DNA from: Escherichia coli
GTDB taxonomy: Bacteria > Pseudomonadota > Gammaproteobacteria > Enterobacterales > Enterobacteriaceae
Assembly: GCF_046105845.1 (NCBI RefSeq)
Contig: NZ_CP151004.1
DNA length: 64,000 nucleotides
Reading direction: 5' to 3' (one strand)
In this document: positions 1 to 64,000 of the stretch, piece after piece
How the letters are laid out: each line of letters starts with the position of its first letter
Numbering within the stretch: the stretch's first letter is position 1
Program-made: the position numbers and the translations under genes
The notes under the pieces: generated by a model
What the model was told of the DNA's origin: nothing
Databases searched by the model: none
The model's input: the letters and a program-made list of their open reading frames with translations, nothing else

Positions 1-1
1 G

Positions 2-952
2 GCAAAACGCGGGATCCCGGTATTTAACGCACCGTTCTCAAATACGCGCTCTGTTGCGGAGCTGGTGATTGGCGAACTGCTGCTGCTATTGCGCGGCGTG
101 CCGGAAGCCAATGCTAAAGCGCACCGTGGCGTGTGGAACAAACTGGCGGCGGGTTCTTTTGAAGCGCGCGGCAAAAAGCTGGGTATCATCGGCTACGGTC
201 ATATTGGTACGCAATTGGGCATTCTGGCTGAATCGCTGGGAATGTATGTTTACTTTTATGATATTGAAAACAAACTGCCGCTGGGCAACGCCACTCAGGT
301 ACAGCATCTTTCTGACCTGCTGAATATGAGCGATGTGGTGAGTCTGCATGTACCAGAGAATCCGTCCACCAAAAATATGATGGGTGCGAAAGAGATTTCA
401 CTAATGAAGCCCGGCTCGCTGCTGATTAATGCTTCGCGCGGTACTGTGGTGGATATTCCGGCGCTGTGTGACGCGCTGGCGAGCAAACATCTGGCGGGGG
501 CGGCAATCGACGTATTCCCGACGGAACCGGCAACCAATAGCGATCCATTTACCTCTCCGCTGTGTGAATTCGACAACGTCCTTCTGACGCCACACATTGG
601 CGGTTCGACTCAGGAAGCGCAGGAGAATATCGGCCTGGAAGTTGCGGGTAAATTGATCAAGTATTCTGACAATGGCTCAACGCTCTCTGCGGTGAACTTC
701 CCGGAAGTCTCGCTGCCACTGCACGGTGGGCGTCGTCTGATGCACATCCACGAAAACCGTCCGGGCGTGCTAACTGCGCTGAACAAAATCTTCGCCGAGC
801 AGGGCGTCAACATCGCCGCGCAATATCTGCAAACTTCCGCCCAGATGGGTTATGTGGTTATTGATATTGAAGCCGACGAAGACGTTGCCGAAAAAGCGCT
901 GCAGGCAATGAAAGCTATTCCGGGTACCATTCGCGCCCGCCTGCTGTACTAA
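2..952 (+). CDS. serA: D-3-phosphoglycerate dehydrogenase, C-terminal part (5' end lies outside window)
   Basis: Frame is open from window position 2; translation AKRGIPVFNAPFSNTRSVAELVIGELLLL...IRARLLY matches SerA as I recall it; stop at 950-952. Confidence 0.93.
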   Translation, partial: AKRGIPVFNAPFSNTRSVAELVIGELLLLLRGVPEANAKAHRGVWNKLAAGSFEARGKKLGIIGYGHIGTQLGILAESLGMYVYFYDIENKLPLGNATQVQHLSDLLNMSDVVSLHVPENPSTKNMMGAKEISLMKPGSLLINASRGTVVDIPALCDALASKHLAGAAIDVFPTEPATNSDPFTSPLCEFDNVLLTPHIGGSTQEAQENIGLEVAGKLIKYSDNGSTLSAVNFPEVSLPLHGGRRLMHIHENRPGVLTALNKIFAEQGVNIAAQYLQTSAQMGYVVIDIEADEDVAEKALQAMKAIPGTIRARLLY

Positions 953-971
953 TTCCCCTTCTCTGAAAATC

Positions 972-1003
972 AACGGGCAGGTCACTGACTTGCCCGTTTT
1001 TTT
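972..1003 (+). terminator. Rho-independent terminator of serA
   Basis: Hairpin acgggca(g)gtcactgac ttgcccgt followed by a T7 run immediately after the serA stop. Confidence 0.7.
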
Positions 1004-1124
1004 ATCGCTTCTCCCGCGCATGTCGCTGCCATTTGTAGTGCGCTGCAATTGCCTTTGCGAGTCTGCTCGAAGAAATAAATCAAAGTCAGATCAATGCGTT
1101 GTGTTTATTTAATGGGGATTTACG

Positions 1125-1270
1125 ATGGCAGGGCAGCATGGGGCTGTAACGGTAAAGCCCTCACCGAAGCGAGGGCTTGAAGGAGAAGGGTTATGATGCG
1201 ACTTGTCATCATACTGATTGTACTGTTACTCATAAGTTTCCCAGCTTATTAACAGTCAGTCTCAGGGGAG
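1125..1270 (-). ncRNA. sibC: SibC antisense sRNA (antitoxin of ibsC); ends approximate
   Basis: Inferred from known gene organisation: Sib sRNAs are about 140 nt and fully antisense to the ibs ORF. The ends were not determined from the sequence. Confidence 0.4.
1193..1252 (+). CDS. ibsC: Ibs-family type I toxin, 19-aa hydrophobic peptide (MMRLVIILIVLLLISFPAY)
   Basis: Short ORF missed by the 60-aa ORF track; SD aaggag 6-8 nt upstream; sits in the serA-ygfA intergenic region where ibsC/sibC is known to lie; peptide matches the Ibs family pattern. Confidence 0.6.
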   Translation: MMRLVIILIVLLLISFPAY

Positions 1271-1352
1271 GAGTCATCCTCCCTTACCCTTACTCACTAA
1301 ATTAGGTTAAAGAATCAACGATGTCAATCAGGGCGATGCAGGTGTGTCGCCC

Positions 1353-1901
1353 TCACCACTCCCAGACTTTCGACGGTGTAACCACCGCAGGAAGTGGGAT
1401 ATCCCACTCTTCAACGGGGAGTTTTTCCACCAACTGACAATCATGCGCATAACCCACCGGTTGCATTTTATAGTGCTGCCAGTTTTGTAAGGTTCGATCA
1501 TAAAAACCACCGCCCATTCCCAGGCGCTGACCGTACTCATCAAAGGCGACCAGCGGTGTGATCAACACGTCTAATCGGGAAAGGGGTAGCACGTCACGCA
1601 CATCCAGTTTTGGCTCATGGATCTTCAACCTGTTCATCACCAGTTCGCTTTGCGGATGGTAATTCAGGAACAGCAAATTACCGGCACTAAAGGGATGCAA
1701 AACTGGAAGATATACGCGCTTACCGGCGCGCCAGAGTTGTTCTATGAGTGGCTGGGTGTCGAGTTCGCCATCAAAAGAGAGGAATACAGCGACCGTATGC
1801 GCCATCACCACTGGGGGATAAGTCATCATCCGGGTAGCAGCTTGTTGACCCATTTCCTGCTGTTGTTCCGGCGTTAACGCACGACGACGTTGCCGAATCA
1901 T
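1353..1901 (-). CDS. ygfA: 5-formyltetrahydrofolate cyclo-ligase family protein
   Basis: ORF translation ...MIRQRRRALTPEQQQEMGQQAATRMM... matches YgfA; start chosen at MIRQ to give 182 aa; an upstream in-frame ATG at 1955 is an alternative. Confidence 0.85.
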   Translation of the reverse strand: MIRQRRRALTPEQQQEMGQQAATRMMTYPPVVMAHTVAVFLSFDGELDTQPLIEQLWRAGKRVYLPVLHPFSAGNLLFLNYHPQSELVMNRLKIHEPKLDVRDVLPLSRLDVLITPLVAFDEYGQRLGMGGGFYDRTLQNWQHYKMQPVGYAHDCQLVEKLPVEEWDIPLPAVVTPSKVWEW

Positions 1902-1973
1902 TTTGCGGATTTCTTGTCGGGATAATGTCAGTGGGAGTTCTGGTAGTTGCGTCATGGCTGGTGCCAGATAAGA

Positions 1974-2159
1974 AGGGAATCTCCGAGATGCCGCCGCAGG
2001 CTGTAACCCTTGAACCCTTGGTTCAAGGTGAATGTGTCGTCGCAGTTTTAAGGCTTCTCGGACGGACCGAGCATGCTCACCAACCGCGGAGCGCCACATT
2101 CTTGTGGTATGAAATATCGGCTCAGGGGACTGGCCCGCTTGCGAACATCTCAGAGAAAT
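1974..2159 (-). ncRNA. ssrS: 6S RNA (RNA polymerase sigma-70 holoenzyme regulator)
   Basis: Reverse complement reads ATTTCTCTGAGATGTTCGCAAGCGGGCCAGTCCCCTGAGCCGATATTTCATACCACAAGAATGTGGCGCTCCGCGGTTGGTGAGCATGCTCGGTCCGTCCGAGAAGCCTTAAAACTGCG...GGCGGCATCTCGGAGATTCCCT, which is the 6S RNA sequence; lies directly upstream of ygfA on the same strand. Exact mature ends are within a few nt. Confidence 0.92.
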
Positions 2160-2200
2160 TTTGTCTTCACGGTTACTCTACCACAGTAAACCGAAAAGTG

Positions 2201-2596
<396 letters not shown>

Positions 2597-2697
2597 CTAT
2601 AGCTACCCTGATGAGAAGAGACAAGCCCTTTTCTGGTCCACCAGGGCCCAAAGTGGTAGCATATCATGAATATTCCTCCCTTTGACGACGAATGCTT

Positions 2698-3276
2698 ATG
2701 TCTATACAGAACGAAATGCCTGGTTACAACGAAATGAACCAGTATCTGAACCAACAAGGGACGGGTCTGACCCCAGCTGAGATGCATGGTTTAATCAGCG
2801 GGATGATATGTGGCGGTAACGATGACAGCTCATGGCTGCCGCTACTTCACGACCTGACGAACGAAGGCATGGCTTTCGGTCATGAGCTGGCACAGGCACT
2901 GCGTAAAATGCACTCTGCCACCAGCGATGCCCTCCAGGATGACGGCTTCCTTTTTCAGCTTTATCTGCCTGATGGCGATGATGTCAGCGTTTTCGATCGG
3001 GCTGATGCGCTGGCAGGTTGGGTCAATCACTTCCTGCTTGGTCTTGGCGTTACGCAACCGAAGCTGGACAAAGTGACCGGCGAAACCGGTGAAGCCATCG
3101 ACGATCTGCGTAACATCGCGCAGTTGGGCTACGACGAAGACGAAGATCAGGAAGAGCTTGAAATGTCGCTTGAAGAGATCATCGAATACGTTCGTGTTGC
3201 CGCGCTGTTATGCCACGACACCTTTACTCATCCGCAACCGACCGCGCCAGAAGTACAAAAACCGACTCTACACTAA
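2698..3276 (+). CDS. ygfB: UPF0149 family protein YgfB
   Basis: [35 protein letters not shown]...; start set at the second Met to give 192 aa. Confidence 0.85.
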
Positions 3277-3301
3277 AAACAAAAAACGTAAGGAGAGTGT
3301 T

Positions 3302-4627
3302 ATGAGTGAGATATCCCGGCAAGAGTTTCAGCGTCGCCGTCAGGCCCTGGTGGAGCAAATGCAACCCGGCAGCGCCGCGCTGATTTTTGCTGCACCAGAA
3401 GTAACACGTAGCGCCGACAGCGAATACCCCTATCGTCAGAACAGTGACTTCTGGTACTTCACCGGCTTTAACGAACCGGAAGCGGTGCTGGTGCTGATTA
3501 AAAGCGATGACACTCATAACCACAGCGTTTTGTTTAACCGCGTTCGCGACCTGACGGCAGAGATCTGGTTTGGTCGTCGCTTAGGCCAGGATGCCGCGCC
3601 AGAGAAACTGGGCGTTGACCGCGCACTGGCATTCAGCGAAATCAATCAGCAACTTTATCAACTGCTTAATGGTCTGGATGTGGTTTATCACGCTCAGGGC
3701 GAATATACCTATGCTGATGAAATCGTGAACAGCGCGCTGGAAAAGCTGCGTAAAGGCTCGCGACAGAATCTCACTGCCCCGGCTACGATGATCGACTGGC
3801 GTCCCATTGTTCATGAAATGCGCCTGTTCAAATCGCCGGAAGAGATTGCCGTACTTCGCCGCGCGGGAGAAATCACCGCCCTGGCGCATACCCGGGCGAT
3901 GGAAAAATGCCGTCCGGGAATGTTCGAGTACCATCTGGAAGGCGAAATTCACCACGAATTTAACCGCCACGGTGCGCGTTATCCGTCCTACAACACCATC
4001 GTCGGCAGCGGTGAAAACGGCTGCATTCTGCATTACACCGAAAACGAGTGTGAACTGCGTGACGGTGACCTGGTGTTGATTGATGCGGGTTGCGAATACA
4101 AAGGTTACGCTGGCGATATTACCCGCACCTTCCCGGTCAACGGCAAATTCACTCAGGCCCAGCGTGAAATCTACGACATTGTGCTGGAGTCTCTTGAAAC
4201 CAGCCTGCGCCTGTATCGTCCGGGAACTTCCATGCAGGAAGTCACTGGTGAAGTGGTGCGCATCATGGTTAGCGGCCTGGTAAAACTCGGCATCCTGAAA
4301 GGTGATGTTGATGAACTGATCGCTCAGAACGCCCATCGTCCTTTCTTTATGCATGGCCTTAGCCACTGGTTAGGACTGGATGTCCATGACGTTGGCGTTT
4401 ATGGTCAGGATCGCTCGCGCATTCTGGAACCTGGCATGGTACTGACCGTAGAGCCAGGTCTGTATATCGCGCCGGATGCAGATGTGCCAGAACAATATCG
4501 CGGTATCGGCATTCGTATTGAAGACGACATTGTGATTACCGAAACCGGCAACGAAAACCTCACCGCCAGCGTGGTGAAAAAGCCGGAAGAAATCGAAGCG
4601 TTGATGGCAGCTGCGAGAAAGCAATGA
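3302..4627 (+). CDS. pepP: Xaa-Pro aminopeptidase (aminopeptidase P II)
   Basis: Internal ATG at 3302 gives MSEISRQEFQRRRQALVEQMQPGS..., 441 aa; the ORF-track start at 3089 is an upstream extension; stop overlaps the ubiH start (ATGA). Confidence 0.93.
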   Translation: MSEISRQEFQRRRQALVEQMQPGSAALIFAAPEVTRSADSEYPYRQNSDFWYFTGFNEPEAVLVLIKSDDTHNHSVLFNRVRDLTAEIWFGRRLGQDAAPEKLGVDRALAFSEINQQLYQLLNGLDVVYHAQGEYTYADEIVNSALEKLRKGSRQNLTAPATMIDWRPIVHEMRLFKSPEEIAVLRRAGEITALAHTRAMEKCRPGMFEYHLEGEIHHEFNRHGARYPSYNTIVGSGENGCILHYTENECELRDGDLVLIDAGCEYKGYAGDITRTFPVNGKFTQAQREIYDIVLESLETSLRLYRPGTSMQEVTGEVVRIMVSGLVKLGILKGDVDELIAQNAHRPFFMHGLSHWLGLDVHDVGVYGQDRSRILEPGMVLTVEPGLYIAPDADVPEQYRGIGIRIEDDIVITETGNENLTASVVKKPEEIEALMAAARKQ

Positions 4628-5802
4628 GCGTAATCATCGTCGGTGGCGGCATGGCGGGCGCGACGCTGGCGCTGGCTATTTCCCGGTTAAGTCACGGGGC
4701 GCTGCCGGTACATTTGATTGAAGCGACAGCGCCAGAGTCACATGCTCATCCGGGCTTTGATGGACGAGCTATTGCGCTGGCGGCGGGCACTTGTCAGCAA
4801 CTGGCGCGCATCGGCGTCTGGCAATCTTTGGCTGATTGCGCAACCGCCATCACCAGCGTGCATGTCAGCGATCGTGGTCATGCCGGATTCGTCACTCTCA
4901 CCGCAGAAGATTACCAACTGGCGGCGCTGGGGCAGGTTGTCGAATTGCATAATGTCGGGCAACGGCTGTTTGCATTGCTGCGCAAAGCACCTGGCGTAAC
5001 GCTGCATTGCCCTGATCGCGTGGCTAACGTTGCCCGTACTCAGAGTCACGTTGAAGTGACGCTGGAGAGTGGCGAGACGCTGACGGGCTGCGTGCTGGTA
5101 GCCGCTGATGGCACCCATTCAGCGTTAGCCACTGTGTGCGGCGTTGACTGGCAGCAGGAGCCTTACGAACAACTGGCAGTGATTGCCAACGTTGCGACTT
5201 CCGTTGCGCATGAAGGGCGCGCTTTTGAACGCTTTACGCAACATGGCCCGCTGGCGATGTTGCCGATGTCTGACGGACGCTGTTCGCTGGTCTGGTGTCA
5301 TCCACTGGAACGGCGCGAAGAGGTGCTGTCGTGGAGCGACGAGAAGTTTTGCCGTGAACTCCAGTCGGCCTTTGGTTGGCGACTTGGGAAAATTACCCAC
5401 GCTGGTAAACGCAGTGCTTACCCGCTGGCGTTAACCCGCGCCGCCAGACCTGTTACCCATCGTACCGTGCTGGTGGGCAATGCGGCGCAAACTCTGCACC
5501 CGATTGCCGGGCAAGGATTTAATCTCGGTATGCGGGATGTCATGAGCCTTGCGGAAACCCTGACTCAGGCGCAGGAGCGCGGAGAAGACATAGGTGATTA
5601 CGGCGTATTGTGCCGTTATCAGCAGCGTCGACAGAGCGATCGCGAAGCAACCATCGGTGTCACGGACAGCCTTGTACATCTTTTTGCCAACCATTGGACG
5701 CCGCTGGTTGTCGGGCGCAACATCGGGCTGATGACGATGGAATTATTTACCCCGGCACGCGATGTGCTGGCGCAGCGCACCCTCGGTTGGGTGGCGCGTT
5801 GA
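4624..5802 (+). CDS. ubiH: 2-octaprenyl-6-methoxyphenol hydroxylase (FAD monooxygenase)
   Basis: 392-aa ORF MSVIIVGGGMAGATLALAIS... with N-terminal GxGxxG FAD-binding motif; matches UbiH. Confidence 0.93.
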   Translation: MSVIIVGGGMAGATLALAISRLSHGALPVHLIEATAPESHAHPGFDGRAIALAAGTCQQLARIGVWQSLADCATAITSVHVSDRGHAGFVTLTAEDYQLAALGQVVELHNVGQRLFALLRKAPGVTLHCPDRVANVARTQSHVEVTLESGETLTGCVLVAADGTHSALATVCGVDWQQEPYEQLAVIANVATSVAHEGRAFERFTQHGPLAMLPMSDGRCSLVWCHPLERREEVLSWSDEKFCRELQSAFGWRLGKITHAGKRSAYPLALTRAARPVTHRTVLVGNAAQTLHPIAGQGFNLGMRDVMSLAETLTQAQERGEDIGDYGVLCRYQQRRQSDREATIGVTDSLVHLFANHWTPLVVGRNIGLMTMELFTPARDVLAQRTLGWVAR

Positions 5803-5824
5803 AGGCGGTTTTAAGGAATAAACA

Positions 5825-7027
5825 ATGCAAAGTGTTGATGTAGCCATTGTTGGCGGCGGCATGGTGGGGCTGGCGGTTGCCTGTGGCTTACAGGGGAGCG
5901 GCTTACGCGTTGCCGTACTGGAGCAGCGCGTACCGGAACCTCTGGCGGCGAATGCACCACCACAACTGCGCGTTTCGGCTATCAATGCCGCCAGCGAAAA
6001 ATTACTCACCCGTCTTGGCGTCTGGCAGGACATTCTCTCTCGTAGGGCCAGCTGTTATCACGGTATGGAAGTGTGGGACAAAGACAGCTTTGGTCACATT
6101 TCGTTTGACGATCAAAGCATGGGCTATAGCCATCTTGGGCATATCGTTGAAAATTCAGTGATTCACTACGCGCTGTGGAACAAAGCGCATCAGTCGTCAG
6201 ATATCACTCTGTTAGCCCCCGCAGAATTACAGCAGGTCGCCTGGGGAGAAAATGAAACCTTCCTGACGCTGAAAGACGGCAGTATGTTAACGGCGCGTCT
6301 GGTGATTGGCGCGGACGGCGCTAATTCCTGGTTGCGCAACAAAGCCGATATTCCGCTGACCTTCTGGGATTATCAGCATCACGCGCTGGTAGCGACCATT
6401 CGCACTGAAGAACCGCATGATGCGGTGGCGCGGCAGGTTTTCCATGGCGAAGGCATTCTGGCCTTTTTACCGCTTAGCGATCCGCATCTTTGCTCGATTG
6501 TCTGGTCACTGTCGCCAGAGGAAGCGCAGCGGATGCAGCAGGCAGGTGAAGACGAATTTAATCGCGCGTTAAATATCGCTTTTGATAATCGCCTGGGCTT
6601 ATGCAAGGTTGAGAGCGAGCGTCAGGTGTTCCCGCTGACGGGGCGTTATGCCCGCCAGTTTGCCGCACACCGTCTGGCGTTGGTGGGCGACGCCGCGCAT
6701 ACTATTCACCCGCTCGCGGGGCAGGGCGTTAATCTCGGCTTTATGGATGCCGCAGAGCTGATTGCCGAACTGAAACGGTTGCATCGTCAGGGTAAAGACA
6801 TCGGGCAGTACATTTACCTGCGTCGCTATGAGCGTAGCCGTAAGCACAGTGCGGCGCTGATGCTGGCTGGTATGCAGGGATTTCGCGATCTGTTTTCCGG
6901 TACCAATCCGGCGAAAAAACTGCTGCGTGATATTGGTCTGAAACTGGCCGACACGCTTCCTGGCGTTAAACCACAACTTATCCGCCAGGCAATGGGATTA
7001 AACGATTTGCCTGAATGGCTGCGTTAA
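5825..7027 (+). CDS. ubiI: 2-octaprenylphenol hydroxylase (FAD monooxygenase)
   Basis: 400-aa ORF MQSVDVAIVGGGMVGLAVACGLQ...; UbiI/VisC, paralogue of UbiH. Confidence 0.92.
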   Translation: MQSVDVAIVGGGMVGLAVACGLQGSGLRVAVLEQRVPEPLAANAPPQLRVSAINAASEKLLTRLGVWQDILSRRASCYHGMEVWDKDSFGHISFDDQSMGYSHLGHIVENSVIHYALWNKAHQSSDITLLAPAELQQVAWGENETFLTLKDGSMLTARLVIGADGANSWLRNKADIPLTFWDYQHHALVATIRTEEPHDAVARQVFHGEGILAFLPLSDPHLCSIVWSLSPEEAQRMQQAGEDEFNRALNIAFDNRLGLCKVESERQVFPLTGRYARQFAAHRLALVGDAAHTIHPLAGQGVNLGFMDAAELIAELKRLHRQGKDIGQYIYLRRYERSRKHSAALMLAGMQGFRDLFSGTNPAKKLLRDIGLKLADTLPGVKPQLIRQAMGLNDLPEWLR

Positions 7028-7070
7028 AAATTTCTCATCTGTTGTTTATTTGATACCCATCACACTTTCA

Positions 7071-7100
7071 TCTCCCGGTTTTTTCGCCGGGAGATTTTCC
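7071..7100 (+). terminator. Rho-independent terminator after ubiI
   Basis: Hairpin tctcccgg ... ccgggaga with flanking T-rich tract about 45 nt after the ubiI stop. Confidence 0.55.
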
Positions 7101-7474
7101 TCATTTGAAATAAACTAATTTCACCTCCGTTTTCGCATTATATTTTCTAATGTCATGATTTTTTGATTTAGTGTTTTTTGACAATTTTTTAGTTCTTAAT
7201 ATTGCATTAATCAAATTAACTTTCTCATCTGTTTATCTTTATATAGAGATTTGTTCATTTTTTGGTTTTTTATTCTGTTGTGATTTTGGCGTTTTTTAAC
7301 CATAAGCTAATGTGATGATCAATTTTACCTTATGGTTAACAGTCTGTTTCGGTGGTAAGTTCAGGCAAAAGAGAACGATTGCGTTGGGGACCGGGAGTGG
7401 CTCCGATGCTGGGTTTCGTGGTGATAATTTCGCCATGGAAAAGTTGTCAGCCCCGCTTATTCAATGAGGACAAG

Positions 7475-8569
7475 ATGGCACAACAGACTCCTTTGTACGA
7501 ACAACATACGCTTTGCGGCGCTCGCATGGTGGATTTCCACGGCTGGATGATGCCGCTGCATTACGGTTCGCAAATCGACGAACATCATGCGGTACGTACC
7601 GATGCCGGAATGTTTGATGTGTCACATATGACCATCGTCGATCTTCGCGGCAGCCGCACTCGGGAGTTTCTGCGTTATCTGCTGGCGAACGATGTGGCGA
7701 AACTCACCAAAAGCGGCAAAGCCCTTTACTCGGGGATGTTGAATGCCTCTGGCGGTGTGATAGATGACCTCATCGTCTACTACTTTACTGAAGATTTCTT
7801 CCGCCTCGTTGTTAACTCCGCCACCCGCGAAAAAGACCTCTCCTGGATTACCCAACACGCTGAACCTTTCGGCATCGAAATTACCGTTCGTGATGACCTT
7901 TCCATGATCGCCGTACAAGGGCCGAATGCGCAGGCAAAAGCTGCCACACTGTTTAATGACGCCCAGCGTCAGGCGGTGGAAGGGATGAAACCGTTCTTTG
8001 GCGTGCAGGCGGGCGATCTGTTTATTGCCACCACTGGTTATACCGGTGAAGCGGGCTATGAAATTGCGCTGCCCAATGAAAAAGCGGCCGATTTCTGGCG
8101 TGCGCTGGTGGAAGCGGGCGTTAAGCCATGCGGCCTGGGCGCGCGTGACACGCTGCGTCTGGAAGCGGGTATGAATCTTTATAGTCAGGAGATGGACGAA
8201 ACCATCTCTCCTTTAGCCGCCAATATGGGCTGGACTATCGCCTGGGAACCGGCAGATCGTGACTTCATCGGTCGTGAAGCCCTGGAAGTGCAGCGTGAGC
8301 ATGGCACAGAAAAACTGGTTGGTCTGGTGATGACCGAAAAAGGCGTGCTGCGTAATGAACTGCCGGTACGTTTTACCGATGCGCAGGGCAACCAGCATGA
8401 AGGCATTATCACCAGCGGGACTTTCTCCCCGACGCTGGGTTACAGCATTGCGCTGGCGCGCGTGCCGGAAGGTATTGGTGAAACAGCGATTGTGCAAATT
8501 CGCAACCGTGAAATGCCGGTTAAAGTGACGAAACCTGTTTTTGTGCGTAACGGTAAAGCCGTCGCGTGA
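7475..8569 (+). CDS. gcvT: Glycine cleavage system T protein (aminomethyltransferase)
   Basis: Internal ATG at 7475 gives [41 protein letters not shown]..., 364 aa; the track ORF at 7352 is 5'-extended. Confidence 0.94.
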
Positions 8570-8592
8570 TTTACTTTTTTGGAGATTGATTG

Positions 8593-8982
8593 ATGAGCAA
8601 CGTACCAGCAGAACTCAAATACAGCAAAGAACACGAATGGCTGCGTAAAGAAGCCGACGGCACTTACACCGTTGGTATCACCGAACATGCCCAGGAGCTG
8701 TTAGGCGATATGGTGTTTGTTGACCTGCCGGAAGTGGGCGCAACGGTTAGCGCGGGCGATGACTGCGCGGTTGCCGAATCAGTAAAAGCGGCGTCAGACA
8801 TTTATGCGCCAGTAAGCGGTGAAATCGTGGCGGTAAACGACGCACTGAGCGATTCCCCGGAACTGGTGAACAGCGAACCGTATGCAGGCGGCTGGATCTT
8901 TAAAATCAAAGCCAGCGATGAAAGCGAACTGGAATCACTGCTGGATGCGACCGCATACGAAGCATTGTTAGAAGACGAGTAA
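8593..8982 (+). CDS. gcvH: Glycine cleavage system H protein (lipoyl carrier)
   Basis: [49 protein letters not shown]..., 129 aa. Confidence 0.94.
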
Positions 8983-8992
8983 CGGCTTTATT

Positions 8993-9064
8993 CCTCTTCT
9001 GCGGGAGAGGATCAGGGTGAGGAACTTTTACGCCTCACCCTCACTCTCTTCGCAAGGAGAGAGG
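8993..9064. repeat. Imperfect palindromic intergenic element (arms cctcttctgcgggagaggatcagggtgagg / cctcaccctcactctcttcgcaaggagagagg)
   Basis: Seen directly: two inverted arms sharing gggagagg and agggtgagg cores, between gcvH and the true gcvP start; shares motifs with the element at 12054-12155. Confidence 0.6.
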
Positions 9065-9100
9065 TTCACAATTCACTGCACGTTTCAGGAACCATCGCTC

Positions 9101-11974
9101 ATGACACAGACGTTAAGCCAGCTTGAAAACAGCGGCGCTTTTATTGAACGCCATATCGGACCGGACGCCGCGCAACAGCAAGAAATGCTGAATGCCGTTG
9201 GCGCACAATCGTTAAACGCGCTGACCGGCCAGATTGTGCCGAAAGATATTCAGCTTGCGACCCCGCCGCAGGTTGGCGCACCGGCGACCGAATACGCCGC
9301 GCTGGCGGAACTCAAGGCTATTGCCAGTCGCAATAAACGCTTCACGTCTTACATCGGCATGGGTTACACCGCCGTGCAGCTACCGCCGGTTATTCTGCGT
9401 AACATGCTGGAAAATCCGGGCTGGTATACCGCGTATACTCCGTATCAACCTGAAGTCTCCCAGGGCCGCCTTGAAGCACTGCTCAACTTCCAGCAGGTAA
9501 CGTTGGATTTAACCGGGCTGGATATGGCCTCTGCTTCTCTTCTGGACGAAGCCACCGCTGCCGCCGAAGCAATGGCGATGGCTAAACGCGTCAGCAAACT
9601 GAAAAATGCCAACCGCTTCTTCGTGGCTTCCGATGTGCATCCGCAAACGCTGGATGTGGTCCGTACTCGTGCCGAAACCTTTGGTTTTGAAGTGATTGTC
9701 GATGACGCGCAAAAAGTGCTCGACCATCAGGACGTCTTCGGCGTGCTGTTTCAGCAGGTCGGCACTACCGGTGAAATTCATGACTACACTGCGCTTATCA
9801 GCGAACTGAAATCACGCAAAATTGTGGTCAGCGTCGCCGCCGATATTATGGCGCTGGTGCTGTTAACTGCGCCGGGTAAACAGGGCGCGGATATTGTCTT
9901 TGGTTCGGCGCAACGCTTTGGCGTACCGATGGGCTACGGTGGCCCACATGCGGCATTCTTTGCGGCGAAAGATGAATACAAACGCTCAATGCCGGGCCGT
10001 ATTATCGGTGTATCGAAAGATGCAGCTGGCAATACCGCTCTGCGCATGGCGATGCAGACTCGCGAGCAACATATTCGCCGTGAGAAAGCGAACTCCAACA
10101 TTTGTACTTCCCAGGTACTGCTGGCAAACATCGCCAGCCTGTATGCCGTTTATCACGGCCCGGTTGGCCTGAAACGTATCGCTAACCGCATCCACCGTCT
10201 GACCGATATCCTGGCGGCGGGCCTGCAACAAAAAGGTCTGAAGCTGCGTCATGCGCACTATTTCGACACCTTGTGTGTGGAAGTGGCCGACAAAGCGGGC
10301 GTACTGACGCGTGCCGAAGCGGCTGAAATCAACCTGCGTAGCGATATCCTGAACGCGGTTGGGATCACCCTTGATGAAACCACCACGCGTGAAAACGTGA
10401 TGCAGCTTTTCAGCGTGCTGCTGGGCGATAACCACGGGCTGGAGATCGACACGCTGGATAAAGACGTGGCTCACGACAGCCGCTCTATTCAGCCTGCGAT
10501 GCTGCGCGACGACGAAATCCTCACCCATCCGGTGTTTAATCGCTACCACAGCGAAACCGAAATGATGCGCTATATGCACTCGCTGGAGCGTAAAGATCTG
10601 GCGCTGAATCAGGCGATGATCCCGCTGGGTTCCTGCACCATGAAACTGAACGCCGCCGCCGAGATGATCCCAATCACCTGGCCGGAATTTGCTGAACTGC
10701 ACCCGTTCTGCCCGCCAGAACAGGCCGAAGGTTATCAGCAGATGATTGCGCAGCTGGCTGACTGGCTGGTGAAACTGACCGGTTACGACGCCGTTTGTAT
10801 GCAGCCGAACTCTGGCGCACAGGGCGAATACGCGGGCCTGCTGGCGATTCGTCATTATCATGAAAGCCGCAACGAAGGGCATCGTGATATCTGCCTGATC
10901 CCGGCATCTGCCCACGGCACTAACCCCGCTTCCGCGCATATGGCGGGGATGCAGGTGGTGGTTGTGGCGTGTGATAAAAACGGCAATATCGATTTGACTG
11001 ATCTGCGCGCGAAAGCGGAACAGGCGGGCGATAACCTCTCCTGTATCATGGTGACCTATCCTTCCACCCACGGCGTGTATGAAGAAACGATCCGTGAGGT
11101 GTGTGAAGTCGTGCATCAGTTCGGTGGTCAGGTTTACCTTGATGGCGCGAACATGAACGCTCAGGTTGGCATCACCTCGCCGGGCTTTATTGGTGCGGAC
11201 GTCTCGCACCTTAACCTGCATAAAACTTTCTGCATTCCGCACGGTGGTGGTGGTCCGGGTATGGGACCGATCGGCGTGAAAGCGCATCTGGCACCGTTTG
11301 TACCGGGTCATAGCGTGGTGCAAATCGAAGGCATGTTAACCCGTCAGGGCGCGGTTTCTGCGGCACCGTTCGGTAGCGCATCTATTCTGCCAATCAGCTG
11401 GATGTACATCCGCATGATGGGCGCAGAAGGGCTGAAAAAAGCAAGCCAGGTGGCAATTCTTAACGCCAACTATATTGCCAGCCGCCTGCAGGATGCTTTC
11501 CCGGTGCTGTATACCGGTCGCGACGGTCGCGTGGCGCACGAATGTATTCTTGATATTCGTCCGCTGAAAGAAGAAACCGGCATCAGCGAACTGGATATTG
11601 CCAAGCGTCTGATCGACTACGGTTTCCACGCGCCGACCATGTCATTCCCGGTGGCGGGTACGCTGATGGTTGAACCGACCGAATCCGAAAGCAAAGTGGA
11701 ACTGGATCGCTTTATCGACGCGATGCTGGCTATCCGCGCAGAAATTGACCAGGTGAAAGCCGGTGTCTGGCCGCTGGAAGATAACCCGCTGGTGAACGCG
11801 CCACACATTCAGAGCGAACTGGTCGCCGAGTGGGCGCATCCGTACAGCCGCGAAGTTGCAGTATTCCCGGCAGGCGTGGCAGACAAATACTGGCCAACAG
11901 TGAAACGTCTGGATGATGTTTACGGCGACCGTAACCTGTTCTGCTCCTGCGTACCGATTAGCGAATACCAGTAA
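9101..11974 (+). CDS. gcvP: Glycine dehydrogenase (decarboxylating), glycine cleavage P protein
   Basis: Internal ATG at 9101 gives [35 protein letters not shown]..., 957 aa; the track ORF start at 9017 runs through the upstream palindrome. Confidence 0.94.
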
Positions 11975-11996
11975 TTTACTGATTCGACTATCTTCT

Positions 11997-12020
11997 AAAG
12001 GCGCTTCGGCGCCTTTTTAG
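11997..12020 (+). terminator. Rho-independent terminator of gcvTHP operon
   Basis: aaaggcgcttcggcgcctttttag: perfect GC-rich hairpin followed by T5. Confidence 0.8.
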
Positions 12021-12053
12021 TCAGATGACAAAGTACAAAAGTGCTCAGACAGT

Positions 12054-12155
12054 CCCCTCGCCCCTTTGGGGAGAGGGTTAGGGTGAGGGGAACAGGCCGG
12101 CACTGGCGCGAATATTTACCCTCACCCCGGCCCTCTCCCTGAAAGGGCGAGGGGG
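12054..12155. repeat. About 100-bp GC-rich imperfect palindrome (dispersed intergenic repeat-like)
   Basis: Arms cccctcgcccctttggggagagggttagggtgagggg and ccctcaccccggccctctccctgaaagggcgaggggg are near reverse complements of each other. Confidence 0.6.
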
Positions 12156-12240
12156 AAAAGCGTGCCAACATTGAAGATTGAGCCAGTTTGTTAGCAATCT
12201 AAAAGATACGTCAACGAATTAATTTTTCCAGGAAAAACAA

Positions 12241-12984
12241 TTGGCTATAGCACTTGTGACCGGTGGCAGTCGCGGCATCGGGCGGGCAACTGCATTACTG
12301 TTGGCGCAAGAAGGGTATACGGTGGCGGTTAATTATCAGCAAAACCTCCACGCGGCGCAGGAAGTGGTGAACTTAATCACGCAAGCCGGTGGCAAGGCAT
12401 TCGTGCTCCAGGCGGATATCAGCGACGAAAATCAGGTCGTCGAGATGTTTACCGCAATCGATCTGCACGATGAACCGCTAGCTGCACTGGTCAATAACGC
12501 CGGGATCTTGTTTACCCAGTGCACCGTAGAAAACCTTACCGCAGAGCGAATCAACCGGGTACTTTCCACCAATGTGACGGGACATTTTCTCTGTTGCCGC
12601 GAGGCGGTAAAACGCATGGCGCTGAAAAATGGCGGTAATGGCGGTGCTATCGTCAACGTCTCTTCAGTGGCCTCACGGCTGGGATCTCCGGGGGAATACG
12701 TTGATTATGCGGCATCGAAAGGGGCGATTGATACGTTAACCACAGGGCTGTCGCTGGAAGTCGCTGCGCAAGGAATTCGCGTTAATGGCGTGCGGCCCGG
12801 TTTTATCTATACCGGAATGCACGCCAGCGGTGGCGAACCTGGACGCGTTGATCGCGTTAAGTCGAACATCCCCATGCAGCGCGGTGGGCAGGCGGAAGAG
12901 GTCGCGCAGGCCATCGTCTGGCTGTTAAGTGATAAAGCCTCTTATGTCACGGGAAGTTTTATCGATTTGGCGGGCGGAAAATAA
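12241..12984 (+). CDS. ygfF: Short-chain dehydrogenase/reductase (SDR) family oxidoreductase
   Basis: TTG start; (M)AIALVTGGSRGIGRATALLL... with the TGxxxGxG Rossmann motif; 247 aa. Confidence 0.85.
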   Translation: MAIALVTGGSRGIGRATALLLAQEGYTVAVNYQQNLHAAQEVVNLITQAGGKAFVLQADISDENQVVEMFTAIDLHDEPLAALVNNAGILFTQCTVENLTAERINRVLSTNVTGHFLCCREAVKRMALKNGGNGGAIVNVSSVASRLGSPGEYVDYAASKGAIDTLTTGLSLEVAAQGIRVNGVRPGFIYTGMHASGGEPGRVDRVKSNIPMQRGGQAEEVAQAIVWLLSDKASYVTGSFIDLAGGK

Positions 12985-13002
12985 GATGGGAAAGTTATCT
13001 GA

Positions 13003-13033
13003 CCGGATGCAACACAATTGGCGTTGCATCCGG
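13003..13033. terminator. Palindromic hairpin between convergent ygfF and bglA (probable bidirectional terminator / REP-like)
   Basis: ccggatgcaacacaattggcgttgcatccgg, perfect 11-bp arms. Confidence 0.5.
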
Positions 13034-13045
13034 CACATCAGATAA

Positions 13046-14506
<1,461 letters not shown>

Positions 14507-14523
14507 TTACAGGAAATAGTACC

Positions 14524-14835
14524 ATGCAGCCAAACGACATCACTTTTTTTCAACGTTTCCAGGATGACATTCTGGCTGGGCGTAAAACCATCACCATCCG
14601 CGACGAGTCTGAATCGCACTTCAAAACGGGTGATGTGCTTCGTGTCGGGCGTTTTGAAGATGACGGTTATTTTTGCACGATTGAAGTCACCGCAACCTCA
14701 ACCGTAACGCTGGATACACTGACGGAAAAACATGCAGAGCAGGAAAATATGACCCTGCCTGAACTGAAAAAGGTCATTGCCGACATCTATCCCGGCCAGA
14801 CACAGTTTTATGTGATTGAATTTAAATGCCTTTAA
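14524..14835 (+). CDS. yqfB: ASCH-domain protein (N4-acetylcytidine amidohydrolase)
   Basis: 103-aa [44 protein letters not shown]... Confidence 0.88.
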
Positions 14836-14995
14836 ATTGAACTTACGCCTGTTAGTTGAAATTTTGCATTTAATTTCATGATTTTTAGGAGATTAGTCCC
14901 AAATCAGAATTTATTTTAGCTAACAGGTGTTCACTGGAACTATTCTCAGTTACGCTGGAGAGGTATACATGTGCGTGTACGTTTCTCCGGAGTAA

Positions 14996-15658
<663 letters not shown>

Positions 15659-15693
15659 TGGGTGTGCCTTTGTAGGCCTGAAAAGACACACCC

Positions 15694-15728
15694 TTGTCGC
15701 ATCAGGCGATAAATGCATGATGCGACAC
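15694..15728. repeat. REP (repetitive extragenic palindrome) unit
   Basis: ttgtcgcatcaggcgataaatgcatgatgcgacac contains the REP core GCCTGATGCGAC on the minus strand in palindromic arrangement; lies between convergent yqfA and ygfZ. Confidence 0.6.
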
Positions 15729-15734
15729 AGAGAT

Positions 15735-16715
15735 TTACTCTTCGAGTGAATACGGCAGCGGCTCGATACGCAATGTATTCGCATCGTCACGCACGCGGAA
15801 GATGCTGTCCGGTTCCATATCGTTATTCATGACAACCTGTACCACGACCTGACCATCTTCCAGTTTTACCGCAGCCAGCACGGTTCCGGTACGACGCCAG
15901 TTCTCGCCCATTTTCAGCTCTAAGTCTTCACCGGCTTCCGGCAGTCGGCTGGCGCTACCCGTCAGCAACCAGAGCGCGCGTTTGTTGGCACCACGGAATT
16001 TAGCTCGCGCCACCATCTCTTGTCCGGTATAGCAGCCTTTTTTAAAGCTAATGCCGCCCAGCGCCTGGAGGTTGGTCGCCTGTGGGATAAACTGCCCGCT
16101 GTTGGCGGCATCAATCACCGGGAAACCCGCTTCAATGTTTAATGCCAGCCACTGTTGGCTATTGTTCAGTTCCGCTTCACCGCGCAGTTTATCGGTCAGC
16201 ATATTGGCAGTGGCTTCATCGGTTACGATCAGGAAACGTTCTGCCGGGTGTTCAAACCATAGCAAAGCGGTCGCGCCTTCTTTAACTACCTGTTTTTCTT
16301 TCGAAGGCAGTTCACTAAAGAGATTTGCCAGCGCGGCGCGCGCCTGAAAACCGGCAACACCAAGCAGCACACGCTCGTCGTCTGGCGCGATGGTCACTTT
16401 AGAGAACACCGCATATTTTTTCAGTTCAGTCAGCTGCGGTTCACGCACGCTGCGCCGTTCAATCCATGCAAAGCCATCGCCGTCGCGGAACAGACGTAAA
16501 TTGCTCCACATTTTACCTTTGGCGTCGCAATGGGCGGCGAGCAGGTGCTGATCTTCAGTCATCTGGCTGACATCTGCTGTCACCTGGCCTTGCATATATT
16601 TTTCGCTGTCCGCGCCAGTAATAGTGGCAAGCGCCCAGTCATCAAGCGTCATCAGCGTCAGCGGTAAACGGGCAGAAGCCGTAGGCTGACGGGGAGGAAA
16701 AGGTGTAAAAGCCAT
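15735..16715 (-). CDS. ygfZ: Folate-binding tRNA-modifying protein
   Basis: 326-aa [47 protein letters not shown]... Confidence 0.9.
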
Positions 16716-16945
16716 AATAGAGTCCTGAGTTGCTTAACGGCGTATTAATAACTAATGGTAAAAGAGCTATGAGGCAATGCAAGTGCTTTCACTACGCGAT
16801 CTGTGCCTTCTGCGAGGCGACTTCCAAAAAAATGAAGCCCTTGAATTGTTGTGAATTAATTTCGCGATCGTGATGGTGTTTACTGATATTCCCGTAAAAG
16901 AAGTCGAAAAACACGTTACAATAGCGGGGTACTGGATTTTCGTGA

Positions 16946-17612
<667 letters not shown>

Positions 17613-17651
17613 AGATGACGGCAAAGCATATGCGCTAAGCCGTCAGTGACA

Positions 17652-18173
17652 TCAGGCGTAATGCTCTGCCATTTCGTTGAGGATTTGCTCGCACCAGTTC
17701 TGAATACGCTCGTCGCTAAGGTCATACTGATTGGTTTCGTCCAGCGCCAGGCCCACGAACAGTTGCCCGTCAGCTATCACCGGTTTCGGGCTGGTAAACT
17801 CATATCCTTCCGTTGGCCAGTAGCCGACGAACTTCACGCCTTTGGTCGAGAGCTTGTCATGCAGCATACCGAGCGCATCGAGGAACCACTCGCCGTATCC
17901 CAGTTGATCGCCAAGCCCATACAGCGCAACAATTTTACCTTCGAGGTTCAGGTCGTCGAGCTGATCCCAGATGGCTTCCCAGTCTTCCTGGATTTCACCA
18001 AAATCCCAGGTCGGGATACCCAGAATGAGCACATCGTACTGCTCCATTAATTTCGGGGAGTCGTCCTTGAGGTTATGTAAGGTCACCAGTTCTGGGCCGA
18101 TAATATCGCGGATTTTTTCTGCCGCCATTTCGGTGTAACAGGTGCTGGAACCGTAAAAAAGACCCATATTCAT
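17652..18173 (-). CDS. fldB: Flavodoxin 2
   Basis: 173-aa [29 protein letters not shown]...; long-chain flavodoxin signature. Confidence 0.92.
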
Positions 18174-18284
18174 AACGTAAGCTTCTCGATTCTGCTGTGG
18201 CTTTTGTGGCTAGTGTATCAGAATCGCTTTAGTCACGGCACAATAAGGCATAATGGATCAAATGAGTGACCATAAGGGGCGCAA

Positions 18285-19181
18285 GTGAAACAGGATCTGG
18301 CACGCATCGAGCAGTTTCTTGATGCTCTGTGGCTGGAAAAAAATCTGGCTGAAAATACGTTGAACGCTTACCGTCGCGATCTGTCAATGATGGTGGAGTG
18401 GTTGCATCACCGCGGGTTGACGCTGGCGACGGCGCAAAGTGACGATTTGCAGGCATTACTGGCAGAAAGGCTGGAGGGCGGGTATAAAGCCACCAGCTCA
18501 GCGCGTTTGCTGAGTGCAGTGCGCCGATTGTTCCAGTATCTTTATCGCGAAAAGTTTCGTGAAGACGATCCCAGTGCGCATCTCGCTTCACCGAAATTGC
18601 CACAGCGTTTGCCAAAAGATTTAAGCGAAGCGCAGGTCGAACGTTTATTACAGGCACCATTAATTGATCAGCCACTGGAGCTACGCGATAAAGCCATGCT
18701 TGAAGTGTTGTATGCTACAGGGCTGCGTGTCTCTGAACTGGTCGGGCTGACAATGAGTGATATCAGTCTGCGTCAGGGCGTAGTGCGGGTCATTGGTAAA
18801 GGCAACAAAGAGCGCCTGGTGCCGTTAGGTGAAGAGGCGGTTTACTGGCTGGAAACGTATCTCGAGCATGGGCGACCTTGGTTGTTGAACGGTGTCTCTA
18901 TTGATGTGTTGTTCCCCAGCCAGCGTGCGCAGCAGATGACGCGACAGACCTTCTGGCACCGCATTAAACATTATGCCGTGCTGGCGGGTATCGACAGCGA
19001 AAAGCTGTCACCGCATGTGTTGCGTCACGCTTTTGCCACTCATTTATTAAATCATGGTGCGGATTTACGCGTGGTGCAGATGCTACTGGGCCACAGCGAT
19101 CTCTCCACCACGCAAATTTATACGCATGTCGCTACCGAGCGTCTGCGGCAACTTCATCAACAGCATCACCCGCGGGCGTGA
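18285..19181 (+). CDS. xerD: Site-specific tyrosine recombinase XerD
   Basis: GTG start; 298 aa; C-terminal R..HxxR..Y catalytic region (LRHAFATHLL...TQIYTHV). Confidence 0.93.
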   Translation: MKQDLARIEQFLDALWLEKNLAENTLNAYRRDLSMMVEWLHHRGLTLATAQSDDLQALLAERLEGGYKATSSARLLSAVRRLFQYLYREKFREDDPSAHLASPKLPQRLPKDLSEAQVERLLQAPLIDQPLELRDKAMLEVLYATGLRVSELVGLTMSDISLRQGVVRVIGKGNKERLVPLGEEAVYWLETYLEHGRPWLLNGVSIDVLFPSQRAQQMTRQTFWHRIKHYAVLAGIDSEKLSPHVLRHAFATHLLNHGADLRVVQMLLGHSDLSTTQIYTHVATERLRQLHQQHHPRA

Positions 19182-19205
19182 TGTCTGAAAAGAACGGGAA
19201 GATTT

Positions 19206-19916
19206 ATGAAGAAAGGTTTTATGTTGTTTACTTTGTTAGCGGCGTTTTCAGGCTTTGCTCAGGCTGATGACGCGGCAATTCAACAAACGTTAGCCAAAAT
19301 GGGCATCAAAAGCAGCGATATTCAGCCTGCGCCCGTAGCGGGCATGAAGACAGTTCTGACTAACAGCGGTGTGTTGTACATCACCGATGATGGTAAACAT
19401 ATCATTCAGGGGCCAATGTATGACGTTAGTGGCACGGCTCCGGTCAATGTCACCAATAAGATGCTGTTAAAGCAGTTGAATGCGCTTGAAAAAGAGATGA
19501 TCGTTTATAAAGCGCCGCAGGAAAAACACGTCATCACCGTGTTTACTGATATTACCTGTGGTTACTGCCACAAACTGCATGAGCAAATGGCAGACTATAA
19601 CGCGCTGGGGATCACCGTGCGTTATCTTGCTTTCCCGCGCCAGGGGCTGGATAGCGATGCAGAGAAAGAAATGAAAGCTATCTGGTGTGCGAAAGATAAA
19701 AACAAAGCGTTTGATGATGTGATGGCAGGTAAAAGCGTCGCACCAGCCAGCTGCGACGTGGATATTGCCGACCATTACGCACTTGGCGTCCAGCTTGGCG
19801 TTAGCGGTACTCCGGCAGTTGTGCTGAGCAATGGCACACTTGTTCCGGGTTACCAGCCGCCGAAAGAGATGAAAGAATTCCTCGACGAACACCAAAAAAT
19901 GACCAGCGGTAAATAA
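19206..19916 (+). CDS. dsbC: Thiol:disulfide interchange protein DsbC
   Basis: 236 aa with signal peptide and CGYC active site (TDITCGYCHKLH). Confidence 0.93.
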   Translation: MKKGFMLFTLLAAFSGFAQADDAAIQQTLAKMGIKSSDIQPAPVAGMKTVLTNSGVLYITDDGKHIIQGPMYDVSGTAPVNVTNKMLLKQLNALEKEMIVYKAPQEKHVITVFTDITCGYCHKLHEQMADYNALGITVRYLAFPRQGLDSDAEKEMKAIWCAKDKNKAFDDVMAGKSVAPASCDVDIADHYALGVQLGVSGTPAVVLSNGTLVPGYQPPKEMKEFLDEHQKMTSGK

Positions 19917-19921
19917 TTCGC

Positions 19922-21655
19922 GTGAAACAACAGATACAACTTCGTCGCCGTGAAGTCGATGAAACGGCCGACTTGCCCGCTGAATTGCCTCCCTTGCTGC
20001 GCCGTTTATATGCCAGCCGGGGTGTGCGTAGCGCGCAGGAACTGGAACGCAGTGTTAAAGGCATGCTGCCCTGGCAGCAACTGAGCGGCGTCGAAAAGGC
20101 CGTTGAGATCCTTTACAACGCTTTTCGCGAAGGAACGCGGATTATTGTGGTCGGTGATTTCGACGCCGACGGTGCCACCAGCACGGCTCTAAGCGTGCTG
20201 GCGATGCGCTCGCTTGGTTGCAGCAATATCGACTACCTGGTTCCAAACCGTTTCGAAGACGGTTACGGCTTAAGCCCGGAAGTGGTCGATCAGGCCCATG
20301 CCCGTGGCGCGCAGTTAATTGTTACCGTGGATAACGGTATTTCCTCCCATGTGGGGGTTGAACACGCTCGTTCGTTGGGCATTCCGGTTATTGTTACCGA
20401 TCACCATTTGCCGGGCGACACATTACCCGCAGCGGAAGCGATCATTAACCCTAACTTGCGCGACTGTAATTTCCCGTCGAAATCACTGGCAGGCGTGGGT
20501 GTGGCGTTTTATCTGATGCTGGCGCTGCGCACCTTTTTGCGCGATCAGGGCTGGTTTGATGAGCGCGGCATCGCAATTCCTAATCTGGCAGAACTGCTGG
20601 ATCTGGTAGCGTTGGGGACAGTGGCGGACGTCGTGCCGCTGGACGCTAATAATCGCATTCTGACCTGGCAGGGGATGAGTCGCATCCGTGCCGGAAAGTG
20701 CCGTCCAGGGATTAAAGCGCTGCTGGAAGTGGCAAACCGTGATGCACAAAAACTCGCCGCCAGCGATTTAGGTTTTGCGCTGGGGCCACGTCTCAATGCT
20801 GCCGGGCGACTGGACGATATGTCCGTCGGTGTGGCGCTGTTGCTGTGCGACAACATCGGCGAAGCGCGCGTGCTGGCAAATGAACTCGATGCGCTAAACC
20901 AGACGCGAAAAGAGATCGAACAAGGAATGCAAGTTGAAGCCCTGACCCTGTGCGAGAAACTGGAGCGCAGCCGTGACACGCTACCCGGCGGGCTGGCAAT
21001 GTATCACCCCGAATGGCATCAGGGCGTTGTCGGCATTCTGGCTTCGCGCATCAAAGAGCGTTTTCACCGTCCGGTTATCGCGTTTGCGCCAGCAGGTGAC
21101 GGTACGCTGAAAGGTTCCGGTCGCTCCATTCAGGGGCTGCATATGCGTGATGCGCTGGAGCGATTAGACACACTCTACCCCGGCATGATGCTCAAGTTTG
21201 GCGGTCATGCGATGGCGGCGGGTTTGTCGCTGGAAGAGGATAAATTCGAACTCTTTCAACAACGGTTTGGCGAACTGGTTACTGAGTGGCTGGACCCTTC
21301 GCTATTGCAAGGCGAAGTGGTGTCAGACGGTCCGTTAAGTCCAGCCGAAATGACCATGGAAGTGGCGCAGCTGCTGCGCGATGCTGGCCCGTGGGGGCAG
21401 ATGTTCCCGGAGCCGCTGTTTGACGGTCATTTCCGCCTTCTGCAACAACGACTGGTAGGCGAACGCCATTTGAAGGTCATGGTTGAACCGGTCGGCGGCG
21501 GCCCGCTGCTGGACGGCATTGCCTTTAACGTTGATACCGCCCTTTGGCCGGATAACGGCGTGCGCGAAGTGCAACTGGCTTATAAGCTTGATATCAACGA
21601 GTTTCGCGGCAATCGCAGCCTGCAAATTATCATCGACAATATCTGGCCAATTTAG
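19922..21655 (+). CDS. recJ: Single-stranded-DNA-specific 5'-3' exonuclease RecJ
   Basis: GTG start 5 nt after the dsbC stop; 577 aa; DHH motifs (VVGDFDADGATS, VTDHH). Confidence 0.93.
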   Translation: MKQQIQLRRREVDETADLPAELPPLLRRLYASRGVRSAQELERSVKGMLPWQQLSGVEKAVEILYNAFREGTRIIVVGDFDADGATSTALSVLAMRSLGCSNIDYLVPNRFEDGYGLSPEVVDQAHARGAQLIVTVDNGISSHVGVEHARSLGIPVIVTDHHLPGDTLPAAEAIINPNLRDCNFPSKSLAGVGVAFYLMLALRTFLRDQGWFDERGIAIPNLAELLDLVALGTVADVVPLDANNRILTWQGMSRIRAGKCRPGIKALLEVANRDAQKLAASDLGFALGPRLNAAGRLDDMSVGVALLLCDNIGEARVLANELDALNQTRKEIEQGMQVEALTLCEKLERSRDTLPGGLAMYHPEWHQGVVGILASRIKERFHRPVIAFAPAGDGTLKGSGRSIQGLHMRDALERLDTLYPGMMLKFGGHAMAAGLSLEEDKFELFQQRFGELVTEWLDPSLLQGEVVSDGPLSPAEMTMEVAQLLRDAGPWGQMFPEPLFDGHFRLLQQRLVGERHLKVMVEPVGGGPLLDGIAFNVDTALWPDNGVREVQLAYKLDINEFRGNRSLQIIIDNIWPI

Positions 21656-21745
21656 CGTCATCTTCTCTATAAAAAAGAGCGTGGATTGGGTACAATCCCG
21701 CTCTTATCACCGCATTTTGACTAGCTCAAGAAAAGAAATCAGACC

Positions 21746-22844
21746 ATGTTTGAAATTAATCCGGTAAATAATCGCATTCAGGACCTCACGGAACGCTCCG
21801 ACGTTCTTAGGGGGTATCTTTGACTATGACGCCAAGAAAGAGCGTCTGGAAGAAGTAAACGCCGAGCTGGAACAGCCGGATGTCTGGAACGAACCCGAAC
21901 GCGCACAGGCGCTGGGTAAAGAGCGTTCCTCCCTCGAAGCCGTTGTCGACACCCTTGACCAAATGAAACAGGGGCTGGAAGATGTTTCTGGTCTGCTGGA
22001 ACTGGCTGTAGAAGCTGACGACGAAGAAACCTTTAACGAAGCCGTTGCTGAACTCGACGCTCTGGAAGAAAAACTGGCGCAGCTTGAGTTCCGCCGTATG
22101 TTCTCTGGCGAATATGACAGCGCCGACTGCTACCTCGATATTCAGGCGGGGTCTGGTGGTACGGAAGCACAGGACTGGGCGAGCATGCTTGAGCGTATGT
22201 ATCTGCGCTGGGCAGAATCGCGTGGTTTCAAAACTGAAATCATCGAAGAGTCGGAAGGTGAAGTGGCGGGTATTAAATCCGTGACGATCAAAATCTCCGG
22301 CGATTACGCTTACGGCTGGCTGCGTACAGAAACTGGCGTTCACCGCCTGGTGCGTAAGAGCCCGTTTGACTCCGGCGGTCGTCGCCACACGTCGTTCAGC
22401 TCCGCGTTTGTTTACCCGGAAGTTGATGACGATATTGATATCGAAATCAACCCGGCGGATCTGCGCATCGACGTTTATCGCGCGTCCGGCGCGGGCGGTC
22501 AGCACGTTAACCGTACCGAATCTGCGGTGCGTATTACCCACATCCCGACCGGGATCGTGACCCAGTGCCAGAACGACCGTTCCCAGCACAAGAACAAAGA
22601 CCAGGCCATGAAGCAGATGAAAGCGAAGCTTTATGAACTGGAGATGCAGAAGAAAAATGCCGAGAAACAGGCGATGGAAGATAATAAATCTGATATCGGC
22701 TGGGGCAGCCAGATTCGTTCTTATGTCCTTGATGACTCCCGCATTAAAGATCTGCGTACCGGGGTAGAAACCCGCAACACGCAGGCCGTGCTGGACGGCA
22801 GCCTGGATCAATTTATCGAAGCAAGTTTGAAAGCAGGGTTATGA
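21746..22844 (+). CDS. prfB: Peptide chain release factor 2, translated with a programmed +1 ribosomal frameshift at codon 25/26
   Basis: Frame 0 reads [25 protein letters not shown] then TGA at 21821-21823; the +1 frame from 21822 continues [18 protein letters not shown]... to the stop at 22844 and contains the GGQ motif ([11 protein letters not shown]). Confidence 0.92.
21809..21824 (+). promoter_or_regulatory. prfB autoregulatory +1 frameshift site (internal SD-like AGGGGG, slippery CUU UGA C)
   Basis: Sequence agggggtatctttgac is present exactly in the canonical arrangement. Confidence 0.9.
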
Positions 22845-22853
22845 GGAACCAAC

Positions 22854-24371
22854 ATGTCTGAACAACACGCACAGGGCGCTGACGCGGTAGTCGATCTTAA
22901 CAATGAACTGAAAACGCGTCGTGAGAAGCTGGCGAACCTGCGCGAGCAGGGGATTGCCTTCCCGAACGATTTCCGTCGCGATCATACCTCTGACCAATTG
23001 CACGCAGAATTCGACGGTAAAGAGAACGAAGAACTGGAAGCGCTGAACATCGAAGTTGCCGTTGCTGGCCGCATGATGACCCGTCGTATTATGGGTAAAG
23101 CGTCTTTCGTTACCCTGCAGGACGTGGGGGGCCGCATTCAGCTGTACGTTGCCCGTGACGATCTGCCGGAAGGCATTTACAACGAGCAGTTCAAAAAATG
23201 GGACCTCGGCGACATCCTCGGCGCGAAAGGTAAACTGTTCAAAACCAAAACTGGCGAACTGTCTATCCACTGCACCGAGCTGCGTCTGCTGACCAAAGCA
23301 CTGCGTCCGCTGCCGGACAAATTCCACGGCTTGCAGGATCAGGAAGCGCGCTATCGTCAGCGTTATTTGGATCTCATCTCTAACGATGAATCCCGCAACA
23401 CCTTTAAAGTGCGCTCGCAGATCCTCTCTGGTATTCGCCAGTTCATGGTGAACCGCGGCTTTATGGAAGTTGAAACGCCGATGATGCAGGTGATCCCAGG
23501 CGGTGCCGCTGCGCGTCCGTTTATCACCCACCATAATGCGCTGGATCTCGACATGTACCTGCGTATCGCGCCGGAACTGTACCTCAAGCGTCTGGTGGTC
23601 GGTGGCTTCGAGCGTGTATTCGAAATCAACCGTAACTTCCGTAACGAAGGTATCTCCGTACGTCATAACCCAGAGTTCACCATGATGGAACTCTATATGG
23701 CTTACGCGGATTACAAAGATCTGATCGAGCTGACCGAATCGCTGTTCCGTACTCTGGCACAGGATATTCTCGGTAAGACGGAAGTGACCTACGGCGACGT
23801 GACGCTGGACTTCGGTAAACCGTTCGAAAAACTGACCATGCGTGAAGCGATCAAGAAATATCGCCCGGAAACCGACATGGCAGATCTGGACAACTTCGAC
23901 TCTGCGAAAGCGATTGCTGAATCTATCGGTATCCACGTTGAGAAGAGCTGGGGTCTGGGCCGTATCGTTACCGAGATCTTCGAAGAAGTGGCAGAAGCAC
24001 ATCTGATTCAGCCGACCTTCATTACTGAATATCCGGCAGAAGTTTCTCCGCTGGCGCGTCGTAACGACGTTAACCCGGAAATCACAGACCGCTTTGAGTT
24101 CTTCATTGGTGGTCGTGAAATCGGTAACGGCTTTAGCGAGCTGAATGACGCGGAAGATCAGGCGCAGCGCTTCCTGGATCAGGTTGCCGCGAAAGACGCA
24201 GGCGACGACGAAGCGATGTTCTACGACGAAGATTATGTCACCGCACTGGAACATGGCTTACCGCCGACAGCAGGTCTGGGAATTGGTATCGACCGTATGG
24301 TAATGCTGTTCACCAACAGCCATACCATCCGCGACGTTATTCTGTTCCCGGCGATGCGTCCGGTGAAATAA
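22854..24371 (+). CDS. lysS: Lysine--tRNA ligase (constitutive)
   Basis: 505-aa class II aa[38 protein letters not shown]...; start 7 nt after the prfB stop. Confidence 0.94.
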
Positions 24372-24389
24372 GCATTACGTTATGCTCAC

Positions 24390-24416
24390 AACCCCGGCAA
24401 ATGTCGGGGTTTTTTA
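24390..24416 (+). terminator. Rho-independent terminator of prfB-lysS (overlaps the idi stop codon; probably bidirectional)
   Basis: aaccccggcaaatgtcggggtttttt: 7-bp GC-rich stem followed by T6. Confidence 0.8.
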
Positions 24417-24962
24417 ATTGTGCTGCGCGAAAGCAGACAACAATTTTCTTGCTTCACTATTGGCTGCCTGCATCACCATCCACGGACTGAACGCCCACGG
24501 TGTGGCATCAATACCGTGTAATACATCTGCTAAATCACACCATTGATAATCCATCACTTCATCATCGTTGATCTGTAATGCACTGGTCGTGCGTGCGGCA
24601 AATACCGGACACACTTCATTTTCCACAATGCCATTCGGATCGGTGGCGCGATAGCGAAAGTCAGGATAGATAGATTCAGGAGGCGTAATTTCCACGCCAA
24701 GCTCATAACGGCAACGGCGGATCACCGCGTCTTCGTTGCTTTCGCCCAGTTGTGGGTGCCCACAAACCGAGTTAGTCCACACGCCCGGCCACGCTTTTTT
24801 GCTAAGGGCGCGGCGAGTAACTAATAATTGCCCTTTGGCATTAAACAGCCAACTGGAGAACGCGAGATGTAAGAGAGTGTCTGCCGTGTGTGCGGCATAC
24901 TTTTCCAGCGTACCCGTGGGAACTCCCTGTGCATTCAATAAAATGACGTGTTCCGTTTGCAT
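24414..24962 (-). CDS. idi: Isopentenyl-diphosphate delta-isomerase (Nudix type 1)
   Basis: 182-aa [44 protein letters not shown]... Confidence 0.92.
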
Positions 24963-25084
24963 AATTTCTCACATGTAATTCTGATCACTCATCATTATAG
25001 ATAATTGAAGAGTGAAATGATTAACCAAGTGAGCGTTTATCGACAACCGCCCGTTTTGAGCGGATGCCGACAGGTAAAAACCAT

Positions 25085-25210
25085 TTAAAAAAGTAGCATC
25101 ATATATTTGAAGCGACTTTCAATGGCCATTGCAACACAGTCAGAAATGACAGGAATAGAGAGAGTAAAAAGCAACAACAGACTGAATATAGCGCGCATTA
25201 AAAGATTCAT
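25085..25210 (-). CDS. Candidate 41-aa small hydrophobic protein translationally coupled to uacT (MNLLMRAIFSLLLLFTLSIPVISDCVAMAIESRFKYMMLLF)
   Basis: Not in the ORF track (under 60 aa). ATG 2 nt after the uacT stop, with GGAG 6 nt upstream inside the uacT 3' end; hydrophobic core typical of a small membrane protein. Possibly the known small protein yqfG, but I cannot verify that. Confidence 0.4.
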   Translation of the reverse strand: MNLLMRAIFSLLLLFTLSIPVISDCVAMAIESRFKYMMLLF

Positions 25211-25211
25211 A

Positions 25212-26660
25212 TTATTCTCCATGCTCATTTTTCTTCAGCTTGCGCATCAGAAGCCACATACGTACTGTCCTGACTTTTAAATCTTTATCAGAGACGGATT
25301 CCTTCACCAGATCAGCATGATGCTGATAGCCATTAAAGAAGACGTTCAGCACAACGGCGCTAAGGGTTGCGAGCATAATGCCGCTATGCAGCAACGGTTG
25401 CAGTACGGCCGGTAACTTAGAAAAGAAATCGTGAGAGAGCGTCGGAGTCATGCCAACGCCGAGACTGATCGCCACAATATAGAGGTTGTAACGGTTAGTG
25501 GTGTAGTTACAGCGCGACAGAATTCGAATCCCTGTCGCCAGTACCATGCCGAACATCACCAGCCCAGCACCGCCCAGCACAAATTGCGGAATGGAGGCGA
25601 CCAGCACCGCCATTTTTGGCACCATGCCAAACAGGATTAATATAATTCCCGAAGAAATACACACCCAGCGGCTATGAACGCGCGTCACGCTAACCAGGCC
25701 AACGTTTTGTGAAAATGACGTGTGGGGGAAGCTGTTAAACGTTCCGCCTATCATTGTCCCTATGCCATCGACACGCAGCCCGCGAATAATATCGTGTGAA
25801 GAGAGTTTACGACCGACTATTTCACCCAGTGCCAGGAACATCCCCATCGACTCGATAAACACGATGATTAACACGGCAGTCATGGTCAGAATGGAAACGG
25901 GATCGAAAATCGGCATACCAAATGACATCGGCGTGACAATCGCAAACCATGAAGCATCATGTAGCCCGGATAAATTGACTTCATTCATCATCCACGAAAG
26001 TAAAAAGCCAAATACAATCCCCAGTAATACGGCGACGTTGGACATAAATCCTTTCGCATAGCGAGTAATGAGCAAGATAAAAATTAAGACGGCAAAGGAG
26101 ATCCCCAAATAAACGGGATTACCATATTGCGGATTCCCTTTACCTCCGGCGGCCCAGTCAATACCCACCTGAATGATGCTAAGTCCGATAGAAGTAATAA
26201 CCACACCGGTAACCAGTGGCGGGAATAAAGGCATCAAGCGACCGATAAGTGGCGCTAATAATGTGGTGATAAAACCCGCGGCGATAGTGGCACCAAATAT
26301 CCCCAGCAGGCCGATATCCGGGTTCATCCCAATGGCTATCATTGGTGTTACAGCGGCGAAGGTCACCGACATAATCACCGGCAGGCGGATCCCCATAAAG
26401 CGGCCGATACCGATACATTGCAATAATGTGACGATCCCGCAGCAAAAGAGATCCGAGCTAATGAGCATCGCAATAGCTTCTTTTGAGAGGCCCAGTCGGT
26501 CACCAATCATAAGTGGAACAGCGACTGCACCTGCGTACATGACAAGGACGTGTTGCAGACCGAGTATGATCAGCTTTCCTGGTGATAATATGCGGTCAAC
26601 CTCATCAGTTGGGCGGTCTTGCCCTGAAGATGAGGAAAGTTGGGAATCTATGGCGCTCAT
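25212..26660 (-). CDS. uacT: Uric acid:H+ symporter (NAT/NCS2 family)
   Basis: Start set at MSAIDSQLSSSSGQDRPTDEVDRILSPGK... to give 482 aa; 12-14 TM NCS2 transporter. Confidence 0.88.
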   Translation of the reverse strand: MSAIDSQLSSSSGQDRPTDEVDRILSPGKLIILGLQHVLVMYAGAVAVPLMIGDRLGLSKEAIAMLISSDLFCCGIVTLLQCIGIGRFMGIRLPVIMSVTFAAVTPMIAIGMNPDIGLLGIFGATIAAGFITTLLAPLIGRLMPLFPPLVTGVVITSIGLSIIQVGIDWAAGGKGNPQYGNPVYLGISFAVLIFILLITRYAKGFMSNVAVLLGIVFGFLLSWMMNEVNLSGLHDASWFAIVTPMSFGMPIFDPVSILTMTAVLIIVFIESMGMFLALGEIVGRKLSSHDIIRGLRVDGIGTMIGGTFNSFPHTSFSQNVGLVSVTRVHSRWVCISSGIILILFGMVPKMAVLVASIPQFVLGGAGLVMFGMVLATGIRILSRCNYTTNRYNLYIVAISLGVGMTPTLSHDFFSKLPAVLQPLLHSGIMLATLSAVVLNVFFNGYQHHADLVKESVSDKDLKVRTVRMWLLMRKLKKNEHGE

Positions 26661-27095
26661 CAGTGTTTCTCCTTTCGCCCGCCAGAGTAAAAAGCAACCG
26701 TTTACGTTAATGAAACTGTCTAAACACATGCTCGTGGAGTGCCAGTTTTTGCGAGGAAGGGGAGTTAGAGACAGGAATTGCGGAGGCAATCACATAATCG
26801 TGGTTAAACCACGAAAATGAGAAGAGAACCTGACAATGGAATTATCTGTAATTTTCTCATATTGATATTTCATTAATCATTCTGGCATGTCGCACTCTCG
26901 CTTTTAATCGTTTTTATCTGGATAGCGCTCTTTTGGTCGGCAATGTTGAAATAATGAAAGCGGCACAGATTGAGGGGCAATAATTTGAACTCAGTCGCAA
27001 AATTATAATTAAAACGGTCATGCTACCTAATATATGCCCGTTTATTGCATCGCGAAATTTGAGAAGACATAACTCATTAAATGAAAGGGATGCAA

Positions 27096-29015
27096 ATGAA
27101 TAAGTTTATCGCTGCTGAAGCTGCGGAATGTATAGGCTGTCATGCTTGTGAAATTGCCTGTGCGGTGGCACATAATCAAGAAAACTGGCCGCTGAGTCAC
27201 AGTGACTTTCGACCGCGTATCCACGTTGTAGGGAAAGGCCAGGCTGCGAATCCGGTGGCCTGCCATCACTGCAACAATGCTCCTTGCGTTACGGTTTGTC
27301 CGGTTAATGCTCTGACTTTCCAGCCCGATAGCGTACAACTGGACGAGCAAAAATGTATTGGTTGTAAAAGATGCGCAATCGCTTGCCCCTTTGGCGTCGT
27401 TGAGATGGTCGATACGATTGCGCAGAAATGCGACCTTTGTAACCAGCGCAGTTCCGGCACGCAAGCCTGTATTGAAGTCTGCCCAACACAGGCGTTACGG
27501 CTGATGGACGATAAAGTGTTGCAGCAGATAAAGGTGGCCCGCCAGCGCAAAACGGCAGCAGGAAAAGCGTCATCAGACGCTCAGCCATCTCGCAGTGCAG
27601 CGTTGCTCCCCGTTAACTCGCGTAAAGGCGCAGATAAAATTTCAGCGAGTGAACGGAAAACCCACTTTGGCGAAATCTATTGCGGGTTGGATCCACAACA
27701 AGCGACTTATGAGAGTGACCGCTGTGTTTATTGTGCCGAAAAAGCTAACTGCAACTGGCATTGCCCGCTGCATAACGCTATTCCGGATTACATCCGTCTG
27801 GTGCAGGAAGGAAAGATTATTGAAGCGGCAGAACTTTGCCACCAGACCAGTTCCTTACCAGAAATTTGCGGCAGAGTTTGCCCACAGGACCGTCTTTGTG
27901 AAGGCGCATGTACTTTGAAAGATCACTCTGGCGCAGTCACTATCGGTAATCTGGAACGCTACATCACCGATACCGCGCTGGCGATGGGCTGGCGTCCCGA
28001 TGTCAGCAAAGTTGTTCCCCGTAGCGAAAAAGTGGCGGTGATTGGCGCTGGGCCAGCAGGGTTAGGGTGTGCTGATATTCTGGCGCGCGCAGGAGTTCAG
28101 GTTGATGTCTTTGATCGCCATCCAGAAATTGGCGGTATGCTGACTTTTGGCATTCCTCCTTTCAAACTCGATAAAACGGTATTAAGCCAGCGGCGAGAGA
28201 TATTCACCGCAATGGGAATCGACTTTCATCTCAACTGTGAAATTGGCCGCGATATTACCTTTAGCGATTTAACTTCTGAATATGATGCAGTTTTCATCGG
28301 CGTGGGGACTTACGGGATGATGCGAGCAGATCTGCCGCATGAAGATGCGCCCGGTGTCATTCAGGCTCTACCGTTCCTGACTGCCCATACCCGCCAGCTC
28401 ATGGGATTGCCGGAGTCTGAAGAGTATCCGCTGACGGACGTGGAAGGTAAGCGAGTCGTGGTATTGGGCGGTGGCGATACGACAATGGATTGTTTGCGGA
28501 CTTCCATCCGCCTCAATGCCGCCAGCGTGACCTGCGCGTATCGTCGTGATGAAGTCAGTATGCCGGGCTCGCGCAAAGAGGTGGTTAATGCGCGCGAGGA
28601 AGGTGTCGAGTTTCAGTTCAATGTTCAACCGCAATATATCGCTTGTGACGAAGATGGGCGTTTAACTGCGGTGGGCCTGATTCGTACCGCCATGGGTGAG
28701 CCGGGGCCGGATGGTCGCCGTCGTCCTCGTCCGGTAGCGGGTTCAGAGTTTGAATTGCCCGCCGATGTTCTCATTATGGCCTTTGGTTTCCAGGCGCATG
28801 CCATGCCGTGGTTGCAGGGCAGCGGAATTAAACTCGATAAATGGGGCCTGATTCAAACCGGCGACGTTGGGTATTTACCTACCCAGACGCATCTGAAAAA
28901 AGTCTTTGCTGGTGGTGATGCAGTTCATGGCGCGGATCTGGTTGTCACTGCAATGGCCGCAGGAAGGCAGGCGGCGCGCGATATGTTAACTCTGTTTGAT
29001 ACGAAGGCATCGTGA
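27096..29015 (+). CDS. ygfT: Fused Fe-S / FAD-NAD(P)-binding oxidoreductase (GltD-like beta subunit with N-terminal ferredoxin domain)
   Basis: [26 protein letters not shown]... with multiple CxxCxxCxxxCP motifs followed by the GAGPAG dinucleotide-binding motif; 639 aa from ATG 27096. Confidence 0.88.
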
Positions 29016-29503
29016 TGAAATCGTTAATTATCGTTAATCCGGCTGACTGTATTGGCTGCCGTACTTGTGAAGTAGCCTGTGTGGTCGCTCACCCTTCAGA
29101 ACAGGAGTTGAATGCCGATGTCTTTTTACCCCGGCTGAAGGTACAGCGACTGGACAGCATCAGTGCGCCGGTGATGTGCCATCAGTGTGAAAACGCCCCT
29201 TGTGTTGGCGCTTGCCCCGTGGGGGCGCTGACGATGGGCGAGCAGGTGGTGCAGACCAATTCTGCCCGTTGTATTGGCTGTCAGAGTTGCGTCAGTGCGT
29301 GCCCGTTTGGAATGATCACCATTCAGTCGTTGCCGGGGGATACCCGGCAACAAATCGTGAAATGCGATCTCTGTGAACAGCGGGAAGAGGGGCCAGCCTG
29401 CGTTGAATCTTGCCCGACACAGGCGCTGCAGTTGCTTACTGAAAGAGAACTCAGGCGAGTCCGCCAGCAGCGTATTGTTGCCAGCGGTGAGAATCCTCTG
29501 TGA
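29012..29503 (+). CDS. ygfS: 4Fe-4S ferredoxin-type electron transfer subunit
   Basis: [23 protein letters not shown]... with four Cys clusters; start overlaps the ygfT stop. Confidence 0.88.
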
Positions 29504-29538
29504 AAGAAATCTCCGCGCTGAAAGGCGCGGAGAATCTA

Positions 29539-30906
29539 TTAGATTGCCCAACCACCCGCGTAAAATGCGACCAGTGCGGCAGTAATGATCACCGTACCAA
29601 TATTCAACTTTTGCCATTCGCGAGCAAAGACACGGCCTACGACCAGTGTCACAAAGCCCAGCATAATACCGGTAACGATATTACAAGTCAGAACGATGAA
29701 CACGGCACACACCAGGCCAGCCATTGCGTCAATAAAATCGTTGAAATCCAGCTTCGAGACGTTACTTAACATCAGCAAACCCACGTACATCAGAGCGGGT
29801 GCAGTGGCGTAACCAGGGATCAAAAATGACAGCGGTGATAAGAACAGAATCAGCAGGAATAACGCCCCCACTACGGTTGCGGTCAACCCTGTTTTACCCC
29901 CGGCGGCGGTTCCTGCCGCTGATTCGATATAAACCGCTGCGGGCGCTGCGCCCACCAGGCCGGAGAATATTGAACTTACTGAGTCACTGGTCAGGGCTTT
30001 GCCGCCGTTGATGATCTGGTTGTCTTTATCCAACAAATTCGCCTGACCGGCGACGGCACGGATGGTGCCAGTGGCGTCGAACACTGCGGTCATCACCAAT
30101 GCCAGTACACTCGGAAGTACAGTTGGCTGGAGTGCGCCCATAATATCGAGGCTGAAAATCAGAGACTTACCATCTTCGCCAGTCAGGCTTGGCATCGCCA
30201 CCAGACCGTGGTACTTCACCGCTGGGTCAAAGATTAAGCCGATGATCGAAATTGCGATAATTACCAACAAGATCCCGCCTGGTACGCGGCACTTTTCCAG
30301 ACCGAAGATGACCGCCAGGCCCAGTAAGCTCATCATCACCGGGAAGGAGGTAAACGCACCGAGCGCCACCGGCAAGCCTTCAATCGGGTTTTTGATAACC
30401 ATTCCCACACCGTTAGCAGCAATCAGCAGCAGAAACAGGCCGATACCGATACCAGTACCGTGAGCGATACCCATCGGCAAATTACGTAAGATCCAGGTAC
30501 GCACACCGGTTACGGAAATGGCGGTGAAGATGACGCCCATCAGAAAGACCGCGCCCAGTGCGACAGGAACGCTAATTTGTTGCCCGAGTACCAGACTGAA
30601 TGCGGTAAACGCCGTCAAGGAAATCGCGCAACCAATCGCCATTGGCAAATTGGCCCACAACCCCATCAGCAACGAGCCGAAGCCCGCGACCAGACAGGTG
30701 GCAACAAACACAGCTGCGGGAGGAAAACCTGCTTTGCCCAGCATTCCCGGAACGACGATAACGGAATAAACCATGGCCAGAAAGGTCGTTAAGCCAGCCA
30801 GTACTTCCTGACGAACGGTACTGCCACGAGCGGTAATTTTAAAATAATTATCCAGCGCGCCCTGTGGCTTTGGTGCGTCCGGTGTTTGTAGGATGTCTCC
30901 AGACAT
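29539..30906 (-). CDS. ghxQ: Guanine/hypoxanthine permease (AzgA-like NCS2 family)
   Basis: 455-aa polytopic membrane [48 protein letters not shown]... Confidence 0.88.
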
Positions 30907-30941
30907 AATGATGTCCTCACGAGGATGTTAAAGTTTTATTA

Positions 30942-32261
30942 TTAGTTGCGTTCGTACACCAGACGACCATCAACGTAGGTGCGGTAGATCGAACGGTCAT
31001 CGCCCAACGTCATCATCACGAACAATTTGTCGACTAAAGAAACAGAGTTGTCATAGCGCAGCTGCTGTAGCGGAGTGGCGGTGGGTTCCATCACCACGAA
31101 ATCAGCCTCTTTGCCAGGTAAAAAGTTGCCAATCAAATCGTCAAGGCCCAGAGATTTCGCTCCGCCGAGCGTGGCCAGGTAAAACGCTTCATATGCCGAG
31201 AGGCGATAGCCTTGTAATTGCAATACTTTGTAGGCTTCGTTCAGCGTTTGCAGCATGTTGAAAGTGGTTCCGGCACCGATATCCGTTCCCATGCCCACTT
31301 TAACTTTCTTCTGCCATGCTTTTTTCAAGTTGAATAAGCCGCTGCCGAGGTAAAGGTTGGAGGTCGGACAGAAAGCAATGCTGGATTTGGTTTCGCTGAG
31401 ACGATCCCACTCTTTTTCTTCGAGATGGACGCAGTGAGCAAAGACACAGTTTTTACCGGTCAGGCCGTACTGATGGTAAACATCCAGATAACCATCATGG
31501 TCAGGATAAAGCGATTTCACCCAGGCAATTTCATCTTTGTTTTCACAGAGATGGGTATGTACCCACGTATCCGGATATTCTTCTTTCAGGCGTTGCGCCA
31601 TCGCCATCTGTTCAGGAGATGAGGTAGGGGCGAAGCGTGGCGTAATCGCATACAACAGACGACCATTTTTGTGCCAGCGTTCGATCAGTTCTTTGCTTTG
31701 GTGATAGCTGCTTTCGGCAGTGTCTAGCAGATAATCCGGTGCGTTGCGGTCCATCATCACCTTACCGGCAATCATACGCATATTGATATGACTGGCGGCT
31801 TCAAACAGCGCATCAACGGATTGCGGATGAACAGTGCCAAACACCAGAGCCGTGGTGGTTCCGTTACGTAAAAGCTGCTTGATGAAGAACGCCGACATTT
31901 CGCGGGCGTACTCTAAATCCTCATAACGACGTTCAGTAGGGAAGGTGTGTTTATTCAACCACTCCAGCAATTGTTCACCATAGGCCCCCACCATTTCACT
32001 TTGCGGATAATGGATATGTGTATCGACAAAGCCCGGTACTATCAGTTTGCCGCGATAGTCGCGCACGCGAATAGTGTCAGGAATTTGATGCTTTCCGTCT
32101 TCCCATTCGCCAAACCATTCCACTTTTCCCTGTTTAATGAGTAATAAACCATCCTCAATAAACCGCAGCGCAGAGGCAATCTCCTCTGGGTTATCGACTG
32201 TACGGGTGACATCAATAAAACTGCCTCGTACCGCTTTTAACGTGTGTTCTCCTGACATCAT
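30942..32261 (-). CDS. guaD: Guanine deaminase
   Basis: Start set at MMSGEHTLKAVRGSFIDVTRTV... to give 439 aa; amidohydrolase metal-binding motifs (DTHIHYPQ, HCVHL). Confidence 0.9.
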   Translation of the reverse strand: MMSGEHTLKAVRGSFIDVTRTVDNPEEIASALRFIEDGLLLIKQGKVEWFGEWEDGKHQIPDTIRVRDYRGKLIVPGFVDTHIHYPQSEMVGAYGEQLLEWLNKHTFPTERRYEDLEYAREMSAFFIKQLLRNGTTTALVFGTVHPQSVDALFEAASHINMRMIAGKVMMDRNAPDYLLDTAESSYHQSKELIERWHKNGRLLYAITPRFAPTSSPEQMAMAQRLKEEYPDTWVHTHLCENKDEIAWVKSLYPDHDGYLDVYHQYGLTGKNCVFAHCVHLEEKEWDRLSETKSSIAFCPTSNLYLGSGLFNLKKAWQKKVKVGMGTDIGAGTTFNMLQTLNEAYKVLQLQGYRLSAYEAFYLATLGGAKSLGLDDLIGNFLPGKEADFVVMEPTATPLQQLRYDNSVSLVDKLFVMMTLGDDRSIYRTYVDGRLVYERN

Positions 32262-32275
32262 TGACTCCTTTACTG

Positions 32276-33676
32276 TTAATCCATCTCTTCCGCTGAGGTA
32301 ATACCAGGCAGAACGTTTTCCTGTCGGTAGCCACCAGGGAGGATAATATTTAATAAAATCGCAGTTAACCCGCCAGCACAAATAGGGTTTTCAACTAGTA
32401 CATATATAGAGGCTGGCAATATTTTAAAAATTTCGGGATCGTAGGAGACGCCAAGTCCTAAACCTAAAGAAGTGGCGACAATAAGTGTTTCTCGGCGCTT
32501 TAAACCGTTGGTGATGATGATGCGAATCCCAGCGATAGCAATCATGGAAAACATCAACGTCATTGCGCCTCCCAGAACTGCAGAGGGTATGGTTGTGAAG
32601 AAGCCGCCAATCATCGGAAACAAGCCGAGGATAACCAGCATTACCGCGATGGTTCGCCCGACATAACGTGAAGCGACGCCAGTCATCTGAATAACCCCAT
32701 TATTTTGCGCAAACGTGGTTAAGGGTAATGAACCGACAGCGGAGGCGATAACAGAAACCAGACCATCTGCCAGCACGCCGCCTTTCAGTCGGGACTGATA
32801 CTCTTCCCCCTGAATAGGGCGGCGAGAAACCATTGCCGTGGCGGTGATATCGCCGACAGCTTCCAGCACGCTAAGCAAATAAATCGTGCCAACCACCAGG
32901 AACTGATGGAAGCTGAAACTAAACCCGTATTTGAACGGATGCGGGATGGTGATTAACGGCAAATTGCGCATACTGCTGAAATCCACCATACCCAGGCATA
33001 ACGACACGATATAACCGACGCAAAGGCCAATGGCGATCCCTCCCATGCGTAGCAACGGACTGCGACAGCAGTTAAAGCCGATCACCACAATCAAAACCAA
33101 TAAACCAACGCCGAGATGTTCGTAATTGCCGAACGTACCGCTGCTTTTGGCTGCAAATCCTCCACCAAAATCGATAATGCCGACTTTAATCAGGCTTAAG
33201 CCGATCATCAGTACCACAATACCGCTGACAGTAGGCGTAATAACCCGACGTAAATAGGGCAGGATAAAAGAAGAGCCGACAACCAGAAATGCGCCAACGA
33301 AGGAGACGCCGAGGAGCGACGACATGATTAACTCTTCGTGAAAACCGTCGCTTTTCATGCTGCTGCCCAGCGCAATCATGACCGTAACAAATGAAAAATT
33401 GACTGACTGAATTGAGAGTAGGCCAGAACCGACGATGCCGTAGCGGTTTACTTGTAACCAGGTACCAATACCAGAGGCGATCATCGCCATAGAAACAAGA
33501 TAGGCGGTTGTTTCAGCGGAAAGCTGTAAGGCCGCACCCACGATTAACGCGGGGGTTACCATCGGAACAAAAATTGCCAACAGATGGGTAATGGCACCAA
33601 CGAGAGCCTGATGAAAGGGAGGGCGATCCTCCAGTTCAAATATAAGGTCAGAACCTGCATGGTTTATATCAGACAT
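32276..33676 (-). CDS. xanQ: Xanthine permease (NAT/NCS2 family)
   Basis: Start set at MSDINHAGSDLIFELEDRPPFHQALVGA... to give 466 aa. Confidence 0.9.
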   Translation of the reverse strand: MSDINHAGSDLIFELEDRPPFHQALVGAITHLLAIFVPMVTPALIVGAALQLSAETTAYLVSMAMIASGIGTWLQVNRYGIVGSGLLSIQSVNFSFVTVMIALGSSMKSDGFHEELIMSSLLGVSFVGAFLVVGSSFILPYLRRVITPTVSGIVVLMIGLSLIKVGIIDFGGGFAAKSSGTFGNYEHLGVGLLVLIVVIGFNCCRSPLLRMGGIAIGLCVGYIVSLCLGMVDFSSMRNLPLITIPHPFKYGFSFSFHQFLVVGTIYLLSVLEAVGDITATAMVSRRPIQGEEYQSRLKGGVLADGLVSVIASAVGSLPLTTFAQNNGVIQMTGVASRYVGRTIAVMLVILGLFPMIGGFFTTIPSAVLGGAMTLMFSMIAIAGIRIIITNGLKRRETLIVATSLGLGLGVSYDPEIFKILPASIYVLVENPICAGGLTAILLNIILPGGYRQENVLPGITSAEEMD

Positions 33677-33840
33677 CCCTTCACTCCTTTTAAAGTAAAT
33701 TTGATCATCTGAATTAGTAAAATAAATTCCCACGAATTTGGGGCGCAGGACGCCTTGAGAACGGCTTATCTCATTTTCGCAGTCACTATTTAGTCATCGT
33801 TCAAACAGAGAAACAGGCCGCCGAAGCGGCCATTTATTAT

Positions 33841-36711
33841 TTATATTTTTTCCAGCGCAGTGAGTATTTTCTCCGGTGTGAAATGCCATTCGCGTAACCA
33901 GATGCCGCAGGCATCGTGAATTGCGGTAGCAATCGCCGGAGCTGCGCCATTTACACCGATTTCCGAGATCGATTTCGCCCCGAACGGGCCGACTTTATCG
34001 TCGCTCGGCACCAGCACAGCGCGGAAATCACGCGGAATATCGCCTATTTTCGGTGCGCCGTAACTGCGTAAATCACGCGTTAACGGGTGACCTTCGGCGT
34101 CATAAATGATTTCTTCGCTCATACTGTGGCCGATTGCACGAAGGGTGGCACCGTAGATTTGTCCCAACGCTAACTCTGGATTGACCGGTGTACCGCAATC
34201 CAGCAAGGCGTAGAATTTATCCAGGCGGATTTCACCCGTACGCGTGTTGACGGCAACTTCAGCAAAGTTTGCGCCATACGGGAAGGCGAAATCAGGCGTG
34301 ATATAACTGCCAGTTCCCACCAGTGAACCAAAGCCTGTGCCGGTTTCGCCTTTATGGGCAATATCCCCGAAACTAACTTCGCCTTTCTTGCCGCGTACGA
34401 CGCCCGGCGTTGCTAGTTGGACATCTGCCACTGGCTCACCCAACATTTGCGCACCGTGGAACAGAATTTTCTCCCGCAGATTTTCTGCTGCCAAACGCGC
34501 CGCGTTACCCGAGAAGCAAGTACCGGACGAGGCATATGCGCCTTTATCAAACAACGCATGATCGGTATCACCGGAGATAACATGCACGTCCTGCGGTGGG
34601 CAGTGCAGCACTTCTGCTGCCAGTTTCGTCACCACGGTATCCAGACCAGTACCAATATCCGCACCGCCAGAATGAACGATAAAGGTACCGTCTGATTCCA
34701 GTTTGATCATGCAGTTAGCCTGATCGATATCCGGGATCCCTGATTTCTGCATGATAATGGCGACGCCACGACCGATGTGCCAGTCACCGTTTTGTGGTTT
34801 TGGTGAAGACCATTGGATCATCTCGCGACCCTGACGCAGGATCTCTTCCAGTGCGCAGCTGGCGGCGGAAGGAACGGAGGTCGGCGCTTTACCTTCACCG
34901 ATTGCACCGAGAATTTTCAGCTCTTGCCCTTCGTGTACCCGGTTACGTTCGATAATTTCCAGTTGGTCGATCTGTAACTGTTCAGCCAGTTCCGCTAATG
35001 CCATGGTGATAGCGAAGTTACCTTTCGGTGCGCCATAACCCTGATAAGCACCATTTGGGCAAATGTTGCTGTAGTAGGTGGTGACCTGGAAATCGACGTT
35101 ATCGCACGGATATAACGGCAGCGACAGCGCCGGTCCGTTACACGGTACGGTGAGTGAGTGGTTGCCGTAAGGGCCAGTGTTGGCGCGGAAATCCATCTTC
35201 ACTGCCGTCAGGCGACCATCTTTTTTCGCTCCCAGTTTGACGGTGACTTTCGCGACGTGACGAGAGGTGTTAGCAATAAACTCTTCTTCACGGGTGTAGC
35301 GGAACAGTACCGGACGCCCGGTCACGCAGGTTGCCCAGGCGCACACTTCTTCCAGCAGGATGTCCTGTTTGGAACCAAAACCGCCGCCAACTCGCTCTTT
35401 AATGACATGAACTTTATGCTGTTTCATGCCCACGAGGCGCGCGACCTGGCGGCGTAAGTGCCATGGTACCTGGGTGGAGGCGTGGATAACCAGACGATCG
35501 CCGTCCATACGGGTAAAGCAGATATGAGTTTCAGTCGGGCACTGCTGCGCCTGCGTTGAGTTATAGGTTCGCTCAATGATCACATCGGCATCGGCAAAGC
35601 CTTTGTCCATATCGCCGATATGACCATGAATACTGGCGGCGATATTTTTACGGGGGCGAGAACCGATCGGGAAGTTGATGATCATATGCTCGCCGCGCTG
35701 GGCTGCATGGCTGTTATCGTCTTCCAGAGTATCTGGCGCACCAGCAACATACACCACCGGTTCATCGTGCACGACAGGCGCATCTTCCGCCATTGCTTCG
35801 TCGATCGACATTACAGGTTTAAGCACTTCATATTCAACGTCGATGAGCTTCAGTGCTTCGAGCGCAATTTCTTCACTTTCTGCGACGACCGCAGCAACAC
35901 GATCGCCGACGTGACGCATTTTCTTGCCGAACATACGGCGGTCAAGCGGTGACGGTTCCGGTGCGCTCTGACCGCCCGGGGTATAGTAGATATCCGGGCA
36001 ATTCAGGTGAGTAATAACGTGAACAACGCCCGGTAAGGCTTCAGCTTTGCTGACATCCAGATGAGTAATCAGTGCGTGAGCGTGTGGGCTACGTAACATT
36101 TTAATGACGCAGGCGTCAGCCGTTACGCGGTCTTCAACATAGCAGGGTTTCGCCTGCACCATTTTCGCGGCATCAGTTTTAGGATAATGCTTACCAATGA
36201 CTTCAAGGTCATCGCGGAAAGTCGGAGCGATATCAATGGTGGCCTGCGGATTATTTTTACGTGCAACCGCCAGTTCAATGACCTGATAGTATTGTTGCCA
36301 GCCTGCATCGCGGCTGAACAAACCAGAAAGCGCGTCGTCGATCTCTTCGCGGGTCGGTGCGGCAATGCGATCGAGAAGATCGGTGATAATCAGAGCCGCA
36401 GCTGGATCGTTATAACCAGACTGCACCACGCCAACATCAACCATTGCCTGTTGAACCAGACTTAACTCGTTCCATTTGCCCAGAGACTCTGCGGTACGAA
36501 TATCTGCCTTCTCTAACTGTGCGGCGATAAGCAAGGACGCGTTAACGATATTACCGTTACAGATAATTGCGTCAGAACCGGCAAACCCGAATCCATCATC
36601 GCTGTTGCGTACAGAGTGCATTCCCATGTTAAACAACAGCTTTTGCACGTTTTCGCCTGGATTAACGGTTAGCTCCTGAGGCGCGCCATTTAAAGTAAAG
36701 TGGATGATCAT
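33841..36711 (-). CDS. xdhD: Molybdopterin-dependent hydroxylase, fused 2Fe-2S and Mo-binding domains (xanthine dehydrogenase family)
   Basis: 956-aa ORF MIIHFTLNGAPQELTVNPGENVQKLLFNMG...; N-terminal 2Fe-2S ferredoxin-like domain then aldehyde-oxidase/xanthine-dehydrogenase Mo domain. Confidence 0.9.
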   Translation of the reverse strand: MIIHFTLNGAPQELTVNPGENVQKLLFNMGMHSVRNSDDGFGFAGSDAIICNGNIVNASLLIAAQLEKADIRTAESLGKWNELSLVQQAMVDVGVVQSGYNDPAAALIITDLLDRIAAPTREEIDDALSGLFSRDAGWQQYYQVIELAVARKNNPQATIDIAPTFRDDLEVIGKHYPKTDAAKMVQAKPCYVEDRVTADACVIKMLRSPHAHALITHLDVSKAEALPGVVHVITHLNCPDIYYTPGGQSAPEPSPLDRRMFGKKMRHVGDRVAAVVAESEEIALEALKLIDVEYEVLKPVMSIDEAMAEDAPVVHDEPVVYVAGAPDTLEDDNSHAAQRGEHMIINFPIGSRPRKNIAASIHGHIGDMDKGFADADVIIERTYNSTQAQQCPTETHICFTRMDGDRLVIHASTQVPWHLRRQVARLVGMKQHKVHVIKERVGGGFGSKQDILLEEVCAWATCVTGRPVLFRYTREEEFIANTSRHVAKVTVKLGAKKDGRLTAVKMDFRANTGPYGNHSLTVPCNGPALSLPLYPCDNVDFQVTTYYSNICPNGAYQGYGAPKGNFAITMALAELAEQLQIDQLEIIERNRVHEGQELKILGAIGEGKAPTSVPSAASCALEEILRQGREMIQWSSPKPQNGDWHIGRGVAIIMQKSGIPDIDQANCMIKLESDGTFIVHSGGADIGTGLDTVVTKLAAEVLHCPPQDVHVISGDTDHALFDKGAYASSGTCFSGNAARLAAENLREKILFHGAQMLGEPVADVQLATPGVVRGKKGEVSFGDIAHKGETGTGFGSLVGTGSYITPDFAFPYGANFAEVAVNTRTGEIRLDKFYALLDCGTPVNPELALGQIYGATLRAIGHSMSEEIIYDAEGHPLTRDLRSYGAPKIGDIPRDFRAVLVPSDDKVGPFGAKSISEIGVNGAAPAIATAIHDACGIWLREWHFTPEKILTALEKI

Positions 36712-37487
36712 ACGGCTTCCTCCCCAGCCTGTTGGCAGTCGGCATACAGGTCGGCTACCAGAACTCCCGTGATATAGCGTTTATAGGCCACGCTGCCCCG
36801 CAAATCTTCCTGCGGGAAAATGGCGTTGGCGACAGCCTGTTCAAGTGCATTGCCTTCCAGATTTTGTTTTTCAACATCGTGCAGACGCAGTGCTTTACTG
36901 GCGACGCCATCCAGCGCAATTCGCATACCGTCGTGGTCTGTCATTGCAACGGCTGCCGTCACGACGGTTAAACCTGCCTGAGAACGGCTAATTTTGCGGG
37001 TCGCACAGGTGCGATACGGATCTTTAATGATAATTTCGGTTAGCAGGCGATCGCATGGGCAGGCCAGGTAGTCCTCGATTGACAGCGTTTCGCCGTTGCC
37101 AAAAACCAGTTCAGCATCCAGTGCCAGCAGGACGGGAAGCAGCACCGACTCTTCCTGCCGGGCGGCGATTTCACCACCAATGGTCGACTGATTACGAACA
37201 TGGCGAGAGTAGACAAAGCCGAGGGCTTCACGCAGTGCTGCAGGAATAAATCGCGCATCACGCAGTGGCTGCAAGCGAGACATTGCACCAATCCGCAGTG
37301 CACCGTTATCCCAGTCAACCCAGTCCAGTTCCAGATCCTGTAAGGAAATGGCAATCTTTTTATCGGTACGGGTTGGTGTAGCGTTGAGTTTGCTGCCCCC
37401 GGCGAACCAGACGGCTTCATCCTGGTAGCGGCGCTTCAGTTCCAGCGCCTGTTCGACAGAGTCGGGCCTGAAAAATTGTTCAATCAT
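36708..37487 (-). CDS. ygfM: FAD-binding subunit of molybdopterin hydroxylase (CoxM/XdhB-like)
   Basis: 259-aa ORF MIEQFFRPDSVEQALELKRRYQDEAVWFAGGSKL...; stop overlaps the xdhD start. Confidence 0.88.
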   Translation of the reverse strand: MIEQFFRPDSVEQALELKRRYQDEAVWFAGGSKLNATPTRTDKKIAISLQDLELDWVDWDNGALRIGAMSRLQPLRDARFIPAALREALGFVYSRHVRNQSTIGGEIAARQEESVLLPVLLALDAELVFGNGETLSIEDYLACPCDRLLTEIIIKDPYRTCATRKISRSQAGLTVVTAAVAMTDHDGMRIALDGVASKALRLHDVEKQNLEGNALEQAVANAIFPQEDLRGSVAYKRYITGVLVADLYADCQQAGEEAV

Positions 37488-37537
37488 CTTCTTTCCTTAT
37501 TTAACCCTCTTCCCTACGGGAAGAGGGTATTTGTCAT

Positions 37538-38866
37538 TTATGCCAGCGCATCCATCCGACGCCACATACTGGCAGCGGCTTTTCTGGCTTGCGCATAAAT
37601 GGAATCGCAATCGAAGTTAAACTGACGGTCTTCATAGACCATCACACCATTGACCATCACGCTGTGAACGCTGCCTGAGCCCATACCGAAAGCGATATGC
37701 CCGGCGATATTGTCTGCCAGCAGCGGCGTCGGCGAGTTGTAATCGCAAATGGTTAAATCGGCTTTGTAACCGGCTTCCAGAAGGCCAAATTTCGCGCCAA
37801 AATTGCGGCTCATCAGTTCGTTGCCGTTAGCCAGTGCTTTGGCAAAACTGTCAGGCCACAGCGGACCACCCGCATCGCGATGTTTAAAGAAGGCAAATTT
37901 CATCTCTTCAAACATGTCCGAACCAATGCCGTCCGTTCCCAACGCCAGATTGCGGATGTCGCTAAGGTGATGGTTGTAGCCGACATGGTTGTTCATGTTT
38001 GAACGGGCGTTATGCACCAGGAACGCATCGCGCTGATTGAGTAGGGCGATGTCATCTTTCGACAAGTACAGCCCATGAGCGACCAGCGTTTTGCTGTCGA
38101 TGAGATCGAATTGCGCCAGTCGTGCCAGCAGGTCTTTGCCGTACCAGTGGTGACTGTAGGAAACGTCATAAAGGTCTTCCGCAGCGTGAATATGCAAACC
38201 ACGACCTGTGGCTTTCACGGCTTCACGCAGCATCTCCAGACCGGCATCCGGCACGGTAAACGGCGCGTGAGCGCCGATATGTGCTTCCACCAGATACGGC
38301 TCGGTTGTTGCTTTCTTCGCCTTATCAATCTGACGGGCGAAGCGGATGTTTTCTTCTACACCTTCCTGCAACTCTTTGATGCCGTTGTTACGGTCAGTAG
38401 TTTCAAAACAGGTCATCGCGCGCAGGCCAACTTTTAAAAATGCGTTGCGCAATGTGGAGAGCGACCTGCCGATATACGCCGGAGAGGCATGGTGATCGAT
38501 AACCGATGTACATCCGCTCTTAATTGCTTCCAGGGAACAAATCAGTCCGCTGTAATAGAGCGACTCTTCATCAAGGGCGCGATCGAGTCGCCACCAGAGA
38601 TTTTTCAGCGTTGAGATGAAATCCGGGCAGGGGGCGATGTTTGCCATAATTCCGCGGGAAAGTCCCGAGTAAAAATGGTTGTGCGAGCAGACAATTCCCG
38701 GCATCACAATCCGACCATGCATCTCTTTGTAGCTGGCATCGGGGTAGCGTTGCGTCAGGGCATCGCCGATAGCGACAATCACATCATTTTCGATGGCGAT
38801 ATCAACGCCTTCCTGCACTTTCGCCGGGTGTAACTGCACTGCGGTGACATTCTTCAGAATCAACAT
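37538..38866 (-). CDS. ssnA: Aminohydrolase (amidohydrolase superfamily, chlorohydrolase-like)
   Basis: 442-aa ORF MLILKNVTAVQLHPAKVQEGVDIAIENDVIVAIGDAL...; HNH metal-binding motif (CSHNHFYS). Confidence 0.9.
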   Translation of the reverse strand: MLILKNVTAVQLHPAKVQEGVDIAIENDVIVAIGDALTQRYPDASYKEMHGRIVMPGIVCSHNHFYSGLSRGIMANIAPCPDFISTLKNLWWRLDRALDEESLYYSGLICSLEAIKSGCTSVIDHHASPAYIGRSLSTLRNAFLKVGLRAMTCFETTDRNNGIKELQEGVEENIRFARQIDKAKKATTEPYLVEAHIGAHAPFTVPDAGLEMLREAVKATGRGLHIHAAEDLYDVSYSHHWYGKDLLARLAQFDLIDSKTLVAHGLYLSKDDIALLNQRDAFLVHNARSNMNNHVGYNHHLSDIRNLALGTDGIGSDMFEEMKFAFFKHRDAGGPLWPDSFAKALANGNELMSRNFGAKFGLLEAGYKADLTICDYNSPTPLLADNIAGHIAFGMGSGSVHSVMVNGVMVYEDRQFNFDCDSIYAQARKAAASMWRRMDALA

Positions 38867-38868
38867 GA

Positions 38869-41800
38869 TTACACCTCCACACGGTCCAGCAGATAATGAT
38901 GATGCTGGTGGACATGGCTAATAATGCGGCACATATCGTTCAGCTCCGGTGGTACGTTGTTGAACTGACCTTCGCTGTCGATGTTTAACACCCAGCTTTG
39001 GTTATTCAGACGTACTCGTACCCGGCAATCTTCCACAAGGAAGCCTGGGTTGCTGCTGTTATCAAAGTCTTGCGACAGGCTGAAGACGGTGATTTTGTCT
39101 TTGTACGGTTTACCGTTCCACGGGCAGAACTGAGCGCAGTTGCCGCATTCGTTACAGTAAGCGTCGAGGTGCAGCGTCTGGAAACGGTTCTGGAAGCCAG
39201 GGACCGCAATGGATACGTTGGCGCGGTTCGGGCAGACATCCACACACTTGCTGCAAACGTAGTTACATTCAAGGCAGCGTGCGGCTTCCTGGGCGACAAA
39301 CGCGTCACGATCGTCGCTATCCACCAGGGTGATAGAGATATCGCCTTTGCGTTGATAGATTTCCGCCGGATTAACGTTGTTCCAGTATTTATCGTTCTGG
39401 TGGGAACGGATATTTTCCCGACTAAGGATGGCATCGGTCGCCCGACGCGCGGTTCCGACAGCAGCGACAATGGAGGATGGTCCGTGCTGTACGTCGCCGA
39501 TCATAAAGACGTCAGTCAGACGAGTTTCGCCATTATGGTCGACGTCTGGCCAGCCGTTTTTGTCCAGCGGCACGCCCATCGCATTCAGGGCTTCAGTATC
39601 CTGCTGTTCACCAATGGCGGTGATCAGGCTGTCTACATGCAGTGTTACTGTTTCGTTGGTTTCAACCGGACGGCGACGACCTTTCTCATCAGGTTCGCCA
39701 AGCGACATAACGCGCAAGGTTAAGGTGCCATCAGCATCGAAACGTTCCGGATTATTCAGGAAACGGAACTCCACGCCGTCGTGCAACGCTTCTTCATACT
39801 CTTCGCGCCATGCTGGCATCTCTTGCAGTGAACGACGGTAAACGACCGTTGCTTTTTCTACGCCTGGAACGCGTAACGCCGCACGAGCGCAGTCCATTGC
39901 CGTGTTACCCGCCCCGACAACGACCACATGTTTGCCCAGCTTGAGCGCTGTGCCCTTGTTGTATTCACGCAGGAAGGGGAGTGATTTCCAGACATTTTGG
40001 TTGTCGCCCGCGAGTTTCACACCGCTATTTTTATCAGTGCCGGTGGCAATCAGAACATAGTGGAAGCCCTGATTTTTTAACTGTTCAACGGTCAGATCGG
40101 GTGAGCAGCCATACTCAAATTTCACGCCGTGAGCGGCAACAAAATCAATATCGTGCTGAATTAACTCTGCAGGAATACGGAACTGAGGAATGATATTTTT
40201 CACCACGCCGCCCGCATTGGCTTCGCGTTCAAACAGCGTAACCGGATGGCCCGCTCTGGCAAGGAAGTAACCTGCTGCCAGACCCGCCGGACCTGCACCA
40301 ATCACGGCAACCGGATGGCGTGAACCAGAACCGGCTGGTTTGTGCCAGCGTTGCTTATATTCATCCCAACCTTTTTCCAGCACGACTTTTTTCAGTTCGC
40401 GGATATTCAGCGCACTGTCGTAATCCAGGCGGGTACAGTTGTATTGGCACTGGTGATCGCAAATATGACCGGTAATGGCGGGCAGGGCGTTGCGTTGGTA
40501 GATGAGTTCCAGCGCGTCGGCATAGCGGTGTTCGCCAAGCAAACGGATGTATTCCGGAATATCTTGCTTGATAGCGCAGGCAGTAACACAGGGGGCAACG
40601 TAGCAGTCGGTCAGCGGCAGGTCTTCTGCCACTTCAATACGCTCTTCTGGCTTCCAGTGTTTCTGAGTGTATTCCATGGTTAACGCGTCTGCTGCCAGTT
40701 TGTTCAGGCGTTCGACGTCAACATGGTCAAGCCCCCAGGCGTCGGAGCCTTCCAGCTCGCGCATGCAGGCACTTAAGCGCAGATAGCCGCCAGGTTTCAG
40801 CAGGTCGGTTGCCATAGTAATAGGGCGAATACCAGTATCAAAAATATCGCGGATAGTCAGCTGACTGGCACCACCGGAATAAGAAATGGGCAGTTTGCCG
40901 TCAAAGGCGCGAGAGAGAACTGCTGCAACATTGATGGAGAGCGGGAACAGAGCACGGCCTGACATATACATCTCTTCACCAGGCAGTGCGCCTTTATTGT
41001 TGATGGTGCCGAGAGTGTTAGTCAGTTTTACGCCAAAGCCGAGTGATTTTTCTTTTGCCAGTACCATCAGGCGTTCCAGCATTTCCAGCGCTTGCGTCAG
41101 CTTGAGGTCGTGATCAAATGACTCTTCTTTTAAGCCTATGTAACCGAAACCGCAGACATCGAGGATCTCACGAACACGCGCATACCCCAGTAAGGTCGGG
41201 TTGAGTTTCACAAAGGTATTGAGCCCTTTTTCTTCCAGCATGTAGCGGCAAATGGCTTCGATTTCATGCGGAGGACAGCCGTGCATGGTGGAGAGGGTGA
41301 CGCCCTGCACCATACTGGTGGGGATGCGAGCGGGTAAGGCTTGCAAGCTTTCGCGTTTTTCCTGCAATCCGTGGCGGGCTAAAAATGCGTCATCCTGGAG
41401 TAATTTATTCAGCGTATCGCGATATTGCGCGAATTTCGGATGGTCAGATGCGTCCATCATATTGTCGATGAACTGTTGCATCGGTGGTTGCTTAATACCT
41501 TCGAGGTTATAACCGACGCTCATATTAAAGATGAACGATTTACCGGAATCAGAAGGCTGGAACATCGCTTCGAGAAGGTGCAGGGCAAACCAGGCTTTGA
41601 GGTATTCATCCCAGGCTTTAAGCAGGGTAAATTCGGTAGACCATTCGGTGTTAAAGCACTCGTCTTCGGCATCGATACAGGGCTTTTCCAGCTCCAGGCG
41701 GTCAAGAATTTGGACGGTTTTTAGTTCGATGAAGCGCCCGCCAGTCAGCCAGGAAGTGACAATATTTTGCGCGAGCTGCGTGTGCGGGCCAGCGGCAGGG

Positions 41801-41967
41801 CCGACGGGAGTGGCACAGGTTTCACCGAAGACGCTAACAGTTTTACCTTTTACGGGTGAGTAAAACTGTTGCTCGGGAATACCAAAGATTGAGCGTTGTT
41901 GTTGGTATTCATCAAATATGCGCGTCAAAAGTTCCTCAAACGGAATGGGACGCATAATATCCCCCAT
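38869..41967 (-). CDS. ygfK: Large Fe-S / FAD-NAD(P) oxidoreductase (GltD-like plus DPD-like domains; annotated putative selenate reductase subunit)
   Basis: 1032-aa ORF MGDIMRPIPFEELLTRIFDEYQQQRSIFGIPEQQF...; starts 3 nt after... rather, its stop lies 3 nt upstream of the ssnA start on the same strand. Confidence 0.88.
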   Translation of the reverse strand: MGDIMRPIPFEELLTRIFDEYQQQRSIFGIPEQQFYSPVKGKTVSVFGETCATPVGPAAGPHTQLAQNIVTSWLTGGRFIELKTVQILDRLELEKPCIDAEDECFNTEWSTEFTLLKAWDEYLKAWFALHLLEAMFQPSDSGKSFIFNMSVGYNLEGIKQPPMQQFIDNMMDASDHPKFAQYRDTLNKLLQDDAFLARHGLQEKRESLQALPARIPTSMVQGVTLSTMHGCPPHEIEAICRYMLEEKGLNTFVKLNPTLLGYARVREILDVCGFGYIGLKEESFDHDLKLTQALEMLERLMVLAKEKSLGFGVKLTNTLGTINNKGALPGEEMYMSGRALFPLSINVAAVLSRAFDGKLPISYSGGASQLTIRDIFDTGIRPITMATDLLKPGGYLRLSACMRELEGSDAWGLDHVDVERLNKLAADALTMEYTQKHWKPEERIEVAEDLPLTDCYVAPCVTACAIKQDIPEYIRLLGEHRYADALELIYQRNALPAITGHICDHQCQYNCTRLDYDSALNIRELKKVVLEKGWDEYKQRWHKPAGSGSRHPVAVIGAGPAGLAAGYFLARAGHPVTLFEREANAGGVVKNIIPQFRIPAELIQHDIDFVAAHGVKFEYGCSPDLTVEQLKNQGFHYVLIATGTDKNSGVKLAGDNQNVWKSLPFLREYNKGTALKLGKHVVVVGAGNTAMDCARAALRVPGVEKATVVYRRSLQEMPAWREEYEEALHDGVEFRFLNNPERFDADGTLTLRVMSLGEPDEKGRRRPVETNETVTLHVDSLITAIGEQQDTEALNAMGVPLDKNGWPDVDHNGETRLTDVFMIGDVQHGPSSIVAAVGTARRATDAILSRENIRSHQNDKYWNNVNPAEIYQRKGDISITLVDSDDRDAFVAQEAARCLECNYVCSKCVDVCPNRANVSIAVPGFQNRFQTLHLDAYCNECGNCAQFCPWNGKPYKDKITVFSLSQDFDNSSNPGFLVEDCRVRVRLNNQSWVLNIDSEGQFNNVPPELNDMCRIISHVHQHHHYLLDRVEV

Positions 41968-42288
41968 AACCCTCTCCTTAGCTTATACAGATATCATTGA
42001 GTGACCGGTGTTGAGAAATCCGGTGGTTTAGGGGGATAGAGCAACAATCGCACCACTCTTGCCAGGTTTGGCGGGAAATATAAAAAAATGTGAGGCGGCT
42101 CGAAACTTAAGGGCTTTTTGTGAATGAACTCACAGGTGCCAAATGAGAATTAAAATCACTCCTGAAAATTATTATTGCCAGCCCATTTATCACTTTTTCT
42201 CTTTTCTCAAAATCAGTGATTCCTTATCATTATGATAAAGAGTGCCGGAAGGATTAAATATTTGAACGCAATCGTTTAACTACGTTTT

Positions 42289-42867
42289 CTAAAATTCAGT
42301 ATACCTTTTCTTCGCTGTAATAAAGTCGTCAGGAGTATCAATATCTAAAATTATTTCTGCATTTTCTATTTCGACGGAATAATGATCTCCCATAAGGAGT
42401 GCCTGACGCATATTGGTGATATTGGGACGCTGGATTGCCTGCATCAGGCATGGCTTTGATACTAAAATCGGATGGCCGGGAATGCCATTATGGAGTGGCA
42501 GTATTGCGCCATCATTTCGTAACGACCAGATTTTTCTAAAAATATCGATGGTGAGGGTAGGCATGTCACCGTGGGTGAGAAAACAATATTCTGTTTTTAC
42601 CGCGGGTACTGCGGCCTTTACTGATGTGAGTAAACCCTGCGCATAATCTGGGTTGTGAATAATAGTGATATTGCTCTGGTTCGCATAACGTTCGTGCAGT
42701 TCATTACCACGATAGCCGGTGACTAAAATAATTCGGCTACAAAACTGCAACGCATTTTTGATACTTGTATCAAGAATTGTTCCCTGTTGCCAGGGTAACA
42801 TCATTTTCCATTGCCCCATTCTTGATGATAATCCGGCAGCGGTAATTATACAGTCGATGGCTGACAT
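42289..42867 (-). CDS. mocA: Molybdenum cofactor cytidylyltransferase
   Basis: 192-aa ORF MSAIDCIITAAGLSSRMGQWKMMLPWQQG... with the MobA-like nucleotidyltransferase N-terminal motif. Confidence 0.88.
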   Translation of the reverse strand: MSAIDCIITAAGLSSRMGQWKMMLPWQQGTILDTSIKNALQFCSRIILVTGYRGNELHERYANQSNITIIHNPDYAQGLLTSVKAAVPAVKTEYCFLTHGDMPTLTIDIFRKIWSLRNDGAILPLHNGIPGHPILVSKPCLMQAIQRPNITNMRQALLMGDHYSVEIENAEIILDIDTPDDFITAKKRYTEF

Positions 42868-42969
42868 AGTGGTTCCATTATTTATAGGGGCTAATAACGC
42901 CTGATAATTGCGTTACTTCCTGATGGATTAAGTTGGGGATAATTTATCCCAGAGAGGTCATAAAGACTC

Positions 42970-43740
42970 GTGAAAAGTATAGTTGACCCATCGGCATTAT
43001 TCATTGATTTAGGTGCGCAGAAACGTCCCACTGTGATTTCTGTTGTTGGTGCTGGGGGGAAAACCAGCTTGCTTTTTTGGCTGGCAGAACTGCTCCAGGC
43101 TAGCGGCAGGCGTGTGTTAATCACGACGACGACACATATGTTTATGCCAACGTCTCACTGGCCCGTGGTTTTCTGTCGTGATCCCGCCATGCTTCCTCAT
43201 GCGTCTTTTATATCCCCCATTTCATTTTGTTTTCACAGTTGGAAAGCGAACCAGGGAAAAGTGCAGGGATTTACGCCAGAAGCGATTGATGCACTGGTAC
43301 AACGATCAGAGTGTGACGTAATTCTCATTGAGGCAGATGGCTCGCGTGGAATGCCGTTAAAAGCGCCTGATGAGCACGAACCTTGCATACCTAAAAGCAG
43401 TTGCTGCGTGATTGCTGTGATGGGAGGACATATTTTGGGTGCAAAAGTGAGCACAGAAAATGTCCATCGCTGGTCGCAGTTTGCTGATATTACTGGGTTA
43501 ACACCTGATGCACCCTTGCAACTGAGCGATCTCGTTGCGCTGGTTCGCCACCCTCAGGGCGCATTTAAAAACGTACCGCAAGGTTGTCGGCGAGTCTGGT
43601 TCATTAACCGTTTTTCTCAATGTGAGAATGCGATTGCGCAAAGCGAGCTCCTTCAACCGCTGCAACAACACGACGTAGAGGCAATCTGGCTGGGCGATAT
43701 ACAAGAACATCCTGCAATCGCGCGCAGATTTGTGAATTAG
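42970..43740 (+). CDS. yqeC: Selenium-dependent molybdenum hydroxylase system protein, YqeC family (P-loop)
   Basis: GTG start; 256 aa; Walker A-like VVGAGGKTSL. Confidence 0.85.
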   Translation: MKSIVDPSALFIDLGAQKRPTVISVVGAGGKTSLLFWLAELLQASGRRVLITTTTHMFMPTSHWPVVFCRDPAMLPHASFISPISFCFHSWKANQGKVQGFTPEAIDALVQRSECDVILIEADGSRGMPLKAPDEHEPCIPKSSCCVIAVMGGHILGAKVSTENVHRWSQFADITGLTPDAPLQLSDLVALVRHPQGAFKNVPQGCRRVWFINRFSQCENAIAQSELLQPLQQHDVEAIWLGDIQEHPAIARRFVN

Positions 43741-43787
43741 CGGCCCGGGTATTCCGGGTTACTGAAAGGATATCCATTGAGGTTGGT

Positions 43788-45413
43788 ATGAATATTTTCA
43801 CAGAGGCTGCAAAACTCGAAGAGCAAAATTGTCCGTTTGCGATGGCGCAAATTGTTGATAGCCGAGGCTCGACTCCCCGCCATTCTGCACAAATGTTAGT
43901 GCGCGCCGATGGCTCTATCGTCGGTACAATTGGTGGCGGAATGGTTGAGCGGAAGGTGATTGAAGAGTCGCTTCAGGCATTGCAGGAACGTAAGCCGCGA
44001 TTATTCCATGGACGTATGGCTCGTAACGGTGCGGATGCTGTCGGGTCAGATTGTGGAGGTGCAATGTCAGTATTTATCAGCGTCCATGGTATGCGTCCAC
44101 GTCTGGTGTTGATTGGCGCGGGGCATGTCAACCGGGCGATAGCCCAGAGTGCGGCGCTATTAGGATTTGATATTGCCGTTGCTGATATTTATCGCGAAAG
44201 CCTCAATCCTGAACTATTCCCACCATCAACCACGCTTCTCCATGCTGAGTCGTTTGGTGCGGCAGTGGAAGCACTGGATATTCGCCCTGATAATTTTGTC
44301 CTGATTGCCACGAATAATCAGGATCGTGAAGCCCTCGACAAACTCATTGAACAGCCCATTGCATGGTTGGGGTTGCTGGCAAGTCGTCGCAAGGTTCAGC
44401 TTTTCCTGCGTCAATTGCGTGAGAAAGGCGTGGCTGAAGAACATATTGCCCGTTTACATGCGCCTGTTGGTTACAACATAGGTGCGGAAACGCCGCAGGA
44501 GATCGCCATCAGCGTGCTGGCAGAAATATTACAGGTGAAAAATAACGCGCCGGGTGGGCTGATGATGAAACCTTCTCATCCTTCTGGACACCAGCTGGTG
44601 GTGATTCGCGGTGCGGGGGATATCGCCAGTGGTGTGGCGCTACGTCTGTATCATGCGGGTTTTAAAGTGATCATGCTGGAAGTGGAAAAACCGACAGTGA
44701 TTCGTTGTACCGTGGCGTTTGCCCAGGCCGTGTTCGATGGCGAAATGACGGTCGAAGGCGTCACTGCCCGCCTGGCAACCAGCTCTGCGGAAGCGATGAA
44801 ACTTACCGAACGCGGATTCATCCCTGTGATGGTAGATCCCGCCTGTTCATTGCTTGATGAACTGAAACCGCTTTGCGTGGTGGACGCTATTCTGGCGAAA
44901 CAGAATTTGGGGACGCGGGCAGATATGGCACCAGTAACAATCGCGCTTGGGCCGGGCTTTATTGCAGGGAAGGATTGTCATGCGGTAATTGAAACAAATC
45001 GCGGGCACTGGCTCGGTCAGGTGATTTACTCTGGTTGTGCGCAGGAGAATACCGGTGTTCCTGGCAATATTATGGGGCATACCACCCGACGGGTGATCCG
45101 TGCTCCTGCTGCAGGCATTATGCGATCCAACGTGAAATTAGGCGATCTGGTGAAAGAGGGCGATGTGATTGCCTGGATTGGTGAGCATGAAATTAAAGCA
45201 CCGTTGACGGGGATGGTGCGTGGCTTGTTGAACGACGGCCTGGCAGTGGTTGGTGGTTTTAAAATTGGTGATATCGATCCTCGTGGTGAAACGGCTGATT
45301 TCACCAGCGTTTCTGATAAAGCCCGGGCGATTGGCGGCGGCGTACTTGAGGCGTTAATGATGTTGATGCATCAGGGCGTTAAAGCGACGAAAGAAGTGCT
45401 GGAAGTGGCTTAA
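43788..45413 (+). CDS. yqeB: Selenium-dependent molybdenum hydroxylase 1 accessory protein, YqeB family (XdhC/CoxI-like)
   Basis: 541-aa ORF MNIFTEAAKLEEQNCPFAMAQIVDSRGSTPRHSAQMLVR... Confidence 0.85.
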   Translation: MNIFTEAAKLEEQNCPFAMAQIVDSRGSTPRHSAQMLVRADGSIVGTIGGGMVERKVIEESLQALQERKPRLFHGRMARNGADAVGSDCGGAMSVFISVHGMRPRLVLIGAGHVNRAIAQSAALLGFDIAVADIYRESLNPELFPPSTTLLHAESFGAAVEALDIRPDNFVLIATNNQDREALDKLIEQPIAWLGLLASRRKVQLFLRQLREKGVAEEHIARLHAPVGYNIGAETPQEIAISVLAEILQVKNNAPGGLMMKPSHPSGHQLVVIRGAGDIASGVALRLYHAGFKVIMLEVEKPTVIRCTVAFAQAVFDGEMTVEGVTARLATSSAEAMKLTERGFIPVMVDPACSLLDELKPLCVVDAILAKQNLGTRADMAPVTIALGPGFIAGKDCHAVIETNRGHWLGQVIYSGCAQENTGVPGNIMGHTTRRVIRAPAAGIMRSNVKLGDLVKEGDVIAWIGEHEIKAPLTGMVRGLLNDGLAVVGGFKIGDIDPRGETADFTSVSDKARAIGGGVLEALMMLMHQGVKATKEVLEVA

Positions 45414-45421
45414 ATGAAAAT

Positions 45422-45447
45422 GGCCGGATGGTATTACCCACCCGGCC
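45422..45447. terminator. Bidirectional terminator hairpin between convergent yqeB and yqeA
   Basis: ggccggatggtattacccacccggcc, roughly 10-bp stem. Confidence 0.55.
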
Positions 45448-45453
45448 TTTAAA

Positions 45454-46386
45454 TTACTGACAAATCACCGTTCCGGTTTTGCCTTCAATCCCTTCTTTCG
45501 CTTTGCTCAATACGGTAATCAGTGCTTCACGACCTGCGCGAGAGCGAGCAAACGAGGCGGCAGCTTCCACTTTAGGCAGCATAGAACCTTTCGCAAAATG
45601 ACCTTCTTCGATAAAGCGTTCAGCATCACTTAATGACAGGCGATCGAGCCACTGTTCATTCTCTTTACCGAAGTTAATGGCCACTTTTTCTACCGCAGTC
45701 AGAATGATCAGCATATCGGCATCAATCATTTCTGCTAAACGGGCGCTGGCCCAGTCTTTATCGATAACCGCACTGGCACCACGCAGGTGGTTACCTTCAC
45801 GAATAACAGGGATACCACCTCCGCCAACGGTGATCACCACCTGGCCTGCATCTACCAACGCTTTAACCGTTTCTTTTTCAATGATATCAACCGGTTTTGG
45901 CGAGGCAACAACACGGCGATAGCCGCGACCAGCATCTTCTTTCAGAGTGTAACCCTGTTTTGTCAGTTGCTCTGCTTCTTGTTCGGTAAAGAACGAACCG
46001 ATCGGCTTGGTCGGGTTGAGGAATGCCGGGTCGTTAGCATCGACTTCGACCTGGGTAACCAGCGTTGCTACAGGTTTATTAATGCCACGAGAAAGCAGTT
46101 CTTCTCTTAATGCGTTTTGTAGATCGTAACCAATATAACCCTGGCTTAAGGCAACACAGACAGACATCGGCAGCATTGGCGAGTGCGCTTCAGTTTTTGC
46201 GGCAGCTTCAAAGGCCTGGTTAATCATGCCCACCTGTGGCCCGTTACCGTGAGTGACGATGACCTCATGTCCCTGGGCAATTAAATCAACAATTGCCTGA
46301 GACGTAATTTTTACCGCTTTCATTTGTCCGGCCAGGTCATCGCCCAGCGCATTCCCGCCCAGGGCGAGAACAATTTTCTTACTCAT
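45454..46386 (-). CDS. yqeA: Carbamate kinase-like protein
   Basis: 310-aa ORF MSKKIVLALGGNALGDDLAGQ...; amino-acid-kinase family N-terminal motif. Confidence 0.9.
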   Translation of the reverse strand: MSKKIVLALGGNALGDDLAGQMKAVKITSQAIVDLIAQGHEVIVTHGNGPQVGMINQAFEAAAKTEAHSPMLPMSVCVALSQGYIGYDLQNALREELLSRGINKPVATLVTQVEVDANDPAFLNPTKPIGSFFTEQEAEQLTKQGYTLKEDAGRGYRRVVASPKPVDIIEKETVKALVDAGQVVITVGGGGIPVIREGNHLRGASAVIDKDWASARLAEMIDADMLIILTAVEKVAINFGKENEQWLDRLSLSDAERFIEEGHFAKGSMLPKVEAAASFARSRAGREALITVLSKAKEGIEGKTGTVICQ

Positions 46387-46433
46387 TTTTCCTCACTCAT
46401 CATTCTTGATTGTGTATAGATCCCTGGCAGTGG

Positions 46434-47819
46434 TTAGAGCACGGGAGGGACAAACGGTTTGCGTCGCAGGAAACGACCTCGCCCGGCTTTGCCTGTAAAG
46501 GTGCCGTCACAGAAAATCGTTTCACCACGGGATAAGGTTCTGACAATCGCGCCCTGACAGGTAAAACCCTCCCATGGCGAGTAGTCGGCGTTGTCGTGGA
46601 GATGGCGATGCTGAATTTGTTGGCTCTGACGTGGGTCGATAATCACCACGTCGCCATCGGAACCGGGCGCTAATAATCCTTTTTGCGGCCACAGGCCAAA
46701 CAGCCTGGCGGGCATTGCGCTGGTTAATTCAACAAAACGTTCCGGTGTTATACGTCCCGTCATAACGCCACTGGAAAACAGTAACTGCATGCGGTTTTCC
46801 ACACCGGGTAAGCCATTTGGGCAGCGACTGAAATCGCCTTTAGAAATTTGCAGGCGTTGAGCCATCGAGAACGTGCAGTGATCGGTCGCTACCACGTCAA
46901 TCGCACCATCGCTGATGCCACACCACAGTTTGTCCTGCTCGCGTACGTTACGCAGCGGTGGGCTAAGAATGAACTTCATGCCATCTTCTGTATCGTAACT
47001 GCGTTCGTCCAACAGGAGATATTGTGGGCAGGTTTCAACCCAGACTGGCTGGTGATTCGCACGGGCAAGACGCAGATAATCCAGACCTAAGCCGTTAGAC
47101 AGGTGCACGATATAGAGCGGGGCGTTACCGGCAATTTGTGCCAGGTTAATCATGCGGGCGATGGCTTCCGCTTCGCATTCCAGAGGGCGACTCAAGGCGT
47201 GATAGCGCGGCGCGGTTAACCCTGCGGCAATAAACTCCGCCCGCTTGCTGGCGATAGCTGCATCATTTTCCGGGTGCACGGTGGTCAGCGCGCCGGACTC
47301 ATGCAAGCGGCGTAACGCCTGCAAAACTTCGTCATCGTTGAGTTTGTATTGATAGGTTAAATAGAGTTTAAAACTGCTCAGCCCTTCCTCGACCATCATC
47401 GGGATTTCGTCGAGGATGGCGTGATTAATGTGCTGGATCACACCGTGAAAGCTGTAGTCGATGACCGCCTTATGGGCGGCATAACCACGATAAACCTCCA
47501 GTTGATGGCGTAACCGGCAGCCATTCGGGCCAAATCCCATATGGTCAATAATGGTTGTTGTACCGCCACACGCAGCTGCGCGGGTACCGGTAAAAAAATC
47601 ATCACAACTGCGCGCGATGCCGACATCAATATTGAAATGCGTATGGACATCCACGCCGCCAGGGAAAACGTAACAGCCAGTGGCATCAATTTCTTCATAC
47701 GGGAGCTGTGGCGAAATATTGTTGCCCAACTGGCGAACAATCCCGCTTTCAATCAGCAAATCCTGTTTGGCTTGTCCATCTGCGTTAACGACAGTGCCGT
47801 TTTTGATCAATACGCGCAT
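46434..47819 (-). CDS. hyuA: D-phenylhydantoinase / dihydropyrimidinase-like cyclic amidohydrolase
   Basis: Start set at MRVLIKNGTVVNADGQAKQDLLIESGIV... to give 461 aa; DxHxH metal motif (GGVDVHTHF). Confidence 0.9.
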   Translation of the reverse strand: MRVLIKNGTVVNADGQAKQDLLIESGIVRQLGNNISPQLPYEEIDATGCYVFPGGVDVHTHFNIDVGIARSCDDFFTGTRAAACGGTTTIIDHMGFGPNGCRLRHQLEVYRGYAAHKAVIDYSFHGVIQHINHAILDEIPMMVEEGLSSFKLYLTYQYKLNDDEVLQALRRLHESGALTTVHPENDAAIASKRAEFIAAGLTAPRYHALSRPLECEAEAIARMINLAQIAGNAPLYIVHLSNGLGLDYLRLARANHQPVWVETCPQYLLLDERSYDTEDGMKFILSPPLRNVREQDKLWCGISDGAIDVVATDHCTFSMAQRLQISKGDFSRCPNGLPGVENRMQLLFSSGVMTGRITPERFVELTSAMPARLFGLWPQKGLLAPGSDGDVVIIDPRQSQQIQHRHLHDNADYSPWEGFTCQGAIVRTLSRGETIFCDGTFTGKAGRGRFLRRKPFVPPVL

Positions 47820-47871
47820 AGCAAACTCCAAAAACCCTCCGGCGAACCGGAGGGGAATAAGTGAAGAGTAA

Positions 47872-49083
47872 TTATTCGGTTGCCAGCCAGCTTAACGGGA
47901 TTGCAGCGTACATCGCGGCACAGGTCACCAGGTGAGATTTCCAGGTTTTTTCGTTAGGTGCATGTGCTTCAGGTTCTTTACCCGGGCCAAAGCCGATCAC
48001 CGGAATGCCGTGACGGCCCATGATAGATACGCCGTTAGTTGAGAAGGTCCACTTATCAACAACCGGCGCTTTGCCAAACAGCCCTTCGTAGGCATTCACC
48101 AGTGCTTTAACGGTGAAGTGATCTTCTTCCACTTTCCAGGTCGGGAAGTAGCATTCGGTTGGGTATACCAGGCCAGTCCAGGACGGACGGTCGTAGTTGT
48201 ACATAGAAACAACCGCGTTAGCTTTCTGTACCGCAGGCAGGGCGCGGATTTCATCCAGCGCGCCTTCCCAGGTTTCGCCCCAGGTCAGACGGCGGTCAAT
48301 AGAGACGGCGCAGCTATCTGCTACTGCGCAACGGCTTGGGGATGTGAAGAAGATTTCAGAAACGGTGAGGGTGCCTTTGCCGAGGAATTCGTCATAACCC
48401 AGACGTTGGGAGAGTTCTTGTAATTCGCCAAGAATCGGACCCATTTTGAAAATGGCGTTGTCACCGCGTTCTGGTGCAGAACCGTGGCAGCTAACACCCT
48501 GAACATCAATACGAATTTCCATACGACCGCGCTGACCACGGTATACCTGGCAGTCGGTTGGTTCGGTACTGACCACAAATTCCGGGCGAATGCCGGATTG
48601 TTCAATAATGTACTGCCAGCACAGGCCGTCGCAGTCTTCTTCCTGCACAGTACCGGTAACCAGCAGGGTATATTCATCTTCCAGACCGAGGTCTTTAATG
48701 ATTTTACCGGCATAAACCATAGATGCCATGCCGCCTTCCTGGTCGGAAGTACCGCGACCACCGATCAGCTCATCAGTTTCCATGCCTTCGTACGGATCGA
48801 AGTCCCAGTTTTTGATGTTGCCAATGCCGACGGTATCGATATGAGCGTCCATTGCCACCAGACGCGGGCCGTGGCCGATATAACCGAGAACGTTGCCCAT
48901 CGGGTCGATTTCAACTTTATCGAAGCCTACTTTTTCCATCTCTTCTTTAATACGATGTACTACGCGTTTTTCGTCGCAGCTTTCACTGGGAATAGCAACC
49001 ATGTCGCGCAGGAAGCGAGTCATGTCCGCCTGGTAATCTTTTGCTTTTTCAAGAATCAGTTTGAATGGAATATTCTTAGCCAT
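47872..49083 (-). CDS. ygeY: M20-family peptidase / amidohydrolase
   Basis: 403-aa [38 protein letters not shown]... Confidence 0.9.
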
Positions 49084-49140
49084 TATTTTTCTCCAGATTT
49101 TTTACTCCCCGTTTTGCAGGGAGCAGTTCCAATAGGGTGA

Positions 49141-50337
49141 TTAAGGTGCTACAGCGTGTTTGCCTTCCCAGACAACTTCGCGGTAGTGCTTCACGTCTGT
49201 GTCGCCTTCAGTGCTGATAACCAGCACTACGGCATCTTTGTTCAGCGCCAGTTTTTCCATCAGGCTTTGACGTTGCGGGTGATAATGAACCGCTGCGAGA
49301 ACGCCCAAACCGACAGCGCCGGATTCACCGGAGATGATGCGCGGGTCATTGCCGTACGGATTACCCAGCACACGCATACCTAATGCGGCAACGCTGTCCT
49401 GGCAGGAGATGAATTGGGTGGCGCAGTTACGTAGGATTTCCCAGCCCAGCGGGTTAGGTTCGCCGCAGGCCAGGCCCGCCATGATGGTGGCCATATCACC
49501 GCCAACGTTGACGATGTCGCCTTTGACGCCGGAGCGATAAATACAGTCAGCTTTGTCAGGTTCAACAATAATGCTGTGCAGATTTTGCGGGCTGTAGACG
49601 TCGACCAGATAACCCAGCACACCACCGGCCATTGCACCGACACCGGCTTGCAGCAGAACGTGTGTCGGGGTTACGCCCATTTCACGCATTTGCTCGACGG
49701 CTTCATCTGCCAGTGTTGCGTAGCCTTGCATGATCCAGGTTGGGATTTTGGTGTAACCTTTCCATGCTGTGTCCTGTACCACTTCCCAACCGTGCTGCTG
49801 CGCATGTTGCATGGTCAGGCGAACGGTATCGTCATAGTTCATATCCGTGACGATGCACTCGGCACCGAGGTTCAGAATGGCGTCAACGCGTTCCTGAGCA
49901 GAACCTTTCGGCATGTAAATCACCGCATTCTGTCCGAGTTGCTGCGCTGCCCACGCCACACCGCGCCCGTGGTTGCCGTCGGTGGTGGTCGCGAAAGTCA
50001 TTTTTTCGCCGATGGCATTTTTCAGGTGCTCAAATGACAGCGTTTCGATATCAAGATGATATTTTTCACACAATAATTGAGCGATGGCGTATGCACCGCC
50101 GAGCATTTTGAAGGCGTTCAGACCGAATCGTTTTGATTCGTCTTTGACGAGAATTTTCTTCACACCAAAAAGGTTTGCGAGATCGTCCAGCGCACAAAGC
50201 GGTGTTGGGCGATAACCAGCAATTTTCTGGTGGAACTGGCGCGCCAGTTTGGCCTGGCTTTGCGAAAAGAGCGGTGATGTTTCGCCGTTGAAAAATTTGT
50301 TATCGGCGATATCAATCTTCAATGAGAAAACGGACAT
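49141..50337 (-). CDS. ygeX: Diaminopropionate ammonia-lyase (PLP-dependent)
   Basis: 398-aa ORF MSVFSLKIDIADNKFFNGETSPLF...; PLP-lysine region DESKRFGLNAFKMLGG. Confidence 0.9.
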   Translation of the reverse strand: MSVFSLKIDIADNKFFNGETSPLFSQSQAKLARQFHQKIAGYRPTPLCALDDLANLFGVKKILVKDESKRFGLNAFKMLGGAYAIAQLLCEKYHLDIETLSFEHLKNAIGEKMTFATTTDGNHGRGVAWAAQQLGQNAVIYMPKGSAQERVDAILNLGAECIVTDMNYDDTVRLTMQHAQQHGWEVVQDTAWKGYTKIPTWIMQGYATLADEAVEQMREMGVTPTHVLLQAGVGAMAGGVLGYLVDVYSPQNLHSIIVEPDKADCIYRSGVKGDIVNVGGDMATIMAGLACGEPNPLGWEILRNCATQFISCQDSVAALGMRVLGNPYGNDPRIISGESGAVGLGVLAAVHYHPQRQSLMEKLALNKDAVVLVISTEGDTDVKHYREVVWEGKHAVAP

Positions 50338-50394
50338 ATCCTATCCTTTTGGCCTCTGGAAATAGAGGGCCGACCAGCTGATCGGCCCGAGGGG

Positions 50395-51585
50395 TTATTT
50401 CACGCGTTCTTGCGCTTCTTTCAGCAGTTGCTCGAGCAGTGCACCTGGTTTGGCGTATTTACGGGACAGGATCATCGCGGCGATGATATAAGGCTTCCAG
50501 CTGGCTTCTTTGTAGGTCGCGATACGGTATTTTTCGAATACGCCTTCAGTCACTTCACCTTCTTTGCAGGATACGCCGCTGATATCAGCTGGCAGGCAGT
50601 GCATGTACAGGGCTTCGCCATCACGGGTCAGTTCCATCATCTCTTCAGTACAATGCCAGTCTTTGTGTTGCGCGTTCTGTGCCAGACACTGTTTTTCCAG
50701 TGCTTTTAAGCCTTCGTGGTCGTTCGCACGCAGCAATTCAGTACGCTCTTCCATCACTTTGTAAGGTGCCCATGACTTCGGATAAACGATGTCTGCGTCT
50801 TTGAAGGCTTCTTCCATGCTGGTGACCTGACGGAAACTACCGCCAGAGGCTTTAGCATTGTTTTTCGCCACTTCAACCACATCCGGGATCAGGTCGTAGC
50901 CTTCCGGATGGGCCAGGGTGACATCCATACCGAAGCGAGTCATCAGACCGATGATGCCTTGTGGTACAGAGAGCGGTTTGCCATAGCTTGGGGAGTAGGC
51001 CCAGGTCATGGCGATTTTTTTACCTTTCAGGTTTTCCAGTGAACCAAAGTGTTCACGTAACCATGCCAGGTCAGCCATTGACTGAGTCGGGTGGTCAATA
51101 TCGCATTGCAGGTTCACTAAAGCCGGACGTTGCGGCAGCACACCCTGCTTGTAACCGTCATCAAGTGCAGCGCCAACTTCACGCATATAGGCGTTGCCTG
51201 CGCCCAGATACATATCGTCGCGAATACCAATAGCGTCGGCGCAGAAGGAGATCATATTGGCGGTTTCACGCACGGTTTCGCCGTGAGCGATTTGTGATTT
51301 GCCTTCGTCGAGATCTTGCTGTGCAAGGCCGAGCAGGTTAAGCGCGGAAGCATAAGAGAAGCGGGTTCGGGTGGAGTTGTCGCGGAATACGGAAATACCT
51401 AATCCACTATTAAAGACTTTGGTTGAGATGTTTTCAGCACGCAGTGCTTTTAATGCTGCGGCAACGTCCAGTACTTGTTTCAGTTCATCTGGCGTCTGTT
51501 CCCACGTTAACAAAAAATCTTTTTCGTGAAGGTGAGAGGTCAGCGAATTGATATCCTTAATCAGCTCATTAACAGTTTTCATCAT
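50395..51585 (-). CDS. ygeW: Carbamoyltransferase-like protein (ATCase/OTCase fold)
   Basis: 396-aa ORF MMKTVNELIKDINSLTSHLHEKDFLLTWEQ...; STRTR carbamoyl-phosphate-binding motif. Confidence 0.9.
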   Translation of the reverse strand: MMKTVNELIKDINSLTSHLHEKDFLLTWEQTPDELKQVLDVAAALKALRAENISTKVFNSGLGISVFRDNSTRTRFSYASALNLLGLAQQDLDEGKSQIAHGETVRETANMISFCADAIGIRDDMYLGAGNAYMREVGAALDDGYKQGVLPQRPALVNLQCDIDHPTQSMADLAWLREHFGSLENLKGKKIAMTWAYSPSYGKPLSVPQGIIGLMTRFGMDVTLAHPEGYDLIPDVVEVAKNNAKASGGSFRQVTSMEEAFKDADIVYPKSWAPYKVMEERTELLRANDHEGLKALEKQCLAQNAQHKDWHCTEEMMELTRDGEALYMHCLPADISGVSCKEGEVTEGVFEKYRIATYKEASWKPYIIAAMILSRKYAKPGALLEQLLKEAQERVK

Positions 51586-52060
51586 AAAGTCCCGGTAGTG
51601 GAATGACAGGCAAAGAGGTTTATTTCACTGTGACTTGCCAAAGTGATTGGTGTTTTCACAGCTATACCTGGGACTAACAATAAGTGTGCCAGAATTATCC
51701 GCGCGGCTGGAAAAGACTAATTTGACGGATAATGTGTGGGGTTGATCACAAATTGATGCCAGCTTCCGGTTGTTTGTAAAATACGAAAACGTTTGGCTTT
51801 TTTTATCGCGTTATTTATTTGCTGCTAAGTATCAGAAATAAGATAAAGGGACAGGCGATCTCTCTTCAGTTTGATAAACTCACCGCCGTAATTCTCATAT
51901 TGATATAGAAATGTGATATCTCTTCCATAATTTCATTAGAAAGTGATAAAAATCTTATGTTTTTATCAAAGCCAATTTCGCCTGAGTTAATATCATCATG
52001 ATCTATGAACCATCAACGTCTTCAATGATCGACTTTTAAGTAAGTCTGGAAGGTAAAGCT

Positions 52061-53839
52061 ATGGAGCTTGCTACTACGCAGTCAGTATTGATGCAAATTC
52101 AACCGACAATTCAGCGTTTTGCCAGAATGCTTGCCAGCGTTTTGCAGCTTGAGGTTGAGATCGTTGATGAAAACTTGTGTCGCGTCGCCGGAACGGGCGC
52201 GTATGGGAAGTTTCTTGGTCGCCAGTTGAGCGGCAACTCACGCCTGCTCCGCCACGTCCTGGAAACGAAAACTGAAAAAGTTGTGACACAGTCTCGCTTC
52301 GATCCCCTTTGTGAAGGTTGCGATAGTAAAGAAAATTGCCGCGAAAAAGCATTTCTGGGTACGCCTGTCATTTTACAGGATCGTTGTGTTGGGGTGATAA
52401 GTTTGATTGCCGTTACCCACGAGCAACAAGAGCATATTAGTGATAATTTACGCGAATTTTCTGATTACGTTCGCCATATATCCACCATTTTTGTTTCGAA
52501 ACTTCTGGAGGATCAGGGACCAGGAGATAACATCAGTAAAATATTCGCGACCATGATCGATAATATGGATCAGGGTGTATTAGTTGTTGATGACGATAAT
52601 CGGGTTCAGTTTGTTAATCAGACAGCCTTAAAAACACTCGGTGTTGTGCAAAATAATATTATTGGGAAACCTATCCGTTTCAGACCATTAACATTTGAGA
52701 GTAATTTTACCCATGGACATATGCAGCATATTGTTTCGTGGGACGATAAAAGTGAGTTAATCATTGGTCAATTGCATAACATTCAGGGCCGACAATTATT
52801 TTTAATGGCGTTTCACCAATCGCATACCAGTTTTTCTGTAGCAAATGCACCTGATGAACCGCATATTGAACAATTGGTTGGCGAGTGCCGTGTTATGCGG
52901 CAATTAAAACGACTCATTAGCCGTATTGCACCCAGCCCATCCAGCGTTATGGTGGTTGGTGAAAGCGGCACAGGTAAAGAAGTCGTCGCCCGTGCAATCC
53001 ATAAGTTGAGCGGAAGACGGAATAAACCCTTTATTGCTATCAACTGTGCCGCGATTCCGGAGCAGCTTCTGGAGAGCGAACTGTTCGGTTATGTTAAAGG
53101 CGCATTTACTGGCGCTTCTGCCAACGGTAAAACAGGGTTGATTCAGGCGGCGAATACGGGCACGCTGTTTCTCGATGAAATAGGTGATATGCCATTAATG
53201 TTGCAGGCTAAATTACTGCGCGCTATTGAGGCGCGTGAAATTCTGCCGATTGGTGCCAGTAGCCCAATACAAGTCGACATTCGCATCATTTCTGCAACTA
53301 ACCAGAATTTGGCCCAGTTCATTGCCGAAGGTAAATTCCGCGAAGATCTCTTCTACCGACTTAATGTTATCCCGATAACTCTGCCACCGCTGCGTGAACG
53401 TCAGGAAGATATTGAACTACTGGTGCATTACTTTTTACATCTGCATACCCGTCGTCTGGGATCGGTTTATCCGGGCATTGCTCCCGATGTCGTCGAAATA
53501 TTGCGTAAGCATCGTTGGCCCGGAAACCTGCGCGAGTTAAGCAATTTGATGGAATATCTGGTTAACGTGGTTCCTTCAGGTGAAGTTATCGACAGCACGC
53601 TATTGCCGCCAAATCTGCTGAATAATGGCACAACGGAGCAAAGTGGTGTAACAGAGGTCAACGAGGCGCACCTGGCACTCGATGATGCGGGCGGCACGGC
53701 GCTGGAGGAGATGGAAAAGCAAATGATCCGCGAGGCGCTTTCACGTCATAACAGCAAGAAGCAAGTTGCTGATGAACTGGGCATCGGCATTGCTACGCTC
53801 TATCGCAAGATTAAGAAATATGAGTTGTTAAACACATAA
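52061..53839 (+). CDS. ygeV: Sigma-54-dependent transcriptional activator (bacterial enhancer-binding protein)
   Basis: 592 aa; AAA+ sigma-54 interaction domain (GESGTGKE Walker A, GAFTGA motif, C-terminal HTH). Confidence 0.92.
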   Translation: MELATTQSVLMQIQPTIQRFARMLASVLQLEVEIVDENLCRVAGTGAYGKFLGRQLSGNSRLLRHVLETKTEKVVTQSRFDPLCEGCDSKENCREKAFLGTPVILQDRCVGVISLIAVTHEQQEHISDNLREFSDYVRHISTIFVSKLLEDQGPGDNISKIFATMIDNMDQGVLVVDDDNRVQFVNQTALKTLGVVQNNIIGKPIRFRPLTFESNFTHGHMQHIVSWDDKSELIIGQLHNIQGRQLFLMAFHQSHTSFSVANAPDEPHIEQLVGECRVMRQLKRLISRIAPSPSSVMVVGESGTGKEVVARAIHKLSGRRNKPFIAINCAAIPEQLLESELFGYVKGAFTGASANGKTGLIQAANTGTLFLDEIGDMPLMLQAKLLRAIEAREILPIGASSPIQVDIRIISATNQNLAQFIAEGKFREDLFYRLNVIPITLPPLRERQEDIELLVHYFLHLHTRRLGSVYPGIAPDVVEILRKHRWPGNLRELSNLMEYLVNVVPSGEVIDSTLLPPNLLNNGTTEQSGVTEVNEAHLALDDAGGTALEEMEKQMIREALSRHNSKKQVADELGIGIATLYRKIKKYELLNT

Positions 53840-53850
53840 CCTCAGTGAAT

Positions 53851-53870
53851 CCGGCCTGAATTCAGGCCGG
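53851..53870. terminator. Perfect palindrome between convergent ygeV and xdhC (bidirectional terminator candidate)
   Basis: ccggcctgaattcaggccgg followed by T-rich tract. Confidence 0.55.
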
Positions 53871-53878
53871 ATATCCTT

Positions 53879-54358
53879 TTACTTCGTTTTCTCGCAATCC
53901 AGAACTGTATTTACAATCATCTGATACCCCGTGCAGCGACAAAGATTTCCCGCCAGTCCGCGACGAATTTCCGTAATGGTTAATGGTTTCTCGCGTGGTT
54001 TCGCCAGCATTGCTGTGGTAGCCATAATCAGGCCAGGCGTACAAAACCCGCACTGCACTGCGCCGGATTTCGCATAAGCCTGCTGAACATGAGAAAGTTT
54101 TCCGCCTTTCGCTTCACCTTCCAGCGTGCGGATCTCTTTTCCTTCAGCCCAGGCGGCAAGGTATAAGCAACTGTCTATTGCTGTGCCGTCGACCAGCACC
54201 GTACAGGCACCACATTCACCCACGCAGCACCCTTGTTTGACACTTAGCAGTCCTTGTTCGCGGAGTAATTCCGAGAGCGGCGTGCCTGGTGCGGCGTGAA
54301 GCTGAAAAGGCATCCCGTTAATGGTGCATTCGATGGTAATTGTTTCGCTGTGATTCAT
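53879..54358 (-). CDS. xdhC: Xanthine dehydrogenase 2Fe-2S subunit
   Basis: 159 aa with two Cys clusters ([11 protein letters not shown]; CGFCTPG). Confidence 0.92.
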
Positions 54359-55233
54359 TGCAATTTTCCCCCCGCCGCGGCGACGGCTTCGCTAATCACT
54401 TTTTTGGTCATCGTCTGGATGAGATGCAGACGAAACTCTTTACTGGCCCGCCATGAAGAACGCGGGGCGACATCTTGCAGGACAGATTCGCTGATAGCTT
54501 CCAGCGTTTGCAGGTTTAATGGCGCATTTTGTGCAGTCTGTTCGGCATGTTGGCAGCGAATTGGCGTTGGCGCGGCAACACCAAATGCCAGGCGTAATTC
54601 GCTGAAATTGCCGTTATCCAGTCGGCAATGTGCGGCGCAGCCAATCGTTGAAATATCCATTGCGTCGCGCATGGCATATTTAAAATGCGCGCTGCCCGCG
54701 TGTTCTTTCGGCTGGGGCGGAAAATGAAAGGCGACAAGGATTTCGTCATGCTCAAGAGACACTTTGCCCGGTCCGGTGTGAAAGCCATTAATCGGGACGA
54801 AACGAACACCGCGCGGGGAGTGGATCTCCAGTTTCGCGTCATAAATGAGCGTTGGCGTGGCAGAATCTGCGCTGGTAGCACCGTTGCAAATATTTCCACC
54901 GTAGGTAGCGACGTTACGGATCTGCGGTCCGGCAATGGATGAGGCCGCAGCACATAACGCTGGGAGATGACGTTGAGTTACAGGATCTTCAATGAGCTGG
55001 GTAAATGTCGTTGCAGAGCCGATACGTAGTGAGCCATCTTCCGCCAGCGTAATTCCCCGCAGCTCCGCCAGATTGTGAATATCAACAATATGGCGATAAC
55101 GGTCATTGTGATGGTGGAGCTGAATCAGTACGTCAGTGCCACCGGCGAGCAGTTTGGCCTGCGGGTTGTCAGCCAGCAGGTTGATGGCATCGGCAAGGGT
55201 TGCTGCGCGATGGTAAGAAGCAAAATCAAACAT
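54355..55233 (-). CDS. xdhB: Xanthine dehydrogenase FAD-binding subunit
   Basis: 292-aa [39 protein letters not shown]...; overlaps xdhC by 4 nt. Confidence 0.92.
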
Positions 55234-55243
55234 GATGTTATCC

Positions 55244-57502
55244 TCAAATCAATCCTGCCAGATGGAACTCTTCATATAACCGTTTTGGCGTCAGCGGCAG
55301 TGTATTGATTGCAACACCGGTAGCCATCTTCACCGCGTTACGAATAGCAGCGGCAACAGGAATTATTGGTGGCTCACCCAGTGACTTATGTCCGTATGCG
55401 GATTGCGGCTCATTGATTTCGACAAACGCGCTTTCCAGTTGTGGCAGATCCGGCATGGTGGGCATTTTGTAATCCAGCAGATTGGGGTTACGGACCACGC
55501 CGCTTTTCGCATCGATGATCATCTCTTCAAATAGCGCCCAGCCAATGCCCATTCCCATTCCGCCGTGTACCTGACCTTCTGCCAGCAACGGATTAAGAAT
55601 ATGGCCCGAATCATGAACGTTGAGGATGCGGTTGATGGTGACTTTGCACAGCGCAATATCGACCGTCAGATCAACAAAGGTACAGCCAAACGCCGGTGGG
55701 TTAGTGGTGGTTTTGATGGAGCTTTCAGCAGAGAGCTGCCCACCGCGTTCAGGGTGGTAGAAAGCGTCCATCGCCAAATCTTTTAAAGACATTAACGGCT
55801 CTTCCGGTCGTTCAACCAGCACGATATGGCCTTTTATCAGGGTCAGATTCATCGCTGACTGATGTAGCATGACTGCGGCGTGAGCGATGATTTTCTCTTT
55901 TATTAACAGTGCCGCACTGCGCAGCGCAGGCGCGGCAACATAGCTCTGCCGTGAGGCAAATGCGCCGGGATCGAACGGCGTAACATCGGTATCTTGTGTT
56001 GAAATAACGCGAACGTCGCTGACCGGAACCCCCACGGTTTCTGCCACCATTTGCGAGAAGACGGTGTCGGCACCCTGGCCGATTTCCGTCGCGCCGCTTT
56101 GCACGTTGATGGTTCCATCCTGATTCATCAGAAGGCGCGCGCCTGCTATTTCTACGCCGACAGGCCAGGTGTTCGAGGTGTAGCTAAAACAGGCGACGCC
56201 AACGCCGCGGCGTAAATTGCCTTGCTGGTTCTGGCACTCTGCACGGCGTTTTTCCCATTCAAAGATTTTCCGGCCTTTTTCAAGACACTCCGGCAACCCT
56301 GCGCTGTAAATACGTTTGCCTGTGAGCGGATTAGCATCTCCTTCGCGGGCGGCGTTGCGTAAACGAATTTCAACAGGATCAATACCTAACGCTGTCGCGG
56401 CGTCATCAAGCATAGACTCAACGGCAAATACGACTTGTGGCGCGCCATAACCACGCATCGCACCAGCCGAGGGGAGGTTGGTATAGCAGGTCTTTGAACT
56501 GTAAGCGTAGGCACAACGAGGATAAAGGTAAGCGACTTTATTCCCCCCTGCAGAAGCGATGGAGTGCCCGTGAGATGCATAAGCGCCGGTGTTAGACAGA
56601 ACATCCAGACTATAACCTTTCAATGTTCCGTCGCGGTTCACGCCCATTTGCCCGTCAATAGTAAAAGCGTGGCGGGTACGGGTTGCGAGGAAACACTCTT
56701 CACGGCTAAGGGAAACTTTCACCGGAATGCCGCCAAGCTTGCTGGTCAGGAATGCCGCCATTGGCTCTTCCAGTACATCCTGTTTATTACCAAAACCGCC
56801 ACCGACAAACGGTTTGATGACTCGTACGCATGACCAGGGGATATCCAGCGCCTGACCAACCACGCGGCGCACAATGTGCGGGATCTGGGTGCTGGAAACG
56901 ATGGTAATTCGCGAGTCATCTTCCATCCATGCCAGCGATGTCACGCTTTCCATGTGACAATGTTGAATGACCGGCGTCTGATAGTGCCCCTGTACCTGGT
57001 AGTCGGCGGCATCGATTGTTTGTTGGACATTGCCCGTCGACATCGTGCTTTGTTTTAGTAAATTGCCGCCGTTATGGATTGGTTCAGCGTCATCAGCCAG
57101 CGCCGCTTCTGGGGTGGTGATAACGGGTAATTCTTGCCACTCAATGCTGACCAATTGCGCCGCTTTTTCTGCCGTGAGTTCATCACGGGCCACGACGATG
57201 GCAACGGCGTCTCCATGGTGACGAACATGGCGAGTTAGCAGTGCGCGATCGGCGGTATCGCGCTTGTTTTCGTCAAGTGTCCAGGCATGCCCAGCTGTAG
57301 CGAATGGGATATCAGGCACATCTTCCCAGGTAAAAATCGCCAGTACGCCTGGTAAACTTCTGGCTTGTTCATCATTAATACTTACGGCATAACCATGTGC
57401 GATAGGGCTACGTACATATTTCGCGTAACACATGCCCGCCATAACATAATCGTCAGTATATCGTGCCCGCCCGGTGACCTTAGCAATGGCATCGACGCGC
57501 AT
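55244..57502 (-). CDS. xdhA: Xanthine dehydrogenase molybdenum-binding subunit
   Basis: Start set at MRVDAIAKVTGRARYTDDY... to give 752 aa; the track ORF extends 13 codons further upstream. Confidence 0.92.
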   Translation of the reverse strand: MRVDAIAKVTGRARYTDDYVMAGMCYAKYVRSPIAHGYAVSINDEQARSLPGVLAIFTWEDVPDIPFATAGHAWTLDENKRDTADRALLTRHVRHHGDAVAIVVARDELTAEKAAQLVSIEWQELPVITTPEAALADDAEPIHNGGNLLKQSTMSTGNVQQTIDAADYQVQGHYQTPVIQHCHMESVTSLAWMEDDSRITIVSSTQIPHIVRRVVGQALDIPWSCVRVIKPFVGGGFGNKQDVLEEPMAAFLTSKLGGIPVKVSLSREECFLATRTRHAFTIDGQMGVNRDGTLKGYSLDVLSNTGAYASHGHSIASAGGNKVAYLYPRCAYAYSSKTCYTNLPSAGAMRGYGAPQVVFAVESMLDDAATALGIDPVEIRLRNAAREGDANPLTGKRIYSAGLPECLEKGRKIFEWEKRRAECQNQQGNLRRGVGVACFSYTSNTWPVGVEIAGARLLMNQDGTINVQSGATEIGQGADTVFSQMVAETVGVPVSDVRVISTQDTDVTPFDPGAFASRQSYVAAPALRSAALLIKEKIIAHAAVMLHQSAMNLTLIKGHIVLVERPEEPLMSLKDLAMDAFYHPERGGQLSAESSIKTTTNPPAFGCTFVDLTVDIALCKVTINRILNVHDSGHILNPLLAEGQVHGGMGMGIGWALFEEMIIDAKSGVVRNPNLLDYKMPTMPDLPQLESAFVEINEPQSAYGHKSLGEPPIIPVAAAIRNAVKMATGVAINTLPLTPKRLYEEFHLAGLI

Positions 57503-57649
57503 GCAAGATTCACCCGTAGCGGTTGCTTCCCGCGCTTCCATAGAAATCCCCTCGATTTGAACATTTGGTTCTTATGGCAAAGATTTAGTCTAAGCAGGCA
57601 AGATTTACGCCAGAAACGACGATAAGCGTTAAGGGAGGAAGGAAGTGTG

Positions 57650-57697
57650 ATGACGTTAAAAAAACACAGATATGATACGAAACAGGACCCTGAATAG
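57650..57697 (+). CDS. Candidate 15-aa ORF with strong SD (MTLKKHRYDTKQDPE) in the xdhA-ygeR divergent region
   Basis: aagggaggaaggaagtgtgATG: SD-like GGGAGG/GGAAGG upstream of the ATG; not in the ORF track; function unknown, may be spurious. Confidence 0.2.
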   Translation: MTLKKHRYDTKQDPE

Positions 57698-57956
57698 GGG
57701 CAGTGATACGTATCAATATGAGTGGCGATAAAATCAATGTGATAAATTGGGATTATTACGCATCAGGATGGGAAATAGGGTAAATGAGTCAGGAAATTCG
57801 ATACATCTATAGTGAATATTTTGCTGATGATACTTCCCTTTGCCAAATGAAATTAACCTCTTTCTCTATTACCGCGTTTTTCCAGAAGCAAGAGATTGGG
57901 TATCCAGAGGCTGGCTGCTATGATATGGCGTCTTGTTTTTTAAGCGAGGAAAGATT

Positions 57957-58709
57957 TTGAGTGCGGGACGCCTGAATAAAAAATCTCTGGGTATCGTGAT
58001 GTTGTTATCGATTGGACTGCTTTTGGCGGGCTGTTCGGGTAGCAAATCATCCGATACAGGAACGTATTCCGGCTCCGTTTACACCGTGAAACGGGGGGAT
58101 ACGCTATATCGTATTTCGCGCACCACGGGAACCAGCGTAAAAGAACTTGCGAGACTGAACGGCATTTCACCCCCTTACACCATTGAAGTTGGTCAGAAAC
58201 TAAAACTGGGTGGGGCGAAAAGTAGCAGTACACGTAAATCAACCGCCAAATCAACGACCAAAACCGCATCGGTTACACCGTCATCAGCAGTACCGAAATC
58301 TTCCTGGCCGCCAGTAGGGCAACGTTGTTGGTTATGGCCAACGACAGGGAAAGTTATCATGCCGTATTCGACAGCTGATGGCGGCAATAAAGGGATTGAT
58401 ATCTCAGCTCCACGGGGTACACCTATTTACGCCGCGGGTGCAGGAAAGGTGGTGTATGTGGGCAACCAGCTGCGTGGCTACGGTAATCTCATCATGATTA
58501 AACACAGTGAAGATTACATTACGGCTTACGCCCATAATGACACGATGCTGGTAAATAATGGGCAAAGCGTGAAGGCTGGGCAAAAAATCGCCACTATGGG
58601 GAGCACTGATGCGGCATCTGTTCGCCTGCATTTCCAGATTCGTTACCGTGCAACGGCAATTGATCCGCTGCGTTACTTGCCGCCTCAGGGCAGCAAGCCA
58701 AAATGCTGA
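57957..58709 (+). CDS. ygeR: LysM-domain / M23 peptidase-family lipoprotein
   Basis: Signal peptide with lipobox LLAGC; LysM motif (YTVKRGDTLYRISRTTG); C-terminal M23-like domain. Start uncertain: TTG at 57957 chosen, the track uses TTG at 57933. Confidence 0.85.
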   Translation: MSAGRLNKKSLGIVMLLSIGLLLAGCSGSKSSDTGTYSGSVYTVKRGDTLYRISRTTGTSVKELARLNGISPPYTIEVGQKLKLGGAKSSSTRKSTAKSTTKTASVTPSSAVPKSSWPPVGQRCWLWPTTGKVIMPYSTADGGNKGIDISAPRGTPIYAAGAGKVVYVGNQLRGYGNLIMIKHSEDYITAYAHNDTMLVNNGQSVKAGQKIATMGSTDAASVRLHFQIRYRATAIDPLRYLPPQGSKPKC

Positions 58710-58742
58710 TGGCGAATTAATCAGCAGTCAGCAGCGCGGCAC

Positions 58743-58770
58743 TTGCTAAGGAGAGCGTAAGGTTTATAAT
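58743..58770 (+). promoter_or_regulatory. Sigma-70 promoter of glyU (-35 TTGCTA, 16-nt spacer, -10 TATAAT, GC-rich discriminator)
   Basis: cTTGCTAaggagagcgtaaggttTATAATgccttacgc located 18 nt upstream of the tRNA 5' end. Confidence 0.65.
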
Positions 58771-58787
58771 GCCTTACGCATCTCGAA

Positions 58788-58861
58788 GCGGGCGTAGTTC
58801 AATGGTAGAACGAGAGCTTCCCAAGCTCTATACGAGGGTTCGATTCCCTTCGCCCGCTCCA
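58788..58861 (+). tRNA. glyU: tRNA-Gly (anticodon CCC)
   Basis: 74 nt: acceptor stem gcgggcg/cgcccgc, anticodon loop cttCCCaag, T-arm ggttcgattcc, and 3' end ...tcca (CCA not encoded). Confidence 0.93.
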
Positions 58862-59081
58862 ATTTATCTTCACCGCATCAACCTGTCATTTTTGTTGTAT
58901 CTTATTTTCCATATTATCTTAATTCAATCGCTTCAGACTTTTCGCAATCGCCGAAATACTTCCCCATTTTTTTGTAAATAAAAGCGTTTACGCAATGCAA
59001 TCCATTTGTAACAACCCAGGTAAAATACCTTATTTTCAAGTTGTTAAATAAGTGGTTATCTACGCTTTTAACAAACGATTG

Positions 59082-60704
59082 ATGGAATCTTTTATGAAAG
59101 GGAAATCTACATTAACTCTTCTGCTCGCTGGTATATTTTCATGCGGCACATGCCAGGCGACAGGGGCAGAAGTGACGAGTGAATCTGTATTTAACATTCT
59201 TAATTCCACGGGGGCAGCAACTGATAAAAGTTATTTATCGTTAAATCCAGATAAGTATCCTAATTATCGTCTTCTGATTCACTCAGCCAAATTAAAAAAT
59301 GAAATAAAGAGCCACTATACCAAAGACGAAATTCAAGGATTGTTAACATTAACAGAAAATACACGAAAGTTAACGTTGACGGAGAAACCCTGGGGAACAT
59401 TTATTCTTGCTTCTACTTTCGAAGATGACAAAACAGCGGCAGAAACCCACTATGATGCTGTCTGGCTGAGGGATAGTTTATGGGGCTATATGGCATTAGT
59501 ATCAGAACAGGGAAATAGTGTAGCCGCAAAAAAGGTTCTGCTCACTCTGTGGGATTATATGTCTACGCCCGACCAGATTAAGCGGATGCAGGATGTCATT
59601 AGCAACCCAAAACGACTGGATGGAATTCCCGGGCAAATGAATGCTGTGCATATCCGATTTGACAGCAACTCCCCCGTGATGGCAGATGTGCAGGAAGAAG
59701 GCAAGCCGCAGCTGTGGAACCATAAACAAAATGATGCTTTAGGTCTTTATCTTGATCTCCTTATACAAGCAATCGACACTGGTACTATTAACGCTGAAGA
59801 CTGGGAAAAAGGTGACCGATTAAAATCGATTGCGCTGTTGGTTGCTTATCTGGATAAAGCCAATTTCTATGTTATGGAAGATTCCGGAGCGTGGGAAGAA
59901 GATGCCAGATTAAACACATCTTCCGTTGCACTGGTGACCTCTGGACTGGAACGTTTGTCGAACTTACTCTCGAAGAAAGACTCTGTTTTTATCTCTGATT
60001 TACTACGCGAAGCTAAAGCCAATGAACTGGATGAAACTCTTTCAACAACGAGGTTGAACCATCTCATAGATAAAGGGTATGAAAGAATAACGCTACAGCT
60101 TGATTTAGGGGGAGAATCCCCTGGTTATCTGGAAAAAGATAAACATTACAGAGAAGCTGATGCGGCCTTACTTAATGTTATTTATCCTGCAAATCTTTCA
60201 AAGATAAATACCAGAAGAAAAGAGCAAGTTCTAAAAATAGTTAAAAAACTAGCAGGTCCGTATGGTATAAAAAGATACGAGAAGGATAATTATCAGTCGG
60301 CAAATTTTTGGTTCAATGATATTAAAACTGATACTGATGAAAATTCACATGCGAAAAGAGAAAAGAGCTTCATTCCATCAACAGAAGCAGAATGGTTTTT
60401 TGACTCATGGTATGCAAAATCAGCAGCAATTGTTTATAAAGAATCAAGAAAAGAAGAATATTTGAATGACTCAGTGCAATTTATGAATAGATCATTGGCC
60501 CAAATAACAGGCGAGAATATGATTGGTGCAAATGGCAGGAGCGTACCTGAAATGGCACTTCCCGAAAGCTATAACTATATCCACAAGTCAGGAACTTTGC
60601 ATGAAGCGCCAAGCCCTATCATTCCGCTAAACTGGTCGAAAGCCTCAATGACTCTTATGTTGAAAGAAATGTCCAACCTTATCAATGATGAGGGAATTAA
60701 ATAG
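59082..60704 (+). CDS. Secreted glycoside-hydrolase-like protein, GH15 (glucoamylase-like) motifs
   Basis: Signal peptide MKGKSTLTLLLAGIFSCGTCQA; motifs AVWLRDSLWGY and EDSGAWEEDARLN resemble the GH15 substrate-binding Arg and catalytic acid regions. Start ambiguous (ATG at 59082 or 59094). Probably corresponds to the ygeQ locus, which is a pseudogene in K-12. Confidence 0.6.
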   Translation: MESFMKGKSTLTLLLAGIFSCGTCQATGAEVTSESVFNILNSTGAATDKSYLSLNPDKYPNYRLLIHSAKLKNEIKSHYTKDEIQGLLTLTENTRKLTLTEKPWGTFILASTFEDDKTAAETHYDAVWLRDSLWGYMALVSEQGNSVAAKKVLLTLWDYMSTPDQIKRMQDVISNPKRLDGIPGQMNAVHIRFDSNSPVMADVQEEGKPQLWNHKQNDALGLYLDLLIQAIDTGTINAEDWEKGDRLKSIALLVAYLDKANFYVMEDSGAWEEDARLNTSSVALVTSGLERLSNLLSKKDSVFISDLLREAKANELDETLSTTRLNHLIDKGYERITLQLDLGGESPGYLEKDKHYREADAALLNVIYPANLSKINTRRKEQVLKIVKKLAGPYGIKRYEKDNYQSANFWFNDIKTDTDENSHAKREKSFIPSTEAEWFFDSWYAKSAAIVYKESRKEEYLNDSVQFMNRSLAQITGENMIGANGRSVPEMALPESYNYIHKSGTLHEAPSPIIPLNWSKASMTLMLKEMSNLINDEGIK

Positions 60705-60769
60705 TTTTCATAATGAGGCGGTCCTGGATTAAAAGGACCGCTCAAAGAGAAATCGTAAGGGAGGTAAAA

Positions 60770-60949
60770 GTGATCAATAAATTACTGTTAGCTTACCTGA
60801 TAGGTCTGGTTGTGACATCGACCTTAATATTTATCTTCTCGGAAGAAAAAGTAACATATCGGTTGTTTGCTGCAGTAATTACAGGGTTGACCTGGCCGCT
60901 TAGCCTCATTCCATCCATCATAAGTCTCATGATTCGTAAATCCGACTAA
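60770..60949 (+). CDS. Small (59-aa) two-helix membrane protein
   Basis: Strong SD aagggagg 6 nt upstream of GTG 60770; two hydrophobic segments (LLLAYLIGLVVTSTLIFIF; LFAAVITGLTWPLSLIPSIISLMI). The track ORF from 60713 lacks an SD. Confidence 0.45.
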   Translation: MINKLLLAYLIGLVVTSTLIFIFSEEKVTYRLFAAVITGLTWPLSLIPSIISLMIRKSD

Positions 60950-61294
60950 CAAGAAAATTATATGAACGATTAAGAAAAATAGAATCGAAAAAGAGAATAA
61001 AATATATGCGGGGAGTAACAAAACACTCGCAGTACGTTAATGTGTAACTAACAAATATGATTTTTATTGAAAATAGTCACCAAACAAGTGTTATAAGAAA
61101 TACGGGGTATGTTTAAGTAAAACATATCAACAGTTGCAATTCTGTATATGGACAGGATGACTTACTACTGTAAGTGGCTGATAGCTATTCGCTCATAACA
61201 AAATCATTATTTTATAAATAGTAATCATCACTTTTTAATCATGTTTTTATAGCAAGTTTATGGAGAATGAGAATATGGAATAAGGAGATGAAAC

Positions 61295-62044
61295 ATGATT
61301 GAAGAAGGGCTGTTACTTCCAATGAATGTTTTGCTTCAAGGACAGAAGTTAACCCTACTGGACCCTGAAATGTGGTTCTTACGGGGAAATGAAAACAAGG
61401 ATGTAACCCTTGTTATTACGATTGGTAATAACCATCAAAAATTAATGGTAGTGGAAGATATATTACTGCTCATTGACCGAAGCCAAATTGAGGTAACTGC
61501 AGGGAAAGTAATTTATCATCCACTTCGCATTGATATCCTGAGTAAATTATTAGCTTTTATAGATGAATCAACGGGGAGTGTGGAAAGGGAACACCATGAA
61601 TTGTTTGCTGATGCCTTGCCCTTTGCATCAGAAGTTGTGCTATTCAGTAAAGTTGCAAGTGAAGCCTGGTTTTTAGCCACTTATCTGAGCAGCGATAATA
61701 TTAATGAAATTCTGTTTCAGCATCTAAGAAAAACAGAATGCTATAAACTGGTTCGCTATTTATTATCGCAATCGCTCATACAGACTTCACTCTATGATCT
61801 TGGTGAGCTTTACGGCGTATCGTATTCACATTTTCGCCGTTTATGTAGTTATGCATTGGGTGGTAAAGTTAAAACGGAATTATGTGGCTGGAGAGTTGCC
61901 AGAGCCGTGTTGGAAATCATTGAAGGAAACAGTGATATGACAACTATTGCGCATAAATATGGCTACTCATCCTCATCACACTTTTCAGCCGAAGTAAAAA
62001 GCCGGTTAGGAAAAACACCGAGAGAACTATGTAAAAAGTTATGA
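61295..62044 (+). CDS. eivF: AraC-family T3SS transcriptional activator (InvF-like)
   Basis: 249 aa; C-terminal AraC HTH (TIAHKYGYSSSSHFSAEVKSRLGKTPREL); SD aaggag upstream; stop overlaps the secretin start (ATGA). Confidence 0.7.
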   Translation: MIEEGLLLPMNVLLQGQKLTLLDPEMWFLRGNENKDVTLVITIGNNHQKLMVVEDILLLIDRSQIEVTAGKVIYHPLRIDILSKLLAFIDESTGSVEREHHELFADALPFASEVVLFSKVASEAWFLATYLSSDNINEILFQHLRKTECYKLVRYLLSQSLIQTSLYDLGELYGVSYSHFRRLCSYALGGKVKTELCGWRVARAVLEIIEGNSDMTTIAHKYGYSSSSHFSAEVKSRLGKTPRELCKKL

Positions 62045-63744
62045 AAATAAAATTACGTATTACTATTATATTAATTTCAGCCTTATGCATTTTTAATGGA
62101 TTATTGACTCCTGGTGCATATGCCGCAACAGCGAATGGATACGTAGCAAATAAAGAAAATCTACGTAGTTTTTTTGAAACGGTTTCATCATATGCGGGTA
62201 AGCCTACAATAGTAAGTAAGCTTGCCATGAAGAAACAGATCAGCGGAAATTTTGATTTAACCGAACCCTATGCCTTGATTGAACGCCTGTCGGCGCAGAT
62301 GGGACTTATTTGGTACGATGATGGCAAAGCTATTTATATCTATGACTCATCAGAGATGCGTAATGCGCTGATTAATCTGAGAAAGGTATCGACGAATGAG
62401 TTTAATAATTTTTTAAAAAAATCGGGTCTGTATAACTCTCGTTATGAAATTAAAGGGGGCGGCAATGGTACTTTCTATGTATCGGGGCCACCAGTTTATG
62501 TTGACCTGGTCGTTAATGCTGCAAAATTAATGGAGCAAAACAGTGATGGCATCGAGATCGGACGCAATAAAGTAGGGATTATTCACCTGGTCAACACATT
62601 CGTTAATGATCGGACTTATGAATTACGTGGCGAAAAGATAGTTATTCCTGGCATGGCAAAAGTACTATCGACGTTGTTAAATAATAACATTAAGCAAAGC
62701 ACTGGGGTTAACGTACTTTCTGAAATTTCAAGTCGTCAACAACTAAAAAACGTATCACGTATGCCTCCTTTTCCTGGTGCTGAAGAAGATGATGATCTAC
62801 AAGTAGAGAAAATAATATCGACAGCTGGAGCGCCAGAGACTGACGATATACAAATTATTGCATATCCTGATACCAACAGTTTACTTGTTAAAGGAACAGT
62901 ATCTCAGGTTGATTTTATCGAGAAGTTAGTAGCTACACTCGATATTCCAAAGCGACACATTGAATTATCTTTATGGATAATAGATATTGATAAGACTGAT
63001 TTAGAACAGTTAGGAGCTGACTGGTCGGGCACGATAAAAATTGGATCCAGCCTAAGTGCATCATTTAATAATTCAGGTTCAATTAGTACCCTGGATGGGA
63101 CACAGTTTATTGCAACAATACAGGCACTTGCGCAAAAAAGAAGAGCCGCCGTTGTTGCTCGTCCTGTCGTTTTAACACAGGAGAATATTCCTGCTATATT
63201 TGATAATAACCGTACTTTCTATACTAAATTAGTCGGCGAGCGTACTGCGGAGTTGGATGAAGTAACCTATGGTACGATGATTAGCGTGCTACCACGATTT
63301 GCTTCGCGAAATCAAATTGAATTACTCTTGAATATTGAAGATGGCAATGAAATCAATTCTGACAAGACCAATGTTGATGATCTGCCTCAGGTTGGTAGAA
63401 CGCTTATAAGTACTATTGCGCGCGTGCCTCAAGGGAAAAGTCTTTTGATTGGTGGATATACACGAGATACGAATACCTATGAAAGTCGCAAGATCCCAAT
63501 ATTAGGCAGTATTCCATTTATTGGTAAATTATTTGGATATGAAGGAACAAATGCGAATAACATCGTTCGTGTCTTTCTTATTGAGCCAAGAGAGATCGAT
63601 GAGCGCATGATGAATAATGCGAATGAGGCTTCGGTTGACGCCAGAGCAATAACACAGCAAATGGCAAAAAATAAAGAAATCAACGATGAATTACTGCAGA
63701 AATGGATAAAAACTTACCTGAATCGTGAAGTCGTCGGAGGATAG
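62041..63744 (+). CDS. eivG: Type III secretion outer-membrane secretin (SctC / InvG family)
   Basis: 567 aa; signal peptide; secretin C-domain motifs (VPILGSIPFIGKLFG). Confidence 0.8.
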   Translation: MKIKLRITIILISALCIFNGLLTPGAYAATANGYVANKENLRSFFETVSSYAGKPTIVSKLAMKKQISGNFDLTEPYALIERLSAQMGLIWYDDGKAIYIYDSSEMRNALINLRKVSTNEFNNFLKKSGLYNSRYEIKGGGNGTFYVSGPPVYVDLVVNAAKLMEQNSDGIEIGRNKVGIIHLVNTFVNDRTYELRGEKIVIPGMAKVLSTLLNNNIKQSTGVNVLSEISSRQQLKNVSRMPPFPGAEEDDDLQVEKIISTAGAPETDDIQIIAYPDTNSLLVKGTVSQVDFIEKLVATLDIPKRHIELSLWIIDIDKTDLEQLGADWSGTIKIGSSLSASFNNSGSISTLDGTQFIATIQALAQKRRAAVVARPVVLTQENIPAIFDNNRTFYTKLVGERTAELDEVTYGTMISVLPRFASRNQIELLLNIEDGNEINSDKTNVDDLPQVGRTLISTIARVPQGKSLLIGGYTRDTNTYESRKIPILGSIPFIGKLFGYEGTNANNIVRVFLIEPREIDERMMNNANEASVDARAITQQMAKNKEINDELLQKWIKTYLNREVVGG

Positions 63745-63748
63745 TGAA

Positions 63749-64000: not shown

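What the first reader, a model, noticed from the sequence alone, without database searches (positions are those of the whole stretch)
1100..1300. Type I toxin-antitoxin locus ibsC/sibC hidden in the serA-ygfA intergenic region
A 19-codon ORF (MMRLVIILIVLLLISFPAY) with a good SD lies in this convergent intergenic region and is invisible to the ORF track. It fits the Ibs toxin family, which is controlled by fully antisense Sib sRNAs. A stem-loop (ggaggagtcatcctcc) follows the ORF.
Basis: partly seen in the sequence, partly recalled or inferred. Interest (0 to 1): 0.45.

Follow-up and report, generated by a model that had tools for sequence, protein, structure and literature searches.

The report
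Known ibsC/sibC toxin-antitoxin locus

Summary
A 19-codon ORF (1193..1252, +; MMRLVIILIVLLLISFPAY) follows an AGGAG Shine-Dalgarno (1181..1185) and precedes a 7-bp hairpin (1266..1283). It lies in the convergent serA–fau (ygfA) spacer.

- Rfam's SIB_RNA model hits the opposite strand at 136.5 bits against a gathering score of 56.
- The region is collinear with K-12 sibC (b4446) and ibsC (b4665).
- RefSeq annotates the identical DNA as "toxin IbsC" (WP_071525914.1).
- The locus is present in 5,424 of 5,426 complete E. coli genomes.

Mapped from K-12 and from Han et al. 2010, SibC is 1291..1151 (−) and the ibsC mRNA is about 1133..1291 (+).

Within the transcribed region, the window differs from K-12 at codon 17 (AGC→CCA, S17P) and at two loop bases of the hairpin. 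Codon 17 is the complement of SibC nt 49–51. That triplet lies in recognition domain TRD1, and Han et al. mutated it to retarget SibC to ibsD. The CCA form is not unusual: 2,759 of 5,426 genomes carry it, against 2,163 for the K-12 form.

Verdict: already known, low interest.

The parts
1099..1126 (+). Putative ibsC promoter: -35 TTGTGT (1099..1104), 16-nt spacer, -10 TACGAT (1121..1126)
   Evidence: Inferred from the sequence and from its position 6 nt upstream of the mapped 5' end. The region is identical to K-12. The generic sigma-70 scan did not flag it. Han et al. report conserved promoter elements upstream of the ibsC start site, but the figure is not readable here.
1133..1291 (+). ibsC mRNA (about 159 nt). 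The 5' end is transferred from K-12 primer-extension data. The 3' end is approximate.
   Evidence: Han et al. 2010 describe a 159-nt ibsC mRNA with an 18-nt 5' overhang beyond the SibC 3' end. The mapping checks out: mRNA G50, G51 and G53 are window 1182, 1183 and 1185, opposite SibC C110, C109 and C107. The fold has MFE -63.1 kcal/mol and z = -5.03, with the SD in a single-stranded junction.
1181..1185 (+). Shine-Dalgarno AGGAG, 7 nt before the ATG
   Evidence: Read directly from the sequence. It lies inside the TRD2 target described by Han et al..
1193..1252 (+). ibsC ORF, 19 codons plus stop: MMRLVIILIVLLLISFPAY
   Evidence: Translation. It differs from K-12 IbsC at 1 of 19 residues, S17P. 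The identical ORF is annotated as ibsC, WP_071525914.1, in RefSeq.
1241..1243 (.). Codon 17 (CCA here, AGC in K-12). It is the complement of SibC nt 51..49 (UGG here, GCU in K-12), in the TRD1 loop.
   Evidence: Alignment. Han et al. changed G49CU51 to UGC to retarget SibC to ibsD. Allele counts are 2,759 genomes for CCA and 2,163 for AGC.
1266..1283 (.). 7-bp hairpin GGGAGGA/TCCTCCC with loop GTCA. It is the P2 hairpin of SibC (nt 9..26) and has a mirror hairpin in the ibsC 3' region.
   Evidence: Paired in the Rfam consensus structure, in the SibC MFE fold and in the mRNA fold. The differences from K-12 are confined to the loop (1274, 1275). Paralogs show compensatory changes in this stem.
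1151..1291 (-). SibC antitoxin sRNA, 141 nt. It covers the whole ibsC ORF and its SD.
   Evidence: Coordinates are transferred base for base from K-12 sibC b4446. The Rfam SIB_RNA hit spans 1327..1177 at 136.5 bits. The fold has MFE -55.3 kcal/mol and z = -4.93. The consensus fold of 7 Sib RNAs has 43 pairs, 9 of them with compensatory changes.
1224..1246 (-). TRD1 (SibC +46..+68), in the P5 stem and loop. Its target lies inside the ibsC ORF.
   Evidence: Domain limits are from Han et al. 2010, mapped by the numbering checked. The target differs from every K-12 paralog at 2 to 7 positions.
1177..1193 (-). TRD2 (SubC numbering: SibC +99..+115), comprising the 3' half of P1 and the single-stranded junction J1/7 (CUCCUUC). 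Its target is the ibsC SD and start region.
   Evidence: Domain limits are from Han et al. 2010. The sequence is identical to K-12 ibsC, and paralogs differ at 9 to 11 aligned positions. SibC nt 107..113 are unpaired in the MFE fold.
1155..1178 (-). SibC terminator hairpin P7 (SibC +114..+137), followed by UUUACC
   Evidence: MFE fold. Compensatory changes occur in this stem across paralogs. The K-12 annotated 3' end maps to 1151. The generic terminator scan did not flag it because the T-run is short.
1299..1327 (-). sibC promoter: -35 TTGACA (1327..1322), 17-nt spacer, -10 TAATTT (1304..1299). The transcription start is at 1291.
   Evidence: Read from the sequence. The Rfam SIB_RNA model includes this conserved stretch. 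TGTCAA is invariant in all six copies aligned. There is one spacer difference from K-12, at 1308. The generic scan did not flag it, because the -10 matches only 3 of 6 consensus bases.

Best explanation
Window 1099..1327 is the chromosomal ibsC/sibC type I toxin-antitoxin locus of Escherichia coli, in its canonical position between serA and fau (ygfA).

The plus strand gives a roughly 159-nt mRNA (about 1133..1291). It encodes the 19-residue hydrophobic peptide IbsC (1193..1252). The minus strand gives the 141-nt SibC RNA (1291..1151) from its own TTGACA-17-TAATTT promoter. SibC is complementary to the whole ORF and its ribosome-binding site.

The mechanism is taken from work on the K-12 locus. 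SibC is made constitutively. It first contacts the mRNA through either of two independent recognition domains. TRD1 is the P5 loop and pairs inside the ORF. TRD2 is the single-stranded junction J1/7 and pairs with the SD and start region. Pairing then spreads into the flanking sequence, translation is blocked and the mRNA is degraded. RNase III cleaves the SibC-ibsC duplex in vitro. If IbsC is made in excess, it inserts in the inner membrane, depolarises it and stops growth.

Shown here: the sequence identity, the RNA family membership, the synteny, the structure and the intactness of all elements. Inferred from literature: transcription, repression and toxicity in this particular strain.

This copy carries the Pro17 (CCA) allele. 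It changes the TRD1 loop triplet from GCU to UGG on the sRNA and the target triplet on the mRNA together, so cognate pairing is preserved. CCA is the commoner of the two major E. coli forms at this codon.
For: - Rfam RF00113 SIB_RNA hits 1327..1177 (-) at 136.5 bits against a gathering score of 56, E = 1.3e-29, with the full-length model matched.
- The window is collinear with K-12 sibC b4446 and ibsC b4665 between fau and serA. The transcribed unit differs only at codon 17 and two loop bases.
- Identical DNA in PCN033 and at least 19 other genomes is annotated ibsC, WP_071525914.1, flanked by serA and fau.
- The locus is present in 5,424 of 5,426 complete E. coli genomes.
- The peptide aligns with IbsA-E. 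Residues M1, M2, I6, I7, L11, L12, S15, F16 and Y19 are invariant.
- The SibC fold reproduces the published P1, P2, P5, P6, J1/7 and P7 architecture, z = -4.93.
- The consensus fold has 9 of 43 pairs with compensatory changes across 7 Sib RNAs.
- TRD1 and TRD2 are defined, and G49CU51 is shown to be a specificity determinant, in Han et al. 2010, PMC2943612.
- Toxicity, membrane depolarisation within minutes and repression by Sib are summarised in PMC2943612 and PMC8309996.
- ibs-sib duplexes are captured in vivo, and the ibsD toxin transcript is stabilised in an rnc mutant (PMC7373196).
- Allele counts at codon 17 are 2,759 for CCA and 2,163 for AGC out of 5,426 genomes.
Against: Nothing found contradicts the identification. 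The limits are these.

- No expression data exist for this strain.
- The generic sigma-70 and terminator scans flag neither promoter nor the SibC terminator. The elements are recognised only by homology with the mapped K-12 ends.
- The 19-aa peptide could not be scored against Pfam or NCBIfam, because the tool minimum is 20 aa.
- The primary paper (Fozo et al. 2008) is not in the held library, so it is cited second-hand.
- Toxicity has been shown for K-12 IbsC (Ser17), not for the Pro17 form. Pro at this position is native in K-12 IbsB and IbsE.
Confidence: 0.96

Rival explanations
1. The locus is a decayed, non-functional copy in this strain. The S17P change, a three-base substitution in a C-terminal residue, would inactivate the toxin, leaving only a relic sRNA.
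For: The C-terminal residues of IbsC (positions 6-19) are reported to matter for toxicity (review PMC8309996). Some chromosomal type I loci are known to degenerate (PMC2887945).
Against: The CCA (Pro17) form is the commonest form at this codon, in 2,759 of 5,426 genomes. Pro17 is native in K-12 IbsB and IbsE. Both promoters, the SD, the start and stop codons, both TRDs and the terminator are intact. Outside codon 17 and the P2 loop they are identical to K-12.
Confidence: 0.03
2. Only the sRNA matters, and the 19-codon ORF on the opposite strand is a by-product that is not translated.
For: Short ORFs of this size arise by chance. Other mechanical ORFs overlap the same DNA, for example 1120..1233 (-) of 37 aa and 1177..1305 (+) of 42 aa.
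Against: The ORF, its length, its AGGAG and its MM...SF.xY pattern are kept in all six paralogs and alleles aligned, although 38-56 of 145 aligned positions differ between paralogs. Literature reports that Ibs expression is lethal and is repressed by Sib.
Confidence: 0.01
3. This rival concerns the hairpin only. The stem-loop at 1266..1283 would act mainly as the transcription terminator or 3' stabiliser of the ibsC mRNA, rather than as a SibC structural element. The two roles are not exclusive.
For: The ibsC mRNA is about 160 nt. From a start at 1133 it would therefore end about 8 nt after the hairpin. The hairpin also forms in the predicted mRNA fold.
Against: No T-run follows it (TTACCCTTACTC), and the terminator scan does not flag it. 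The 3' ends of ibs mRNAs are stated to be poorly defined. The same bases are the P2 hairpin in the Rfam Sib consensus and in the SibC fold.
Confidence: 0.3

Closest known systems
E. coli K-12 sibC (b4446) / ibsC (b4665), formerly RygC / QUAD1c
   Same: Same flanking genes (fau/ygfA and serA), same orientation and same lengths. The ibsC promoter region, SD, TRD2 and terminator are identical. 154 of 159 transcript positions are identical.
   Different: Codon 17 is CCA (Pro) instead of AGC (Ser), so SibC nt 49-51 are UGG instead of GCU. The P2 loop is GTCA instead of GCAA on the plus strand. There is one base change in the sibC promoter spacer (1308). The serA-proximal spacer outside the locus is divergent, with two indels.
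Paralogous E. coli Ibs/Sib pairs (ibsA/sibA, ibsB/sibB, ibsD/sibD, ibsE/sibE)
   Same: Same architecture: an 18-19-aa hydrophobic ORF fully covered by an antisense sRNA of about 140 nt. Same Rfam family. The peptides are 68-84% identical.
   Different: They sit at different chromosomal sites (yegL-mdtA and yqiK-hldE). 38-56 of 145 aligned positions differ, and the differences include both TRD1 and TRD2. According to Han et al., those domains give each Sib its cognate specificity.
Other chromosomal type I toxin-antitoxin systems with cis-antisense RNAs (ldr/rdl, hok/sok)
   Same: A small hydrophobic membrane toxin is repressed by an antisense RNA, and the duplexes are processed by RNase III.
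   Different: The sequences and peptide families are unrelated. In Ibs/Sib the sRNA spans the whole functional mRNA, including the translation initiation region and the ORF.

Membership tests
Sib RNA (Rfam RF00113, SIB_RNA / QUAD) | Covariance-model score at or above the curated gathering score | tested here: met
   136.5 bits against a gathering score of 56, E = 1.3e-29, model positions 1-147 of 147, minus strand 1327..1177.
Sib RNA (Rfam RF00113, SIB_RNA / QUAD) | Conserved secondary structure (closing stem P1, hairpins P2, P5 and P6, single-stranded J1/7, terminator P7) supported by covariation | tested here: met
   The MFE fold reproduces this layout, at -55.3 kcal/mol and z = -4.93. RNAalifold on 7 Sib RNAs gives 43 pairs, 9 with changes on both sides.
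Sib RNA (Rfam RF00113, SIB_RNA / QUAD) | Own promoter and terminator giving an RNA of about 140 nt antisense to an ibs ORF | tested here: inconclusive
   By homology the feature is met. TTGACA-17-TAATTT and the P7 hairpin sit exactly where the K-12 sibC ends map, at 1291 and 1151, giving 141 nt. The generic consensus scans flag neither element, and no transcript data are available.
Sib RNA (Rfam RF00113, SIB_RNA / QUAD) | Two target-recognition domains, TRD1 (+46..+68) and TRD2 (+99..+115), complementary to the cognate ibs mRNA and different from the paralogs | tested here: met
   Both are present. The TRD2 target is identical to K-12 ibsC and differs from paralogs at 9-11 aligned positions. 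The TRD1 target differs from paralogs at 2-7 positions.
Sib RNA (Rfam RF00113, SIB_RNA / QUAD) | Antisense transcript actually expressed | not testable with these tools
   No expression data exist for this strain. Literature on K-12 reports constitutive Sib RNAs and ibs-sib dsRNA in vivo.
Ibs toxin family (type I toxin) | 18-19-residue, highly hydrophobic peptide matching the family pattern (MM[KR]..II...LL..SF..Y) | tested here: met
   19 aa, 95% identical to K-12 IbsC. The 9 invariant columns shared with IbsA-E are all kept.
Ibs toxin family (type I toxin) | Profile-HMM match (Pfam or NCBIfam Ibs model) | not testable with these tools
As indirect evidence, RefSeq names the identical protein WP_071525914.1 'type I toxin-antitoxin system toxin IbsC'.
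Ibs toxin family (type I toxin) | Orthologous position of ibsC, the serA-fau(ygfA) spacer | tested here: met
   serA ends at 952 and fau ends at 1353, with ssrS and zapA beyond. The order is the same as in K-12 and PCN033.
Ibs toxin family (type I toxin) | Overproduction is toxic (membrane depolarisation, growth arrest) and the cognate Sib relieves it | not testable with these tools
   This needs an experiment. It has been shown for K-12 IbsC, which has Ser17, but not for the Pro17 form.

The most novel reading that the evidence does not exclude
E. coli is dimorphic at the three bases of the SibC TRD1 loop. About 51% of complete genomes carry UGG (Pro17) and about 40% carry GCU (Ser17), and all three bases differ between the two forms. 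Further TRD1 variants occur in O157:H7. This could reflect selection for altered sRNA-mRNA recognition specificity, for example to avoid cross-talk with whichever paralog set a lineage carries, rather than neutral drift or selection on the peptide. If so, natural sibC alleles would be a ready-made test of how cis-antisense specificity evolves.

The evidence does not exclude this. However, TRD2 is identical in all ibsC alleles examined, and Han et al. showed that either TRD alone suffices for repression. Any functional consequence is therefore probably small.
Probability: 0.1. Interest if true: 0.3.

Novelty: already known. Interest (0 to 1): 0.07.

Why it matters
It matters little beyond annotation quality. 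Gene callers have often missed this family too (PMC2887945). The locus itself was described in 2008, its recognition mechanism was dissected in 2010, and it is annotated in RefSeq.

The only mildly useful by-product concerns natural variation. The two major natural ibsC/sibC alleles differ exactly at the TRD1 triplet that was used experimentally to switch SibC specificity. The K-12 form is the less common of the two.

Tried and rejected
1. Rare allele. The 411-nt query matched only 61 of 5,425 genomes at 99% or better. This turned out to reflect the divergent serA-proximal spacer. The 159-nt transcript matches 617 genomes at 99% or better, and the CCA codon itself is in 2,759 genomes. The idea was rejected.

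2. Gene conversion from a paralog as the source of the three-base change at codon 17. No K-12 paralog, nor the PCN033 yqiK-hldE copy, carries CCA-GCT at codons 17-18. The paralogs have CCC-GCT, CCG-ACT, GCA-GCT and CAG-GCT. There is no support, so it was not pursued.

3. Generic promoter and terminator scan of 940..1370. It found only the serA terminator (972..998) and neither sib nor ibs signals. It is uninformative for these non-consensus elements.

4. Pfam scan of the peptide.

5. The primary paper, Fozo et al. 2008, is not held under its PubMed id or its PMC id. It was used second-hand through Han 2010 and two other papers.

6. The large protein-database and metagenome searches were deliberately not run. 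The identification was already unambiguous.

7. The ibsA/ibsB locus of PCN033 was not located, so the cross-talk comparison within one genome carrying this allele is incomplete.

Full report
**Observation**

- An ORF at 1193..1252 (+) translates to MMRLVIILIVLLLISFPAY*.
- AGGAG lies at 1181..1185, 7 nt upstream of the ATG.
- The quoted stem-loop string is at 1267..1282. The full hairpin is GGGAGGA-GTCA-TCCTCCC at 1266..1283.
- serA ends at 952 on the plus strand and fau (the current name of ygfA) ends at 1353 on the minus strand. The spacer is therefore convergent.
- At 19 aa the ORF is below the 20-aa floor of the ORF lister and is absent from its output.

**Identification**

A covariance-model scan of 900..2400 against Rfam gave two strong hits.
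- 6S RNA at 2159..1976 (-).
- SIB_RNA (RF00113, type "antitoxin") at 1327..1177 (-). It scored 136.5 bits against a gathering score of 56, with E = 1.3e-29 and all 147 model positions matched.

A whole-window scan found no other Sib copy.

Megablast of 950..1360 against 5,426 complete E. coli genomes matched 5,425 of them. In the top rows the annotated features under the match are ibsC, fau and serA. In strain PCN033, which is 100% identical over the query, the ORF is annotated "type I toxin-antitoxin system toxin IbsC", WP_071525914.1.

K-12 MG1655 has sibC (b4446, 141 nt) and ibsC (b4665) in the same fau-serA spacer. A pairwise alignment shows the window is collinear with it.

**Anatomy in window coordinates**

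There are no indels between the window and K-12 across the locus, so K-12 coordinates transfer base for base.
- SibC is 1291..1151 (-).
- Its promoter is TTGACA (1327..1322), a 17-nt spacer, then TAATTT (1304..1299).

Han et al. 2010 (PMC2943612) describe a 159-nt ibsC mRNA whose 5' end overhangs the SibC 3' end by 18 nt. That places the mRNA at about 1133..1291 (+). The numbering can be verified. Their mRNA residues G50, G51 and G53 fall on window 1182, 1183 and 1185, opposite SibC C110, C109 and C107, exactly as they report.

Their two recognition domains map as follows.
- TRD1 (+46..+68) is window 1246..1224, inside the ORF.
- TRD2 (+99..+115) is window 1193..1177, over the SD and start codon.

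The predicted SibC fold (-55.3 kcal/mol, z = -4.93, no shuffle as good) has these elements.

| Element | SibC positions | Note |
|---|---|---|
| P1 | 1-6 with 101-106 | closing stem |
| P5 | apical loop 48-55 | long arm |
| P6 | 79-100 | hairpin |
| J1/7 | 107-113 | single-stranded CUCCUUC |
| P7 | 114-137 | terminator, followed by UUUACC |

This matches the published architecture.

An RNAalifold consensus of this SibC, the five K-12 Sib RNAs and the PCN033 yqiK-hldE copy has 43 pairs. Nine of them have compensatory changes, in P2, the P5 arm and P7.

The mRNA also folds well (z = -5.03). The SD lies in an unpaired junction and the TRD1 target lies in an apical loop. The K-12 allele gives the same architecture.

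**The stem-loop**

The hairpin after the ORF is paired in the Rfam Sib consensus and is SibC's P2. It is not followed by a T-run, and the terminator scan does not flag it. The mRNA length of about 160 nt implies an end about 8 nt after it, so it may also help define or protect the ibsC 3' end. Han et al. state that ibs mRNA ends are poorly defined.

**How it works**

This section rests on the literature, not on tests here.
- Sib RNAs are constitutively expressed. Ibs peptides affect the envelope and are lethal when overproduced, and each Sib represses its cognate ibs.
- Either TRD1 or TRD2 alone suffices. Initial contacts spread into the flanking sequence, and repression leads to mRNA degradation. 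RNase III cleaves the duplex in vitro.
- IbsC depolarises the membrane within minutes and induces the psp operon (PMC8309996).
- ibs-sib dsRNAs are captured in vivo. ibsD transcripts are stabilised in rnc mutants (PMC7373196).
- A 2025 preprint reports that Salmonella IbsA inhibits the Fo sector of ATP synthase.

**What differs from K-12**

Inside the transcribed unit there are five base differences.
- Three are at codon 17 (1241..1243). AGC becomes CCA, which is S17P.
- Two are in the P2 loop (1274, 1275).

One more difference lies in the sibC promoter spacer, at 1308.

Codon 17 is the complement of SibC nt 49-51. K-12 G49-C50-U51 becomes U49-G50-G51 here. Han et al. changed G49CU51 to UGC to let SibC pair with ibsD. 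The allele therefore differs at a known specificity determinant. Both strands come from the same DNA, so cognate complementarity is preserved automatically.

I first suspected a rare allele, because only 61 genomes matched 950..1360 at 99% or better. That figure reflects the divergent spacer next to serA. Better-targeted counts show otherwise.
- The 159-nt transcript is at least 99% identical in 617 genomes.
- A 31-nt query in which every 28-mer seed must span codon 17 finds the CCA form in 2,759 of 5,426 genomes.
- The same design finds the K-12 AGC form in 2,163 genomes.

Sampled alleles show CCA in IAI1, the O157:H7 strains, O18 873.10 and AH20J067. They show AGC in K-12, R6 and GIMC1409. 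Pro at position 17 is also native in K-12 IbsB and IbsE.

The TRD2 target is identical in all ibsC alleles sampled and differs from all paralogs at 9-11 aligned positions. The TRD1 target differs from each paralog at 2-7 positions. The copy therefore looks like a fully intact, ordinary ibsC/sibC.

**Verdict**

The locus is already known and annotated, so interest is low. The one reading with some residual novelty is that the population-wide dimorphism at the TRD1 triplet reflects selection on recognition specificity. This was not tested. It is probably of small consequence, because TRD2 is invariant and sufficient on its own.

Noticed in passing
window 1976..2159 (-): 6S RNA (ssrS). Rfam RF00013 scores 139.8 bits against a gathering score of 46.4, immediately upstream of fau on the same strand, as in K-12. 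This is a known gene.
   Followed up: partly
window about 1007..1071: The serA-proximal part of the spacer lies between the serA terminator (972..998) and the ibsC promoter. It diverges sharply from K-12, with clustered substitutions and two indels of 5 and 7 nt, while the adjacent ibsC/sibC unit is nearly identical. This is why only 61 genomes match 950..1360 at 99% or better, against 617 for the transcript alone.
   Followed up: partly
window 1353..2099 (-): The mechanical ORF for fau runs 248 aa and overlaps ssrS. RefSeq start-site choices for fau also differ between genomes: 603 nt in PCN033 and 549 nt in K-12.
   Followed up: no
window 58788..58861 (+): A single tRNA-Gly (anticodon CCC), the only tRNA in the window.
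   Followed up: no
L006 19592..19651 (PCN033, yqiK-hldE spacer): PCN033 is identical to the window at ibsC but has one ibs gene between yqiK and hldE (MMKLVIILVVLLLVSFQAY), where K-12 has two (ibsD and ibsE). This is copy-number variation of the family between strains.
   Followed up: partly
L007 and L009 (O157:H7), L010 (IAI1), at the serA-fau locus: There are further natural alleles of the same locus. O157:H7 has F16L plus a synonymous change, both inside the TRD1 target. IAI1 has V5A. RefSeq names these orthologs only 'Ibs family toxin' rather than ibsC. The PCN033 region I inspected annotates the ibsC CDS but no sibC ncRNA, whereas the K-12 record does annotate sibC.
   Followed up: partly
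window 1..49992 against L014: The window is collinear with PCN033 over 50 kb at 98.4% identity (791 mismatches, 1 gap), although 950..1360 is 100% identical. The window therefore comes from a different E. coli strain, and the region is ordinary core chromosome, running from serA to the ygf, xdh and ssnA genes.
   Followed up: partly

Follow-up and report, generated by a model that had tools for sequence, protein, structure and literature searches.

The 447-bp region between ubiI and gcvT raises the question of what an intergenic sequence of this length and base composition does: it might be a control region for the downstream operon, a long transcribed leader, DNA of foreign origin, or sequence that is partly coding. 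The region lies at positions 7028 to 7474 of the window, which is the whole 64-kb stretch of Escherichia coli DNA that was analyzed. Open reading frames and RefSeq annotation agree that it comprises the entire interval between the end of ubiI (7027) and the annotated ATG of gcvT (7475), and that pepP, ubiH, ubiI and gcvTHP follow each other on the plus strand. RefSeq places the gcvT start at this same ATG both in K-12 and in a strain that is nearly identical to the one analyzed. We conclude, with a probability of roughly 0.93, that the interval is the characterized control region of gcvTHP (glycine cleavage), with its multi-regulator layout and mechanism.

A preliminary description of this DNA presented the interval as an AT-rich, non-coding leader and control region of about 450 bp, bounded upstream by the ubiI terminator. 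The length is borne out. The GC content of the interval is 0.349, versus 0.504 for the window, and the 200 bp with the lowest GC content of the whole 64 kb (0.23) are at 7137 to 7336. AT-rich sequence is, however, restricted to approximately 7100 to 7330 (~230 bp, GC content 0.247), and the last ~107 nucleotides before gcvT, which are the actual leader, have a GC content of 0.514. The term "leader" is therefore a misnomer for the AT-rich stretch, which is located upstream of the promoter. T makes up 51% and A 24% of the plus strand of the AT-rich core, in which each of the 11 homopolymer runs of at least four nucleotides is a T run. The region also is not strictly non-coding, because the small gene yqfI of K-12 (27 amino acids) lies within it on the minus strand, and the presumed terminator hairpin of ubiI sits inside the interval instead of delimiting it. 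Thus, the original observation was real but loosely worded, and its interpretation as a gcv control region is supported as correct.

The assignment to the gcv operon is indicated by synteny, sequence identity, motifs, and conservation across genera. The locus and its flanking genes are the same as in K-12, 422 of the 447 positions are identical (94.4%), and 21 of the 25 differences are inside the spacer at 7156 to 7299. Comparison with the characterized gcvT promoter, a check proposed in the preliminary description, reveals no or almost no differences in the GcvA, PurR, CRP and promoter blocks. A 701-bp query around the interval had a single match in each of 5425 complete E. coli genomes, out of 5426 searched. 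For a broader comparison, a species-representative genome collection was scanned once with a degenerate gcvT start, yielding 87 enterobacterial loci. In every one of these with enough flanking sequence, ubiI is upstream of gcvT, and the distance between the two genes is 376 to 609 bp, mostly 396 to 455 bp, with a single exception of 315 bp. An alignment of 24 genera reveals conserved blocks that correspond to the TCACA half of a CRP-like site, a hairpin, positions 7100 to 7151, 7298 to 7347 and 7348 to 7387, and the Shine-Dalgarno sequence; positions 7160 to 7290 are essentially without conservation. The K-12 identity, the motif coordinates, this cross-genus conservation, and the near-invariant distances described below are direct observations. 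The features of the interval are listed in Table 1.

Table 1. Features of the ubiI-gcvT interval, in window coordinates
Feature	Position	Strand	Details
CRP-like site, TTTGAtacccaTCACA	7049-7064		15/16, one mismatch to TGTGA-N6-TCACA
ubiI terminator-like hairpin, ATCTCCCGG-N8-CCGGGAGAT, then UUUUCC	7070-7095	+	9-nt arms, 100% complementary
Putative GcvA site 3	7098-7127		CTAAT at 7115-7119 within TGAAAT-N6-ATTTCA
yqfI small ORF (27 codons)	7101-7184	-	TTG start; overlaps GcvA sites 3 and 2
Putative GcvA site 2	7128-7155		ATTAT-N5-CTAAT at 7137-7151
AT-rich, T-strand-biased spacer	7156-7299		GC 0.21-0.28; conservation across genera lowest here
Putative GcvA site 1 palindrome, TTAACCATAAGCTAA-N14-TTACCTTATGGTTAA	7296-7339		CTAAT at 7307-7311; overlaps -35 region
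gcvT promoter (predicted)	7333-7361	+	-35 TGGTTA (7333-7338), 17-bp spacer, extended -10 TGgTAAGTT (7353-7361)
Spurious gcvT N-terminal extension	7352-7474	+	GTG at 7352, inside -10 region
Transcription start (inferred)	7369 ±2 nt	+	106 nt upstream of ATG
PurR operator (predicted), ACGCAATCGTTCTCTT read on minus strand	7369-7384		14/16, 2 mismatches to ACGCAAACGTTTTCNT
Leader hairpin 1 (predicted)	7381-7409	+	5' arm begins inside PurR operator; minimum-energy fold
Leader hairpin 2 (predicted), 11 bp	7414-7440	+	Predicted fold; SNPs 7432 and 7438 inside
Shine-Dalgarno GAGGA and gcvT start ATG	7466-7470 and 7475-7477	+	RefSeq annotation

The predicted gcvT promoter comprises a -35 element that is a poor match and a weak extended -10 element, as read from the sequence. 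The TGnTAAGTT of the latter is kept in 69 of 80 loci. A promoter consensus scan did not find any consensus-grade sigma-70 site on the plus strand, which fits an activator-dependent promoter. Transcription of gcvT probably starts near 7369, as suggested by the -10 element together with the published coordinates of the K-12 regulators. This position was selected because the coordinates of CRP, GcvA and PurR then all coincide with conserved blocks.

CTAAT is the motif common to GcvA footprints, and ATTAG-N5-CTAAT is described as the GcvA motif (PMC5002191). Within the interval, CTAAT occurs three times (Table 1), and the blocks that contain these copies, at 7098 to 7155 and 7296 to 7339, are the best-conserved parts of the intergenic region in the 24-genus alignment. 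The block CTCATTTGAAATAAACTAATTTCAC of site 3 is nearly invariant over the 24 genera, and that of site 2, TTTTCGCATTA followed further on by CTAATG, also is conserved. In most other loci, site 2 opens with ATTAG; a perfect ATTAG-N5-CTAAT dyad occurs in 20 of 80. Site 1 is a palindrome whose 15-nucleotide arms are 93% complementary; its CATAAGCTAATGTGATG and CTTATGGTT do not vary between genera, and none of its columns is polymorphic among nine E. coli alleles. The sequence is thus suggestive of three CTAAT-containing GcvA sites, of which the proximal one would span ~36 bp and the upstream pair ~58 bp. GcvA footprints of ~35 and 57 bp are known at gcvTHP (PMC5002191).

The numbering of these sites follows the K-12 literature and their internal consistency. 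Wilson et al. (1995) reportedly found the footprint of GcvA site 3 at -271 to -242, and the Stauffer laboratory is said to have placed site 2 at -241 to -214 and site 1 at -69 to -34. With +1 at 7369, we take these footprints to correspond to 7098-7127, 7128-7155 and 7300-7335, respectively, and the site 1 footprint then falls exactly on the palindrome.

The predicted PurR operator ties for the best PurR-box match of the window, where the scan found six matches versus 2.8 expected, and the CRP-like site is one of five matches versus 2.0 expected in the same 64 kb. A lone match of either kind is not significant, and both were therefore tested by conservation. All but two of the 84 testable loci (82) retain the PurR core AACGWTTGCGT. 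The TCACA half of the CRP-like site is invariant in all 78 loci where it was located. Escherichia, Salmonella and Citrobacter are the only genera with a well-formed left half-site (TTTGA); in other genera, it is weak or degenerate and overlaps the ubiI stop codon.

The positions of these two sites also agree with the K-12 system. The Stauffer laboratory reportedly mapped PurR to -3 to +17, which presumably corresponds to 7366-7385 when +1 is at 7369, so the predicted operator would overlap the transcription start. The CRP-like site is centered at 7056.5, or about -313 from the inferred start, and Wonderling and Stauffer (1999) are said to have placed a CRP site centered at -313. This far-upstream location suggests that the CRP-like site also belongs to the K-12 gcvTHP arrangement. 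Repression of gcvTHP by PurR is cited in PMC9501238 and PMC1905917, and an effect of CRP on gcvT is cited in the latter. Of the regulators named in the preliminary description, GcvA, PurR and CRP are thus each associated with motifs and conserved blocks. The motif scan proposed there for GcvA, Lrp and CRP recovers the CTAAT blocks and the CRP-like site, and only the Lrp part of it is at chance level (see below).

The hairpin downstream of the CRP-like site has a folding energy of -17.6 kcal/mol (z = -4.7). A GC-rich hairpin occurs at the equivalent place in 77 of 78 loci, and its stem sequences differ among these loci (covariation). Its U-tract (UUUUCC) is short and fails the scan rule of at least five T residues in eight, and no terminator was called in the promoter and terminator consensus scan. 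The hairpin was retained as a terminator-like element on the strength of its folding and conservation.

The AT-rich spacer separates the upstream pair of putative GcvA sites from site 1. The Lrp footprint reported by Stauffer and Stauffer in 1994 is said to extend from -229 to -92, and we take the Lrp-binding region of K-12 to be at about 7140 to 7277 in window coordinates. A scan of the window for the Lrp consensus YAGHAWATTWTDCTR with at most three mismatches gave 82 matches versus 80.6 expected, and no 10- to 11-bp phasing of AA/TT dinucleotides was found in 7140 to 7300. The same phasing analysis contained an isolated period-9 peak. The Lrp region is supported only indirectly, as an AT-rich spacer whose length is conserved.

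The distances between the conserved elements are nearly constant. From the TCACA half-site to site 3 the distance is 44 to 45 bp in 75 of 77 loci, from site 3 to site 2 it is 27 bp in all 79, from site 2 to site 1 it is 170 to 171 bp in 78 of 79, and from site 1 to the PurR core it is 73 to 74 bp in 78 of 79. The spacer itself is 140 to 141 bp long in 79 of 80 loci, which represent ~25 genera. In an ungapped comparison, its sequence in the other loci is only 31 to 48% identical to that of E. coli. The GC content of the spacer ranges from 0.21 to 0.50. Values of 0.21 to 0.27 are found in Escherichia versus 0.29 to 0.50 in other genera, so the extreme AT-richness is specific to Escherichia. By contrast, the length of the leader varies from 57 to 114 nucleotides across genera.

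Variation within E. coli follows the same pattern. Compared with the window allele, the 161-bp core at 7150 to 7310 is 80 to 90% identical in 3976 genomes and 90 to 95% identical in 1220, and only 229 of 5425 genomes reach at least 95%, which makes the window allele a minority allele. It is 86% identical to K-12 over this core. All matches listed span exactly 161 bp, even though they differ from the window allele by up to 17%. Nine E. coli alleles differ at 37 of 144 spacer columns without any indel, versus 0 of 86 columns in site 1, the promoter and the PurR box. Diversity peaks at ~0.11 in the spacer versus 0.02 to 0.04 in the flanking genes, although these nine alleles were picked to span the identity range, which inflates the estimate. 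The sequence of the spacer is therefore free and its length is fixed, as a looped or bent nucleoprotein complex that connects the upstream GcvA sites to the promoter predicts. Lrp at gcvTHP has been published as an architectural protein, which fits a spacer of fixed length.

These elements can be combined in a mechanism in which protein occupancy, the start site and looping are carried over from published K-12 work. A weak, activator-dependent sigma-70 promoter, with its -10 element at 7353 to 7361 and a start near 7369, would drive gcvT. GcvA would act from site 1 and from sites 3 and 2, which are ~170 bp further upstream. The spacer with Lrp would be an architectural element by which a bent or looped complex could bring upstream GcvA to the promoter. 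GcvA would activate in the presence of glycine, and GcvA together with GcvR would repress in its absence. Previous work has shown activation of gcvTHP by GcvA in the presence of glycine (PMC3879156), repression through GcvR (PMC7382830), and glycine induction of a cloned gcv promoter (PMC7019758). PurR bound over the start site would confer repression by purines, and CRP-cAMP at its upstream site may supply a carbon-source input. The transcribed leader would be ~106 nucleotides of normal GC content, with two conserved hairpins preceding the ribosome-binding site.

The leader RNA is predicted to fold into these two hairpins with an energy of -40.3 kcal/mol for 123 nucleotides (z = -2.2). Hairpin 1 was recovered in an RNAalifold consensus of 62 leaders aligned with MAFFT; 91.5% of cells are paired, both sides change at four pairs, and there are many G.U pairs, which point to a sense-strand RNA. 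When 83 leaders were folded one by one, nearly all were predicted to form a hairpin that starts from the PurR box. Most genera have hairpin 2, with ~66 to 74% of cells paired in an unfitted alignment and with changes on both sides; the Enterobacter cloacae group has a shorter hairpin and a U-run instead. Both leader SNPs relative to K-12 (7432 and 7438) convert U-A pairs to U.G pairs. In the specified two-hairpin structure, 80.8% of cells pair, versus 33 to 50% after the 3' partners are shifted by one to three columns, and the covariation score is 0.338 versus 0.07 to 0.11 for the shifted versions; none of 500 shuffles reaches 0.338. No Rfam family was found for these hairpins with cmscan (E <= 1, positions 6800 to 7700). 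Perhaps they constitute an undescribed cis-acting RNA element that affects stability or translation of gcvT mRNA in Enterobacteriaceae, a speculation that we regard as doubtful. Two other ideas about the leader were rejected. A CsrA site at the GGA of the hairpin 1 loop was discarded, as no more than 50 of the 83 leaders contain the motif and a link in the literature was not found. An upstream ORF from AUG 7406 in K-12 was dismissed because its start codon is present in about half of leaders, and the C/U variation fits base pairing.

Other explanations of the interval were considered. Glycine riboswitches precede gcvT in many other bacteria, and the last 106 nucleotides hold two conserved hairpins, so the whole ~450 bp could be imagined as a long transcribed leader with a riboswitch or attenuator. 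However, at E <= 1 an Rfam search of 6800 to 7700 returned three chance-level matches to unrelated families and none to the glycine riboswitch (RF00504), and the conserved promoter elements and PurR box at 7333 to 7384 place the start downstream of the AT-rich part. The AT-rich sequence also is unconserved, and in E. coli no U-tract follows either leader hairpin. A riboswitch or attenuator leader is thus very improbable. The AT-rich core might alternatively be foreign or decayed DNA, such as an H-NS-silenced island or the remnant of a mobile element, that is upstream of gcvT by chance: it is the lowest-GC segment of the window, more AT-rich in Escherichia than in other genera, and highly diverse within E. 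coli. Against such an origin, the core occupies the same place with the same length in ~25 genera and lacks indels among the E. coli matches listed, and an inverted-repeat scan revealed only short palindromes and the arms of the hairpin and of site 1, with nothing that brackets the AT-rich core. This candidate was rejected on the grounds of synteny and length conservation, and we consider it to have almost no chance of being correct.

A coding function for parts of the interval was weighed in the same manner. The K-12 annotation includes the yqfI ORF (b4754), as do PGAP annotations of other strains, among them that of the identical allele in strain EC931, and YqfI protein has been detected by SPA tagging and is positive in ribosome profiling (PMC6001520). 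The window ORF, translated as LSKNTKSKNHDIRKYNAKTEVKLVYFK, matches K-12 YqfI at 24 of 27 residues and differs in the start codon (TTG for ATG) and residues 10 and 11; it appears to be a 27-codon homologue of b4754 with a usable start codon. It might therefore be supposed that yqfI is the main content of the AT-rich part and that 7100 to 7155 is conserved by selection on the protein, whose C-terminal IRKYNAK..VKLVYFK is recognizable in several genera. However, this conserved C-terminal half coincides exactly with GcvA sites 3 and 2 read on the opposite strand. The N-terminal third is highly variable even in E. coli, where the frame is kept, the start codon is ATG, TTG or ATA depending on the strain, and residues 9 to 11 vary freely (NNG, NHD, IRG, IRD, IHN). 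Beyond Escherichia and a few Citrobacter, it is missing, shifted or unterminated, with most genera having no ORF in the yqfI frame or having lost its stop codon, and the Lys- and Asn-rich composition is the default coding of an A-rich strand. Selection on YqfI is accordingly an improbable reason for the conservation, and yqfI is probably a translated but young or incidental ORF. A weaker candidate is that yqfI was born over GcvA sites 3 and 2 and that its transcription or translation may interfere with gcv control. On the plus strand, a 42-amino acid Phe- and Leu-rich ORF at 7171 to 7299 was rejected as a by-product of the T-rich strand, as radical substitutions and one in-frame stop occur among nine alleles. 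Finally, the GTG-started ORF at 7352 to 8569 is uninterrupted in the window and would add 41 codons to gcvT, which would make part of the interval coding. The preliminary description had regarded this extension as spurious, and the comparative data agree. TGA at 7436 to 7438 closes the frame in K-12 and four other strains (five of nine alleles), and the frame is open in the window because an A-to-G change at 7438 replaces this stop codon with TGG. The GTG is within the -10 region and precedes the inferred start. GAGGA-N4-ATG at the RefSeq start is invariant in 62 aligned leaders. Leader lengths between genera differ by non-multiples of three, which rules out a coding frame. A true gcvT start at GTG 7352 is scarcely credible.

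The gcvTHP control region can be compared with several known systems. Relative to the K-12 region itself, the window strain has a minority allele of the spacer in the Lrp region, a TTG start in yqfI, and the SNP at 7438. The LysR-type-regulated promoters of gcvA-gcvB share CTAAT or ATTAG-N5-CTAAT and an activator site that adjoins the -35 element (PMC5002191). In contrast to these promoters, the gcvT region has an extra pair of GcvA sites ~170 bp upstream, it requires a spacer with an architectural role, and its regulator gene is not divergently linked, because gcvA is located elsewhere. The glycine riboswitch of Bacillus, Vibrio and others has the same downstream gene, gcvT, and the same signal, glycine, whereas the window region lacks the riboswitch, has a short leader with two simple hairpins, and would rely on GcvA and GcvR proteins acting on DNA to sense glycine. 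YqfI is among the tagged intergenic small proteins of E. coli (VanOrsdel et al. 2018), and it differs from the others in that its ORF lies on top of two transcription-factor sites and is without conservation at the protein level.

The gcvTHP region is a textbook signal integrator of glycine (GcvA/GcvR), purines (PurR) and carbon source (CRP), with Lrp as an architectural component. It is already known, and its identification here adds nothing new to the biology of E. coli. The comparative by-products, which are of modest value, are the fixed distances, the hypervariable spacer, the leader hairpins, and the overlap of yqfI with GcvA sites. If the leader hairpins do form a cis-acting element, Enterobacteriaceae, which lack the glycine riboswitch, would be the setting for it. 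The invariance of spacing is the most informative new result, and a minor addition to a known region. Site distances held to ~1 bp over ~25 genera provide independent evolutionary support for the looped-complex model, and the fixed-length spacer points to informative allele swaps and spacer insertions.

The control region between ubiI and gcvT contains regulator sites whose mutual distances are almost invariant. In gcvT loci from approximately 25 enterobacterial genera (loci L003-L089), 44-45 bp separate the CRP half-site from GcvA site 3, 27 bp separate GcvA sites 3 and 2, 170-171 bp lie between GcvA sites 2 and 1, and GcvA site 1 is followed after 73-74 bp by the PurR box. Spacings across the equivalent of 7049-7384 are constant to approximately 1 bp in these loci, in which the 140-bp spacer from GcvA site 2 to site 1 is just 31-48% identical to that of E. 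coli, and the gcvT leader ranges from 57 to 114 nt. The GcvA, PurR and CRP blocks are found at every gcvT locus except L037 (Intestinirhabdus alba) and L077 (a record titled Martelella alba), whose intergenic regions are 539 and 315 bp long, respectively.

Within E. coli, the spacer that contains the Lrp region (7150-7310) is hypervariable. Alleles in 3976 of 5425 genomes are 80-90% identical to that of the window, and only 229 genomes share the window's own allele type, with identity of at least 95%. Because all matches listed cover exactly 161 bp, these alleles differ without indels. The extreme AT-richness of the spacer is confined to Escherichia (GC 0.21-0.27, versus 0.29-0.50 in other genera). 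Composition is also strongly asymmetric between strands: on the gcvT sense strand, 7090-7340 is 51% T and 24% A, and all 11 homopolymer runs of at least four nucleotides are T. A Phe/Leu-rich ORF on this strand is unbroken in eight of nine E. coli alleles, yet it exhibits radical substitutions, and it is most likely a by-product of composition. The small gene yqfI begins with ATG in K-12 but with TTG in the window allele, and strain S87 has ATA as its start codon. Conservation of the ORF is restricted to Escherichia and a few Citrobacter.

Features of the gcvT control region and leader
Feature	Position	Strand	Remark
yqfI, small gene	7101-7184	-	Overlaps GcvA sites 3 and 2
Phe/Leu-rich ORF, 42 aa	7171-7299	+	On the T-rich strand
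gcvT leader hairpin 1	7381-7409	+	5' arm starts within the PurR operator
gcvT leader hairpin 2	7414-7440	+	Conserved, with compensatory changes

The gcvT leader includes two hairpins that correspond to no Rfam family. Both are conserved with compensatory changes, and almost all of the 83 leaders are predicted to form hairpin 1. Relative to K-12, the window carries one A-to-G change at 7438, which converts TGA to TGG and therefore creates a long ORF (7352-8569) resembling an N-terminal extension of gcvT; this substitution also leaves hairpin 2 paired, as U.G. In the Enterobacter cloacae group and Lelliottia (L005, L013, L024, L026, L045, L052, L055, L059, L060, L065 and L086), the gcvT leader is just approximately 80 nt long. 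There, a short CACCG-N7-CGGUG hairpin takes the place of hairpin 2 and precedes AAUUUUUC, an arrangement that resembles a weak terminator or attenuator.

CRP- and PurR-like sites also occur elsewhere in the window. The CRP consensus is matched perfectly at 42119-42134 (TGTGAatgaacTCACA), between mocA and ygfK. At 51735-51798, a PurR-like box with two mismatches (AGCCAAACGTTTTCGT) and a CRP-like site (TGTGGggttgaTCACA) are 33 bp apart, in an intergenic stretch that has no annotated feature in RefSeq.

The gcvT promoter region is reported to be recurrently mutated in long-term stationary-phase evolution experiments, with later gcvA promoter mutations contingent on those at gcvT (bioRxiv 10.1101/2024.03.21.586114).

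Follow-up and report, generated by a model that had tools for sequence, protein, structure and literature searches.

BoxC-family palindromes on both sides of gcvP in Escherichia coli: an intact pair downstream and a degenerate pair at a strong RNA 3' end inside the gcvTHP operon

E. coli and its enterobacterial relatives carry BoxC, a dispersed intergenic repeat rich in GC that was recognised in the 1990s. The earlier BoxC/PIT literature reportedly comprises work by Bachellier and colleagues in the 1990s and by Hoyne and colleagues in 2000, with 32-33 BoxC copies reportedly counted by Bachellier et al or Blattner et al, and BoxC is not known to be linked to a RAYT transposase. REP elements, another dispersed palindrome, are said to have been described by Newbury and colleagues in 1987 as stabilisers of mRNA 3' ends. 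BoxC, PIT (potential intrastrand triplex) and TMECO elements are one and the same (Holder et al, 2015, PMC4666352). Their unit motif is CCCTCNCCC-N3-6-GGGNGAGGG-N3-GGGNGAGGG, and MG1655 carries 23 strict copies at 18 intergenic loci, where, in paired copies, a type A unit (TTA loop) faces an inverted type B unit (CCG loop) (PMC4666352). Oligonucleotides of type A mm and type B mm form an intrastrand purine-motif triplex in vitro as judged by CD and NMR; DMS footprinting in vivo lent no support to a stable triplex, and DNA that was double-stranded remained a duplex (PMC4666352). In the summary that Holder et al (2015) give of Hoyne & Maher, PIT elements display neither promoter nor terminator activity in reporters.

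Two further systems are close to the locus described here. Stem-loops lacking a U-tract define trimmed, exonuclease-protected RNA 3' ends (Dar & Sorek, 2018, PMC6061677), and for BIMEs a link to attenuation of transcription has been cited (Espeli et al, 2001). The glycine cleavage operon of Dickeya dadantii has an internal intrinsic terminator after gcvH, termination there being estimated at 71 ± 22% (Forquet et al, 2022, PMC9239193).

The window analysed here is a stretch of 64,000 nucleotides of E. coli, in which the initial annotation had noted imperfect palindromes in the gcvH-gcvP and gcvP-ygfF spacers. An inverted-repeat scan recovers both, upstream at 8994-9022/9033-9061 (arms of 29 nt, 72% complementary, 10 nt apart) and downstream at 12054-12092/12116-12154 (arms of 39 nt, 82% complementary, 23 nt apart), and both consist of the cores that they were said to share, GGGAGAGG and GGGTGAGG, with their complements. 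The composite motif GGGAGAGGGNNNGGGTGAGGG, allowing up to 3 mismatches, occurs three times in the window (9003 and 12069 on the plus strand, 12119 on the minus strand) against 0.04 copies expected from shuffles; none of 100 shuffles holds three. Folded as RNA, the upstream region reaches -40.5 kcal/mol (z = -5.0 versus shuffles) and the downstream region -77.8 kcal/mol (z = -6.8). With DNA parameters the single-arm hairpins are unremarkable (z = -0.5 to -2.1) and the full pair alone stands out (z = -5.2), the folding programs used being models of hairpins only. The gene layout needs one minor change: gcvP starts with the ATG at 9101.

Both palindromes flanking gcvP are members of the BoxC family, but they differ in state: the downstream copy is intact, the upstream one degenerate. 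The features at the downstream copy are as follows.

11997-12019, plus strand: gcvP intrinsic terminator, hairpin AAAGGCGC/GCGCCTTT with a T-run
12021-12204: BoxC-pair cassette of ~184 bp, comprising left flank, arm A, conserved centre, arm B and right flank
12055-12153: downstream element, an intact type-A/type-B inverted BoxC pair
12055-12090, plus strand: arm A, CCCTCGCCCCTTTGGGGAGAGGGTTAGGGTGAGGGG, TMECO type A mm, #11 of MG1655, with a TTA loop
12118-12153, minus strand: arm B, CCCTCGCCCTTTCAGGGAGAGGGCCGGGGTGAGGGT, TMECO type B mm, #10 of MG1655, with a CCG loop

The strict TMECO expression matches both arms (12055-12089 on the plus strand, 12119-12153 on the minus strand), and a BoxC profile, for which 10 independent half-elements of E. 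coli were used, detects arm A with E = 3.5e-14 and arm B with E = 1.6e-14. Letter for letter, the arms are TMECO #11 (3,046,087-3,046,052, type A mm) and #10 (3,045,989-3,046,024, type B mm) of the published list (Holder et al, 2015, Table 1, PMC4666352), which in MG1655 lie between ygfF (ends 3,045,901) and gcvP (starts 3,046,168). The proposal of a dispersed intergenic repeat family, with Box C among the named candidates, is thereby borne out; the identity of that family is already known, and the downstream pair already stands in a published table. The same inverted A+B pairing recurs at hrpB-mrcB, fepB-entC, alx-sstT, and lldD-trmL. That the motif might occur at these two sites only is contradicted by a genome-wide search (blastn), since a 121-nt query spanning the downstream element has matches in 5,408 of the 5,426 complete E. 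coli genomes searched. These amount to 83,766 places, of which 57 are on plasmids, and the median genome holds 17.

The annotation had also called for comparison with other repeat families, and of those compared only Box C matches. REP/BIME membership is rejected, as only words of 7-8 nt are in common (E at least 0.35, blastn-short) with a BIME from BL21 and with the REP consensus, GCCGGATG…CTTATCCGGCCTAC, an imperfect palindrome of ~35 nt. ERIC/IRU (~127 bp) shares the word GGGGTGAG only, with a best E of 0.05 against a reference from C. youngae (core …GTGACTGGGGTGAGCG… / …AAGCTCCTGGGGATTCAC…). ERIC/IRU and MITE-like repeats resemble BoxC in being intergenic, palindromic, transcribed, and present or absent between strains, but the two elements here lack the ERIC core beyond that one word. 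Rfam yields sub-threshold matches at a permissive E-value (at most 33.5 bits versus gathering scores of at least 71) to eukaryotic miRNA precursors, HCV SL588, and whalefall-1, which we dismiss because they are generic long-hairpin matches. The repeat hairpins are not intrinsic (Rho-independent) terminators either, as no T-run follows them. A consensus terminator scan of 8900-12400 flags none of them; it also leaves the hairpin at 11997-12018 unflagged, its hits being at background level.

Between the gcvP stop codon (11972-11974) and the downstream element lies a hairpin, AAAGGCGC-TTCG-GCGCCTTTTT (11997-12018), followed by a T-run, in agreement with the earlier observation that this copy sits behind a separate canonical terminator. 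A Term-seq 3' end of MG1655 (3,046,123, minus strand) falls at the corresponding window position 12019. In Citrobacter, Kluyvera, and Kosakonia, the same terminator directly precedes ygfF, and the gcvP-ygfF spacer of other genera measures only 55-80 nt. In the E. coli lineage, the cassette separates the gcvP terminator from the ribosome-binding site of ygfF and lies past the main transcript end. A copy at yijF-gldA matches window 12037-12190 at 89.6% identity, with weaker likeness to ~12021-12208, and the left flank and centre are common to four other MG1655 pairs. At yijF-gldA, the BoxC cassette and a BIME are alternative alleles between identical flanks, REP/BIME being the form in most E. 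coli, and it is from comparing these alleles that the cassette ends are deduced. Clear terminal inverted repeats or target-site duplications of the cassette were not found. A weak 18-nt inverted repeat (72% complementary) with T-rich flanks is insufficient for a MITE.

The consensus scan of 8900-12400 detects no promoter-like site and so lends no support to a ygfF promoter within the cassette. Term-seq lists no end between the bglA-side end at 3,045,144 (plus strand) and the terminator end at 3,046,123 (minus strand), and hence none inside the downstream pair. Most likely, the downstream element has no dedicated cellular function and is repeat DNA capable of forming a cruciform or triplex. Whether such structures act at the DNA level, by stalling replication and promoting rearrangement, has been raised as a hypothesis of genomic instability by Holder et al (PMC4666352), to which we give little credence for this locus. 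An oligonucleotide apparently identical to arm A forms a stable triplex in vitro (Tm ~74 °C, type A mm; PMC4666352), but the in vivo footprinting cited above argues against a stable one. The left edge of a presence/absence segment, 12021-13033, which carries ygfF, is 33 bp away from the downstream pair. This segment, with the gcvP-ygfF spacer, is not intact in ~44% of E. coli genomes, and in the three of these that were examined, cassette and ygfF are both absent. This proximity, like the alternation with a BIME at yijF-gldA, would fit a destabilising repeat, but where the ygfF segment is missing, unrelated sequence takes its place rather than a simple deletion at the repeat. Moreover, the position of the upstream copy is essentially invariant in 5,425 genomes, which shows that the DNA around a BoxC-like palindrome can remain stable.

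The upstream copy lies between two cistrons of the gcvTHP operon, and its features are the following.

8992-9063, plus strand: upstream element, a decayed inverted BoxC pair in the gcvH-gcvP spacer, within the gcvTHP mRNA
8992-9011, plus strand: hairpin 1, CCUCUUCU-GCGG-GAGAGGAU, C-block and first G-block of arm 1 (predicted minimum free energy fold)
9014-9041, plus strand: hairpin 2 (central), AGGGUGAGG, 10-nt loop, CCUCACCCU, pairing the second G-blocks of both arms (predicted minimum free energy fold)
9044-9063, plus strand: hairpin 3, CUCUCUUC-GCAA-GGAGAGAG, G-block 1 and C-block of the inverted arm 2 (predicted minimum free energy fold)
9045, plus strand: in vivo RNA 3' end, MG1655 3,049,097 on the minus strand (Term-seq)
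9064-9100, plus strand: gcvP leader and ribosome-binding region, …ATTCACTGCACGTTTCAGGAACCATCGCTC followed by ATG, the right edge of a variable slot

Strict TMECO matches are absent from 8983-9100. The BoxC profile recognises the G-blocks of arm 1 (9001-9022, E = 0.0075, 12.6 bits), while arm 2 (9064-9033, minus strand) is not significant alone (E = 0.41). Because the strict motif is unmatched and the profile weak, we file the upstream copy as a degenerate derivative rather than a strict member, and its membership derives in part from positional homology. It shares with BoxC the block order (C-block, G-block, G-block), the inverted pairing, and the cores. In contrast, it breaks the consensus in its C-block (CCTCTTC) and in the ends of its G-blocks (GGA, AGT, GGC), its loops have drifted to TCA and TGA, its centre measures 10 nt versus ~25 nt in BoxC, and the cassette flanks are missing. 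It is also intra-operonic and transcribed, and stands outside the strict 23-copy list (PMC4666352). At 95% identity or more, 5,425 of the 5,426 E. coli genomes contain it, each at a single place.

Positional homology comes from 80 enterobacterial gcv loci, in which six of the seven strict TMECO matches fall on the sense strand of the gcvH-gcvP spacer, ~10 nt past the gcvH stop, and can be aligned with the E. coli upstream copy. They occur in Enterobacter cloacae, E. asburiae, Pseudocitrobacter, RIT691, Buttiauxella, and Pluralibacter, and the first three of these carry a BoxC pair at the same position with a strict arm 1. On this alignment, the upstream copy is the positional homologue of strict BoxC members in other genera.

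In the predicted RNA fold, hairpin 1 begins 9 nt after the gcvH stop codon (8980-8982), hairpin 2 has a 9-bp stem, and hairpin 3 carries a GCAA loop in the window versus GTAA in MG1655 on an identical stem. Seven E. coli alleles differ from one another in loops only, all 50 stem positions being invariant. Covariation across 10 BoxC-type gcvH-gcvP spacers is weak: 15 consensus pairs include two with double changes, and the covariation term is ~0. As the element is a repeat, its stems could be conserved through recent shared ancestry instead of selection.

The very position of hairpin 1 raises the thought that it hinders terminating ribosomes and lowers GcvH output. Liang, Rudd and Deutscher are said to have found comparable interference in 2015 for a REP within ~15 nt of a stop codon. 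We consider this very unlikely at gcvH: it appeals to geometry only (stop at 8980-8982, stem from 8992), which is shared by the intact BoxC copies of other genera starting at about the same distance, but the stem of hairpin 1 is weaker than the other two and contains a G-U pair, and H protein would be expected to be needed in excess.

At the upstream copy, a dominant steady-state RNA 3' end at 9045 is reported in a Term-seq data set that covers three growth conditions (Adams et al, 2021, PMC7815308, supplementary file 1). There, the MG1655 position 3,049,097 is entered three times, two of its scores, in the class "orphan", being 412,219 and 171,112, and the gcvP terminator end scores 36,065, so the former end has ~11 times the score of the latter. 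It lies 4 nt past the last paired base of hairpin 2, and at three further BoxC copies of MG1655 (847,200 minus, 3,781,065 plus, and 3,959,467 minus), 3' ends likewise lie exactly 4 nt past a hairpin. The initial description of the palindromes as something other than simple terminators holds in one respect, as no U-tract follows the repeat hairpins in either element, but the upstream copy is nevertheless the site of a very strong RNA 3' end in vivo.

Term-seq records ends made by termination and by processing alike, and two origins of the 9045 end have to be weighed. RNA polymerase might stop at ~9045, the element being a factor-independent or Rho-assisted attenuator. We regard this as rather unlikely, although the end follows a GC-rich 9-bp hairpin and is itself followed by the pyrimidine-rich CACUCUCUUCG, BIMEs are cited in connection with attenuation (Espeli et al, 2001), and true termination occurs at the equivalent position in Dickeya (PMC9239193). 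Against it stand the missing U-tract, the inactivity of PIT elements as terminators in reporters as relayed in PMC4666352, the lack of any listed Rho termination region within ~600 nt downstream of the 9045 end, and the offset itself, since an identical 4 nt at four BoxC loci fits the footprint of an exonuclease. On our analysis, exonuclease trimming rather than termination would therefore explain the end at 9045.

We thus favour as the probable reading that both elements are BoxC, the downstream one a functionless repeat cassette and the upstream decayed pair a set of exonuclease-barrier hairpins in the gcvTHP mRNA. The upstream element is transcribed within this mRNA and predicted to fold there into three local hairpins; transcripts ending or cut further 3' would then be trimmed in the 3'-to-5' direction by PNPase or RNase II back to the central hairpin, leaving a stable gcvT-gcvH message. 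As this message would remain after trimming, gcvP would be expressed below gcvT and gcvH, and the GcvH:GcvP ratio may be affected accordingly. Such a model corresponds to the established mechanism of REP/BIME and of further stem-loops that lack a U-tract, and the element would act as stabiliser or attenuator. The upstream element resembles REP/BIME in being a dispersed palindrome between cistrons with an RNA 3' end just 3' of a U-less stem and with lower expression of the distal gene expected, and REPs occupy the same gcvH-gcvP and yijF-gldA slots. It differs in lacking any sequence similarity to them, and the role proposed for BoxC is deduced from 3'-end mapping. As to a gcvTH transcript in E. 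coli, the text and the supplements consulted of Yan et al (2018) contain no mention of gcv, and a literature search on gcvTHP terminators returned nothing beyond the Dickeya paper (PMC9239193).

Comparison across genera places the upstream copy in a wider pattern. In Enterobacteriaceae, the gcvP leader and ribosome-binding site of the spacer are nearly invariant, while the part 5' of the leader is exchanged for different repeats, and nearly all of the 80 species examined have a structured element in this slot. REPs fill it in Citrobacter, Lelliottia, and Kosakonia, and ERIC in C. koseri, Kluyvera, Serratia marcescens, and Providencia, while Dickeya spacers hold a canonical hairpin with a T-run. 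In Erwinia and Rosenbergiella, the spacer shrinks to just 8-23 nt, so a hairpin at this site is not essential. The D. dadantii terminator (PMC9239193) agrees with the E. coli element in operon position and in a predicted gcvTH transcript with read-through into gcvP; it differs in that the E. coli element is repeat-derived and free of a U-tract.

This pattern can be read in two ways beyond the trimming model. A selfish or passively duplicated repeat may have left both gcvP-flanking copies as neutral relics, the 3' end at the upstream copy being an unselected by-product of any stable hairpin in an mRNA, with no effect on gcv expression, a possibility that we hold with some doubt. The slot would then simply be filled by whichever repeat family is active in a lineage, be it BoxC, REP, ERIC, or none as in Erwinia, and the visible decay of the upstream copy, the weak covariation, and ~30 years without a function found for BoxC (PMC4666352) agree with this. 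It is harder to reconcile with an upstream copy that 5,425 of 5,426 genomes retain and that is polymorphic in its loops only, with a 9045 end that ranks among the stronger 3' ends of the region, and with repeat-less lineages that retain a terminator hairpin at the same place, including the measured effect in Dickeya (PMC9239193).

The opposite reading, which we put forward tentatively, is that the stretch after gcvH is a selected "hairpin socket", in which Enterobacterales retain a stable stem-loop: an intrinsic terminator in Dickeya, Serratia, and Photorhabdus, and interchangeable REP, ERIC, or BoxC elements in Enterobacteriaceae. E. coli might then have domesticated a decayed BoxC pair as an operon-internal 3'-end former that sets the GcvT/H:GcvP ratio, and, as ends lie exactly 4 nt past the stem at four loci, transcribed BoxC hairpins might generally be determinants of RNA 3' ends.

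As a repeat-family assignment alone, our result is housekeeping. Its interest lies in the strong Term-seq 3' ends exactly 4 nt past BoxC hairpins, which make an RNA-level role testable for a family so far studied almost entirely as a DNA-triplex motif and left without an assigned function; one such end lies inside the gcvTHP operon and is labelled only "orphan" in public data. Further, the filling of one intercistronic slot by four unrelated structured elements across genera amounts to convergent filling, and together with the yijF-gldA alleles, the gcvH-gcvP slot offers a natural experiment on whether repeats are selected as RNA hairpins or land at permissive sites. If the socket and 3'-end reading is true, it would provide a cellular role for a repeat family that has lacked one since the 1990s.

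Both palindromes that flank gcvP almost certainly belong to the BoxC family, a GC-rich dispersed intergenic repeat also named PIT element or TMECO. The surrounding genes are arranged as follows, with bglA next after ygfF in convergent orientation.

7352-8569, plus strand: gcvT, glycine-cleavage operon
about 8593-8982, plus strand: gcvH, glycine-cleavage operon
9101-11974, plus strand: gcvP, glycine-cleavage operon
12241-12984, plus strand: ygfF, TTG start

The strain is not MG1655, as 4 of 301 positions differ around the gcvH-gcvP spacer. In this spacer, the upstream element (8992-9063) forms an inverted repeat at 8994-9022 / 9033-9061 (29-nt arms, 72% complementary), while the downstream element (12055-12153) in the gcvP-ygfF spacer does so at 12054-12092 / 12116-12154 (39-nt arms, 82% complementary). 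As proposed in the initial annotation, the two are related through common cores: all four arms align around invariant GGGTGAGG and GAGAG blocks. The composite motif GGGAGAGGGNNNGGGTGAGGG (≤3 mismatches) has three occurrences in 64 kb, all within these two palindromes (0.04 expected). As RNA, the two regions are far more stably folded than shuffled controls (z = -5.0 for the upstream and -6.8 for the downstream region), and DNA folding of the whole downstream pair yields z = -5.2. A separate terminator does precede the downstream copy, with a distinct hairpin and T-run at 11997-12018, 3′ of the gcvP stop.

BoxC is a previously described family, and its downstream copy has been catalogued individually. 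Holder et al. (2015, PMC4666352) define TMECO as CCCTCNCCC-N3-6-GGGNGAGGG-N3-GGGNGAGGG and equate it with the motif earlier named BoxC (1990s) and PIT element (2000); BoxC is also among the known E. coli stem-loop families recovered by Petrillo et al. (2008). Their Table 1 (Holder et al, 2015) lists TMECO #10 (CCCTCGCCCTTTCAGGGAGAGGGCCGGGGTGAGGGT, MG1655 3,045,989-3,046,024, plus strand) and #11 (CCCTCGCCCCTTTGGGGAGAGGGTTAGGGTGAGGGG, 3,046,087-3,046,052, minus strand), both located between ygfF and gcvP in NC_000913.3. Arm A of the downstream pair (12055-12090, plus) is identical to #11 and arm B (12118-12153, minus) to #10. A BoxC profile trained on ten half-units, all from other loci, matches the downstream arms with E = 1.6e-14 and 3.5e-14. 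REP/BIME and ERIC membership of the palindromes was rejected by sequence comparison, and an Rfam scan returned no relevant match. Searching 5,426 complete E. coli genomes with 12045-12165 (blastn) located 83,766 places, almost all chromosomal; the median genome has 17, so that the family is dispersed and not limited to two sites. The initial observation is confirmed, and its interpretation as repeat-family members rather than simple terminators is supported. Elsewhere in the window, a bare perfect hairpin at 37502-37529 (CCCTCTTCCC-TACG-GGAAGAGGG; profile E = 0.018), between two minus-strand ORFs (37538-38866 and 36708-37487), resembles the BoxC C-block/G-block stem.

The upstream element evidently represents a decayed (degenerate) BoxC pair. 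It does not match the strict TMECO motif, and the profile recognizes it weakly (arm 1, E = 0.0075; arm 2, E = 0.41). Its link to BoxC is made because BoxC units stand in orthologous gcvH-gcvP spacers. Among 80 gcv loci (750 kb) from a collection with one genome per species, six of seven strict TMECO matches fall in this spacer, on the sense strand, ~10 nt past the gcvH stop. Moreover, in Enterobacter cloacae, E. asburiae, and Pseudocitrobacter this spacer holds a BoxC pair with a first arm that matches the strict motif; the pair and its E. coli counterpart align column for column. Within E. coli, the element is present in 5,425 of 5,426 genomes as a single, full-length copy (≥95% identity). 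Seven alleles place five substituted columns and a 6-nt duplication entirely in loops, with 0 of 50 stem positions changed; the chance of all five substitutions falling in loops is ~(22/72)^5 = 0.003, a naive figure from a small sample. The duplication (CCTCAC; TW10590, comparison locus L090:140-150, gcvH-gcvP spacer) sits where the loop of the central hairpin meets its stem, and no other sampled allele has a length change >1 nt. In a GTDB species representative labelled E. coli SCPM-O-B-8794 (L007:4890-5004), from a divergent lineage of Escherichia, the layout of three hairpins persists, the first and third having shorter stems; this genome lacks ygfF 3′ of gcvP and has ~1.4 kb of other sequence before bglA.

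Across Enterobacterales, the spacer contains a variable slot that begins at the gcvH stop and ends ~35 nt short of the gcvP ATG. Its occupant differs by lineage; the remaining ~35 nt up to the ATG are conserved.

Occupants of the gcvH-gcvP slot (spacers of loci L006-L085, e.g. L013:4890-5013, L009:4890-5068 in C. youngae, and L060:4908-5078).
BoxC pair or single unit: 10 taxa
Bare CCCTCTCCC/GGGAGAGGG hairpin: 4 taxa
REP/BIME: at least 13 taxa (Citrobacter, Lelliottia, Trabulsiella, Kosakonia and others)
ERIC: at least 6 taxa (C. koseri, Kluyvera, Serratia marcescens, Providencia and others)
Hairpin and T-run (intrinsic-terminator-like): Photorhabdus, Serratia, Dickeya, Yersinia, Pectobacterium
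Slot of only 8-23 nt: Erwinia, Rosenbergiella

Occupants turn over even between Enterobacter species (BoxC in E. cloacae, REP in E. quasihormaechei). These lineage-specific occupants and the within-genus turnover may reflect either a permissive site beside a hairpin, where repeats can land, or selection for some stable stem-loop after gcvH.

As mRNA, the upstream element is predicted to form three local hairpins (8992-9011, 9014-9041, and 9044-9063). Term-seq places an RNA 3′ end of class “orphan” at MG1655 3,049,097 (minus), entered three times in a file spanning three growth conditions; two retrieved scores are 412,219 and 171,112, whereas the end at the gcvP terminator scores 36,065 (Adams et al, 2021, PMC7815308, supplementary file 1). 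With the table format checked (50 nt, then end, then 10 nt), this position corresponds to window 9045, 4 nt beyond the 3′-most paired base of the central hairpin. The same +4 offset recurs in the Adams et al list at three further BoxC copies, MG1655 847,200 (minus), 3,781,065 (plus), and 3,959,467 (minus), counted there from the C-block/G-block hairpin. The 847,200 copy, with a degenerate G-block, is absent from the strict 23-copy TMECO list, which thus undercounts the family. The upstream element lacks a U-tract, and the ~600 nt past window 9045 contain no listed Rho termination region. Steady-state ends just past U-less stem-loops have been shown to result from PNPase or RNase II trimming that stops at a protective structure, of which REPs are one class (Dar & Sorek, 2018, PMC6061677). 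By analogy, the decayed BoxC pair might act like a REP stabiliser or attenuator, which would stabilise a gcvTH message and lower the expression of gcvP, a mechanism to which we give an even chance.

The downstream pair has no 3′ end inside it in the same Term-seq list, which places the gcvP terminator end at window 12019. Sequence comparison indicates that this pair belongs to a larger cassette that entered the E. coli lineage by insertion. In Citrobacter, Enterobacter, Kluyvera, Kosakonia, and Pluralibacter, the ygfF start lies 55-80 nt past gcvP, in several of them with the same AAAGGCGCTTCGGCGCC terminator directly ahead; hence, E. coli has gained ~200 bp after the terminator T-run and ahead of the ygfF ribosome-binding site. 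The insertion parted ygfF from the terminator-proximal Shine-Dalgarno context (GGGAGA) found in other genera, and the ygfF start codon is TTG in E. coli and ATG in all other genera examined. A left flank of ~35 nt (…GATGACAA…AAAAGTGCTC…CAGTC) and a centre of ~25 nt are common to four other MG1655 pairs, and a copy between yijF and gldA in some strains matches window 12037-12190 at 89.6% identity. The yijF-gldA cassette occurs in 640 genomes. Most of the sampled remaining genomes have a shorter allele, which is a BIME of two inverted REPs in both genomes fetched (BL21 and 2014C-3338). Cassette and BIME are alternative alleles between identical flanks, …GGGAGTTTCAGA on the left and TCAAACTCCCGG… on the right (L005:1486-1663 versus L095:236-365, the latter from BL21), suggesting that one repeat family has replaced another in a site-specific manner. 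These flanks themselves pair as a hairpin (GGGAGTTT…AAACTCCC). With boundaries carried over from these alleles, the window cassette would span ~12021-12204.

Holder et al (2015, PMC4666352) formed a triplex in vitro with a sequence that seems to match arm A exactly, found no triplex footprint in vivo, and argued that TMECO loci are unusually variable. Consistent with such variability, coverage of 11900-12320 reaches ≥80% in only 3,027 of 5,426 E. coli genomes. In three of the genomes below this coverage (DP033, O157:H7 7409, and T28R), segment 12021-13033, comprising the cassette, the whole of ygfF, and a REP-like hairpin at 13003-13033, is replaced by ~110 bp of unrelated sequence that, together with a different REP-like hairpin, joins the gcvP terminator directly to bglA. 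Since gcvP-ygfF-bglA synteny is ancestral, being present in other genera, this haplotype is derived. Against a general destabilising effect, the position of the upstream palindrome hardly varies throughout E. coli. The hairpin at 13003-13033 (CCGGATGCAAC…GTTGCATCCGG), between ygfF and bglA, forms the right-hand limit of the variable segment; the bglA 3′ end maps to MG1655 3,045,144 (plus), just beyond the corresponding hairpin (Adams et al, 2021, PMC7815308).

Slightly beyond the accessible literature, the gcvH-gcvP palindrome is recognized here as a degenerate BoxC pair, this and other BoxC hairpins coincide with strong RNA 3′ ends, and BoxC alternates in a cassette-like manner with REP and ERIC at identical sites.

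Follow-up and report, generated by a model that had tools for sequence, protein, structure and literature searches.

Escherichia coli is the species in which the programmed +1 frameshift of prfB was discovered. The frameshift of the K-12 gene, together with the autoregulation of its product, the peptide chain release factor RF2 (release factor 2), reportedly received its first description from Craigen and Caskey in the 1980s. Slippery sequences at which recoding is aided by an internal Shine-Dalgarno-like element are likewise found in dnaX and in the IS1 and IS3 transposases. Unlike prfB, however, these systems shift in the -1 direction, contain no stop codon sensed by their own product, and have their Shine-Dalgarno-like element at another spacing. 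The prfB motif has been found in 64% of 12,753 genomes, and its consensus, based on 8,164 genomes, consists of AGGGGG, a 3-nt spacer, CTTT, TGA and C (PMC12421855).

The DNA analysed here is a 64-kb stretch (the window). Positions 21746-22844 of its plus strand are almost certainly E. coli prfB, encoding peptide chain release factor 2 with the canonical programmed +1 ribosomal frameshift. As such, the gene is already known: among bacteria it serves as the type example of programmed +1 frameshifting, and public annotation records it. The site belongs to none of the -1 classes represented by dnaX, IS1 and IS3. The IS1 programmed-frameshift transposase annotated in E. coli SMS-3-5 was not found in the part of the window that is colinear with that genome.

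The prfB gene of E. coli K-12 shares with the window the 16-mer AGGGGGTATCTTTGAC, the position of the recoded codon (26), the product length of 365 aa and the gene order recJ-prfB-lysS. It differs in having C at position 21827, where the window has T, and Thr at RF2 residue 246, where the window encodes Ala. The prfB gene of E. coli SMS-3-5 (NC_010498.1, ECSMS35_RS15260, WP_001701073.1) showed 100% nucleotide identity over window positions 21600-22950, and five other complete genomes among those listed were also 100% identical over this 1351-nt prfB region. In RefSeq, the SMS-3-5 gene is a two-piece CDS with the note "programmed frameshift", and its positions convert exactly to window 21746-22844. 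Based on BLAST, the whole window had about 98% identity to SMS-3-5; the two differ by an insertion at 12021-13025 and diverge after 58861, and the window therefore comes from another strain. The possibility that the window is SMS-3-5 itself was rejected, since the overall identity is about 98% despite 100% at prfB.

Architecture of the frameshift site and its reading frames

The features of the locus are as follows.

19922-21655, plus strand: recJ, the upstream neighbour
21746-21820, plus strand: prfB segment 1, frame 0, codons 1-25, ending with CUU (Leu25); residues 1-25 identical to E. coli RF2; first piece of the RefSeq CDS
21809-21814, plus strand: internal Shine-Dalgarno-like element AGGGGG, with a role known from the literature (PMC12421855)
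21815-21817, plus strand: 3-nt spacer UAU, the Tyr24 codon, between the Shine-Dalgarno-like element and the slippery codon
21818-21821, plus strand: slippery run CUU_U, where peptidyl-tRNA-Leu would re-pair from CUU (21818-21820) to UUU (21819-21821), a mechanism taken from the literature
21821-21824, plus strand: stop codon TGA (21821-21823) with its 3' C (21824), i.e., UGAC
21822-22844, plus strand: prfB segment 2, +1 frame, codons 26-365 (DYDAKK...KAGL) and the stop codon TGA (22842-22844)
21827-21829, plus strand: a further frame-0 TGA, two codons past the first one, containing the synonymous T of Tyr27 at 21827
22854-24371, plus strand: lysS, lysine--tRNA ligase, beginning 9 nt past the prfB stop codon

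The sequence at the site reads ...GTT CTT AGG GGG TAT CTT TGA CTA TGA CGC..., and AGGGGGTATCTTTGAC occupies 21809-21824 of the plus strand. It is present as a single copy in the window when both strands are searched, even with two mismatches allowed, and dinucleotide-preserving shuffles gave a mean of 0.01 matches by chance. In frame 0 it is read as AGG (21809-21811), GGG (21812-21814), TAT (21815-21817), CTT (21818-21820) and TGA (21821-21823), followed by C at 21824. All five elements, namely AGGGGG, the 3-nt spacer, CUU, UGA and C, are thus present with the right spacing. The TGA is codon 26 of the frame opened by ATG 21746, i.e., a premature stop of the RF2-specific type, and the C directly 3' of it gives the weak terminator UGAC. 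The codon directly 5' of the stop is CTT, and the next base is T 21821, which gives the slippery CUUU. The AGGGGG element lies 3 nt 5' of the slippery codon and, by base complementarity, could form five Watson-Crick pairs and one G-U pair with the CCUCCU of the 16S rRNA 3' end. Its 3-nt distance from the slippery codon agrees with the conserved spacing described earlier (PMC12421855). When the entire window was compared with Rfam using gathering thresholds, no family matched the frameshift site, which is a short linear element; this result speaks neither for nor against the assignment.

The initial annotation had described the autoregulatory +1 frameshift motif of prfB, AGGGGG/UAU/CUU/UGA/C, as present and intact. 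Its coordinates proved exact, and both the motif and the +1 shift were borne out; the word "autoregulatory" is backed by what has been published for this same site in E. coli (PMC12421855) rather than by the sequence alone.

The two prfB segments are both multiples of three. The first (21746-21820) comprises 75 nt, or 25 codons, while the second (21822-22844) begins with GAC 21822 and comprises 1023 nt, or 340 codons and the stop. In the +1 frame, the open stretch begins no earlier than 21768, and its first ATG, GTG or TTG is ATG 21963. Consequently, mechanical ORF listing on this strand yields only a 25-aa piece (21746-21823) and a 293-aa piece (21963-22844). This agrees with the earlier remark that the ORF track contains just the downstream 293-aa piece and that naive calling splits RF2. 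Furthermore, because no start codon occurs in the +1 frame between 21768 and 21963, residues 26-72 are unobtainable by ordinary initiation. The conserved 365-aa protein is reachable solely via a +1 shift at CUU_U, with reading resumed at GAC 21822. The gene is intact, and the slip site at codon 26 is unbroken. Taken at the level of sequence, all the defining features of the prfB frameshift class that were tested appear in this locus.

The joined product, its conservation and other readings of the frame break

The initial annotation had proposed joining 21746-21820 to 21822-22844 and aligning the product with RF2. The joined translation is 365 aa long. In a search of all PDB chains, it aligned without gaps from residue 1-365 to residue 1-365 of the E. 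coli RF2 chains 1gqe_A (801 bits) and 1ml5_Z (801 bits), with E of about 1e-240, so that the proposed join held through the junction. The junction itself, ...RGYL|DYDAKK..., is identical in both chains. These two best chains each differ from the joined product by one substitution. In 1gqe it falls within ...KLYE(L/V)EMQ..., and in the K-12-type chain 1ml5_Z it is at position 246, which is Ala here and Thr in the chain. The NCBIfam model TIGR00020 (prfB), which has a cut-off of 370, gave the joined product 525.9 bits, whereas the RF1 models reached 304-306 bits, under their cut-offs of 400 and 423. The Pfam domains PCRF and RF-1 were both found in it. The SPF tripeptide, an RF2 hallmark that serves stop-codon recognition, comprises residues 205-207 (22359-22367), and the GGQ motif, which serves hydrolysis, comprises residues 250-252 (22494-22502). 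Residue 246 is Ala, encoded by GCG at 22482-22484. Ala246 is the usual E. coli allele outside K-12 and surpasses in activity the Thr246 of K-12 strains, for which weaker termination activity and a dependence on PrmC methylation have been reported (PMC5373646).

Of 5426 complete E. coli genomes, 5425 contained the 1351-nt prfB region (21600-22950), each as one copy. In 5399 of these 5425 genomes, the 101 nt surrounding the site showed at least 99% identity, and the 16-nt motif was invariant in an alignment with K-12 MG1655 and the weakest-scoring genome listed. It should be noted that the prfB region had no match in one of the 5426 genomes and that in one E. coli genome the match was on a plasmid-labelled record.

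A scan of one genome per species (298 Gb) for AGGGGGTNNCTTTGAC gave at least 120 loci. At each locus, frame 0 upstream of the stop was joined to frame +1 downstream, and the product was compared with the RF2 of the window. According to the record titles, the matches listed came from Gammaproteobacteria, Bacillus, Staphylococcus, Streptococcus, Bacteroidia, Omnitrophota, Chlorobiota and cyanobacteria. Among the matches listed, 104 of the 120 loci encode prfB/RF2 at the site, and in 102 of those 104 a single HSP to RF2 runs through the junction with 28-88% identity. TAT was the commonest spacer (63 of the 120 cross-species matches listed). For the other 16 of the 120 loci among the matches listed, no RF2 match lay close by. 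Of these, L013 and L073 cannot be judged, as the site lies within about 110 bases of the end of the stored DNA. The remaining 14 without RF2 homology (L006, L014, L024, L032, L034, L048, L059, L060, L061, L085, L086, L096, L113 and L120) are consistent with chance matches to 14 specified bases in 298 Gb. The frame change is kept in the orthologues of other species and so is not a strain-specific lesion.

Three other readings of the locus were considered. One extra base that splits a frame looks just like an indel error or a pseudogene, and the break could in principle be a sequencing or assembly artefact or a real 1-base insertion inactivating prfB. We regard this as very improbable. The break falls exactly on the canonical 16-nt recoding motif, and 5425 of the 5426 complete E. 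coli genomes share it at this very site, as do, among the matches listed, 102 loci of other species from many lineages. A frame break at the same codon over such a wide phylogenetic range rules out a sequencing error or a strain-specific lesion. In addition, both halves are intact, with one substitution in 365 residues relative to RF2, and RF2 is required for reading UGA. There is just as slight a chance that the 293-aa ORF beginning at the internal ATG 21963 encodes the functional protein and that the 25-aa ORF upstream of it specifies a leader peptide with no relation to RF2. The ORF listing does give precisely these two pieces, but over residues 1-72 the joined product is identical to the solved full-length E. 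coli RF2 in its N-terminal domain. Moreover, 21822-21962 is open in the +1 frame, so that a start at 21963 would lose conserved RF2 sequence, and the joined products of other species align across the junction.

The third reading, in which readthrough or selenocysteine insertion lets the ribosome continue past the UGA in frame 0 without any +1 shift, has a practically negligible probability. It draws on the facts that UGA can serve as a selenocysteine codon and is leaky in the UGAC context. However, RF2 homology past the UGA was found in the +1 frame only, while frame 0 continues after the UGA with CTA and then TGA (21827-21829). In-frame readthrough cannot yield RF2, because this second frame-0 TGA ends it. 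Based on the conservation, the RF2 alignment and the second frame-0 TGA, all three of these readings (pseudogene, internal start and in-frame readthrough) were rejected. The reading followed below is prfB with its programmed +1 frameshift, which none of the data contradict.

Neighbourhood of prfB and other features of the window

The spacer between recJ and prfB extends over 21656-21745. In SMS-3-5, according to RefSeq, xerD, dsbC and recJ are found upstream of prfB and lysS downstream of it; idi occupies the opposite strand. Judging by their spacing, prfB and lysS are probably co-transcribed. A consensus scan of 21500-24600 found a terminator-like hairpin after lysS at 24390-24411. A simple scan of the same interval found no sigma-70-like consensus promoter upstream of prfB; its sole promoter-like match lies inside prfB, and the match count was under the shuffle expectation. 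A GC-containing hairpin was also seen just past the recJ stop codon at 21683-21698 (GGATTG...CAATCC nested in AAGAGCG...CGCTCTT), and according to the scan it is terminator-like on the minus strand only.

The Rfam matches in the whole window were 6S RNA, Sib RNA and one tRNA only. The Sib antitoxin RNA (136.5 bits) is at 1177-1327 and the 6S RNA ssrS (139.8 bits) at 1976-2159, both on the minus strand. SMS-3-5 has ibsC, a type I toxin gene, between fau and serA, where the Sib match is expected. A tRNA-Gly(CCC) lies at 58788-58861, and colinearity with SMS-3-5 stops exactly at its 3' end. Beyond it (58862-64000), the best-matching strains (99.1%) have genes for a glycoside hydrolase of family 15, a GhoT/OrtT-family toxin, an HTH regulator, sctC and a type III secretion gatekeeper. 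This region (58862-64000) looks like the ETT2 island inserted at a tRNA. At the corresponding place, SMS-3-5 carries an IS1A element and yqeH.

The segment 12021-13025 is missing from SMS-3-5; in matching strains it contains ygfF, encoding an SDR-family oxidoreductase, between gcvP and bglA. A 2-kb query (11500-13500) was covered by at least 80% in only 3051 of 5426 E. coli genomes, with a median of 6 matching places per genome. Such a median means that the query contains some dispersed repeat.

Proposed mechanism and the variant at position 21827

Based on published E. coli work on the identical site, in which frameshift efficiency drops with rising RF2 concentration (PMC12421855), we infer the following autoregulatory mechanism for the prfB of the window. 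Ribosomes starting at ATG 21746 would translate 25 codons, after which CUU (Leu25) would occupy the P site and the UGA (21821-21823) the A site. This stop, in its weak UGAC context, would be decoded only by RF2, so that a ribosome would pause at it if RF2 is in short supply. AGGGGG, located 3 nt upstream of the slippery codon, would then pair with the anti-Shine-Dalgarno sequence of the 16S rRNA and displace the E-site tRNA. Subsequently, the peptidyl-tRNA-Leu would slip from CUU to UUU, GAC would be decoded, and the 365-aa RF2 would be completed. When RF2 is abundant, termination at the UGA would release a 25-residue peptide, and RF2 would thereby limit its own synthesis by negative autoregulation.

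In the alignment around the site, K-12 MG1655 and the window differ by one synonymous base, 21827, which lies beyond the 16-nt motif. The window has T at this position, while K-12 MG1655 and one other strain have C, and the Tyr27 codon is accordingly TAT or TAC. The T/C polymorphism at 21827 exists and is common in E. coli. Most E. coli genomes are apparently one base off the window within the 101 nt around the site, and this base was confirmed to be 21827 in two genomes. In frame 0, the T creates the tandem stop UGA CUA UGA, whereas K-12 reads UGA CUA CGA. It is conceivable, though we consider it a long shot, that the tandem stop acts as a backstop for readthrough at UGAC or slightly alters the balance of termination and frameshifting relative to K-12-type alleles. 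If that were true, the site would be a naturally occurring variant whose regulation differs measurably.

The locus makes no addition to the biology of prfB, as the identical sequence is already annotated likewise by RefSeq. Its importance lies solely in annotation: a prfB that is apparently divided between a 25-aa and a 293-aa ORF is not to be counted as a pseudogene or a truncated RF2.

What the first reader, a model, noticed from the sequence alone, without database searches (positions are those of the whole stretch)
25085..25214. Unlisted 41-aa hydrophobic ORF translationally coupled to the urate transporter gene
On the minus strand the uacT stop (TAA) is followed 1 nt later by ATG, with GGAG positioned 6 nt upstream inside the uacT 3' end. 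The ORF encodes a hydrophobic 41-aa peptide (MNLLMRAIFSLLLLFTLSIPVISDCVAMAIESRFKYMMLLF). It may be a small membrane protein that acts with the transporter, possibly the known small protein yqfG.
Basis: seen in the sequence. Interest (0 to 1): 0.45.

Follow-up and report, generated by a model that had tools for sequence, protein, structure and literature searches.

The report
Known small membrane protein gene yqfG
The 41-codon reading frame right after the E. coli urate transporter gene is the already catalogued small membrane protein gene yqfG, so the find itself is ordinary, but its relatives in other gut bacteria sit directly behind the same kind of transporter gene wherever I could check, which suggests the two work together.

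Summary
On the minus strand, uacT ends TAA (25212-25214). One base later an ATG (25208-25210) opens a 41-codon hydrophobic ORF (25085-25210), with GGAG 6 nt upstream.

It is not new. RefSeq annotates it as yqfG ("protein YqfG", WP_001050745.1), and the region is present in 5347 of 5426 complete E. coli genomes. Published work shows tagged YqfG is an integral membrane protein cleaved by the intramembrane protease RseP. Its function is unknown.

What I added:
- YqfG belongs to a 38-41 aa family also found in Citrobacter, Kluyvera, the Klebsiella oxytoca complex and Apirhabdus/Erwinia.
- In all 13 lineages where it could be assessed, the gene lies directly after a UacT-type (NCS2) permease gene. 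The gap is -1 to +4 nt in most lineages, while the downstream neighbours differ.
- It is under purifying selection (dN/dS 0.03-0.35).
- Every partner permease carries the C-terminal motif RT[VM]RM[WFL]LL[LM]RK. This holds even for permeases only about 44% identical to UacT.

This supports, but does not prove, a translationally coupled accessory peptide of the urate permease. AlphaFold on a fused construct was inconclusive.

Verdict: already known gene; modest interest.

The parts
25085..25210 (-). yqfG coding sequence (41 codons plus TAA). It encodes a small single-helix membrane protein.
   Evidence: Translation. RefSeq annotation 'protein YqfG' WP_001050745.1 at the 100%-identical locus L001. 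Family alignment. AF2 predicts a single helix over residues 3-40 with mean pLDDT 86.7.
25208..25220 (-). Coupling junction: GGAG (25217-25220), 6 nt, ATG (25208-25210). The uacT stop TAA (25212-25214) and one spacer base lie inside the junction.
   Evidence: Sequence. The same stop-N-ATG layout, with a purine-rich Shine-Dalgarno-like run 5-8 nt upstream, occurs in E. albertii (TGA), Citrobacter sp. R56 (TAA), C. amalonaticus (TAG), L084 and L091. L088 and L090 have an overlapping TAATG.
25212..26660 (-). uacT (ygfU), a urate/H+ symporter of the NCS2 family. It is the upstream gene of the pair.
   Evidence: RefSeq annotation at L001. Relatives carry Pfam Xan_ur_permease.
25239..25274 (-). Codons for the UacT C-terminal tail motif VRTVRMWLLMRK. 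The motif co-occurs with YqfG-family genes.
   Evidence: The motif is in all 16 YqfG-positive loci and in only 3 of 76 YqfG-negative permease loci. It is also in L093, L095 and L096. Synonymous sites vary freely while the residues are fixed.
25038..25072 (-). Stable RNA hairpin starting 13 nt after the yqfG stop. It is the likely 3' end or stabiliser of the uacT-yqfG transcript. It has no U-tract.
   Evidence: dG -23.5 kcal/mol, z -4.55. Equivalent hairpins of different sequence (dG -22 to -35) follow yqfG in L081, E. albertii, both Citrobacter loci, L084 and L091. The consensus scan found no canonical terminator here and there was no Rfam hit.

Best explanation
The ORF is yqfG, a known 41-aa inner-membrane protein of E. 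coli. This identity is shown.

My best mechanistic reading follows.
1. yqfG is the distal gene of a two-gene uacT-yqfG transcript that ends at the hairpin at 25038-25072.
2. Ribosomes finishing uacT at TAA re-initiate, or are recruited by the GGAG embedded in the last uacT codons, at the ATG one base later. YqfG would therefore be made at the membrane, alongside nascent UacT and in a fixed ratio to it. This is inferred from conserved geometry.
3. YqfG inserts N-in/C-out as one long helix. The family-conserved residues are Arg6, Pro20, a small-xxx-small pair at positions 25 and 29, Ser32-Arg33-Phe34 and an aromatic residue at 36.
4. It acts as an accessory or regulatory peptide of UacT-type urate permeases, possibly together with their conserved cytoplasmic tail RT[VM]RM[WFL]LL[LM]RK. 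This is inferred from gene adjacency and co-occurrence.
5. Free YqfG is removed by the S2P protease RseP. Cleavage has been shown in the literature for tagged constructs; its physiological meaning is unknown.

Identity is about 0.99 certain. The stated confidence refers to the 'works with the permease' mechanism.
For: Identity: RefSeq annotation and a 100% DNA match; the K-12 entry.

Membrane protein and RseP substrate: PMC4597795 and PMC10470546 (class I substrate, cleaved in vivo by chromosomal RseP and in vitro).

Family beyond Escherichia: tblastn, profile searches, sequences, organism names.

Adjacency: the small gene directly follows a Xan_ur_permease gene in 13 of 13 assessable lineages. 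The gaps are -1, -1, six cases of 1, then 3, 4, 51, 66 and 88 nt. Downstream neighbours differ: idi, rhaS/rhaR, an FdhF-like Mo-enzyme, a convergent phosphatase, a sigma-54 activator and a lipoprotein.

Selection on the peptide: dN/dS 0.03-0.35; invariant P20, R33 and F34.

Tail motif: it is shared by partner permeases that are only 43-45% identical overall.

Operon end: hairpins follow yqfG in each lineage where it is the last gene.
Against: - No interaction or phenotype data exist, and the published papers call the function unknown.
- Plasmid-borne ygfU without a co-cloned yqfG raised urate degradation in one of two E. coli Nissle constructs and greatly lowered it in the other (PMC9067508). 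YqfG is therefore not shown to be a stoichiometric requirement, although the host is E. coli and presumably carries a chromosomal copy (not checked).
- Three close UacT orthologues (C. freundii, Serratia oryzae, Pluralibacter gergoviae) keep the tail motif but have no YqfG gene.
- In an AF2 model of UacT-(G4S)5-YqfG, the YqfG part has lower confidence (pLDDT 46-69) than YqfG alone (55-96), and the tail helix is at 54-57. That gives no structural support.
- In the Klebsiella-type clusters (L086, L088, L090) and in the UacT-type loci L093 and L096, the small gene is also tightly followed by an FdhF-like gene, so the partner could be something else in the urate pathway.
- Adjacency across related Enterobacterales is partly explained by shared descent.
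Confidence: 0.5

Rival explanations
1. YqfG is a real small membrane protein, but its job is unrelated to UacT (for example a general membrane or stress role). It simply rides at the end of the uacT transcript, and the adjacency in other genera reflects inherited synteny.
For: Function is unknown in the literature. All carriers are Enterobacterales. UacT orthologues exist that lack it. The AF2 fusion model was uninformative.
Against: The small gene stays attached to the permease while the downstream gene changes at least six times. It accompanies two permease clades only about 44% identical to each other, and these share a specific tail motif. The tight stop/start spacing persists while the stop codon changes.
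Confidence: 0.27
2. The N-terminal two thirds act as a signal-peptide-like segment. A short C-terminal peptide (about 16 aa, carrying the SRF motif) is released to the periplasmic side, and RseP then clears the remnant, as it does for signal peptides.
For: The authors chose YqfG because it resembles signal peptides, which are RseP substrates. Position 25 is always small (C/G/S/A).
Against: The -3/-1 positions do not fit signal peptidase I across the family: -1 would be D/E, or else -3 would be Q/R (alignment). No leader-peptidase product is reported. AF2 gives one continuous helix.
Confidence: 0.07
3. Only the act of translating the ORF matters, as a cis effect on uacT mRNA stability, on Rho termination or on the downstream gene. 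The peptide itself has no function.
For: The position is tightly coupled at the 3' end of the transcript, just before a hairpin.
Against: Amino-acid sequence is conserved while synonymous sites change (dN/dS 0.03-0.35). Residues are invariant across 19 divergent members. Length variants are in-frame.
Confidence: 0.05
4. It is a type I toxin-like hydrophobic peptide controlled by antisense transcription from the yqfH side.
For: It is small and hydrophobic, it is an RseP substrate like HokB and HokE, and an annotated antisense ORF overlaps its 3' end.
Against: The scan found no promoter-like site on its strand immediately upstream; it is coupled to a permease gene instead. Tagged YqfG was expressed as a routine control substrate, with no growth inhibition noted in the passages read. 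The antisense ORF is not conserved.
Confidence: 0.03
5. It is a chance ORF with no product.
For: It is short, and no Pfam or NCBIfam model matches it.
Against: Conservation, purifying selection and curated annotation. The gene was reported as an expressed small protein by Hemm et al. 2008, cited; I could not read that paper.
Confidence: 0.01

Closest known systems
E. coli YqfG (b4684; small membrane protein from Hemm et al. 2008; RseP substrate, Akiyama et al. 2015 and the 2023 mBio RseP small-membrane-protein study, PMC10470546)
   Same: It is the same gene. The CDS is annotated yqfG in RefSeq at a locus 100% identical to the window. It is 41 aa, lies between uacT and idi, and differs from the K-12 allele by one residue (L3 versus F3).
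   Different: Nothing of substance differs. The b-number and the 2008 discovery are from my own knowledge; the 2008 paper was not available.
Small single-helix partners of transporters and membrane complexes (AcrZ-AcrB, KdpF-KdpABC, MgtS-MgtA/PitA, CydX-CydAB, SgrT-PtsG)
   Same: It is a peptide of about 40 aa with one hydrophobic helix. It is encoded beside, and apparently co-translated with, a polytopic transporter, and the adjacency is conserved across genera. The general behaviour of this class is from established knowledge.
   Different: No binding or functional effect on UacT has been shown. No small partner of an NCS2-family nucleobase permease is known to me. YqfG shows no detectable sequence relationship to those peptides (no Pfam or NCBIfam hit; no PDB hit).
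Translationally coupled gene pairs using termination-reinitiation (stop and start within a few nt, such as overlapping TAATG or ATGA junctions)
   Same: The stop and start are 1 nt apart with a Shine-Dalgarno-like run inside the upstream gene. Relatives use the overlapping TAATG form.
   Different: Dependence of YqfG synthesis on uacT translation is untested. Three lineages have 51-88 nt gaps containing a hairpin and their own Shine-Dalgarno sequence, so coupling is common but not obligatory.
RseP (S2P) substrates: signal peptides and small membrane proteins such as HokB and YkgR
   Same: Published work shows cleavage of tagged YqfG in vivo and in vitro. The predicted topology is type II.
   Different: Cleavage of native, untagged YqfG and its physiological consequence are unknown. 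Nothing links it to UacT so far.

Membership tests
YqfG of E. coli (curated small protein) | Sequence identity to the curated YqfG protein. | tested here: met
   The window ORF equals the CDS annotated 'protein YqfG' WP_001050745.1 in L001 (100% DNA identity). It differs by one residue from the K-12 sequence.
YqfG of E. coli (curated small protein) | Genomic position: same strand as uacT, immediately 3' of it, and upstream of idi. | tested here: met
   The order ygfT / uacT / yqfG / idi / lysS is the same in the window and in RefSeq genomes.
Translationally coupled gene pair | Stop of the upstream gene and start of the downstream gene within a few nucleotides, with a ribosome-binding site inside the upstream gene. 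| tested here: met
   TAA-T-ATG with GGAG 6 nt upstream. This is conserved in 10 of 13 lineages, with gaps of -1 to +4 nt.
Translationally coupled gene pair | Downstream translation depends on translation of the upstream gene. | not testable with these tools
   Needs reporter fusions with premature stops in uacT.
Small accessory subunits of membrane transporters (AcrZ/KdpF/MgtS type) | Single transmembrane helix, under about 50 aa. | tested here: met
   AF2 predicts a helix over residues 3-40 with pLDDT 86.7. The hydrophobic fraction is 0.68. Membrane integration of the tagged protein is published.
Small accessory subunits of membrane transporters (AcrZ/KdpF/MgtS type) | Conserved co-encoding with the partner. 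| tested here: met
   13 of 13 lineages are adjacent to an NCS2 permease gene, with varied downstream genes.
Small accessory subunits of membrane transporters (AcrZ/KdpF/MgtS type) | Physical binding to the partner and an effect on it. | tested here: inconclusive
   The only available proxy was an AF2 model of a fused UacT-linker-YqfG. It gave low pLDDT for YqfG (46-69) and the tool returns no contact information. Real tests need experiments or a multimer model with PAE.
RseP substrates | RseP-dependent intramembrane cleavage. | not tested
   Reported in PMC4597795 and PMC10470546 for tagged YqfG. It cannot be tested here.
Bacterial lipoproteins | Lipobox L-[AS]-[GA]-C with an invariant Cys. 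| tested here: not met
Cys25 is replaced by G, S or A in every non-Escherichia member.
Sec signal peptides cut by signal peptidase I | Small neutral residues at -3 and -1 after the hydrophobic core, conserved across the family. | tested here: not met
   Across the alignment, either -1 is D/E, or else -3 is Q/R.
Type I toxin-antitoxin peptides | Own promoter, an antisense RNA regulator, and toxicity. | tested here: inconclusive
   There is no promoter-like site on its strand just upstream. The antisense ORF yqfH is not conserved. Toxicity is not testable here.

The most novel reading that the evidence does not exclude
YqfG defines an unnamed family of 38-41 aa peptides that are dedicated partners of a subset of NCS2 urate/purine permeases in Enterobacterales. 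The peptide would be made by coupled translation with the permease. It would pack against the permease through its small-xxx-small and SRF face, and/or work with the permease's conserved cytoplasmic tail RT[VM]RM[WFL]LL[LM]RK. Its turnover by RseP would tune permease activity or stability. As far as I know, this would be the first small-protein subunit described for the NCS2/NAT transporter family.
Probability: 0.35. Interest if true: 0.55.

Novelty: already known. Interest (0 to 1): 0.28.

Why it matters
As a find, it confirms that reading raw sequence can recover a genuine 41-aa gene that ORF-length cut-offs miss. It adds nothing to the E. coli gene catalogue.

The by-product is of some use. 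YqfG has had a protease (RseP) but no function for over a decade. The comparative pattern found here gives a specific, cheap hypothesis to test: YqfG modulates the urate permease. That pattern has three parts: the gene always sits behind a UacT-type permease gene, it is usually translationally coupled to it, and it always comes with a conserved permease tail.

UacT/YgfU is being over-expressed in engineered probiotic E. coli to remove uric acid (PMC9067508; other papers). An accessory peptide that affects its level or activity would be practically relevant there. It would also bear on anaerobic purine degradation by gut bacteria (PMC12507026).

Tried and rejected
- **Hemm et al. 2008 and related papers.** Hemm 2008, Hemm 2010, Fontaine 2011, the EcoSal small-proteome review, Papakostas & Frillingos 2012 and Iwadate & Kato 2019 are not in the library. 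Evidence for native expression therefore rests on citations in other papers and on my own memory.
- **Ribo-seq supplements.** Weaver 2019, the Mg-limitation study and the MS review have no held supplements. Only the acid-stress study lists yqfG, and the listed values were not significant.
- **'b4684' text search.** It returned irrelevant papers only.
- **Pfam, NCBIfam, PDB and Rfam.** No family, structure or RNA model matches.
- **Single-sequence protein search.** It suggested YqfG was restricted to Escherichia. The synteny-guided tblastn and the profile searches overturned this.
- **Lipoprotein idea (Cys25).** Rejected because the Cys is not conserved.
- **Programmed frameshift fusing UacT to YqfG.** Rejected. 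The yqfG frame relative to the permease frame is +1, -1 or 0 in different lineages (gaps of 1, -1, 4 and 66 nt). The profile search found no long fused proteins.
- **Nascent-chain arrest role for the tail motif.** Unlikely, because its distance to the stop codon varies from 8 to 13 residues.
- **AF2 of the fused UacT-(G4S)5-YqfG.** No gain in confidence for YqfG or the tail, and the tool gives no contacts. Inconclusive.
- **Canonical intrinsic terminator after yqfG.** The consensus scan found none. There is only a hairpin without a U-tract.
Full report
**1. What is in the sequence**

The window is E. coli chromosome. It carries lysS (22854-24371, +), idi (24414-24962, -), uacT/ygfU (25212-26660, -) and ygfT (27081-29015, +).

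Read on the minus strand, uacT ends ...CAT GGA GAA TAA. One base later an ATG opens a frame of 41 codons ending at TAA (25085-25210), which translates to MNLLMRAIFSLLLLFTLSIPVISDCVAMAIESRFKYMMLLF. GGAG sits at 25217-25220, 6 nt before the ATG. The stated end (25214) merely includes the uacT stop codon.

The mechanical ORF list gives a 47-aa version because two in-frame ATGs lie inside the end of uacT. Comparison with relatives supports the 41-aa start.

**2. It is a known gene**

A megablast of the 501 bases around the ORF against 5,426 complete E. coli genomes found the region in 5,384 of them, 5,347 at 80% coverage or more. The features under the match are 'uacT | yqfG: protein YqfG | protein YqfH | idi'.

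The K-12 copy (NC_000913.3:3032817-3032942) differs by one residue (F3 instead of L3). A Ribo-seq study lists it among 'previously known sORFs' (PMC10746267 supplement).

The literature available to me says the following.
- YqfG is one of the small membrane proteins attributed to Hemm et al. 2008. It is predicted to be type II (N-in/C-out) and its function is unknown.
- N-terminally tagged YqfG is integrally membrane-associated. It is cleaved, presumably within its transmembrane segment, by the S2P protease RseP, and helix-destabilising substitutions at residues 8-15 modulate the cleavage (PMC4597795).
- It is a 'class I' RseP substrate. It is cleaved by plasmid-borne and chromosomal RseP in vivo and by purified RseP in vitro (PMC10470546).

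I could not read the 2008 discovery paper or several other key papers. No Pfam or NCBIfam model, PDB entry or Rfam family covers the peptide or its locus.

**3. Is it a real, selected coding sequence?**

Yes.
- E. coli against E. albertii shows 8 synonymous and 1 non-synonymous differences (dN/dS 0.03).
- E. coli against Citrobacter-type homologues gives dN/dS 0.19-0.34, and Citrobacter lineages compared with each other give 0.10-0.22.
- uacT itself is at 0.02-0.06. The peptide is thus constrained, but less tightly than the permease.
- Length variants inside E. coli are in-frame: +2 aa, +4 aa and -3 aa.
- A minority of strains carry stop-loss or N-terminally disrupted versions.

**4. The family is wider than annotated**

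A single-sequence search returned almost only Escherichia and Shigella.

I then fetched species-representative loci encoding UacT relatives and searched them with tblastn. This revealed a 41-aa homologue (54% identity) in Citrobacter sp. R56 and a 38-aa one (31% identity) in Kluyvera genomosp. 1. Both lie just after the permease gene.

Profile searches with these sequences found further members (sequences). Where sources name an organism, they come from these taxa:
- Citrobacter amalonaticus, C. enshiensis and Citrobacter sp. Marseille-Q6884
- the Klebsiella oxytoca complex (K. michiganensis, K. oxytoca, K. pasteurii; more than 1000 contigs, all labelled 'hypothetical protein')
- Apirhabdus apintestini and Erwinia sp. 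HR93

In a 19-member alignment, P20, R33 and F34 are invariant. R6, L14 and S32 are nearly so. Position 25 is always small (C/G/S/A) and position 29 is always A, G or S, which makes a small-xxx-small pair. Position 36 is aromatic.

The E. coli Cys25 is not conserved, which rules out a lipoprotein. The -3/-1 pattern does not fit signal peptidase I.

AlphaFold2 with this alignment predicts one continuous helix over residues 3-40, with mean pLDDT 86.7.

**5. Conserved linkage to the permease**

In every lineage where the upstream DNA is available (13 of 13), the small gene directly follows a Xan_ur_permease gene of 481-490 aa on the same strand.

| Gap between permease stop and small-gene start | Loci |
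|---|---|
| -1 nt (overlapping TAATG) | L088, L090 |
| 1 nt | E. coli, E. albertii, Citrobacter sp. R56, C. amalonaticus, L084, L091 |
| 3 nt | L095 |
| 4 nt | L086 |
| 51 nt | L096 |
| 66 nt | L005 (Kluyvera) |
| 88 nt | L093 |

The short contig L094 ends within the permease gene, with a 2-nt gap before the small gene.

The stop codon itself varies between TAA, TGA and TAG while the spacing is kept. The Shine-Dalgarno-like run also varies (GGAG, GGTG, AGGA, GAGGA, GGAGGGG). The three long gaps each contain a hairpin and a separate Shine-Dalgarno sequence.

The gene downstream of the pair is different in different lineages:
- idi (Escherichia, Citrobacter)
- rhaS/rhaR (L084)
- an FdhF-like molybdoenzyme gene 17-42 nt away (L086, L088, L090, L093, L096)
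- a convergent phosphatase gene (L091)
- a convergent sigma-54 activator gene (L095)
- a lipoprotein-like gene (Kluyvera)

Where yqfG is the last gene of the unit, a strong hairpin begins 13-17 nt after its stop (dG -22 to -35 kcal/mol, z -4.5 to -6.9; sequences differ between lineages). This is consistent with the end of a uacT-yqfG transcript.

An HMM of the family, run over six-frame translations of all fetched loci, found no copy after the permease genes of C. freundii, Serratia oryzae, Pluralibacter, Morganella, Hafnia, Edwardsiella, Aeromonas or the many beta-proteobacteria.

**6. A matching feature in the permease**

The partner permeases fall into two groups. One is 78% or more identical to UacT. 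The other is only 43-45% identical (L086, L088, L090 and L091, including the Klebsiella and Apirhabdus types).

Even so, all partner permeases share a near-identical C-terminal segment, [VP]RT[VM]RM[WFL]LL[LM]RK. In E. coli this is VRTVRMWLLMRK, codons at 25239-25274.

The motif is in 16 of 16 YqfG-positive loci, and also in L093, L095 and L096. It is in only 3 of 76 YqfG-negative permease loci, namely the three closest UacT orthologues without the small gene. Codons for the motif differ freely at synonymous sites, so the constraint is on the protein.

This co-occurrence is not phylogenetically corrected. It is still striking, because the motif is far better conserved than the rest of the two permease groups.

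**7. Mechanism, and what is shown versus inferred**

Shown:
- the identity of the gene
- the junction geometry
- conservation and purifying selection
- adjacency to the permease gene
- the tail motif

Shown by others:
- membrane integration of tagged YqfG
- RseP cleavage of tagged YqfG

Inferred:
- YqfG is made by termination-reinitiation, or by Shine-Dalgarno-assisted coupling, from the uacT message.
- It acts on or with UacT-type permeases.

I tried to obtain structural support with an AF2 model of UacT-(G4S)5-YqfG, using paired rows for eight lineages. The YqfG segment scored lower (pLDDT 46-69) than when modelled alone, the tail helix scored 54-57, and the tool reports no contacts. This is uninformative.

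Evidence against an obligatory subunit is that plasmid-borne ygfU without a co-cloned yqfG raised urate degradation in one of two E. coli Nissle constructs and lowered it in the other. The host is E. coli and so presumably carries a chromosomal copy (not checked).

I put about 0.5 on the partner model and about 0.27 on an unrelated membrane role with inherited synteny. The processed-peptide, cis-only, toxin and chance explanations get small values.

**8. Novelty and score**

To my knowledge, the extension of the family outside Escherichia, the invariant linkage to NCS2 permease genes and the co-occurring permease tail are not described in the papers I could search. They give a testable function for an orphan small protein. 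That is a modest, hypothesis-level gain, so interest is 0.28.

Noticed in passing
window 25017-25088 (+): yqfH is a 23-aa ORF (MINQVSVYRQPPVLSGCRQVKTI) reported by VanOrsdel et al. 2018 and annotated in RefSeq. It lies antisense to the hairpin that follows yqfG and overlaps the yqfG stop by 4 nt. It is frameshifted in another E. coli lineage (L081) and altered with its stop lost in E. albertii. Some RefSeq genomes label it only 'hypothetical protein'. It looks like a by-product of the hairpin rather than a conserved gene.
   Followed up: partly
window 25239-25274 (-): The UacT C-terminal tail motif VRTVRMWLLMRK is conserved at the protein level, with synonymous sites free to vary. It is shared by permeases only about 44% identical overall, and it is found almost only where a YqfG-family gene follows. 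I did not see it mentioned in the papers I could read, and the key UacT paper (Papakostas & Frillingos 2012) was not available.
   Followed up: yes
L088 4138-6285, L086 4144-6300, L090 4145-, L093 2112-4259, L096 3151-: In the Klebsiella-type clusters (L086, L088, L090) and in the UacT-type loci L093 and L096, the small gene lies between the permease gene and an FdhF-like molybdopterin enzyme gene 17-42 nt downstream. Gene callers often split that enzyme gene into 139 aa plus 559 aa, which is consistent with an in-frame TGA selenocysteine codon. Neighbours are YgfT-like, SsnA-like and XdhD-like genes of anaerobic urate degradation.
   Followed up: no
L004 4444-4500 (Serratia oryzae): The uacT orthologue keeps the tail motif, but only 55 nt separate it from the FdhF-like gene. 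A short overlapping frame beginning MIRFWFAAALL... might be a remnant of a lost YqfG-family gene. It was not detected by the family HMM.
   Followed up: no
L005 4450-4515, L093 1865-1952, L096 2950-3000: In the lineages where the small gene is not tightly coupled, the permease-to-small-gene spacer contains a GC-rich hairpin followed by a separate Shine-Dalgarno sequence. This may be a processing or attenuation site inside the operon.
   Followed up: no
window 25211-25228 (-) and E. coli variants P0001, P0005, P0014: Two in-frame ATGs upstream of the yqfG start (giving 47- and 45-aa versions) lie inside uacT. Some E. coli strains have lost the yqfG stop codon, giving 57-66 aa products. Others have disrupted N-termini, for example a 34-aa form seen on 33 contigs.
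   Followed up: partly
L007 around 2456 (Morganella psychrotolerans): The UacT-like reading frame ends prematurely at ...VLNVFF* compared with its relatives. This suggests a frameshift or truncation of the permease C-terminus in this genome.
   Followed up: no
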